Below, piece after piece: positions 1 to 33,213 of a stretch of DNA of 33,213 bases. The notes under the pieces were generated by a model. That model was not told where the DNA came from. It made no database searches and saw only the letters and a program-made list of their open reading frames with translations. Both the position numbers and the translations under genes were made by a program. Each line of letters begins with the position of its first letter. Position 1 is the first letter of the stretch. Source of the stretch: Jimgerdemannia flammicorona (taxonomy: Eukaryota). The DNA is taken from contig RBNJ01000320.1 of the NCBI GenBank assembly GCA_003990765.1, positions 1 to 33,213 of the forward strand, given 5' to 3'.

Positions 1-95
1 TATAGTCACTTGGACTCTGCCATTTATTACCTATCTATTAATAATCTTACAGTTTACCCTCCCACTACCTGATCCCCATAGGGGTGCCACTCCTC

Positions 96-3000
96 CTACC
101 TATATAAACAAAGACCACTTTCTCACCCACAACACCAACCCTCCCCCCACTCTGCCTACAGATTTGTTCTACCAAATGATGCCTTCGACCCCCCTTCAAC
201 CCCTAACCAAGCTACGCCCATCAAGGTATCTTCCATAAGGCTATGCTATCTCATCAACCTGACCTCAGAGCCAAGTTTCCTTCCATCCTCAAAAACAAAT
301 AATCAGTGACTGGCCAGCCCCACCTAAATGGCCAAAGCCCAACCCAATGTCAGCTATTTCTTCCCCACCCCCTCCTCCAGTCTGTCCCTTAAATCCTCCC
401 ATCACTCCTGCACATCAGCTCCCCTACACATTACTCCCAGATAATCTCCAATATTCTGCCAAAAGGTACTAAGTACCTCACACTCTCCTAACCAATGTTC
501 AGGCATCTGTACATATTCTCCTTCCTGCTCTACATTATAACACTCTTCACAGTCAAAGCAGCCTCCCTTGATAAGGTGACCTGAGTGGAAGTTGAGCATG
601 ATATTTCACCTCAGCACATACCACCAGACTACCCAGTACTTTGGCGACAGTCACCTCCTCACCTTGGCACTCTAGGCCCAAATACTATACTAGTCCCACT
701 CCTTGTCAATTCCTACATCCTGCTAACTGCTAGGCCACAGATCCTGGCCTGGTCTCTGTTGGCATTCAATCCCATCACCAATATCAAACTCAATTAAGGG
801 AATGCCACCTAGTAACACTCAGTCCCATCTCTATATCGCTGGGTCCCAAGCCTCCTCCCCTTCATTTCCCTGCCACCTAATTCCAATGCAGTGCACTCCT
901 TCCACCACTCCCCACCAGAAGCCTTTGTATCACAATTGTCCAGAGTTCTGAAGGCCCACAAGTACTAGGAGATCACCAGTCGAACCTCTCAGAGAGGACC
1001 TCATCTCCCAGACTTTCTGCAGTAGGGGAACCCAACCCCCCCCTCTCAACTCCACTGCTCTCTTCAGCCACCATACTCTCAAGCAGTGTAGCCTCTTAGG
1101 AAAGTCAACCAGCCCCAGTCCCCCACTCACCACTGGTAAGGACAAGACCTCTCAGTTGATCTGACTCCACCTTCCAGCCCAGATCCACCCCTTGGCCAGC
1201 TTTATCAATCACTTCACCACCCAAGCTGGGAAGTCCAGATGATAAGCCAGATACTATACCTTTGGCAGCCAATAGACATTCAGAATCGAAATGCATCCTG
1301 CCAGAGACAATTAACAGCCCCTCCAACTCCACAGAGCCTCCTCCCAAATGCTAACCCACTGCTCCCACCAAAGTCTGGGCAGAACCGACCCATATACTGA
1401 CAGATAAATACCCAAGTACTGTACTGCCTCACCAGCAGGGACAATTGCACCAATAATCTCCCCACCCACTAGACCATTGCCTAACACCATTGTTTCGCAC
1501 TTATGCCAATTAAGCTGAGCCCCAGAGTTCACCTCATACTACTCCACTATTTCCTTGAGCTTCTCAACATCCACAACTGATCCTAGACCGACCACCATGT
1601 TATCTGCAAATGCCCCTACTTTTCACCCAATGCTAAAGATAGAGAGCCCCACTATCTTCTGCCTGATTCTGTCCATAAAGGGCTCCAGGGACAAAGTGTA
1701 CAGAATGGGGGACAGTGGGTCCCTCTGGGGCACCCCCCTACCTAGGGGAAATGCTACCCCTCTATGTCTATTACACATGAGTGCCACCCTACTTCCTTCT
1801 AGTAGGCTGACCATAGTAGTCCTGAACTGTCACGGGACCCCAATCCTATCCAAAACTTTCACCAGCCAGATCTGTCACACTCAGTCATAGGCCTTCTCCT
1901 GGTCCAAAAAGACCAGATGCCCATCCAGTCCACTGGCTCATACCTCTTCAATAATGCCATGCACCCATGCTGTGCCATCCCTGATGAGCCAGCCTCCAAC
2001 AAAGCCCCATTGCTCCTCACCTAAGACTTGCTGGACCACCTTTTGCAACCTTGTGACCACTACTTTGGTAACCAACTTTCTGTCCATATCCAGTAGCATA
2101 ATCGGCCTTCAGTTCTTCTAGTCCTCTTGGCTTCCTTTGTTCTTATAAAGCAATGTCACCAACCCTAGATCCTGTTCTCCCACCCATCTCCCTGTCTGTA
2201 GAATCCAATCATACAGTGTCATCATCTCTCCCAGTACTCCAGGGACTTCCACCATCCTTTTCCAGAAGTCCCAGGGCAGACCATCCTCCCCAGGCACCAT
2301 ACCCAAGATTGTTACAGCAAGAACCTGGTAGATCTCCTCCTCTAGTACTGGAAGTACTAAGACACCCAACCCATCTGCTTGGGTAGAGTGCCAATCCTCC
2401 AATGCTCGATCAATGTCCTCAGCATCTGCCCCACCCTCCTCCTCACTCCACAATCCACTCCAATGCTCTTTTAATGATCCAAGAATGTCTTGTACCCCAT
2501 GCACCAATGAATCATCAGCATTAAGTACCCCTCTCACCTTTGCTGCACCTTTCTCGCCTGAAGGGCTCTTGTAAGAAACTTTGAGGGCCGCTCTCCTTCC
2601 TCCAGCCCCTGCCAACAAAGCCACACTGCCAGACCCTGGACCCTTGCCTCTTCCTCATTCCGCAGCACCTGTTGTAGTTCAGCCACCTCCATTCTTAACC
2701 TTATCAATCGCCAGTTCTCCTCTCCCTCCAATGTCACTAGTCTTGCCCAGTCCTCCAAGAGTCTAGATAGTCTACTAGATACCCACCATATCTGCTGCCT
2801 CCTCTGTCTCCCTGCCTCCATACTAGCCTCACTCCAGAAGGCCCTGGCCATCTCCTTCATCCTCATCCACCGAATATCAACTAGGACACCTTCCTGCCTC
2901 CAGTACTCCACCTGCATTTGAATGACTTTAGCCCATTTATTCCACCAGATCTTATCATCTAGTAAGGAGGAATTGAGATGCCAATGTCCAGGCCCATCCC

Positions 3001-3717
3001 CACTCTCCCCAAAATGTCTCTGCCCCAAAAGCCCCCAATGATCTGACCAAGGACACCATTCTACCTCTAGTGACTTCCAAACATCCAAGCCCCAGCAGCT
3101 GGCTGTTAGAATCCAATCAATCCTTATCCCCAGGCCCCTGGCCCAGTGTGTGTATACCTTCCTATTCCCCCAACATTCTCTACCTACATCTACTAGAGCA
3201 CTCAGTCTTTCCACTTCCTCCCATACCACCAGTCCTCCACTCCAATCTACAGCTCCTTGTCCTTCATCAGTTCTATTCCTCAAAATGTCTCAGACCATAT
3301 TGAAGTCCCCACCAAGCACATCTACTCCAACCTCCATAAGAATTCCACTCTTCTGTAGGCCCATCACCCAATTCACCCACTTGCCCTATACTGTAAAGCA
3401 GTAATAGGAGCCCACCACAACTGGCCCCAGCCTGTATATATCCACTCTCTCCAGACCAATCTATCCCCCCAGCTCTGCATATCCTGTATCTCCCCTCTGC
3501 CCTTCCACACCAGAATTCCAATCTTGCCCTTCCAAACTGCCTCACCTCCCCACTTCTTCATCCATTCTAGTCTATCCAAGTCATCCTCACACCTGACATC
3601 CTGCAAGAGGAAGAGATCAGCCTCCAATCCCTTCAGCCAAGTAAAAATGTTCTTATGTTGATAAGTGCCCCATAACCCATTCATATTCAAAGAAAAAATG
3701 TTAGTTATACTATTCAT
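96..3717 (-). pseudogene. LINE ORF2 (AP endonuclease + reverse transcriptase + C-terminal Cys/His motif), with stops and frameshifts
   Basis: APE motifs IFSLNMNGL..ADLFLLQD (3717-), RIDWIL and WSDH (2534-3283 ORF). RT motifs PGEDGLP, LVTLLYK, GVPQRDPLSPILY, VGAFADNMVV (FADD>FADN, ~1595-1620) and YLGI. C-terminal CEEC..EHWLGEC (402-599). The 3' end is inferred by reading through stops. Confidence 0.9.
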
Positions 3718-5783
3718 AAGGGAAATTATATAGTTTCAGATACATCCTCTACTACTCTATATCCACTTTCTCCTATGCCCTATCCAGGTTATGCTCAGCA
3801 ATAGCTTCTGCTTCCTCAGTCCTCTTAGCCTCCAATTCAGCCAGGATTTCAGCTATCTCTCCATCTTCCTTTTCCTCAAACTCCTTGTGGTACTCCAAAC
3901 AAGCCTCCTGCCAGAGCTGCAGTCCATGCTACTTAGTCCAACAGTGGACAGCCTGCTCACCTGCCACAACTGCCAGAGTAGCTTCCCTCTCCTTATCTAT
4001 CTCATACCCCTCCTCCTCCAAGTATACTGCCAGAATTTCTGCCTTCAATGCTGCCACCACTCCATCGCCCTGCAGGATCCTTGCCCAATGCTCATCACTC
4101 ATCACTTGGAGGTCAACTTCCCCCAGCTCTTCTGCTGCCAAGTTATTCATCATCTGGCATACCCAGAGCAAGTTTCCCACCTCCTTCCCTTCTGGGGTCA
4201 CTGGCCTCCCTCTATCCAACATCATAGTATCAGTCCCTACACTCATCAACTCATTTCATCCCTCCTCTGAGACATCCACCAATTCCTCCTCTCCAGTTAC
4301 CTCTACCAATCCCCCCTTCTCCACATTTGGGACTCCAAAGTGCACCTGCTGAGCACCGTGCATCAGCACATCCTCCACCATCCTACCTCTCACCACCAGA
4401 CCCCTTCTGATAAAGGGGGAGGGTGAAGGTAAATCCTCCCAGGTTTCCTCCCAAACCTCTAGTGTGTCATCTTCATATGGATTCTTACTCAGCACCTTCT
4501 TGGCCTCCACCCGCCCCCCCTCCTCATTTCTTCCACTACTAGCAGCCCAGACACTTGCCTCAGTACCTCCAGTGGTTGCACTATTGCTTGCCTTCCTCAT
4601 CACCTTCACCCCCATTTTCGCCAACAATTCCCTCTGCCTTCTGCACCCTTAGGACCTCTCCCACACCTCCTTGTTGATGCGGACTCACTTCCCTCCAACC
4701 ACCTCAAGATGTGTCACCTCCTCGAATACCTTCCATACTTTCACCCTCCTCTCCACTGCTCTACTCAACTCCTCCAGTGCTTCCAGCAAATCCTTCTCCT
4801 CCTCCTTGCTCTCCTTTACTCTCATCATCTTATACAAGATAGCCCCCCACACCATTACTGAGGGCCAGTCCCGAGCCTTCCCAGTAGCCTCCCATCCAGC
4901 CAACTGAATCCTGATATCAACATCCCCTATCTGGAGGGAGGTTTCTTCCCACACTCTGAACCCAATATCGACTACCTCCCCATACTCGGCTATGAACTCC
5001 TCGACTCTCTTCCTCATCTCTACAGCAGTAACAGTGGGAACTCCTTTCACCAGAAGCTGCACTACTCTTGGGTCCCACTGCAGATATCTCACCATTGGTA
5101 TGCACACCTTGCTTACTTTCATCCCAGTCTTCAAAGCCTCCTCCAGTGGCCCAGCCTCCTCAAACCCCACCTCTACCCCTTCTAGGCCCTTCAGGAACTT
5201 AACAGATGCTGCACCACTCATCTGCTTCATGATCAGCCCCAGAACCATTTTTGCCATCACTGCCAAGTCCTGGAAATACATCATGACTGCAAATTCCAAG
5301 ATTGACTTCTTGAGTAATAGAGCCACCACCAGTCCCATTATACCATCTGCCAGGTCCCCAGGCCTCATGCCCTTCCCACTACTTAGCTCACCATCAGTAG
5401 TCCCATCTAGATTTTTTTTCCAGATTGCCTGTCACACCCCCATCAGTAGTCCCTGCCTCAGCTGCTACCCCTCCAGCACCACCCCTATGGCCCTCCAGAG
5501 AGGTACCCCCATGAGGTTGCTGCCTTGTAGCCCTCACTAGCACCTTCTCCCCCCTCAGCCAGCTCTCCAGTCCAGCTCTCTGCTGACCCCCCTTCACCTT
5601 CTCCACAAAGCTTACTCTGTCAGACCCTTGACCCCCAGCTCTGCCCCCTCCTCTACTGCATCCTCCCACCAGCAGGCCCCTCATACTTCCCCCCAAGTCA
5701 GGGCCTCTCCCCACTTGCTGCCATTCAAATGCTCCAGGGCCACCCTGCCCAGTATGCACCTCAGGATACTCATTGGTTGCCAT
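3710..5783 (-). pseudogene. LINE ORF1 (gag-like nucleic-acid-binding protein), decayed
   Basis: ORF pieces 4685-5368, 4256-4627 and 3929-4249 are in one frame, which continues to a TAG at 3710-3712 overlapping the ORF2 start region. The ATG at 5783 is in a shifted frame. The position upstream of ORF2 is typical; no specific motif was recognised. Confidence 0.7.
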
Positions 5784-5859
5784 GATACTAGTAGCTTGTC
5801 TCTGGAAACTGTATTGAAAGTGTTGCCAAAAGATTGTATAACCTGAATGTTGTTACTTC

Positions 5860-6239
5860 TTTTTCTTTGTCTTTTCTTAATATTCTACAATCTTTCAGTA
5901 CTTTCTGAACACTTAGAAATCCTTTCTTGGTGCTGAGCATCCACTAGTACTTATTTAGCTAATTACTGAATATCCTGAAAACTTATAGAACTTTATTTGT
6001 TATCATTTGTCATCCTTGCCAAGAACTTTCCTCTTGGCATTTTTCTTTGATTTCTCAGATCCTTCCAGATCCTTCTTTCAGATCTTGTATAAATATCCAC
6101 TTTGTTCTCATGAATAAAGTCTCAGAATATTTTCTCCCAGAAATCCTTTAAGAATACTCGAACCTTTAAATATCTCTTTGAGCTACTTTAGAACCACCAG
6201 AACTAGTTGCTTCCTCATTTAGAAACTAGAACCATTACA
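5860..6239 (+). repeat. 5'-truncated LTR (family E), interrupted by the LINE
   Basis: Aligns with 6726-7193, including TATAAAT..GAATAAAG and the shared end GAAACTAGAACCATTACA. The first ~60 bp are missing where the LINE 5' end sits. Confidence 0.8.
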
Positions 6240-6241
6240 AT

Positions 6242-6397
6242 CATATTGAGTATAAAGCTGAGAAAATCCTTAACAAATAAATCTGCTATCACTGTCCTGA
6301 ATACCTAGTCAAGTGGATGAGTTATCCTAAATATGATGCTACCTGGGAACTACTGGTCAATCTCAAGAACTCTTAAGATCTAGTTCAAGACTTTGAG
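6242..6397 (+). pseudogene. Chromodomain remnant of a chromovirus (Ty3/Gypsy) integrase
   Basis: Manual translation HIEYKAEKILNK*ICYHCPEYLVKWMSYPKYDATWELLVNLKNS*DLVQDFE matches the chromodomain consensus Y.VE.IL..R.....YLVKW.GY....TWEP..NL. It is followed by a PPT and an LTR. Confidence 0.88.
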
Positions 6398-6712
6398 GTA
6401 AAATGCATTGCTCAATCCCTGTAGTGACTTCCTTAGATTGTTAATGACCTATAGTAATGATCAGTATCTTATGTATTGGAAGTTTACTTTGGGACCCCAG
6501 AACCAGCAGAATATTTAATGAACAAGAAGTCCACCAAAATGAAGCTACTAGCTGGGTTTGAACCCCTTCTAGTTGATTAGTCTGGTAATAGACCCTCTGC
6601 CCTATATGAGGATGGCCAATCTCCACTAATATACTAATTCAAGTTTGAGAAATTTTGGTTAAGTATATCTAGTCTTATATTATCTAAGAACTCAATAAGG
6701 ATATTGGTTCTT

Positions 6713-6725
6713 AAGGAGAGAGAGA
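6713..6725 (+). promoter_or_regulatory. Polypurine tract of the chromovirus remnant
   Basis: AAGGAGAGAGAGA lies immediately before the TGTAAC LTR start. Confidence 0.75.
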
Positions 6726-7193
6726 TGTAACAATTTCACAGTCATATATATTTAGTCTTAGTACATTTTCACATCTTTTAGTTAGTCTTTTCTTGTCTTT
6801 TCTTGAACATTCTACTATATTTCATCACCTTTTACTTACTTAGAAATCTTCTCTCAGTGCCCAGATACAACTAGAACATTCTTATCTTTTCTTGATACCA
6901 AGCACCTTGTCTTAGCTAGTTATGGAACATTTTGGAACATTGTAGAATAGTATTAGTCAGCTTTGTCAAGAACCTATTTCTTGGTATTTCTCTTTCTTTT
7001 CAAGATCTTTTCAGATCTTTCTTTCAGATCATATATAAATATTCTTATTCTCTGTCTGAATAAAGCTCAGAATATTTTCTCTCAGAAATTCTTCAAGAAT
7101 ACTTGAACCTTTAAGTATCTCTTCAAGCTACTTTAGGTCAACAAAAACTTCCAAATTTAGCTGCTTCCTCTTAAAGAAACTAGAACCATTACA
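6726..7193 (+). repeat. 3' LTR (family E, 468 bp)
   Basis: TGTAA...TTACA termini, preceded by a PPT, with an internal TATA and AATAAA. Homologous to 5860-6239. Confidence 0.85.
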
Positions 7194-7467
7194 ATTATAT
7201 TTGAAGCTCTTGAGACTATATCACTACTTTGGGGCTTGCTTCTGACTTACTTATAAAGCTCTCAGTACTATATTCAAAGCTCTTGGAGCTCACTTATTTG
7301 CTAGCATTGACTTACTTATTATATATATTATCACTATCTAAAGCTCTTAGTACTATATATATATTTGAAGCTCTCAGTTCTATATATATTTGAAGCTCTC
7401 AGTACCTCTTGGGGCTCACTTATTGGCTAGTATTAAAAACATATAAATAAGCTATCTAAGCTATCAT

Positions 7468-7474
<7 letters not shown>

Positions 7475-7523
<49 letters not shown>
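7475..7523 (+). repeat. Poly(A) tract (49 nt), preceded by T8
   Basis: Read directly from the sequence. Confidence 0.95.
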
Positions 7524-7525
<2 letters not shown>

Positions 7526-8354
7526 AATAAAAACAAAATAACCTCTGACCTTCAAACTTATCTAAACCATCTCTCATAACATTTCAATGATCTGAATGTG
7601 ATGATTAGAAAGATTGTTATTTGGTTAAATAATGATAGAAAGAAGACTACTGAATACAAATATAAGATGAAGAAAAAAATGATCAAGAAAGTACTTGAGT
7701 AGTTTATCTTAGCCATTGTTCCTCAAGCTACCTCTACTATTATCTCTCAAGCTATCTCTGCCATTACCCCTCAAGCTGTCTCTGCTATTGCTTTTCAAGC
7801 TTTTACTCTAGTCTTGACTACTACTTTTATCTTAGTCCTGGCCTCAGCCCCAGTCCTGATCTCAGCTGTTCTGACTACTCCAGCCATCTTAGCTACTCTG
7901 GCCACCCTGGCTATAGCCACTCTGGTTGTCTCTGCTATCTCTTCAACTGTCTCTGCCTCTGCCTGCTCTGCTCCTACCTGTCCTGCCTCTATCTGTCCTA
8001 TCTGCCCTACTCCTGCTTATTCTGCTCCTGTCTGCTCTACCTCTATCTGCTCTATCACTTCAAAGTCAAGAGGTCATCCTCTTAAAGCTTGTTATATTTG
8101 TAATAGGTATGGTAAAATATATTGTACTATTCTCAAGATCTGCCAGTATCTTGATCTATCAATCTCTGATATTTTTTTAAGAAAAAGGCCATATAATAAC
8201 TTATGTTGAGTAGTGATTACTAGGACCAGGTATGCTGGCCTTAAATAGATTATTTGGAATAGAGATATAAATGAATACTAGTCTTAAATAGGTTATTTAA
8301 ATATGTATATATAGATTGATGATACAAAATTGATAATATATAATTTATATATCA

Positions 8355-8485
8355 TCAACTAATTTAAATTAGACTCTCAATTTGATTCAAATCAAATCAA
8401 ATCAGATCTCAATTCAATTTAATTCAATTTGAATTACCCCTAATTTGATTTAATTTGAATTGATTCAATTTGTTTAGGAATACTA
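8355..8485. repeat. Array of decayed TTCGA/AATCG-type pentamers ending in GGAATACTA; possible DNA-transposon (hAT-like) terminus
   Basis: TTCAA/TTTGA/ATCAA pentamers occur in both orientations and are consistent with CpG decay of ATTCG/CGAAT. The end reads TAGTATTCC on the minus strand. No partner end was seen. Confidence 0.4.
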
Positions 8486-8767
8486 ACTAAGATAAGATAA
8501 TAACTAGTTTTAGATCCTAAGGTAAGATATATAAAAGACTAGATATACTTATATAGTTTCAAATAACTTAAGATAGTAGAAGGATGCAGAGACTTGTTCT
8601 ATAATCTCAAAAAATCTAATAAACTTAGATTAAAATTTATTTAATAAGTAGTTGACTTGAGATTATATTTTGAGGTTCTCAGTAGATAAAAGAACTTAAT
8701 TACTAATAATATAGATGATATTATAGTATTTTTTATTAGTATACTTTATTTGATATTATTGAGTCTT

Positions 8768-10843
8768 TGTTAGAGGGTTGCTTTTTAGGGTAACTGTTAC
8801 ATAGTTCTGGAAGGGTTTTCTGGAAGTTCTAGATATTCTGGAAGACCATTTTCTTATGGTCAAGATCAATTTTGTATAGAGTACGTCCTCTACACTTATT
8901 GATTTCAAGATCAGGTTGATGTCTCAATCAAAGTCCTTTTTCGAACTAGTTCTAGATGTTCAGGATTTTCTGTATTTCAGGAAGTTCAAGAAACTAAGAC
9001 CAGCTTAGTTGAATTGGCATATTATTGCAGACAATACCCAATTAGGAAATTTTGTGATAGAGTTAGGAGTGGGGCCTAACAAGGAGTAGATTTACTTAAG
9101 AGTGGTTTGTATGTTATTAAAGAGGTTTATTTACTATTTATGATATTGCTATACTAGGAGTAGTTGTATAAAAGAATATTGTGGGGAAGTATTCAGGAAT
9201 GTTCTTATATGTTCAAGTCTGTTCAAGTCTGAGATTCTGAGGTCTGGGGGAGGGGGTATTTATACTAGTGAGGGGCTATCTGGACTATACTAGATATGAA
9301 TGTAGCACTAAGTACCTTGCTGAGTCAGAATGCAGTCATATAGTACAAGAGTGATCTGACATGTCAAGAGATCGTCTGACTGCTGAGTCAGTTCACAGTT
9401 ATGTCATATATATAAGGCTAATCTAACTATACTATAACTGCTAAGCTATTTATAGGTTTAGACACTGTCTGGGTAGTCTTCAATGATATCACTATCAATG
9501 ATATCATCTCTGATGAAGTAGTTATCTAGGAAAAGTAGTTTGCAGATTACTTCTCCTTGTTCACTGAGATAATAATATATTGGAACTTCATTACCATCCT
9601 ACAGAATAGTATCTTCTGTCTCATATACTGGATAAGGTATTGGTGGGTGGAGGAGAGGTACATTGTCTTTGCTTTTATCAGATTTGCTGTCTGCATACCT
9701 TCTGTAGATTACAGCACTATGAGTTATGGGATTATAGTAAGCTGGTGGCTGTGGTTCATATTACTCATACTTGGGTGGTGGAGTGGTTGGTTCAATCTCG
9801 AGGGTTATCTGGAGGTATAAGTTGTGTTCTCTGGTTTCTTCATTGTAGTTGAAGTAATCAGGGGTAAATGTGGGTTAGTATTCATACCAGTGGTCATTGT
9901 TTCAATAAGTCTCATATGCTGTTATGAATTGTTGTAAGTTCATCAGCAAGGTTGGTGGTATGATCAGGGTTGTCAGGGATTCTTGGCTTGAGGTCATATC
10001 GGTGTCAGAGAGATCATTGTCTTCTGCTTCATCTTCATTAAAGTGGATTATATCATAGACATCCTTTATGGCATATCTGACTTAGAGTATTTGCAGGATA
10101 TAATTGTTGGGGTGTGGGAAGATTCTGTCTGTGATTTCGATGTACTTGAGGTACTTGTGGTTGAGTTCTTGTATCATATTGTCAATTTGGCCATAGGACA
10201 GAGTAGCAATCATTTTGGCTATAGTAACTTAGAAGTAGAGAATAACAGTGCTATACTTATAGAAGAGTTCTCAGTATTTGCAGGCAATGAGTTTCTGGTG
10301 TTGAGACATCTGGATAATATCTGTATCATGGTAGTATTTGACCATGTCTTCTAGGAGACAACCGATCTGGTAGTAGCTTGAGATTTGTCCAATTTGGTGG
10401 GCCTTATTGAGTATATTTAGGGCATTCTATCGGGCTTCTACAAAATAGAGGAGTGCTAGGCTATGGATATTCATGAGGGGCAGAGGGGGAGTGGCTTGGT
10501 TGACAATGGCATTCCAAATGTCAGTGCAGATATGGGTGTAGATATCAGTGGTCATGTTTGTGTGTTTGGAAGTTGTAGTTGTTGTTTGTTTTGGTTCTCT
10601 GGTTTGATGTGTCTCAGTACTCAGTATATATGTATTTGGTCCTGATTGGTAAGATTCTGTTTATATGAATCTTGTATTCTGTAACTTCATGTTGACTCAG
10701 CTTTGTGCACTGTGACTTCAGTTTGACTCAGCTTTATGATCAAGCAGGTGATTTCCAGATTTGTTCAGAGGTTACATATGATTTCAGTGGCTTGTTCAGA
10801 GGGTGATATGTGATTTCGGTAGCTTGGAGGTTGTGCACTTACA
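8768..10843 (-). mobile_element. Solo LTR, family B (2,076 bp), with 5-bp TSD GTCTT
   Basis: Reverse complement of 14375-16437. Minus-strand termini TGTAAG...CTAACA. GTCTT lies at both 8763-8767 and 10844-10848. Confidence 0.93.
9458..10555 (-). pseudogene. LTR-encoded ORF of unknown function (solo-LTR copy, 1,098 nt)
   Basis: ATG at 10555 and TAA at 9458-9460, the same length and register as 14663-15760. It has sense codons (CAA, CAG, TGG, CAG) at four positions where the other copy has stops. Confidence 0.75.
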
Positions 10844-11430
10844 GTCTTCTAAAGATTTATAGTAGTAATTTTAAGTAGTTTATCTATTTTATCTATAAAG
10901 TTCTTAATGATGAGAACTTATATTTAATTGTTTTTCTAAAAGGAGATTAGACTTGTAGAGATCTCAAAATCTTAACTATAACATTAGGAAAAAAAAACTT
11001 CAGTTTATATTTATTAGTTTATATTTATAGCTATTTGAGTTTATATTATTTAATATAGTTTGAGTTTATAGTTATTTAGTTTATATTACTATATATTTCT
11101 ATCTATATATTTACTATTTAGTTTATATAGCTGTATCTTTAAGAAAATAAATCTATTAGTATCTACTAGATTATATCTATAGTTATTCAAGTTTGTATCA
11201 TAAAATTATAGTTTATATATTGTACTTTTCTATTTATATTCTTAGCAATTTAATTTATAAAATATACAGAAATTTAAGGGTTAATTCAGAACTAGTAAGT
11301 ATGACTACCCAGATAAGAAAAATAATAAACAAATAGTATTTATTATCAGAATAAATCTGCAACTCAACTGTTCTAATTTCTCAAATAATATTCTTAATAC
11401 TATTGATAAAATTCAGGTATTTATTGCTAT

Positions 11431-11898
11431 TGTGATAATATAGCCAGATTTGGAAGAAGGAAATAGAGAACAGACACTTAATCACATCTAGTCTCAAAGT
11501 AGTATAGCTACATAGTTAGCAGTACCCGATTTCACCATTTGCTAAATATTTCGCAAAGTGCAAGATCAAGCTTCTTGATATAGTATAGCATTTTGCAACT
11601 GGCAAAATATTTTGCAAAGTGTTAAATGACTCATAACCTAGCTATATAACTTAGTAACTATCTCATAGCTAGCAAACTTGTATAAATAACCCAGTATCTT
11701 TGAGTGAATAAAACCTCAGATTGAAATAGTTCAAAGAAAAGGGATAGCAAAGGAACTAGTAAGCCTGTGGGCAGATATACTTTGAACTCATCCACCCTCC
11801 CCTGCAACTTCAAAAGACTCTGCAAGAGTCAGAATAGTCAAGTTTTCAAGATACAGAAATCTGATGTACTTTCAAGAGTAAGTGTCTGCTACATTACA
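11431..11898 (+). repeat. 5' LTR of element A (~468 bp)
   Basis: Starts TGTGAT at the edge of AT-rich DNA (start inferred, no partner LTR). TATAAAT at 11681, AATAAA at 11707. Ends TTACA, followed by ACT and TGG. Confidence 0.7.
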
Positions 11899-11901
11899 AC
11901 T

Positions 11902-11918
11902 TGGTACTCATTGGCTGG
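11902..11918 (+). promoter_or_regulatory. Primer-binding site of element A
   Basis: TGGTACTCATTGGCTGG begins 3 nt after the LTR end. The cognate tRNA was not identified. Confidence 0.6.
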
Positions 11919-11997
11919 TAATTCAAGATGAATTCCTCACTTTCAAGCTGAACAATGAACAACTACAACAAGAACCCACACAACACAATCAGACAAA

Positions 11998-14066
11998 ATG
12001 GATATGAGACCACCAGTATTCCATGGATATACCTCAGATGAATCAATCATCACCTTCATTGATGATTTCGAGCAGTATGCTGCCATAAGGACCCTGACAG
12101 CAGCACAGCAAGTAGCCCTCATACCCTTCAGCCTACAAGGTCCTGCCAGAGCAGCATTCACAGCTGCAACCCATGCAGAAAATGATACTGATGCTATACT
12201 GACAGCACAGAAGACCTGACTCCGAAATACATACTATACAGATGAGATCAAGCAAGCTTTGAAGGATCAGCTCAACACAACATATCAAGGAATGAGTGAG
12301 GATCCAAACACATTCTATACCAGAATTTGATATCAGAGAATTCTTGCAGATTATGCTACTGCTATCCGAGATCAAGTAGCTGAAGCAACCTTTATAAAAG
12401 AAGTCCACCCAGAAATAGCTATGGCCATCCGCTCATCACCAGTAATTCTGGATCTGCCACAGAAGATCACCTATGCTCAGCAATACTAGAAGCCAGACAC
12501 CCACAAGACCATACAATGGAGAGAGTTATAGGAGTCATAATCGAGATACCTAAGTCAACCAGTGTGATCCCCACCACAATGATCAATCGAAACACACCTC
12601 AGCCCAAAGCTACAGAGTAGCAAAAGAACAGCAATCCTTTGGAGGAACTTACCAAAAGGTTTGCAGAAATGACTGCCCACTTGGGGGATGTAGTAAAGGA
12701 GATCAGAGGAAGAGACTACCACTCTATCCAGAAGTTTGCTGCCACCTCAGACAGAAAGAAAGGTACCTGCTATACTTGTAGAGAAGAAGGCCACTACTTC
12801 TATGAATATATGAGCAAAATCAAGTATAAGGCTCAACCAAGCAATGCTATATGAAACAAGGAGCAGGCCAATACAATTACCTTCAAGAAAATTAGAGATT
12901 CTGATGAAGAAGAATGAGAGCCCTATTCTGCTCAGACTACCAAGAAGGATGTTCGCAAGGAACCCTACAAGAGACCACCAGGAAGACCCAAGAAGAACCC
13001 AGTAAAAAAGTAGATAGAAATGGCCACTGAAAGCCAAGCTGAAGAGATGGACCAAGATATGGAGCTAGAGCAAGCAGTTCAAGATATTATCTGAGGAACT
13101 ACCCCAGCCAGCAAAGGAGAAAAAGAAAAGAAACTTTGCAAGACCAAGACTTTCAAGTATGATATCTTCAAGGACCTTAGCCAACAAAAGGTCAATGCAA
13201 CCTTTGGTCAGCTTGCAGAAATCCCAACATTCAGACAACAAATGAGGTTTGGACTCACCGAAACAACCAAGAAGCAAGGATGGAAGATAACTAAGGCCAA
13301 TAATGTTCAAGAGAACTCAGGAGAAGAAAGTGAAGACAATTGCAAAACCTCTGCCTATGCAATATGTCAAATCGAAGATAGAATCTTTGAAGTCATCATC
13401 AATACTAGAGCAGGAGGATGTCTTTTCAGCAAGAAAGCAGCAGACCACCTAGGTTGGGAGGTTGAAGAAGCAACCAAGTTGGTATTTATCACAGTAGATA
13501 GCACAAGAGCCACCCCTCTGGGAAAGATCTGAGATGTCCCCATTAAGATCGGAGGAGCAACCATCCCAGTAGATGTAATTGTAACTAATGCCACCAACTA
13601 TGACATCCTCATTGGCAATCAATGGCTTCACAAAGCCAGAGCAGTAATCAATCTCAATGCCCAGAAGATGCAAATCACCTACTGGGGACAGAAGATATGA
13701 ATTTCCATCAATGTCAACAAAGGAGTCTTGCCTGACATGGAGGAAGAAGAGAGCAAGCAGGAGGAAGCTTATATGGTAACTATTCCAAAGAGGAAAGTAG
13801 GATGGATGAGTGAAGAAGAATGGTGCAAGAAGATCGCAGAAGGCTATGCACCACAAGAAGTCTGTCCTCACAGGACCAAGATATACTGTATGGAGCATAT
13901 CAACGATTACTATCAGTACACCATCAGAATCAGAAAGATCCACCAGGAAAAAAGACAGAAAGCTCTTGAAAAACAAGTCAGAGAAAAGAAGGAGGAGGAA
14001 GATGATGAACTACCAGCCCTCCTGGAGGATAGTAATGATGAAGAAGAAATTAAGGTCAAGATCTGA
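11998..14066 (+). pseudogene. gag-protease of element A
   Basis: Gag start MDMRPPVFHGY..FIDDFEQYA..LQGPA; knuckle CYTCREEGHYFYE (~12768-12810); protease FEVIINTRAGG (decayed IDTGA) and YDILIGNQWL. Confidence 0.85.
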
Positions 14067-14069
14067 AGG

Positions 14070-14374
14070 ACCCACCCTGACACAGTCTTGCCAGAATACA
14101 AGTCGGAAAATGCAACTGAAATGGACATCGCCACAGTAGAAGAAGTCATACTAGAACCCCAGACAACCACCCTACTTACAACTGGACTGGAGATGACCAT
14201 CCCAAAGGATCATATTGGGATTCTCAAGACAAGAAGCAGTCTGGCCAGAAGCAAAATTACAATTGAAGGAGGAGTTATCAATTCTGACTATACTGGAGAA
14301 ATTCTGCTCATTGCTAGGAATCACAATTCTACAATCTCATTCCCAGTCAAGAAGAAGGACCAATTAGCACAGAT
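14070..14374 (+). pseudogene. Trimeric-type dUTPase domain of element A, cut in motif 4 by the LTR insertion
   Basis: ATEMDIA (motif 1), RSSLA (motif 2), GGVINSDYTGEI (motif 3) and KKDQLAQI (motif 4), followed by LTR sequence. Confidence 0.9.
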
Positions 14375-16437
14375 TATAAGCACACAACCTCCAAGCCACC
14401 GAAATTACATGTCACCCTCTGAACAAGCCACTGAAATCACATGCAACCTCTGAACAAATCTAGAAATCACCTGCTTGATTACGAAGCTGAGTCAAACCGA
14501 AGTTACAGCACACAAAGCTGAGTCAATATGAAGTCACAGAATACAAGATTTATACAAATGGAATCTTACCAATCAGGATCAAATGTATATATACTAAGCA
14601 CCAAAATACATCGAATCAGAGAACCAAAACAAACAACAACTACAACTTCCAAACACACAAACATGACTACCGAGATCTATACCTGTATCTGCACTGACAT
14701 TTGGAATGCCATTGTCAACTGAGCCACACCCCCCCTGCCCCTCATGAATATCCATAGCTTAGCACTCTTCTACTTCATAGAAGCCCGATAGAATGCTCTG
14801 AATATGCTTAGTGAGGCCCACCGAATCAGACAAATCTCAAGTTACTACTAGATCAGCCGCCTCCTGGAAGACATGGTTGAATACCACCATGATACAGACA
14901 TTACCCAGATATCTCAATACCAGAAGCTCATCACTCGCAAACATCAAGAACTCTTCTATAAGTATAGTACCATTATTCCTCGCCTCTGAGTTACTACCAG
15001 CAAAATGGTTGCTACCCTGTCCTATGGCCAAATTGATGATATGATACAAAAACTCAACCAGAAGTACCTTGAGTATGTTGAAACCACAGACAGAACCTTC
15101 CCACACCCCAATGATTATATCCTGCAAATGTCCCAAGTTAGATATACCATGAAGGATATCTATGATATAATCCACTTCGATGAAGATGAAGCAGAAGACA
15201 ATGATCCCTCTGATGCTGACATGACCTCTAGCCAAGGATCTCTACCAACCCTGATCACTCTGTCAACCTTGCCGATGAACTTACAACAGTTCATAACTGC
15301 ATACGAGACTTATTGGGACAATGACCACTAGCATGAATACCAACCCGCATTCACCCCTGATTACTTCAACTACAACGAAGAGACCAGAAAACACAACTTG
15401 TATCTTCAGACAACCCTCAAGATCGAACCAACCACTCCACCACCTGAGTACGAGCGACATGAACCATAGCTGCCAGCATACTATAACCCTGCAACTTACA
15501 GTACCATAACCTATAGAAGATATACAGACAGCAAATCCAATGAAAGCGAAGACAATATACCCATCCTTCATCCACCAACACCTTATCCAGCCTACGAGAC
15601 AGATGATGCTATCCTGTGGGACGGAGACAAAGTCCCAATGTATTACTACCTTAGCGAACAAGGAGAAGTAATCTACGAACCACTCTTTCTAGACGACTAC
15701 TTCATCAGAGATGATGTCATTAATGGTGATGTCATCGAGGACTACCCAGACAGTACCTAAACCCATAAATAGCCTAGCAGTCATAGTATAGTTAGATTAG
15801 CTTTGTATGATGTGACTGTGAACTGACTCAGCAGTCAGACGATCTCTTGATATGTCAGATCATACTTGTACTATGTGACTGCATTCTGACTCAGCAAGGT
15901 ACTAAGTGCTATATCCATATTCAGCATAGTCCAGATAGCCCCTCACTAGTATAAATACCCCCTCCTCCAGACCTCAGAATCTAAGACTCGAACACACAAG
16001 GACATTCCTGAATACTTCCCCACAATATCTCTTTACACAACTACTCTTAGTATAGCAATATCATGAATAGTGAATAAATCTATTCAAATAACCCACAAAC
16101 CACCCTTAAGTAAATCTGCTCTCTGTTAGGTCCTACTCCTAACCCCTTTACGAAATTTCCTAATTGGGTATTGTCTGCAACAATACGCCAATTCAACTAA
16201 GCTGGTCTTAGTTTCTTGAACTTCCTGAAATATGGAAAATCCTGAACATCCAGAACTAGTCCAAAAGAGAACTTAGGTTGAGACATTAATCTGATCTTGA
16301 AATCAATAAGTATAGAGGATGTACTCCATATGAAATTGATCTTGACCATAAGAAAACGGTCTTCCAGAACATCCAGAACTTCCAGAAAACCCTTCCAGAA
16401 CTATGTAATGGTTACCCTAAAAAGCAACCCTCTTACA
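14375..16437 (+). repeat. 5' LTR of element B (2,063 bp)
   Basis: Matches the solo LTR end to end. Start TATAAG (decayed TGTAAG), end CTTACA, followed by a PBS. TATAAATA at ~15950. Confidence 0.92.
14663..15760 (+). pseudogene. LTR-encoded ORF of unknown function (365 codons)
   Basis: One frame with no frameshift from ATG 14663 (MTTEIY..) to TAA 15760 (..EDYPDST). Six internal stops, all revertible by C>T or G>A. It includes the track ORF 15005-15331. Confidence 0.8.
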
Positions 16438-16439
16438 AC

Positions 16440-17683
16440 TTGGTAGCAGCAGTTTACAATCCAATTCCACTTCAAGACACTTCCTCACCCCACTACAAAC
16501 CCCTCTGCAAATTTCTACAAGTTGGTATAAAGCCCAACCTCTGAACTGGAATTTATCCTGAACTATCTGACAATCTAGAGAGAATTGAACCTAACATATA
16601 AGGACAATTTGACCTCCACACCTACAACAAGTAGAACAAACTTCATTCAAAGAAAGAAGTACTCAGGTTAAACCAGCAAATAGGCAAAACCCTATTCACC
16701 AAACTCCTTACACTACACCCAGTAAGTCAAGATGAAGAAGGTCTTATTGAAGCCTTCTTTACTCTTCTCAATAAGAGTTTTGTCAGCTCTACAACTCTGA
16801 GTGATCTAAGACAACCAGCAGCAGTCTTTCTAGCCTTAGTTCCTCATAAAGCCCAAGCCTCTATAGCCAAGTGGCTCAACTCTACCGATTTTCACTATAC
16901 CAGGACCAAGACCACATTATACTACCAATTCCAGAACAGCAAGGCCCACCATATTCTTAAAGAAGAAGTAAGAGAAACCCTTTACCAACTACCTGACCCT
17001 GAACCTGAAGCAGGCCCTGCTATAGCCCTACCTGAATCCGAAACCAATACCGAACTTGAACTTGACTTTGAATTAAGTCCCTCTGAAATCAGATATACAA
17101 CTGATTCTGTCTACTTCAATGCTGAGCAAACCTAATTACACGGGGACCAAACTGAAGAGGAGGAGAAGTATCTTACTGAATTCGATCCAGGATACACTAC
17201 CGAAGGAGACACACTCCCATCAGGACAGAATATACCTACACAACAACAAACAGCTATCTATCAAGCCCTTACTCCAGATCCACAACTACTACTTCAACAA
17301 CTTATACAGACCCAAAGAACTCCATCACACTCTGTACCAGTACCTCAAGTAGTACCAGTAACACCACTACCAGCAGTCCAACCACCTCTAGTAAACAACA
17401 TGGTGAACCAACAGATTCTTGACCTGACAGCCCAAGTAGCCATAATGGCAGCAACCATTACTACCTTAGCTGAACAGACCCGACCTACCAAAAATCTGAG
17501 CCTACCTACCTTTAATGGTACTGCACAAGAAGTCCAAAGCTTCATTAGTGTAGTTGATACCAACTTCGAAGCCAATCAATGGACCAATGAGCGAGTTGCT
17601 GACTGCGTTCTGACAAACAATCAAGACCATACTCTGGAACAACTCTTTGCTACCACTACAGCCTATGTCTGCTGAGTTGTTAC
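16440..17683 (+). pseudogene. Element B gag with a long N-terminal extension, truncated by the LINE fragment
   Basis: A single frame runs from the PBS to LSLPTFNGTAQEVQSFISVVDTNFEANQW (a gag-like PxFxG motif). The internal stops are CGA/CAA/CAG-type revertible. Confidence 0.7.
16441..16452 (+). promoter_or_regulatory. Primer-binding site of element B
   Basis: TGGTAGCAGCAG begins 3 nt after the LTR end. Confidence 0.7.
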
Positions 17684-18882
17684 TTTTTTTTTTTTTTTTT
17701 TTTTTTTTGTTTAATGAACTCTATGTCCCGCGGAATTTTATTGGAAGGGAACCTAGACTGTATAGGCCAAAACCCTCTCCCACCACCCACCAAGCACTGC
17801 CCCCCCATTAACCTAGGCTAGCTATTGTCCAGCAGCTCGACCATGCCAGGTGCAGCAGGGCAAAAAAAAGCCCGTACCTCATTCTGTGCACCATGCTCTC
17901 CCTACCACCAGGGGAAACCCAGCCATACACCAATGACCGAAAGCGCATGCCCGAGAACCCAACGTATATACAAGACCATGCCTGAGCTGAATAGAATAGC
18001 CCCTGCCACCCCAAAGAGAATGACAGGCAAAGAAAAAACCCTCATCAAAGTACAACACAGTGGGTAGGGCCTGGTTCTCCCAGTCGAGGTGAGTAAAGGA
18101 CTTACACATGAGGTGGGAGGAAACCCCCAATACCCCACTACTCAAGCCTGCAGGCCTCGATCACGTTGCCATATCAGCTCCCGGTTCTAGTTGAGTGCAG
18201 CCAAGATGCCTGAAATGGGTAGCCTCGGGCCCCCCGACCCCCCCTGACAACTGGGACCTCACCCCGCTACCCACCAAAAGAAGCTGAGAGTGACACCTAC
18301 CACCTAACCATGCTGCACCAATCAAAAGGCCCCACCAAAGCAGTACCTGCCCCAGCCCCGACGACCGCCCCCAGCCTGGCACCCTACTGGTCTACCGTTA
18401 TCGCCCTTCCTCCTATCTGTAATGGCCATCTCCCTCCCAACCCGACAACACCTGAAAAGCAGTCACCTATGCCAGAACCGTGCTCGCCAGGAAGCTCGCC
18501 AAAGCCAGAGGGCCCCACCACAGGCACCGAAGACCTGCAGGTAACCTACACTGGGCACTTGACACCCAAGGTCAGCTGACTTTCTACATAGCCCGAGATA
18601 TACCGAGACAACACCTTGTTGGTGATGGCAAAAGGAAGAAGGTGCCGCACCAAAATGGGTACACCCCAGATGCAGCTGAAGGCACCAGAATCTGCGAAAA
18701 AGTGGAGGAAGCACTGATCCGACACTGATAAAGGGGCAACTCATCACCATTGCCCTCCTCCCACCATATCCCTACAGGCACAGCAAATCAACCCGAGGTA
18801 GAGGGGGTAATATTAGGGAAAAGGGGACTCAGAAGATCACCTATCAAACCTTGTGACCAGTAAGGTAGTGGAGAAAGGAGCT
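17684..18882 (-). mobile_element. 5'-truncated non-LTR retroelement (LINE 3' end) with poly(A) tail
   Basis: T25 at 17684-17708 is a minus-strand poly(A). The minus strand is G-rich, like the LINE at 1-5855. LPPLFRRFWCLQLH and LWLWRASWRARF resemble LINE ORF2 C-terminal motifs. No TSD was found. Confidence 0.6.
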
Positions 18883-19454
18883 GTTGTCTGCATTCCCAGA
18901 GAACCTACACCACCCAAGTTATTATTCCCAGAAGAGCCTGATTTATGCCATCTGAGTTATTCATCATTCTCAGTGAGCCAAATCAAGTTATCTGCCAAAT
19001 TATCAAAATGTTCTGTATAAGGAACCTGCTATACTACATAGAGATCATCATGCAGAAATCACAAGAGGAGAACTGCTAAATTTCCAGACTATCACATATA
19101 TAAGGAGATTGTTGCACTATATAGAAATCACCTGCCATCCAAGAAGGAGAACCACTAAATTGCCAGACTGTTATACACAAGATCACTATGCTATATATAA
19201 ATTTCTACCAATTCCCAGTTGAGCCAAGAAGGAAATCCATTTATATACAAATTGCCACTACATCTAGAGAACCATCTCAATAAGGAAATTGCTTGCAGAT
19301 ATCCAGCTTTAACTATTATACCACTAAACACCAATAAGGATCTCAGGAATCTTAAAACATTTTGTTACTTTTTGACAAAGTAACTGGGGGCTCAAGCCAA
19401 ACTATATCAATCCCCAACCTTATAATTAGCCTCCATTGAGCCAGACACATTACA
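18883..19454 (+). repeat. 5' LTR of element C (3' 572 bp only)
   Basis: Aligns with ~27826-28351 and ends GAGCCAGACACATTACA. Confidence 0.9.
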
Positions 19455-19456
19455 TC

Positions 19457-19474
19457 TGGGGGCTCAACTGGGAA
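19457..19474 (+). promoter_or_regulatory. Primer-binding site of element C, tRNA-Pro-like
   Basis: TGGGGGCTCAACTGGGAA resembles the tRNA-Pro PBS TGGGGGCTCGTCCGGGAT used by MLV. Confidence 0.75.
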
Positions 19475-20010
19475 ATATTTCAAATAAATGTGACTTTTCA
19501 GCTCACAAGAACCTATAGTCAAACTGAATATATTTGATATAACACCAATCTCTGCTACTATAGGAGAACCAGTCATCACTAGCATTTGGACAGGAAGAGA
19601 AGTAATCACATTAAGACTTGCCAACTATCCAGCATCAGAAGGATCTCAATCAGAAGCAGGAGATAGTACAGTCTGAAATCCCCAACCAGATCAACCAGAT
19701 AATACAGGTGGCCCTGTTGGAGATTTTGAAGAACTTGCACAAGAACTAGAAGATCTTATTATATGCCTGAGATCTTATAGCCAGACACCCCATATCAGTC
19801 CCACCAGTCTCACCAATAGAACCTTTACCACAACCTCTTGCAGAGTTAGAAGCAGCTCCTATAAGGATACCTAGGCTCATTCCACTTTATCTAAGGTCCA
19901 GAATACCATCTTCAAGATACCCAAGCACCCCCACCTCCAGTAACAACTCAGGAAGCAAATCAGAATCAGAATCTGAATCAGAACCAGAATCAGAAGAAAG
20001 TGATGATGAA

Positions 20011-21890
20011 ATGGCCACCTCATTACCAATCTTTGCAGGATACCTAGAGGAAGACCCCAGAGAATTCCTTGATGGAAATTAAGAAATTACAGCTCTAAGG
20101 AATCTCTCAGATGAAAGAAAAATCACCATCTACAAGGCTCAGCTCAGAGAACCAGCTAGAGGAATTTTCTATCAAACAGCAGATAATCCAGATTCAGAAT
20201 TGGTGAGACAGATACAAGCAGCAATGTCTTATAAGCTAGAATATGTGGCCATGGTCCACTAGCTCATTGAAAAGTATGCAGGAAATGAAACCTGTCACAA
20301 GGCTCAAGAATCCATCATGGGGATGAAGATGAATCTTGGAGAATCACCCAGAGCCTTCTTCACAAGAATTCAGAAGAGAATGCATGCTGCCAGGTTCAAT
20401 GCCACCAACCAGGACATCATAGGTCCAATGACTTTCATGAATGGAATTCCTCCAAACATTGCCTAGCATGTCTGTACTCTAGGCATCAGAAGGTCTGAAG
20501 AGCAAGTAGATGCAGCCCAAGGATTCTTTGATATTAGACAAGGAACTACCTGGAGTGATCATGATAAGAAAGAAGATAAAGAAGACATCTTGGTCAAAGC
20601 TCTACAAGGACTCTTTCAAGGACAAGAAAGATCTAAAGAAAGAAGGCCAGCCAAGGAAGGAAAGAAGGACAGAAGCAAAATCCAAGACCTCATCTCCAAG
20701 TTGGACTGATTGGTTAGACAGATTAAAAAACTCACTACATACGAAAATCAGAGTTACCAAGACAATAGAGGATACCCACTACAGAGAAGCCCAGATTATC
20801 CACTAAGAGATAACAGGAATTACCAGCAAGAAGAAAGAAGGTACCATCTAAGATAGAGCCCAAGTCCAATGCTTCCACTGTGGACAATTCAGAAATATGC
20901 CACTGAATGTGACAACAAAAGAAATGACCAAAGAGACTCAGAACCACCAAACTGAAGGAATGACACTCAGTACAAGAAGACTGAAGCCCATCCTGTTGAA
21001 GATTTCGAGAAAGCAAGCAACAGTGAAGACTACAGTAACCTAGACTTATACCCTACCAAGGTTACCACTCAAAAAACAGTCTACCCAGCAGAGAAAAGGA
21101 AGAGACCTGTAGGAAGGCCATCCAGGAACATCAGCAGAAGAATTATCCAAGAAGAGGATGAAGAACATGAAGAGGAGCAGGTAGAAACACCTCCCTGAAC
21201 CCCCTCACCTTTTGTCCCTGAGACAAATGAGTTGCCACTAGAAGATGAAGAAATGGAACAAGAAGAATGGGAACCTGCTGCTCCAAAGCCCAAGAAGAAG
21301 TACACCCTGAAGACCATGCCTAGAGATATCTACAACAAAGCCTGGCAGAAGATTCAAGAGGCCAAGATGGAAGTCCCCCTCCTGCAGTTCCTGCAACTGA
21401 CACCAGCTGGAATCTGAAACAAATTGCTGAGAACCACCAGGTCTAGCACTGGCCAAGTTCCTATCTCACAGCAAGAACCAGCTTCCATTCCTATTCAGGT
21501 TGCAGAAAAACATGTCAGCACCTACTTATATGGAGATATTGGAGGACAAAAGGTGAAGATCCTCATAGACATAGGAGCAGCTATCTGTATCATTGCCAAA
21601 CAGTTCCTGGACACCCTCCAATAGCCCATTGATAGACTATCTAACCTCAGCATCATAGTGGCAGATGGAGCCCAAACTCAACCCCTTGGAGAAGTATGAA
21701 ATATTACCATCTCTCTTGGATACATTCAGTTCTCTATCCCAAAAGCTATTGTCACTGAAGCTGTCACCTATGACATAATTCTTGGTATCAACTGGATGAA
21801 GAAAATGAATGCAGTTGTTAACATTGGTCAACAGGTACTCAAGTTTGACTACTGAGACAAGAAGTATAGAGTTAAGGTGACCAGCTATGA
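20011..21890 (+). pseudogene. gag-protease of element C
   Basis: MATSLPIFAGY.EEDPREFLD start; knuckle CFHCGQF (~20870); protease ILIDIGAAIC (~21560) and YDIILGINWM. Colinear with element D. Confidence 0.9.
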
Positions 21891-23180
21891 GTAATTGAAG
21901 AAGAAAAAGAAAGTCACTATTCAGGAGGAATATGCCAGCAGCGAAGAATCTATCACAGAAGAAGAGGAAGAATCTGAAGATGGAAATGATTCCCAACTTA
22001 ATCCCCGAATTAACCTGGTGGATGACAGACCAGAAGACAATGTGTGGGCCAAGAATACCATCTCTATCACCATTGGAGCTATTGCAGGAGAAATCAAAGA
22101 ATGCCCTATTTACCTCAAGAGACACAAGTGTCTCAAGCATTCCTCCAAGACTATGAGAATAAGAAAATCGCCTGGTACAGCCTGCCCAGAGTACAGAAGG
22201 AAGAAGAAGAAATGCAGACATGTTCCAGAAATACCTGCAACTGAAGCTGCAGAAGTGCAAGCAATTTGGAGACAAGAATCATCTGAGGAAGAAGAAGTTC
22301 CTGACCAAGAAGTTTCTGAACAAGAAGTACCTAAAAAGGAAGAAGTCCCTGAGCTCATTCCCTGGGATAACCCTCACTGGACACCACCTGAAGATAATGA
22401 CCCTTGGAATATAGAAGAAGGACCCAGTACAATCACTATTATCCCCAAGAAAGAAACTTATCAAGAAAAAGCTTTTCAGCTAGGAAGATGTCCACACCAA
22501 TGGTCTTCCACTCTCCCTGAGACTACTGCTATCAGTATCATCTATTGGACCAACAAGAAAGACAGAGACCCCAGAGACTGGAACCCCCAACTACACTTAT
22601 ACAGTTAACCACCTTTCAAGAAGTTACCACAAAGCTACAAAGTCGATTTAGAGGACAAGGCTTCTTCACCTAAACAGAAATATACCCCTTATCTATCCTT
22701 CCCCCAACTTATGATCAAGATGGGTACTGATTTCTGAGACAACAGGAGATAAACAGCCAGAAATATCATTTCCAAGCAATGGGATATTGCAACTATAGAA
22801 GATACCCTAACTGCCAAGTCTGCAAACATCAGAAGATTCACCTTAGTCATAATATTGCAGTCCATACTTTAAAGAGAGGAGACAACAGAGGTCAGATCTG
22901 AAAAAGCTAAATCAAGAAGCCAGGAAGAAGAATCCTCAAGATCTACGATTTGAGAGAAGACATCCTAGCTCTTATCAGACATGCAACCTGTCAAGAATGG
23001 GTAAAAGATGCTACCAACTTCATGGAAGCCCTAGACCCTACAGGAAGAAGAGAAATTAATTATCTCTGAGACCCCTCTACTGGTGCCAGATGGCCACACC
23101 TCAACCTTAGAGCTTGGAGGCTCTCTGCTAGTAGAGCTTCAGCCTTAGGAAAGCCTGAACTTAGTAAGGATATTGCCCAG

Positions 23181-23582
23181 TATGCCCTCCTACATCCTAA
23201 GGCTAAACCCCTGACCAAAGCCCACCCTGAGGATATAGGATATGATCTTTATAGTCTGAAGGATGAATCTATCAAGCCTGGAAAAACCTTCATGATCAGA
23301 ACTGGATTAGTCATGCAGCCACCCCAAGGAGCTTACATCTGATTGACCTCAAGGTCTGGACTTGCCAGACAAGAAATAACTGTAGAAGGAGGAACTATTA
23401 ACCCAGGATATGCAGGCAAAATCAAGGTTATCCTATATAATAGCAGTGCAGAATGGTACTGAATCATTAGAGGACAGAAGATTGCCCAAGCAGTCTTCAT
23501 GAAGATCAGGACCCTACAATCACAAGAAGTATCTGAACTGACTGAAGGAACAAGGTAAGTCAAAGAATTTGGAAGTTCAGAC
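23181..23582 (+). pseudogene. dUTPase domain of element C (all five motifs)
   Basis: Manual translation LHPKAKPLTKAHPEDIGYDLYS..TGL..TSRSGLA..EGGTINPGYAGKIKVILYN..GQKIAQAVF..TR*VKEFGSS. Not in the ORF track because of stops. Confidence 0.92.
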
Positions 23583-24004
23583 AAGAAGGAAGTATATCTC
23601 CTTCAAGTCAACCACCTCAAGAGGAATGCTCCCCAACAAGTATACCAACAACCAGTCAGACTGCACAAGAATCTCATCTTGGGGCCCAGAGAACAAGCTA
23701 CTTTTGAAATCTTTGTACCACTCAACCCCAGAAACCTTTTATTTGAACCCAAGGAAGATATCACATACCTGGATATAGAGGGACACACATTCTCTGATAA
23801 GATGAATCCAGTATACTCCCAAGCAACCAACCAAAGTTGAGAGACCATCATCTTGCTGAAAGGAACCATCATAGGACATCTGGTGTCTTTTCTCAACCAA
23901 ACTTATAGGGAAGTTTATGAACTAAACCTATCAGGAAATGGCAAAAGATTCCAGAAGAAAGGAAAGGCCCCTCTGTGACTCAGGAGACAGTGAAGCCTTT
24001 CACT

Positions 24005-25405
24005 AATATTGGAGAAGAATTGACACCCCAACAATAGCAACAACTAGTAGAACTTCTCAACAAATATCAAGATATCTTCACTACTGATTATGGCAACCTG
24101 CCATACAACCCATCATATCACCACAGCATAAATACAGGAAATGTAACACCCATCTGGCAGAAACCCTATAGAATACCCCATCACTTGAAAATATTTGAAA
24201 AAGAGCACATTTAAGAACTCTTAGATAATGGAGTTATCTGACCCTCTACCAGCCCTTGGGCCAGCCCTATACTTATTGTACCAAAGAAAGAAGGATGGAG
24301 ACTTTGTGTGGACTACAGGAAACTCAATTCAGTCACTGAAAAAGATGTCTATCCTTTGCCCAGAATTGATGATCTTTTGGACCAGTTACAAGATGCCAGA
24401 TAGTTCAGTAGTATGGACTTCTTTACAGGATTTCATGAAATCCCCATGGACTCCAAAGACATTCAAAAGACAGCCTTCCTTGCCCTAGGAAAACTGTTTG
24501 AATACCTCTGAATGCCCTTTGGACTTTGCAATACACCCCCCACCTTCAAGAGGATGATGAATTCAGTCTATACCCCTTTGATCTACCACTGCCTGATTGT
24601 ATATATGGACAATTCCAACATCTATTCAGCAAATTTTGAAGAACACCTGCACTACCTAGAGGAATTCTTCAAGCTCACCTACAAGAACTATTTGAGATTG
24701 AATGCAAAGAAATGCTACTTTGGGAAACAGAAACTTGAATTCCTGGGATTCATAGTTTCAAAAGAAGGAATCCATACAGACCCAAAGAAAACTGAGAAGA
24801 TCAACAATTGGTCAGTACCTAAGACCCCAAAGGAAATACTATCATTCCTGATGCTAGTATCCTATTACAGAAGGTTTATCAAGGACTTTGCCCAAATTGC
24901 TGCCCCAATCTGAATTTTTCTCAAGAAAGGAGTACTATTCAAATGGACAGAATCACAAGAAAAAGCCTTTAAAGAACTCAAGAACCACATGACTATAGCA
25001 CCAATTATTATATACCCCAATCTACAAAAGTCATTCATCCTGTATACAGATGCTTCCAAAGATGGCCTAGGAGCAGTTCTAGCCCAAGAAGGACTCGATC
25101 AATAGCACTATGTAATAGCTTATGCAAGCAGAGCTACCAATCAGCAGCAGATGAACTATGGTAGCACCAAACTGAAATGTCTTGCAGTCATATGAGCGGT
25201 CACCCTGTTCAAGCATTACCTTATTGGAAAAAGATTCATCCTGATTATAGATCATGCAGCCCTCAAATGGCTATTCAACCATAAAGAACCCATCAGAATT
25301 CTAGCCTGATGGATCCTTATCCTTCAGGATTATAAAATTACCATCATCCACAAAGCAGGGAAAGCCCACAACAATATTGATGTACTTTCTCACCAGCCCC
25401 AATGA
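24005..25405 (+). pseudogene. Reverse transcriptase + RNase H of element C
   Basis: [45 protein letters not shown] (YMDD decayed), FLGFIVS; RNase H LYTDAS..GLGAVL, DHAALKWL, GKAHNN.DVLS. Confidence 0.95.
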
Positions 25406-26460
25406 ACCAGAAGAAGGGTGTCCTGAGGAACTACACTCTAAAGGAAGCTCCTCAGACCATTAAGACACAAGAAGTTCTCATCTGAAAAGAACATCAGAAA
25501 GCCCACCAAGAACAGGTGAATGTAGAAGAGAAGTTGTGAACAACATACCAACATTGGCCCAACCTTAGAACATAAGTCTGGGATATACTCAAGAAATGTG
25601 ATACCTGCCAGAAGTACCAAGGAAGAAAGAACTATCAAGCATTACTACAACCAATCATACCACCAGACAATATCTTTCAGAGATAGAGAATAGATGTAAT
25701 TGGACCTCTACCAGTTATATCAAGAAGAAACAAATACATCCTTATATTTGTAGAACATCTGACCAAGTGGCCTGAGGCTTTCTCAATGGAAATTACAGAT
25801 GCCCTAACTATTGTAGACCTTCTCCATAGACTCACACTCAGATATGGACCCCCAGAAGAACTCATCTCTGATCAAGATACAGAATTCATCAATAATATAA
25901 TCACAAGTTATGCTTGAATTCACAAGATCTATCTCAAATAGACCACATCATACTATCTCCAGACCAATGGTATGACAGAAAGGATGAACCAGACCATCAA
26001 GAAAGGACTTGCCCAAGTCAATTATACCAATTGGAACCTCTGCTTACCTGAGATCCTATGGGAAATTCAGAACACCCCTGCCACCTCTATCAAATAAAAG
26101 CCATTCAAAATGATGTTTGCTAAGAAAATGAGAACTACTGACTATAAGAACCTTGGAGATCTCCTCAAGAAGGCAGAACAGTTATATAATCAGGCTCGAG
26201 TTCAGATTACCAAAGTCCAAGAAAGACAAAAGAAGTACTATGACCAGAAACAGAAGGATTAGAAGATCAAGATTGGTGATCAAGTACTAGTTTGGAGAAG
26301 CATGATTGAAACAAACTTTGCTGCCAAACTGGAGCCCAAATAGAAAGGATCTTACCTTGTATATAACATCAGAGGAACCAGTATCTATTTAAGAAGTATG
26401 GATGGACAAACCCTGAGAATACCAGTATATATCAATTGCCTCAAACTATATCTTCCCTCT
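25402..26460 (+). pseudogene. Integrase of element C
   Basis: HHCC (EHQKAH..CDTCQK), IDVIGPLP, LTKWPEA, LISDQ, QTNGMTERMNQT and the GPY/F-like region KLEPK*KGSY. The 3' end is approximate. Confidence 0.92.
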
Positions 26461-26981
26461 ATACCACGAGCCAAAGAATTGATTAGCACCTCTAGAAATT
26501 GGTCCTCAGCTCCTTCCAGGCCCTACCAGTTCCTCTACCTCAATTTGGCCAAGCTAATGGAAACCTCCTTCAGAGGATTCAAGTTTACCAAGAAAATCTT
26601 ACCTTGGCCAGATGCCTACTACAAGTCCACCAACTGCAGGTCTATTATGTAATTGGTGAACAATTACAGAACCTTCTATCCCCAGAGCAGACCTACATCA
26701 GAAATACCACAGATCTGATCAGAAGAGACACTATCACTGCAGACAGATTATATACCATTTACAAATGAAATGTTACTGCTCTGATACAGGCACAGTTCTC
26801 TCTGAATAATATTCAAGGAATGAACCCTATTGCCTATTTGAGCATCATCAATTCTATTGAAATTCTATTCCCTGAAGAAGAAGAAGAGCCTATAGAATAG
26901 AGTGACCCTAGTATAGACAATGAAGATGATGGAACAGGTATAGATGTAGAAGCAGCTTATGCTTATTGAGATGATGACTAA
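26448..26981 (+). pseudogene. Extra ORF between integrase and PPT (env position), unknown function
   Basis: One frame extends track ORF 26499-26768 through revertible stops to TAA 26981 and has an acidic C-terminus. The start codon is uncertain. Confidence 0.65.
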
Positions 26982-27008
26982 AGAATAGTCTGAGACAGAC
27001 TATCCTTC

Positions 27009-27020
27009 AGTGGGGGCTGA
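27009..27020 (+). promoter_or_regulatory. Polypurine tract of element C
   Basis: AGTGGGGGCTGA lies directly before the 3' LTR. Confidence 0.7.
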
Positions 27021-28351
27021 TATAATAGACCAAAACATACCACCTGAATTATAACTTAGCCAGATGATGTAAACAATTGGCATACTTAACCAAATGATGT
27101 AGGCTCTCAGCATGACATCCAGTATATCATAGTTACTCATATTGCTACACTTATAATTAGCCAGACATACCAGATAGGGTCTGTTTATCTATACAGACTC
27201 TGTATACTATATAGACTCTATATACTGTATAGGTCCTGTATACCGTACAGACTCTATAATCTGCCATAAGTAGCAGATCTATAGTTAGCTATATAGCAAC
27301 CAATTTGTATAAATTACCCCAGAGATAAGAGTGAATAAACCTCAGTTCAAAATACAAATACCAAAGAAGTCTTTAAAGATTGAGCATTGGTCCTCTTTCC
27401 ACTCTAGTTCACTTTCTAATACAAAGCTTGAAGATTTTGCTGCTAAGTTTAAGAAAGAACTTTGCCACCTTTGGAATTATTAGTTTGTTTGCCAGATAAG
27501 CCTGAAGATTTCCATCTAAGAGAAAGCTGCCTTACTTAAGCCAGTTTCTAATGCAACTTCACAGTAATCCATTTACATAAACAAAGCCAGTCTTTGATAC
27601 AACTTTGCTAAGAGACCCTTTCCAAGAAGCTGCTAGTATGTTTCCCACCTACCGATTCAGAAAGAATCTGTGCCACCCAAGTGGTATTCTCAGTTGAAGC
27701 TACTGATTCAGAAGAATCCATGCCATCTGAGTTATTTCCCAGAAGCCCACTAATTCAGGAGAATCTGCATCATCTAATATTTTCAAGTTATCCATCATAT
27801 TCCCAGTTGAAGCCACTATTTTCAAGTTGTCTGCATTCCTAGAGAACCCATACCACTCAAATTATTATTCCCAGAAGAGCCTGATTCACACTGTCCAAGT
27901 TGTTTGTCATTCCCAGTGAGCCAAATCGAGTTATCTACCAAATTATCAGAACATCCTGCATAAGGAACCTGCTGTACTACACAGAGATCATCATGCAGAA
28001 ATTGCATAAGAAGAACTGCTAAATTGCCAGACTATTACACATATAAAGAGATGCTAAATTACCAGACTATCACACCCAAGATCATTGTACTACATATAAA
28101 TTTCTACCAATTCCCAGTTGACCAAAAAAGGAAATCTATTCACACACAAATTGCTGCTATATCTAGAGAACATCTCAATAAGGAAATCACTTGCAGATAT
28201 CCAGCTTTGACTATTATACCACTAAATACCAACAAGGACCTCAGAAATCTTAGAACATTTTGTTGTTTTTGACAAAGTAACTGAGGGCTTAAGCCAAACT
28301 ACATCAACCCCCAACCTTATAATTTGCCTCTATCGAGCCAGACACATTACA
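27021..28351 (+). repeat. 3' LTR of element C (1,331 bp)
   Basis: Start TATAATAGAC aligns with TGTGACAAGC at 29311. End CATTACA matches the 5' LTR. Confidence 0.9.
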
Positions 28352-28825
28352 TTACAGAAGTAGTATGATATATGGTATTCTTTCTATAATGTTACTGAGA
28401 TGAGTAAATTTGATAATCAATTTATAGATTAGTAATCATAATAGGGTTACTACTAGGTCTTTTATAGTAATTCTCAATAGGCTCAATATTCTCAATAGTG
28501 GGTTTATGAGAGTACTGAGATCACTAGTATTAGGCTTAGATATTTTTTAATTACTTTTTTAAATTAGAATAATATAGTGAGGGCTTTACTGGATTCAGTA
28601 GTTTGTAATTATATTGAATAATCTTTACTTACATATATAGAAAACTCAGTAGTAGAGATAGAATTTCCTTTAATTGATATAATATCTCTTATAGTTTGAC
28701 TTTATAGTAGTAATTATTAGAGAGAAAATTCAGAAAATGTTCAATTATAGCTTTAATGAATTCTCATATATATTTCTTATAAAAATAACTATTAATACAT
28801 AAATCTTTAGAACTCTTTTTTAATA

Positions 28826-29310
28826 TAATATCATCTATAGACAGATGGTCAAATAGAAAGAACCAATCAAACTCTAAAGTAGACACTTAGTATCTACTAT
28901 AACTATAAGTAGAATAATTAGAATAAAAAGCTAATCTTAGCTAAATTTATATATATATAATAACAGTACAAATATAAATACTAAAATGACTCTATTCTAT
29001 TTGAACTATAGATAATATTCTCAGACTCTCATACTAATTACCTAAGCTATAGTATTAGCTATATAAGAAATTATCAATATATATTATATAAGTCAATATC
29101 TAGTAAGTATACAATACTTTCATAAAAGTACAAAGAGTATAAGTAGTATATACTGATAAAAATAGAAGAAAAGTTACTTATGAAAAAGGTAAATATATAT
29201 TACTCAGTACATAATATCTAACTTTAAATAATATAGGTCTAAAGAAAAAACTCAGATCTAACTATATTAAACTATTTGAGATTTTAGAAAAGTATAGATC
29301 TATTATATAT
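28826..29310 (+). pseudogene. Extremely decayed Gypsy integrase relic (core end + GPY/F region)
   Basis: Reads YHL*TDGQIERTNQTLK*TL..LAKF (consensus YHPQTDGQTERxNQTLEQ) and KKKLRSNYIKLFEILEK (consensus KLxPxYIGPFxI). Interrupted by element D. Confidence 0.8.
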
Positions 29311-30766
29311 TGTGACAAGCTAAGACGTACCACCTGAATCATATCTTAACCAGATGACGTGAACGAGATGACGTGAACACTCAGCTTAGCAACCAGCAAC
29401 CCTTGCTGCGGAACCTGTATAAATAGCCAGACATACCAGAAAGGGTCTGTTTACCTGTACAGACTCTGTACACCGTACAGACTCTGTACACTGTACAGGT
29501 CCTGTACACCGTACAGACTCTGTACACCTGCCATAAGTAGCAGATCTATAGTTAGCTACATAGTAACCAGATAGCAACCAACTTGTATAAATTACCCCAG
29601 TGGTGAGAGTGAATAAAACCTCAGTCCGAAATTGAAGCAAAAGACAAGTCTGCCTACCACACTTTGAGAGGAACTCTACAGCTACTGCTAGGAGATTGTG
29701 AGCTTATTTCCCCACTCCGGTCCACTTTCCGATACAAAGAATGAGTCCAAAATACAAACACCAAAGAAGCCTCTAAAGATTGAGCATTGGTCCCCTTTCC
29801 ACTCTAGTCCACTTTCCGATACAAAGCTGATTTTGCCGCCAAGTTCGAGTGAAGAACTTCGCCGCCTTTTGAAGAACCCGCCGCTTAAGGAATAAGCCAC
29901 GCTATTGGTATGCTTGCCAGATAAGCCTGAAGAATCCCAGTTTTCCGCCAAGTTCAAGGAAGAACTTCGCCGCATTCCCAGAGAGCCCGCCTTTCTTGCC
30001 ACAAGCCAGTTTCTGACGCAACTTCACAGTGGAGCCAGTTTACAACGTAACCCCACGTAAACGAAGCCAGTCTTTAATGTAACTTGTCAAGAATCCGAGT
30101 TATTTCCCAGAAAACCCGCGCCATCCGAGTAGTATTCCTAGTTGAAGCCGATCCAGGAAGAATCCGTGACATTCGAGTTATCCAAATTATCTGCGCCATC
30201 TGAGTTATTTCCCAGAAAGCCCACCGATCCAGGAGAATCCGCGTCACCTGCCGCCTTTTGAGTTAATCCACCATATTCCCAGTTGAAGCCACCGATTTAG
30301 AAGAATCTGCGACTTCCAAGTTATTCATCATTCCCAGTGAGCCCGGTATAGAAGAACCCGCACCATATATTCCCAGTGAGCCAAATCGAGTCACCCGCCA
30401 GAAATCGCATACTTTTGGAAACCCGTCGCGCTACACAAAGATCACCGTGCTACACGAAGATCGCCCGCCACCCAAGAAGGAGAACCATTAAATTGCCAGA
30501 CTGTTACGCACAAGAAGATCATTGCGCTACACAGAAATTGTGCCATTCCCAGTTGACCCAAGAAGGAAACCCATTCACACAAATCGCCGCTACACCCAGA
30601 GAACAGTCCCAATAAGGAAATCGCTCGCACAGTATCCAGATCTTGACTATTATACTGCTAAACACCAAGAACATTTTGTTGCTTTTAACAAAGTAACTGG
30701 GGGCTCAAGCCAAACTACATCAACCCCCAACCTTGTAATTTGCCTCCATTGAGCTGGTATGTTACA
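29311..30766 (+). repeat. 5' LTR of element D (1,456 bp)
   Basis: TGTGAC...GTTACA termini; TATAAAT at 29586 and AATAAA at 29612; homologous to 27021-28351. Confidence 0.92.
29457..29528. repeat. Four tandem copies of an 18-bp palindromic unit
   Basis: GTACAGACTCTGTACACC x4 (unit 3 has a GTC loop). A decayed counterpart lies at ~27191-27260. Confidence 0.95.
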
Positions 30767-30768
30767 TT

Positions 30769-30786
30769 TGGGGGCTCAACTGGGAA
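30769..30786 (+). promoter_or_regulatory. Primer-binding site of element D, tRNA-Pro-like
   Basis: TGGGGGCTCAACTGGGAA, identical to the element C PBS. Confidence 0.75.
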
Positions 30787-31342
30787 GATTTCAAAATCGA
30801 CATGACTTTTCAGCTCACAAGAACCCACAGTCAAACTGGATATATTTGATACAACACCAACCTCTGCTACTACAGGAGAATCAGTCATCACTAGCATCTG
30901 GATAGGAAGAGAAGTAATTACCTCAAGACTTGCCAACTACTCAGCATCAGAAGGATCTCAACTGGAAGCAGGAGGCAGTACAGCCCGAAATTCTCAGCCA
31001 GATCAACCAGATCAACTAGATCAACCAGACAATACAGGCAGCCCTGCTGGAGATTTTGGAGAACTTGTACAAGAACTAGAAGACTTTATTACCCAGACCC
31101 AACATCTCACAGCCAGATACCCCACACCAGTCCCACCAATTTCATCAATAGAACCCCTACCACAACCTCTTGCAGAATCAGAAGTAGCTCCTACAAGGAT
31201 ACCTAGGCCTACTCCACCTCATCCAAGGACCAGAACACCATCTTCAAGATACCCAAGCACCCTGGTCTCTAGTGACAGTTCAGAAAGTGAATCAGAATCA
31301 GAATCCGAATTTGAACCAGAATCAGAAAGAAGTGATAAAGAA

Positions 31343-33213
31343 ATGGCCACCTCATTGCCAATCTTTGCAGGATACCCGGAGGAAGACCCCAGAGAATTCC
31401 TTGATGGAATCAAAGGAATTGCAGCCTTGAGGAATCTCTCAGATGAAAGGAAGATTGCCATCTACAAAGCTCAACTCAGAGAACCAGCCAGGGGGATTTT
31501 CCATCAAACAGCAAACAACCCAGATTCTGAACTAGCAAGACAGATACAAGCAGCAGCTTCCTATGAGCTAGAATATCAGGCTATGGTCTACTGGCTTATA
31601 GAAAAGTATGCAGGAAATGAAACCCGCCACAAGGCCCAGGAATCCATCATGGGAATGAAGATGAATCTTGGAGAATCACCTAGAGCCTTCTTTACAAGAA
31701 TCCAGAAGAGGATGCACTCTGCCGGGTTCAATGCCACCAACCAAGACATCATAGGTCCAATGACCTTCATGAATGGGATTCCTCCAAATATTGCCCAGCA
31801 TGTCTACACCCTAGGCATCAGAAGGTCTGAAGAGCAAGTAGATGCAGCCCAAGGATTCTTTGATGTCAGGCAAGGAACTACCTGGAGTGACCATGACAAG
31901 AAGGAAGATAAAGAAGATATCCTGGTCAAAGCCCTACAGGGACTCCTTCAAGGACAAGAAAGGTCTGAAGAAAGAAGGCTGGCCAAGGAAGGAAAGAAAG
32001 ACAGAAGTGAAATTCAAGACCTCAGCTCCAAGTTAGACCGATTGGTTGGGCAGATTGAAAAACTCACCACACGCGAAAATCGGGACTACCAAAACAACAG
32101 AGGATACCCACCACAGAGGAGCCAAGGTTATCCGCCAAGAGATAACAGGAATTACCAGCAAGAAGAAAGAAGGTACCCTGCCTGAGACAGAGCCCAAGTC
32201 CAGTGCTTCCACTGTGGACAATTCAGACACTATGCCACTGAATGTGACAACAGAAGAAGTGACCGAAGGGACTCAGAACCACCAAACCAAAGGAATGACA
32301 CCCAGTACAAGAAGACTGAAGCCCATCCTGTCGAAGATTTCGAGGAAGCAAGCAACAGTGAAGACTACAGTGACCTAGATTTGTACCCTACCAAGGTTAC
32401 CACCCGAAAGACAGTCTACCCAGCAGAGAAAAGAAAGAGACCTATGGGAAGACCATCCAGGAACATCAGCAGAAGAATCATCCAAGAAGAAGATGAAGAA
32501 CATGAGGAGGAACAAGTTGAAACACCTCCCCGAACCACCTCACCCTTTGTGCCCGAGACAAACGAGTTGCTGCCAGAAGATGAAGAAATGGAACAAGAAG
32601 AACGGGAACCTGCTGCTCCAAAGCCTAAGAAGAAGTACACCCTGAAGACCATGCCTAGGGATATTTACAATAAAGCCTGGCAGAAGATTCAAGAAGCCAA
32701 GATAGAAGTTCCTCTCCTACAGTTCTTGCAACTGACACCAGCTGGAGTCCGAAACAAATTGTTAAGAACCACCAGGTCTAGCACTGGCTGAGTTTCAATC
32801 CCACAGCAAGAACCAGCTTCCATCCCAGTTCAAGCAGCGGAAAGACATGTCAGCACCTACTTACATGGGGATATTGGAGGACAAAAAGCGAAAATCCTCA
32901 TAGACACAGGAGCAGCTGTCTGTGTCATTGCCAAACGATTCCTGGACACCCTCCAATGGCCCATTGATGGACCATCCAACCTCAGCATCATAGTAGCAGA
33001 TGGAGTCTGAACTCAACCTCTTGGAGAAGTATGAAATATTACCATCTCCCTTGGACACATTCAGTTCTCCATCCCCAAAGCTGTTGTCACCGAAGCTGTC
33101 ACCTATGATATGATTCTTGGCACCAACTGGATGAAGGAAATGAATGCAGTTGTGGATATTGGCCAACAAGTACTCAAGTTCGACTACCGAGGCAAGAAGT
33201 ATAGAGTTAAGGT
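31343..33213 (+). pseudogene. gag-protease of element D
   Basis: The 280-aa track ORF continues in frame past TGA 32183 into CFHCGQFRHYATEC (CCHC) and ILIDTGAAVC (protease active site, ~32895-32925). Confidence 0.92.

Follow-up and report, generated by a model that had tools for sequence, protein, structure and literature searches.

Two copies of an LTR in the window

The window, that is, the whole stretch of 33,213 nucleotides that was analysed, contains two copies of LTR 'B', the long terminal repeat of an LTR retrotransposon. One copy forms the 5' end of a truncated element (element B) and the other is a solo LTR in the opposite orientation:

14375-16437, plus strand: 5' LTR copy of the truncated element, 2,063 bp, TATAAG...CTTACA (alignment to the solo copy, ends read directly)
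16441-16452, plus strand: PBS-like TGGTAGCAGCAG, 3 nt past the end of the 5' LTR, after AC (read directly)
16635-17672, plus strand: remaining internal ORF (element B), one stop in 346 codons, gag-like by eye only
17676-17703, plus strand: poly-T tract that cuts off the internal ORF of element B
8768-10843, minus strand: solo copy, 2,076 bp, TGTAAG...TAACA in its own orientation (alignment, ends read directly)
8763-8767 and 10844-10848: target-site duplication (TSD) of the solo LTR, 5-bp AAGAC on each side, GTCTT on the plus strand

The ends of LTR 'B' are of the TG..CA type with a 6-bp inverted repeat. The terminal TG of the 5' LTR copy (14375) is mutated to TA, the solo copy keeps TGTAAG, and one X14 contig carries TGTAAGCGCAC at the LTR start. 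In a pairwise alignment the two copies are 85.6% identical, with no gaps over 14371-15808, and the three indels between them (4, 10 and 1 nt) all fall in the 630 nt downstream of the reading frame described below. An earlier note on this DNA had proposed that the LTR is delimited independently by the TG..CA ends and 5-bp TSD of the solo copy and by the PBS-like motif that follows the other copy, and this holds with slightly corrected coordinates. The TSD is readable for the solo copy only, and the 3' LTR of the 14375-16437 copy falls outside the window, within which no 3' LTR or PPT junction of the LTR 'B' family was found. A tRNA scan recovered no tRNA gene in the window, leaving the PBS-like motif without a matched tRNA, and no Rfam family matched in the window.

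Further copies of the repeat were seen on aligning public contigs from four runs to the window at 80% likeness (3431, 422, 332 and 273 pieces). The depth rises near the start of LTR 'B' (~14388) from 136 to 911 in X1 and from 16 to 76 in X2, the X1 figures being sums over contigs at 80% likeness and not copy numbers. The earlier note had named an LTR boundary that leaves the ORF outside as evidence against its reading; the loose ends of the other LTR 'B' copies lie at 14374/14377 and 16437, and enclose the ORF. These data bear on whether the LTR has been mis-set or is a chimera, in which case the ORF would come from an insert in a shorter true LTR, or from a sequence fused to it, and would lie outside the replicating LTR. 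An uneven summed depth in X1, which is 178 to 1488 within the ORF and 1500 to 2950 beyond its downstream end, and the lack of a 3' LTR of this family in the window could be read in this way, but these depths too are sums over contigs at 80% likeness and not copy numbers. Moreover, two independent insertions have the same two ends, the solo copy has a clean 5-bp TSD, the other copies in the public contigs diverge at the same ends, and the ORF is not bracketed by an internal TSD or terminal repeat. We consider such a chimera very unlikely.

Of element B itself, the internal part is preserved only from 16441 to about 17672. Its internal ORF has no Pfam family, no homologue among longer proteins and no tblastx similarity to the neighbouring Gypsy elements. 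The 14375-16437 copy was inserted into the dUTPase domain of another retrotransposon, and the dUTPase Pfam match upstream of it stops at profile position 103 of 129; a dUTPase between PR and RT has been described for fungal Gypsy elements (PMC2864245). A gag-PR-dUTPase-RT-RNaseH-IN array lies at about 19.9-26.5 kb, with its Gypsy pol at 21.5-26 kb, and is preceded by another LTR family that ends at 19455. This downstream Ty3/Gypsy pol is part of a different element with its own LTRs, and not of element B. The fungal Ty3/Gypsy setting suggested by the earlier note was thus not confirmed; a search with a natural RT ORF gave RT clusters in which the few taxa on record, for 2-3 members, were Streptophyta, too few to decide on the host.

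A 365-codon reading frame inside the LTR

Both copies of LTR 'B' contain the same long reading frame:

14663-15760, plus strand: LTR-borne ORF, copy A, 1,098 nt, 365 codons and TAA, a pseudogene with 6 internal stops
9458-10555, minus strand: LTR-borne ORF, copy B, same length as copy A, a pseudogene with 8 internal stops

The single ATG-to-TAA frame of 1,098 nt, of equal length in both copies, had been reported in the earlier note and is confirmed here, as is its presence in a solo LTR, copy B lying within 8768-10843. Copy A is interrupted at codons 20, 43, 63, 109, 223 and 269 (14720, 14789, 14849, 14987, 15329 and 15467), and copy B at codons 43, 95, 109, 158, 218, 227, 265 and 319. A codon-by-codon comparison agrees with the previous count, in that four of the six stops of copy A are sense codons in copy B (TGA/CAA, TAG/CAG, TAG/TGG and TAG/CAG) and two, at codons 43 and 109, are common to both. 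These shared stops had been taken to be revertible, and they indeed read W and R in P0004, a homologue discussed below; for each of the 12 positions with an internal stop in the window copies, at least one other sequence has a sense codon. The T that makes the stop at 14849 here is C in nearly all other copies (X1, 647 of 708 depth; X2, X11 and X14, all depth).

Counting the terminal codon, the best frame has 7 and 9 stops in the two copies, compared with shuffle means of 19.5 and 21.8 and shuffle minima of 9 and 10, and in none of 5,000 dinucleotide-preserving shuffles of either copy did the best of the three frames have as few stops. The remaining forward frames have 15/22 and 34/36 stops. 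Three in-frame stops common to both copies led us to reject the idea that the ORF continues pol and reaches upstream as far as the LTR start.

No indel separates the window copies within the ORF; the 292 nt upstream of it are likewise indel-free, so this absence is not specific to the ORF. The test for frame-preserving indels suggested in the earlier note has a positive outcome: the window copies align without gaps, and the gaps of the homologue P0003 are whole codons. Against it, one public contig skips 85 nt of the ORF (15270 to 15356) and one has a +1/-1 pair at 14764/14768.

Open homologues and signs of purifying selection

A profile search of 1.84 billion representatives returned exactly two matches, both of them metagenomic. 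P0004 (128 aa) covers codons 1-128 with 80% identity and no stop (128/128 codons open), and begins with MTTEIY at the same start as the window ORF. P0003 (247 aa) covers codons 115-365 with 63% identity and 82% positives, is open over 247/247 codons, and aligns with only two gaps, each of two codons and in frame. P0003 sets in only where codon 115 would be, so the sequence for its N-terminal part may be broken or may lie beyond the contig. Identity between P0001 and P0003 is uneven along the protein, ranging from 43% to 77% by block. Length-restricted searches ('near' and 'shorter') returned P0003 and P0004 only, two scans of metagenome_contigs brought up no confirmed relative, viral_contigs and genome_contigs scanned with the protein gave nothing, and a 28-nt conserved LTR word was absent from the latter two sets. 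The yield of two homologues from about 15 billion predicted proteins is to be read with an ascertainment effect in mind, since protein databases hold open frames only. Judged by these alignments, P0003 and P0004 are open relatives of the ORF, known here as proteins only, which may or may not lie in LTRs.

The substitutions that separate copy A from copy B point to a coding past of this particular frame. In the ORF frame, 76 of 172 transitions are synonymous against an expectation of 33% (p=0.0013). The earlier note had suggested measuring selection on transversions, and among them the excess recurs, 8 of 14 being synonymous where 14% would be expected (p=0.0002). A synonymous excess is absent from frames 1 and 2 (p of 0.79 or more), and the NG86 dN/dS is 0.22 in the ORF frame as opposed to 0.71 and 1.00 in the other forward frames. 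Differences between the window copies are distributed as 65/31/90 over codon positions 1/2/3. After G/C normalisation the transitions retain a weak codon-position effect (0.31/0.24/0.38, p=0.028), so that most of the divergence between the window copies is neutral decay. In the lineage that gave rise to these copies, purifying selection would have preserved the open frame.

The codon-aligned antisense frame, with 6 and 9 stops and ORFs of 134 and 135 codons, is fairly open as well and could in principle house a gene on the opposite strand; alternatively, the openness might stem from composition, with no gene involved at all. The differences, however, are most frequent at sense position 3 (90) rather than sense position 1 (65), the transversions number 2/1/11 on sense positions 1/2/3, dN/dS is 0.49 in the antisense frame versus 0.22 in sense, and both P0003 and P0004 are sense-frame proteins. 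Composition by itself was matched by none of the 5,000 shuffles. Either version appears extremely improbable.

Taken together, the open homologues, the frame-specific synonymous excess, the in-frame gaps and the LTR limits reproduced in four public runs argue for a real gene. They support the view that the frame is a formerly protein-coding gene, that it lies entirely within an LTR delimited by independent evidence, and that it precedes the TATA box of that LTR. Our main reading, to which we assign a probability of about 0.72, is that LTR 'B', from a retrotransposon of a soil eukaryote, harbours, probably in U3, an accessory protein gene of the element, 365 codons long, whose two window copies are dead and whose relatives are open.

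A rather different origin would be the capture of a host gene fragment, transduced into the LTR and spread with it as a passenger; the open frames would then be young copies or the host gene itself, and the element would gain nothing from the product. The product is unlike any retroelement protein, P0003 and P0004 are known without genomic context, and the capture of extra ORFs by LTR elements of plants and animals is on record (PMC5408684), all of which would suit this scenario. But the profile search yielded no third relative, hence no visible host gene family, and the synonymous excess arises between two LTR-borne copies themselves. Within the LTR the ORF is also equipped with a start codon, with a leader that is conserved and with promoter-like motifs, and P0004 begins at the same start. 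We therefore regard a captured passenger as unlikely.

Features of the predicted protein

The first ~140 residues of the product are predicted to be helical, albeit with low confidence, and the remaining 220 residues are acidic, rich in Tyr and Pro, and predicted to be unstructured (43 D+E versus 11 K+R; 23 Y; 22 P). Thus, of the two-part description given previously, the acidic Tyr/Pro-rich C-terminal part is upheld by composition, and the helical N-terminal part amounts to a weak, low-confidence prediction. The maximum of the Kyte-Doolittle 19-residue mean is 0.6 to 1.1, which indicates that there is no membrane segment. PPxY-type motifs of the window copy (PPEY and LPAY) are missing from P0003 and were dropped from consideration.

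The structure and profile comparisons that had been proposed gave models of low pLDDT and no match to known families or folds. Pfam-A contained no family for P0001 to P0004, and a PDB profile search had no match at E up to 1. The AlphaFold2 models had a pLDDT of 31 (full length) and 52 (N-terminal 128 residues), with a value of 0.39 in the Atlas; the ESM Atlas offered no usable match by features, and all its structure rows had a TM of 0.30 or below. The N-terminal 128-residue model had no match in a Foldseek search of the PDB at E up to 0.001, and the best rows (E 1.2, TM 0.32 or below, generic helical bundles) were dismissed as meaningless.

Putative control signals and possible modes of expression

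The reading frame is flanked on both sides by short motifs and repeats reminiscent of control regions:

14392-14474 and 14484-14546, plus strand: tandem repeats at the 5' end of the LTR, a 32-nt unit x2.7 and a 31-nt unit x2 (Tandem Repeats Finder)
14488 and 14519, plus strand: TGAGTCA in the second repeat block (motif search), both sites retained in the solo copy
14569-14573, plus strand: CCAAT, at this motif position in both copies
14587-14593, plus strand: ATATATA, TATA-like, 76 nt before the ATG, in both copies
15824 and 15887, plus strand: TGACTCA, retained in the solo copy
15950-15957, plus strand: TATAAATA, the LTR TATA box, retained in the solo copy
16073-16078, plus strand: AATAAA, retained in the solo copy at 9131

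Upstream of the ORF, the tandem-repeat blocks may act as an enhancer, and CCAAT with ATATATA would make up a promoter-like module serving the ORF; the copies do not differ over the 45 nt (14623-14667) that surround the ATG. Downstream of it, the segment 15824-15957 is presumed to be the promoter of the genomic RNA, with the U3/R border ~25-40 nt further on, and the AATAAA at 16073 is presumed to be the polyadenylation signal near the R/U5 border. The motifs of the promoter-like modules are short, and TGAGTCA shows no enrichment across the window (10 found versus 7.6 expected). The ORF ends 190 nt upstream of TATAAATA, and from this we infer its position in U3. The earlier claim that the ORF precedes the TATA box thus stands as to order, and its placement in U3 is drawn from the motifs.

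A gene within the LTR is copied to both ends of each new insertion and is left behind in solo LTRs. As to its expression, the reading that we prefer, at roughly even odds, is that a promoter of the ORF's own occupies the first 290 nt of the LTR, comprising the repeats with two TGAGTCA sites, the CCAAT and the TATA-like box. The LTR's own AATAAA would then be used, making each LTR a self-contained unit of ~1.45 kb. Expression from the 3' LTR part of the element RNA, by way of a subgenomic message as for mouse mammary tumor virus (MMTV) sag, is a possible but less probable alternative.

If the ORF does have its own promoter, each LTR might be a complete, independently expressed gene and solo LTRs might keep making a trans-acting controller of the family, either an activator or a copy-number brake; we regard this extrapolation as rather doubtful. 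That the protein acts in trans on the element family nevertheless seems most likely. Among specific functions our leading, though tentative, guess is a transcriptional activator of LTR promoters, prompted by the composition of the acidic, aromatic-rich tail. That tail is likewise all that speaks for the transactivator or anti-silencing factor suggested in the earlier note. As a further part of the doubtful extrapolation above, the gene might have entered the LTR when the plus-strand priming site shifted upstream of a once-internal 3' accessory ORF.

Relation to known LTR-borne and accessory genes

A protein gene inside an LTR is otherwise familiar mainly from a few retroviruses. The 3'-terminal accessory or regulatory genes nef of HIV/SIV, bel/bet of foamy viruses and pX of HTLV reach into U3, and some genes of this class are transcriptional activators of the LTR. 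These merely overlap U3 and start in the internal region, unlike the LTR 'B' ORF, which the LTR encloses completely and for which Pfam returned no family.

The closest parallel is MMTV sag, described as a superantigen ORF in the 3' LTR (PMC2191060, PMC2191119). In both cases an ORF of several hundred codons lies within the LTR, making it unusually long, and the gene is an accessory one, dispensable for reverse transcription itself. MMTV, however, is a vertebrate retrovirus, whereas LTR 'B' belongs to a retrotransposon with no env in sight, and its ORF, unlike sag, has promoter-like signals of its own just upstream. Sag is reported to be a type II membrane protein (PMC2191119), whereas the LTR 'B' protein has no hydrophobic segment (maximum Kyte-Doolittle 19-residue mean 1.1) and no sequence match to Sag. 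With no Pfam-A family for P0001 to P0004 and no type II membrane anchor, a Sag-like identity was rejected.

Other LTR retrotransposons carry extra genes in their internal regions. According to the accounts cited, these include brtn of the Boty-like elements of Botrytis, which is antisense (PMC8365987, citing Zhao et al. 2011), ORF0 of rice Retrosat2/RIRE3/RIRE8, upstream of gag-pol (PMC3485330), and the 'add. ORF' of fungal Gypsy elements (PMC2864245). As portrayed there, they resemble the LTR 'B' ORF in being lineage-restricted extra ORFs of unknown function that change more rapidly than pol and lack homologues beyond the family; being internal and not in the LTR, they are neither duplicated at both ends nor left in solo LTRs. 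The TRIM element Cassandra, as described, has a 5S rRNA-like gene in its LTRs (10.1101/2023.07.14.548913, PMC10886601), and so shares with LTR 'B' a gene-like unit in every LTR copy, with a promoter of its own that for LTR 'B' is putative. That unit is a Pol III small-RNA module of ~120 nt in plants, in contrast to the 1.1-kb protein frame with Pol II-type motifs of LTR 'B'. In the literature covered we found no description of a protein ORF wholly within the LTR of an LTR retrotransposon, a weak absence given that most subscription journals and supplements lay outside that coverage.

Retrotransposon LTRs are usually treated as non-coding control regions. Solo LTRs often exist in far greater numbers than full elements and are taken to be no more than promoters or enhancers. 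Should a conserved LTR protein gene be borne out, annotation pipelines that mask LTRs would be throwing away real genes. Retroviral LTR-borne accessory and regulatory genes would have a retrotransposon counterpart, providing a system for asking how such genes enter U3, and the dosage of an element-encoded factor could scale with the number of LTRs, solo LTRs included, rather than with that of elements.

Decay of the LTR copies

C/T and G/A transitions make up the majority of the substitutions between the copies, in a region that is strongly CpG-depleted: the observed/expected CpG ratio is 0.13 to 0.37 in the LTR copies and 0.02 to 0.5 across the window. RIP, for which a high TpA/ApT and a low (CpA+TpG)/(ApC+GpT) would be expected, was rejected as the cause, the LTR copies having values of 0.88 and 0.95 for the former ratio and 1.21 for the latter. 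The C>T/G>A decay of the LTR copies fits CpG deamination and not RIP.

Limits and copies of LTR 'B'

The ~2-kb repeat termed LTR 'B' occurs in the window as two copies of ~2.06 kb each, which lie in opposite orientation and share 85.6% identity in pairwise alignment:

14375-16437, + strand: LTR 'B', 5' LTR copy, with ends TATAAG...CTTACA read directly
16441-16452, + strand: PBS-like motif TGGTAGCAGCAG, with AC between the LTR end and the motif
8768-10843, - strand: LTR 'B', solo copy, reading TGTAAG...TAACA in its own orientation

The earlier note had taken the first for a 5' LTR with a PBS and the second for a solo LTR flanked by a target-site duplication of 5 bp. Both claims are borne out, the former by the PBS-like motif adjoining the LTR end and the latter by AAGAC (GTCTT on the + strand), which stands on each side of the 8768-10843 copy. 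Both LTRs hold as they had been delimited, with their exact ends shifted slightly after direct reading.

A coding frame within the LTR

Each copy contains a frame of 1,098 nt, here called the ORF:

14663-15760, + strand: ORF, copy A, 1,098 nt from ATG to TAA
9458-10555, - strand: ORF, copy B, 1,098 nt from ATG to TAA

The frame is broken in copy A by internal stops at codons 20, 43, 63, 109, 223 and 269, and in copy B at codons 43, 95, 109, 158, 218, 227, 265 and 319. As had been claimed from the sequence, four of the six stops of the + strand copy are sense codons in the other, and two are common to both. In the same frame, three stops shared by both copies lie between the LTR start and the ATG, and hence the ORF is no continuation from upstream. 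Between 14371 and 15808 the LTR copies align without gaps. They differ by three indels, of 4, 10 and 1 nt, each of them downstream of the ORF; the 292 nt upstream of it are likewise free of indels.

The openness of this frame is not due to chance. In 5,000 dinucleotide-preserving shuffles per copy the best-of-three-frames stop count was never as low as observed, with 7 and 9 stops (terminal one included) against shuffle means of 19.5 and 21.8 and minima of 9 and 10; in the remaining two forward frames stops number 15/22 and 34/36. Few stops (6 and 9) are also present in the codon-aligned antisense frame, which is fairly open. NG86 dN/dS, 0.22 in the ORF frame, comes to 0.71 and 1.00 for the two alternative forward frames and to 0.49, 0.31 and 1.39 for those on the reverse strand. 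An antisense gene, or an openness arising as a compositional artefact, is a less likely explanation.

The 186 differences between the window copies over the ORF are distributed 65/31/90 over codon positions 1/2/3, and the 14 transversions among them 2/1/11. Synonymous changes account for 76 of 172 transitions in the ORF frame (33% expected, p=0.0013). Transversions, in which the earlier note had proposed to look for selection, gave a concordant answer in the two window copies, with 8 of 14 synonymous in the ORF frame (14% expected, p=0.0002); the same two-copy test found no synonymous excess in frames 1 and 2. Normalising the transitions for G/C content leaves a weak effect of codon position (0.31/0.24/0.38, p=0.028). 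The divergence of the two window copies is mostly neutral decay after insertion. CpG observed/expected is 0.02-0.5 window-wide, with an excess of TpG/CpA, and RIP indices computed on the window gave no RIP signature; the decay fits CpG deamination rather than RIP.

Open relatives and properties of the protein

Exactly two relatives of the ORF protein, both metagenomic, came out of a word-indexed search (5.8 billion proteins) and a full HMMER profile search (1.84 billion cluster representatives). P0004, a 'hypothetical protein' of 128 aa encoded on a JGI/IMG contig of 1,180 bp, matches codons 1-128 at 80% identity, has the identical MTTEIY start and contains no stop. P0003, of 247 aa and from a 998-bp ENA contig, begins at the residue corresponding to codon 115 and matches codons 115-365 with 63% identical and 82% positive residues, again without a stop and with two alignment gaps only, of two codons each. 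The two are an ascertained sample, as the databases hold open frames alone. Each of the 12 internal stop positions in the window copies is occupied by a sense codon in one or more of the other sequences, and the two shared stops read W and R in P0004. Identity between the window-copy protein (P0001) and P0003 is uneven: an acidic linker (176-205) has 43%, and residues 206-250 reach 77%, a pattern that would be expected of a protein. Scans of metagenome, viral and genome contigs for the DNA around P0003 and P0004 gave no match.

Given the open relatives, the sense codons at the stop positions, the frame-specific signature and the uneven conservation, the ORF is or was a gene. The best-supported reading is that it is an element-borne accessory gene inside the LTR, dead in the window and kept open in the lineage.

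No Pfam family was found for the ORF protein in four sequences (the two copies, P0003 and P0004), a PDB profile search with it returned no match, and an ESM Atlas search no usable one. The ESM Atlas model of P0003 has a pLDDT of 0.39; with AlphaFold2 the full-length model scored 31, and that of the N-terminal 128 residues, built as five helices, 52. Foldseek matches of this N-terminal model were to generic helical bundles only (E of at least 1.2) and were set aside. Residues 146-365 contain 43 D+E against 11 K+R, along with 23 Tyr and 22 Pro, and the sequence has no hydrophobic segment. Our leading guess, taken from this acidic, aromatic-rich tail, is that the product might act in trans on transcription of the family.

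Other copies in public sequencing runs

Words of LTR 'B' were found in 15 listed runs from 9 studies, mostly soil metagenomes and none recorded as RNA, at a share of at most 0.20. Four runs were aligned to 14000-16900 at 80% likeness, giving 3431, 422, 332 and 273 contig pieces. At the LTR start there is a rise in summed depth, in run X1 from 136 to 911 and in run X2 from 16 to 76. Loose contig ends occur at 14374, where contigs of the interrupted element run on, at 14377, where LTR copies have unlike left flanks (agreement 0.62), and further at 16437. By the depth step and the loose ends, other copies of LTR 'B' have the same limits, with the ORF inside. The contrary case raised in the earlier note, an LTR boundary that leaves the ORF out, was looked for in the four runs and not seen there. 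We consider two further explanations, that the ORF is a passenger host gene or that LTR 'B' is a chimeric LTR, each less likely than an element-borne gene.

Position 14849, the T of the codon-63 stop, is C in 647 of 708 depth in X1 and at all depth in X2, X11 and X14. Among the 12 of 17 indel rows listed, two fall in the ORF, which makes up 38% of the 14000-16900 stretch compared; they are a +1/-1 pair from a single contig, separated by four bases. A skip of 85 nt within the ORF occurs in one contig.

Promoter-like signals and possible expression

The following motifs bear on how the ORF might be expressed:

14569, + strand: CCAAT
14587, + strand: ATATATA, 76 nt upstream of the ATG
15950-15957, + strand: TATA box TATAAATA, kept in the solo copy
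16073-16078, + strand: AATAAA, kept in the solo copy

The TATA box lies 190 nt downstream of the ORF end; if TATAAATA drives the element RNA, the ORF would lie in U3. To judge from its motifs, the first 290 nt of LTR 'B' look like a separate promoter. Two blocks of tandem repeats lie here, one of a 32-nt unit (x2.7) and one of a 31-nt unit (x2), the latter with two copies of TGAGTCA, which we take to be an AP-1/Gcn4-type site. A second pair of this heptamer lies on the opposite strand, 64 and 125 nt upstream of TATAAATA, and all four are kept in the solo copy; 8 of the 10 matches in the window are within the two LTR copies, the window-wide count being not above chance. The 45 nt around the ATG do not differ between the copies. 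We favour a scheme in which the ORF would be expressed from its own promoter with the poly(A) signal of the LTR, so that each LTR, solo LTRs included, would be an expression unit. Alternatively, it might be expressed from a subgenomic RNA of the 3' LTR, in the style of MMTV sag.

In X11 and X14, two small runs from one organism whose status as RNA is a guess, contigs sum to a depth of 120-4560 over 16037-16424 (presumed R-U5) and of 0-36 over the U3 part upstream of 15940, and the depth falls again just past the LTR end. The deep stretch extends from shortly downstream of the TATA box to the PBS, limits that a minus-strand strong-stop product or a short R-U5 RNA would have. It could equally be a segment common to a more abundant family.

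Comparison with known systems

Published work describes an LTR-borne ORF in MMTV (PMC2191060, PMC2191119), ORF0 of Retrosat2 upstream of gag-pol in the internal region (PMC3485330), brtn, an antisense gene in the internal region of Boty-like elements (PMC8365987), and a 5S-like Pol III unit within the LTRs of Cassandra elements (10.1101/2023.07.14.548913, PMC10886601). The extra retrotransposon ORFs described there (Retrosat2 ORF0, brtn) lie in the internal region, whereas that of LTR 'B' lies inside the LTR. LTR-borne ORFs are already known from MMTV; a protein ORF wholly within a retrotransposon LTR was not found in the literature searched, the coverage of which is incomplete.

Surrounding elements

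All 33 kb are nested transposon sequence, and no host gene was detected in the window.

~12.0-14.37 kb, + strand: interrupted Gypsy-type element with gag, PR and dUTPase, the dUTPase profile cut at position 103/129
~19.9-26.5 kb: gag-PR-dUTPase-RT-RNaseH-IN, a separate family with its own LTR-like repeats
18883-19455, 27151-28352 and 29416-30768: LTR-like repeats of the dUTPase element family, two of them followed by TGGGGGCTCAAC

The 5' LTR 'B' copy is inserted within the dUTPase domain of the + strand Gypsy-type element. Downstream of the PBS-like motif only ~1.2 kb of the owner element, the retrotransposon bearing LTR 'B', is left. It consists of a 346-codon frame that one stop interrupts and that runs up to a poly-T tract; searches with this frame for a protein family, for relatives among longer proteins and for similarity to the adjacent elements found nothing. 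The poly-T tract is long (17676-17703), and beyond it lie 1.2 kb of G+C-rich (53%) sequence; a long poly-A tract is present at 7473-7530.

Three Gypsy-type elements of two families (11950-14374, 19456-27150 and 30769-33213) have dUTPase between protease and RT, and the families are alike at the protein level alone (29-38% identity in aligned segments). PR-dUTPase-RT elements have been described from fungi (PMC2864245). The nearest RT clusters have few taxa recorded, all plants. In one dUTPase element the repeats presumed to be its 5' and 3' LTRs align over 573 bp only, at 80%, with the upstream part of the 5' copy unmatched, and an 87-nt piece is present three times (19369, 28266 and 30682); these features point to rearrangement or recombination.

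The - strand of 1-6000 carries a non-LTR, LINE-like element with an RT (RVT_1, E 1e-23) and a weak endonuclease match; G+C in this region is ~50%, CpG observed/expected is 0.09, and the GC skew is extreme, at -0.37 to -0.52. The sequence adjoining the solo LTR is AT-rich and heavily decayed; it has a chromodomain match (6250-6400, + strand, E 2e-8) and a weak Tf2-type SH3 match (~8500-8650, - strand, E 5e-4, below the family cut-off), which are remnants of more chromovirus-type elements.

Follow-up and report, generated by a model that had tools for sequence, protein, structure and literature searches.

Accessory genes that are encoded in U3 or overlap it are known from several retroviruses, including sag of MMTV, nef of HIV/SIV, and bet of foamy viruses. 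Such a position puts the gene in each of the two proviral LTRs and also at the genomic RNA's 3' end; Sag itself is a type II membrane glycoprotein. Among Ty3/gypsy LTR retrotransposons, additional ORFs (aORFs or ORF3) occur between pol and the 3' LTR in plants (Vicient and Casacuberta, 2020, PMC7264820), and "add. ORF" elements as well as the dUTPase-bearing PosPlaTy3 have been described from fungi (Novikova et al., 2010, PMC2864245). The Juno, Vesta, and TelKA elements of bdelloid rotifers encode a dUTPase between protease (PR) and reverse transcriptase (RT) and carry diverse ORF3s (Rodriguez et al., 2017, PMC5408684). In the relevant parts of these three accounts, many env-position extra ORFs of gypsy-type elements are non-env and have no assigned function. 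Another non-env protein is CERV of the Caenorhabditis elegans gypsy element Cer1, which is encoded downstream of integrase (IN), in frame with the polyprotein, over 517 residues; according to the relevant part of its description, a spliced message gives rise to it, and export of the element's genomic RNA depends on it (Sun et al., 2023, PMC10309623).

We analyzed a 33,213-nucleotide stretch of a contig from Jimgerdemannia flammicorona (hereafter the window), which holds two such genes in different LTR retrotransposons, called B and C here. The best overall explanation, to which we assign a probability of roughly 0.55, is that element C carries an ORF3 gene and element B a putatively U3-borne gene, and that the N-termini of the two encoded proteins belong to one family. 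Element C resembles the aORF elements, as far as these are described in PMC7264820, PMC2864245, and PMC5408684, in that an additional sense-strand gene occupies the env position of an element of gypsy type, and has the dUTPase between PR and RT in common with Juno, Vesta, and TelKA as reported in PMC5408684. Its ORF3 belongs to none of the aORF types named in those accounts (env-like, GDSL lipase, DEDDy exonuclease), matches no Pfam family, and lacks a transmembrane (TM) segment. The features of element C are as follows:

18883-19454, + strand: remnant of the 5' LTR of copy 1 (last ~570 nt; truncated)
After this remnant: PBS-like site TGGGGGCTCAACTGGG, TGG-initiated
23070-23339: dUTPase, between PR and RT (Pfam match)
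24512-24910: RVT_1 (Pfam match)
24914-25102: RT_RNaseH_2 (Pfam match)
25687-25914, + strand: integrase core, rve (Pfam, E 2.9e-6)
25687-26450, + strand: integrase core with C-terminal GPY/F-like module (module at about 26344-26450, by eye)
26466-26981, + strand: ORF3, decayed here; in its conserved form a 171-aa accessory protein (translation, relatives, alignment)
27010-27017, + strand: PPT-like purine run GTGGGGGC, directly abutting the 3' LTR (sequence)
27018-28351, + strand: 3' LTR of copy 1, 1334 nt, TGATAT..ATTACA (self-blastn, sequence)
32792-33007: aspartyl protease of copy 2 (Pfam match)

We identify element C as an LTR retrotransposon of Ty3/gypsy type that has decayed and whose genes run gag, PR, dUTPase, RT, RNase H, IN. 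The Pfam matches follow the Ty3/gypsy pol order PR - RT - RNase H - IN, and it has the hallmarks of an LTR element, namely TG..CA ends, a PBS-like site after the 5' LTR, and a purine run before the 3' LTR. The 3' LTR of copy 1, the start of which was set by alignment with copy 2, is devoid of long ORFs and matches both 18883-19454 and copy 2. In the gag of copy 2 (frame 32186-32788) a C-x2-C-x4-H-x4-C motif is readable; Pfam reports no zf-CCHC there at E ≤ 0.01. CpG o/e values of 0.0-0.37 and ts:tv ratios of 8-12:1 fit heavy cytosine methylation or RIP-like decay.

Element C carries a third gene, ORF3, that encodes a soluble 171-aa protein; the copy in the window is decayed. A preliminary description of this DNA had pointed to a ~170-codon frame between integrase and PPT at 26448-26981. 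The frame is real, with the ORF proper at 26466-26981 (171 codons plus stop), and translation of 26448-26981 reproduces exactly the strings quoted for it (..ALPVPLPQFGQ..VHQLQVYYVIGEQLQNLL..ITADRLYTIYK*..SLNNIQGMN.., then an acidic tail to DDD*). The window copy has lost its start codon, and five in-frame stops (26484, 26493, 26766, 26898, and 26967) precede the terminal TAA at 26979-26981. ORF3 lies 3' of integrase, makes up the last 516 internal bases of the element, and ends 28 nt before the PPT-like run and 36 nt before the 3' LTR. The tail of 35-40 residues contains 16-18 acidic and zero basic residues, with conserved Trp/Tyr.

The ORF3 frame is kept in sibling copies. Intact relatives number five in a whole-library HMMER scan (E 8.7e-37 for the best, P0005, to 4.9e-12) and 16 at E ≤ 0.1 among 995 candidates in a profile search, all without stops. 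These database relatives are 46-75% identical to the window copy and share a common C-terminus, which reads W-[DN]-D-[DN], as in the window, in all eight that cover that end; P0010, P0011, and P0012 reach 70-75% identity at 78-99% coverage. The frame 26466-26981 aligns end to end with intact family members. Moreover, the N-terminal extension of P0005 matches the out-of-frame read of the integrase end in the window (score 162), and therefore the position of ORF3 after IN is conserved as well. ORF3 has no Pfam match at E ≤ 0.01 and nothing meaningful at E ≤ 10. Across the ORF3 and B families, the best Pfam matches at E ≤ 10 are LST1 (0.062), Peptidase_C21 (0.2), and HHH_RecD2 (0.36), none of them shared or meaningful. 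The 171-aa ORF3 is a conserved, orphan, soluble family in dUTPase-bearing gypsy-type elements.

The statement of the preliminary description that ORF3 is not env-like holds. In four intact C-family proteins the maximal 19-residue Kyte-Doolittle mean is 0.94-1.36, with no membrane segment; a hydrophobic N-terminus is absent from the C-family and B-family sequences examined, and neither ORF3 nor the B protein matches an env Pfam family. The absence of a TM segment rules out an env remnant. A chromodomain or integrase tail is rejected on the lack of a match and on the protein's own Met: Pfam gave no chromo match after the GPY/F module (26344-26649, 26496-26765, or P0001), nor in the intact ORF3 relatives at E ≤ 10. 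A non-coding chance frame is ruled out by the intact relatives.

The second gene lies within the LTR of family B, for which the window shows these features:

8768-10843, − strand: LTR B1, 2076 nt; a solo LTR with AAGAC directly duplicated (5 bp) on its two sides
9458-10555, − strand: LTR-borne ORF of B1 (365 codons and a stop), with 8 in-frame stops and without indels against B2
14375-16437, + strand: LTR B2, 2063 nt; 5' LTR of a B element
14392-14546, + strand: two tandem arrays of sub-repeats (32 nt; 31 nt), located 5' of the ORF within the B LTR; B1 has them at 10761-10826
14663-15760, + strand: LTR-borne ORF of B2 (365 codons and a stop), with 6 in-frame stops; LTR positions 289-1386
16441: PBS-like site TGGTAGCAGCAG, 3 nt after LTR B2, TGG-initiated and followed by an open frame

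Family B is a true ~2.06-kb LTR of an element other than C. The B element to which LTR B2 belongs is inserted in the dUTPase of another gypsy fragment (dUTPase match at 14067-14450, Pfam); no 3' internal end of a B element is present in the window. The preliminary description was right that this LTR encodes a protein, as borne out by the TG..CA ends, the 5-bp duplication around the solo copy, the PBS-like site, and the ORF inside the LTR. By self-blastn the two copies are inverted relative to each other and do not form a direct pair. The B strings quoted in the preliminary description are present (at about 14729-15020 on the + strand and about 10489-10200 on the − strand), but its "consensus" mixes both copies.

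The ORF begins 288 nt inside the LTR boundary on the sense strand; the assignment of its start codon is tentative, with upstream in-frame Met codons in the window copies. Intact relatives are P0021 (128 aa, 80% identity, E 1.2e-66) and P0004 (247 aa, 63% identity, E 7.8e-98). Between B1 and B2 the dN/dS ratio is 0.22 in frame (0.24 for the N-terminal 135 codons) vs 0.70 and 1.0 off-frame, and all three indel events between the copies fall outside the ORF. The 365-codon B gene evolved under purifying selection. The only TATAAA and AATAAA motifs kept in both copies are at LTR positions 1576/1580 and 1699/1713, respectively, and because the gene is upstream of both, it would lie in U3. The protein has no TM-grade segment (maximal 19-residue Kyte-Doolittle mean 0.57-1.52). 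An acidic tail had been proposed as common to ORF3 and the B protein; both do contain an acidic run, but it is not a tail in B, where the ORF runs ~190 codons further into a Tyr/Pro-rich extension of ~190 residues.

Two other readings concern the nature of these genes. ORF3 could instead extend pol at its C-terminus, read by way of −1 ribosomal frameshifting or derived from an ancestral in-frame tail, so that the product would be an integrase with an acidic tail. The ORF3 frame is indeed −1 relative to pol and overlaps the pol frame, which is open to 26649, and three of 12 relatives (P0005, P0014, and P0015) are open upstream of the usual start, two of them without a Met there. We nevertheless consider this unlikely: in the relatives covering the start, a Met is present at the ORF3 start position in 10 of 12 and is the predicted start in nine; the upstream extensions are the out-of-frame image of the IN coding sequence, as simple overlap predicts; and the pol tail of the window past the GPY/F-like module is unsupported by relatives. 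ORF3 has a Met of its own as start, immediately after integrase and in the −1 frame, and is conserved and intact in relatives. Highly improbable is a reading in which the B repeat is an internal 3' region (ORF plus LTR) present twice, with nothing encoded in an LTR. It would accommodate the inverted rather than direct arrangement and the lack of a complete two-LTR B element in the window. Yet the homology of the two copies is bounded precisely by TGTAAG and CTTACA in each, one of them has the perfect 5-bp duplication expected of a solo LTR, the other is followed 3 nt on by the TGG-initiated PBS-like site and an open frame, and the ORF sits 288 nt inside these boundaries. The termini, target duplication, and PBS-like site rule out a non-LTR duplication.

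The C/B resemblance is weak but reproducible, and modestly above chance. Common to both proteins are a P-L-P loop, a helix with Q-x3-Y-Y-x-I-G-x2-L 36 residues on, and then the acidic run. The C HMM scores P0021 at 9.6 bits and the B HMM, a shallow profile of four sequences of which three cover the N-terminus, scores P0014 at 9.7 bits; these values were reached by 2/2000 and 1/2000 shuffles, respectively (empirical p ~0.001), which makes the nominal HMMER P of 2-4e-5 about 25-fold too optimistic. Within the window, the C profile gives a B1 chunk 12.1 bits vs a maximum of 6.7 among 939 read-through decoy chunks, and 584 decoy ORFs reach at most 3.3 bits vs 10.3 observed. In hhalign the two families score 26.0, vs 15.7 and 13.8 for reversed controls and maxima of 19.9 and 23.1 in 200 column shuffles each of B and C. 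The corresponding hhalign probability is 5.4-16.7% (P 0.0071 over 47 columns; P 0.0015 with the N-terminal part of B), with a lowest value overall of 4%. Pairwise comparisons of C and B are not significant alone (BLASTP 22.3 bits, E 0.017 in a 948-letter database; Smith-Waterman scores reached by 12-71 of 1000 shuffles).

A serious competitor, though clearly short of even odds, is that both ORFs are real but unrelated accessory genes, the shared motifs arising by chance or by convergence between Gln/Leu-rich helical proteins with a low-complexity acidic run. The low hhalign probability (4-17%) is in keeping with this, as are pairwise scores within reach of 1-7% of shuffles, the 48-62 residues to which the aligned stretch amounts, and the expectation of roughly one chance match of ~10 bits in a scan of the window's ~1000 chunks. 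The C/B pair was chosen by eye and post hoc. Nothing in C corresponds to the C-terminal extension of B, for which hhalign gives 15.9, a score comparable to those of the reversed controls. By tblastx the internal part and LTR of B show no real similarity to the internal region and LTR of C, and the internal part of B, which is short, shows no resemblance to the C gag; the elements are therefore not close kin. The library HMMER scan and the profile search returned no B-type protein among the ORF3-family matches, the scores lying far below any database-wide threshold. On the other side, the C and B profiles are each other's best non-self matches in the window (margins 7 and 2.7 bits), with a C-profile margin of 5.4 bits over the 939 natural decoys, and none of the 400 column shuffles (0/200 for each family) reached the hhalign score. 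The match lies on a diagonal that also aligns the start Met (offset 1 residue) and is ungapped over the 36 residues between the motifs, and the matching positions coincide with the most conserved columns of the C family. Judged by the profile-profile comparison that the preliminary description had itself proposed for its "one family", that claim is borderline: the profile match occurs in the register it gave, at an empirical p of ~0.001, but the hhalign probability is 5-17%. On balance, we infer that the first ~130 residues of the B protein probably belong to the same family as ORF3.

Structure prediction is no guide to this kinship. AF2 models of ORF3 and the B protein have pLDDT values of 49.7 and 31.1, too poor for the folds to be superposed. 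In these low-confidence models ORF3 is all-helical to about residue 134, and in both proteins the first helix covers residues 3-18 counted from the Met, with a Pro loop next and further helices until about 135-142; given the poor quality of both models, this likeness in helix layout carries little weight. The ESM Atlas model of P0010 (pTM 0.68) has generic helical hairpins as neighbors (TM about 0.35). As feature neighbors in the Atlas, P0010 and P0021 have five cluster sets in common (0.90-0.93), a lead at most, because hub clusters for orphan helical proteins would look alike. Among solved structures, searched by sequence in the PDB with both profiles, the best E values were 0.05, for a coiled-coil dynein regulatory subunit, and 2. 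When Foldseek compared the low-confidence C model with BFVD, nothing matched at E ≤ 0.001 (best 0.38). Pfam and the PDB sequence search, and for ORF3 also BFVD, thus yielded neither a domain nor a structure that would point to a function. The favored functional prediction, though rather unlikely to be right as it stands, is an adaptor that regulates expression of the element itself or the handling of its RNA. In such a model the helical domain would bind and the acidic aromatic tail would recruit a host factor. A gene so far 3' on a 9-kb RNA would need a subgenomic or spliced message to be expressed, by analogy with env and CERV. As far as it is described in PMC10309623, CERV shows that an ORF in the env position can have a regulatory role; the comparison with ORF3 is one of position.

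If the N-termini are of one family, the simplest relation between the two layouts would be that the PPT, which defines the start of U3, follows the gene in C and precedes it in B. With the PPT before the B gene, reverse transcription would therefore copy the gene into both LTRs, and it would persist in solo LTRs; this implies no direction of change. A shift of the PPT, as put forward in the preliminary description, fits the geometry. With a little less than even odds, we propose one accessory-gene family on either side of the PPT in two lineages of one genome: internal, in the env position, in one vs wholly in U3 in the other, where it would have a Tyr/Pro-rich extension, be duplicated in both LTRs, evolve under purifying selection, and persist in solo LTRs. 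Such an arrangement would give MMTV sag a counterpart among retrotransposons, and be a natural case of the LTR boundary jumping over a gene.

The B ORF is like sag, nef, and bet in being a protein-coding ORF within, or reaching into, what in B is a putative U3. It is unlike them in being wholly inside the LTR of a retrotransposon and persisting in a solo LTR, whereas those genes are retroviral; the B protein also differs from Sag in having no TM-grade segment, and bears no sequence relationship to the products of sag, nef, or bet. It is equally unlike the aORFs of PMC7264820, PMC2864245, and PMC5408684 in lying inside the LTR, where the relevant parts of those accounts place none. Narrow phrase searches of the open literature (subscription journals being outside their scope) found no description of an LTR-borne gene of this kind in a retrotransposon.

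Little is understood of the additional genes that LTR retrotransposons carry, and the small number examined so far (env, CERV) control key life-cycle steps. Both the orphan ORF3 family and a 365-codon gene that is under purifying selection entirely within an LTR are noteworthy in this respect. If the two genes are of one family, movement of the PPT can alter an accessory gene in its dosage, its persistence, and the context in which it is expressed, and solo LTRs would scatter intact coding sequences through the genome.

The window is a mosaic of decayed retroelements, as seen by self-comparison, six-frame ORF calling, and Pfam searches. Element C, on the + strand, is an LTR retrotransposon of gypsy type, and a second copy of it starts at ~29290 and continues past the window end (86% identity over 2.8 kb in the self-comparison). 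The second LTR family, B, carries an ORF inside its LTR. The features on which the comparison of the two rests are as follows (PBS, primer-binding site; PPT, polypurine tract; RT, reverse transcriptase).

Features of element C, and the ORF of family B copy B2
18883-19454, +: element C 5' LTR remnant, with PBS-like TGGGGGCTCAACTGGG next to it
Element C gag: C-x2-C-x4-H-x4-C knuckle legible in copy 2
Element C protease, +: precedes the dUTPase
23070-23339, +: element C dUTPase (Pfam)
24512-24910, +: element C RT (Pfam)
24914-25102, +: element C RNase H (Pfam)
25687-25914, +: element C integrase core (Pfam)
~26344-26450, +: element C GPY/F-like end, by eye
27010-27017, +: element C PPT-like run GTGGGGGC, after the ORF3 frame
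27018-28351, +: element C 3' LTR, 1334 nt, TG..CA
14663-15760 (LTR positions 289-1386), sense: B2 LTR-borne ORF, 365 codons

The string GGGGGCT is common to the PPT-like run (27010-27017) and the PBS-like site (19457-19472, also 30769-30784) of element C. A GC-rich (0.53) stretch at 17800-18883 takes the place of the first ~810 nt expected of the copy 1 5' LTR, and it gave no match to 27018-27825 of the element C LTR. CpG depletion is extreme throughout the window (o/e 0.0-0.37 in every segment), transitions far outnumber transversions between repeat copies (269:22 and 305:37), and most in-frame stops are sense codons in intact relatives. The spacers between elements are AT-rich (27-28% GC). 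Decayed remains of a non-LTR (LINE-like) retrotransposon of ~50% GC occupy 1-5850 on the minus strand, with a weak RVT_1 match (1626-1829, minus strand, E 0.0069) and, by eye only, endonuclease-like and RT N-terminal-like frames. A 250-nt direct repeat (6005-6247 and 6952-7201, 78% identity) lies in AT-rich surroundings and adjoins Cys/Ser-rich low-complexity frames at 7699-8206. Homopolymer-type A/T tracts at 7473-7530 and 17675-17714 match each other inversely; the latter lies at the broken end of the B element's internal part.

ORF3, the extra frame of element C, reads on translation as the preliminary description had quoted it. Five relatives were recovered when HMMER was run exhaustively against 1.84 billion representatives (E 8.7e-37 to 4.9e-12), and a profile search gave 16 matches at E<=0.1 among 995 candidates. 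All relatives are stop-free and share 46-75% identity with the window frame; judged on these sequences, the frame is not due to chance. Full-length members (P0010, P0011, P0013) have 169-172 residues. Of the database relatives, 12 extend over the N-terminus; ten of these have Met at the start position (predicted start there in 9/12), and all eight that cover the C-terminus end in W-[DN]-D-[DN], which coincides with the window frame stop. These common ends place the gene at 26466-26981. In the window copy the start codon is gone and five in-frame stops interrupt the frame (26484, 26493, 26766, 26898, and 26967). The frame is -1 relative to pol, and the N-terminal extension of P0005 is an out-of-frame image of the window's integrase C-terminus (local score 162); the same image is weaker in P0014 and P0015 (52 and 70, respectively). 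The position immediately 3' of integrase is thus conserved.

The ORF3 protein matched no Pfam family at E<=0.01 or E<=10, no PDB entry by sequence (the best, at E 0.05, being a coiled-coil protein), and, as a model, no BFVD fold (best E 0.38). The family lacks a segment of transmembrane grade (highest 19-residue hydropathy 0.94-1.36), so the earlier view that it is not env-like was correct. The AF2 model from a 17-row alignment (pLDDT 49.7) predicts helices at residues 3-18, 34-69, 74-81, 86-101, 103-109, 113-118, and 121-134 and a disordered tail behind them; P0010 in the ESM Atlas has pTM 0.68, with generic helical hairpins as structural neighbours (TM ~0.35). Across the family, the last 40 residues (window 26862-26978) comprise 16-18 acidic and no basic residues, with conserved Trp/Tyr/Phe. 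Two conserved Trp stand in acidic context, ..LEWSD.. and, at the extreme C-terminus, ..YWDDD.

The two family B copies, B1 (8768-10843, minus strand) and B2 (14375-16437, plus strand), share 85% identity over 2082 nt; in the self-comparison they are inverted rather than direct, and they represent separate insertions. The region of homology opens with TGTAAG (in B2, TATAAG) and closes with CTTACA (in B1, CTAACA). B1 is a solo LTR, since a perfect 5-bp duplication, AAGAC, lies on both flanks. B2 sits within the dUTPase domain that belongs to a third gypsy-type fragment (gag-protease-dUTPase, ~11950-14370), and is a 5' LTR because TGGTAGCAGCAG lies 3 nt beyond its end and open frames follow (16635-17672). 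The ORF has six in-frame stops in B2 and eight in B1. Two intact database relatives were found: P0021 (128 aa, 80% identity, E 1.2e-66, the single match among 757 candidates), which spans the N-terminus from MTTEIY with sense codons at both stops common to the window copies, and P0004 (247 aa, 63% identity, E 7.8e-98, the single match among 497), which spans the C-terminal 68%. The B gene has been under purifying selection: Nei-Gojobori dN/dS between the copies is 0.22 in frame (dS 0.52, dN 0.115) against 0.70 and 1.0 off-frame, a method that ignores the strong transition bias (269:22), which the off-frame controls share. The ratio is 0.24 in the N-terminal 135 codons and 0.21 in the remainder, and all three indel events in the LTR alignment fall downstream of the ORF. 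Termini, target duplication, intact relatives, and selection together bear out the proposal that B encodes a protein in its LTR. The sole TATAAA (LTR 1576/1580) and AATAAA (1699/1713) common to both copies lie 3' of the ORF, which suggests that it resides in U3. On its 5' side, two arrays of tandem sub-repeats, one of 32-nt units (2.1-2.7 copies) and one of 31-nt units (two copies), lie in the first 170 nt of the LTR (14392-14546, other copy 10761-10826) and may serve as enhancer or promoter elements.

The preliminary description had also placed ORF3 and the B protein in one accessory family. Pairwise comparison is not significant alone: BLASTP against a 948-letter database gave 22.3 bits for B1 (16/55 identities, E 0.017) and 19.2 bits for B2 (E 0.18), and shuffles matched the Smith-Waterman scores 12 and 31 times per 1000 (B1) and 49 and 71 times (B2). 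Profile-profile probabilities were 4.2% with 6 vs 3 rows (P 0.0098, 33 columns) and 5.4% with 17 vs 4 rows (P 0.0071, 47 columns). In a separate run, whole B scored 25.9 (6.7%); its N-terminal 135 columns alone, where the profile holds three sequences only, scored 26.0 (16.7%, P 0.0015), and its C-terminal part 15.9, level with reversed controls (15.7 and 13.8). None of 200 column shuffles of either profile attained the observed score (B mean 12.2, max 19.9; C max 23.1). With HMMs against single sequences (Z=1), the C profile gave P0021 9.6 bits (nominal P 3.9e-5), P0003 5.9, P0002 -0.0, and P0004 -0.3; the B profile gave P0014 9.7 bits (2e-5), placed 12 of 17 C-family sequences below 0.01, and gave the window frame 3.7 bits. 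Shuffles attained these scores in 2/2000 (P0021) and 1/2000 (P0014) trials, so the true p is ~0.0005-0.001, ~25x weaker than nominal.

Scanning ~1000 chunks blind should yield roughly one chance hit of ~10 bits. Natural window decoys reached no more than 3.3 bits (584 ORFs, each 30 aa or longer) and 6.7 bits (939 read-through 130-residue chunks) and reversed sets no more than 4.8-5.8, against 10.3 and 12.1 bits for the B1 ORF piece and chunk. The match singles out the only further 3' accessory ORF, works in both directions, and lies on the diagonal that aligns the starts. Among 277 window ORFs, the best non-self match of each family is the other (10.3, next 3.3; 5.0, next 2.3), and all methods agree on the register. 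Relative to the start Met, P-L-P occupies residues 23-25 of C and 24-26 of B, and Y-x-I-G residues 61-64 and 62-65, with no gap between the motifs. In both AF2 models a Pro loop follows an initial helix that spans residues 3-18 from the Met, although the B model has pLDDT 31.1; later pairings (R..Y..Y ~95-100, M.AT..Y ~115-124, and an F-acidic run) were made by eye and carry no statistical weight. On the strength of that reciprocal, start-aligned match, we favour homology at a probability of roughly 0.6. On profile-profile match and predicted folds, the one-family proposal is neither refuted nor established.

MMTV sag is an ORF wholly within U3, and nef and bet overlap U3 in part. The B ORF resembles sag in lying wholly inside the LTR, where it may likewise occupy U3. 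Extra env-position ORFs and U3-resident genes are already known; no retrotransposon with an ORF wholly inside the LTR or U3 was found in narrow phrase searches of the open literature. Elements with an extra ORF placed after pol and before the 3' LTR are described for plants (PMC7264820), fungi ("add. ORF" in a figure legend; PMC2864245), and bdelloid rotifers (PMC5408684). A dUTPase between protease and RT, likewise reported there for basidiomycetes and bdelloids (PMC2864245, PMC5408684), occurs in two distinct gypsy-type elements of the window (14067-14450 and 23070-23339; Pfam E 1.7e-18 and 3.8e-5).

Gene positions relative to integrase, PPT, and LTR ends are directly observed. Expression of ORF3 would need a subgenomic or spliced message, because ~7 kb of upstream gag-pol blocks access by scanning on genomic RNA; errantiviral env is likewise made from such a message. 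In Cer1, CERV is a spliced mRNA product required for gRNA export (PMC10309623).

A helical domain with an acidic, aromatic-studded tail free of basic residues hints that ORF3-type proteins might be adaptors or regulators that bring a host factor to RNA, DNA, or particles of the element, a role we regard as possible but rather doubtful. The Trp-acidic tail may resemble acidic activation domains, as well as the Arp2/3-binding acidic "A" motifs and the W-acidic kinesin-light-chain motifs. In family B, the PPT would have to lie 5' of the gene; reverse transcription would then place a copy of the gene in each LTR, and solo LTRs would retain it. Movement of the PPT across the gene, in either direction, would be the simplest link between the C and B layouts.
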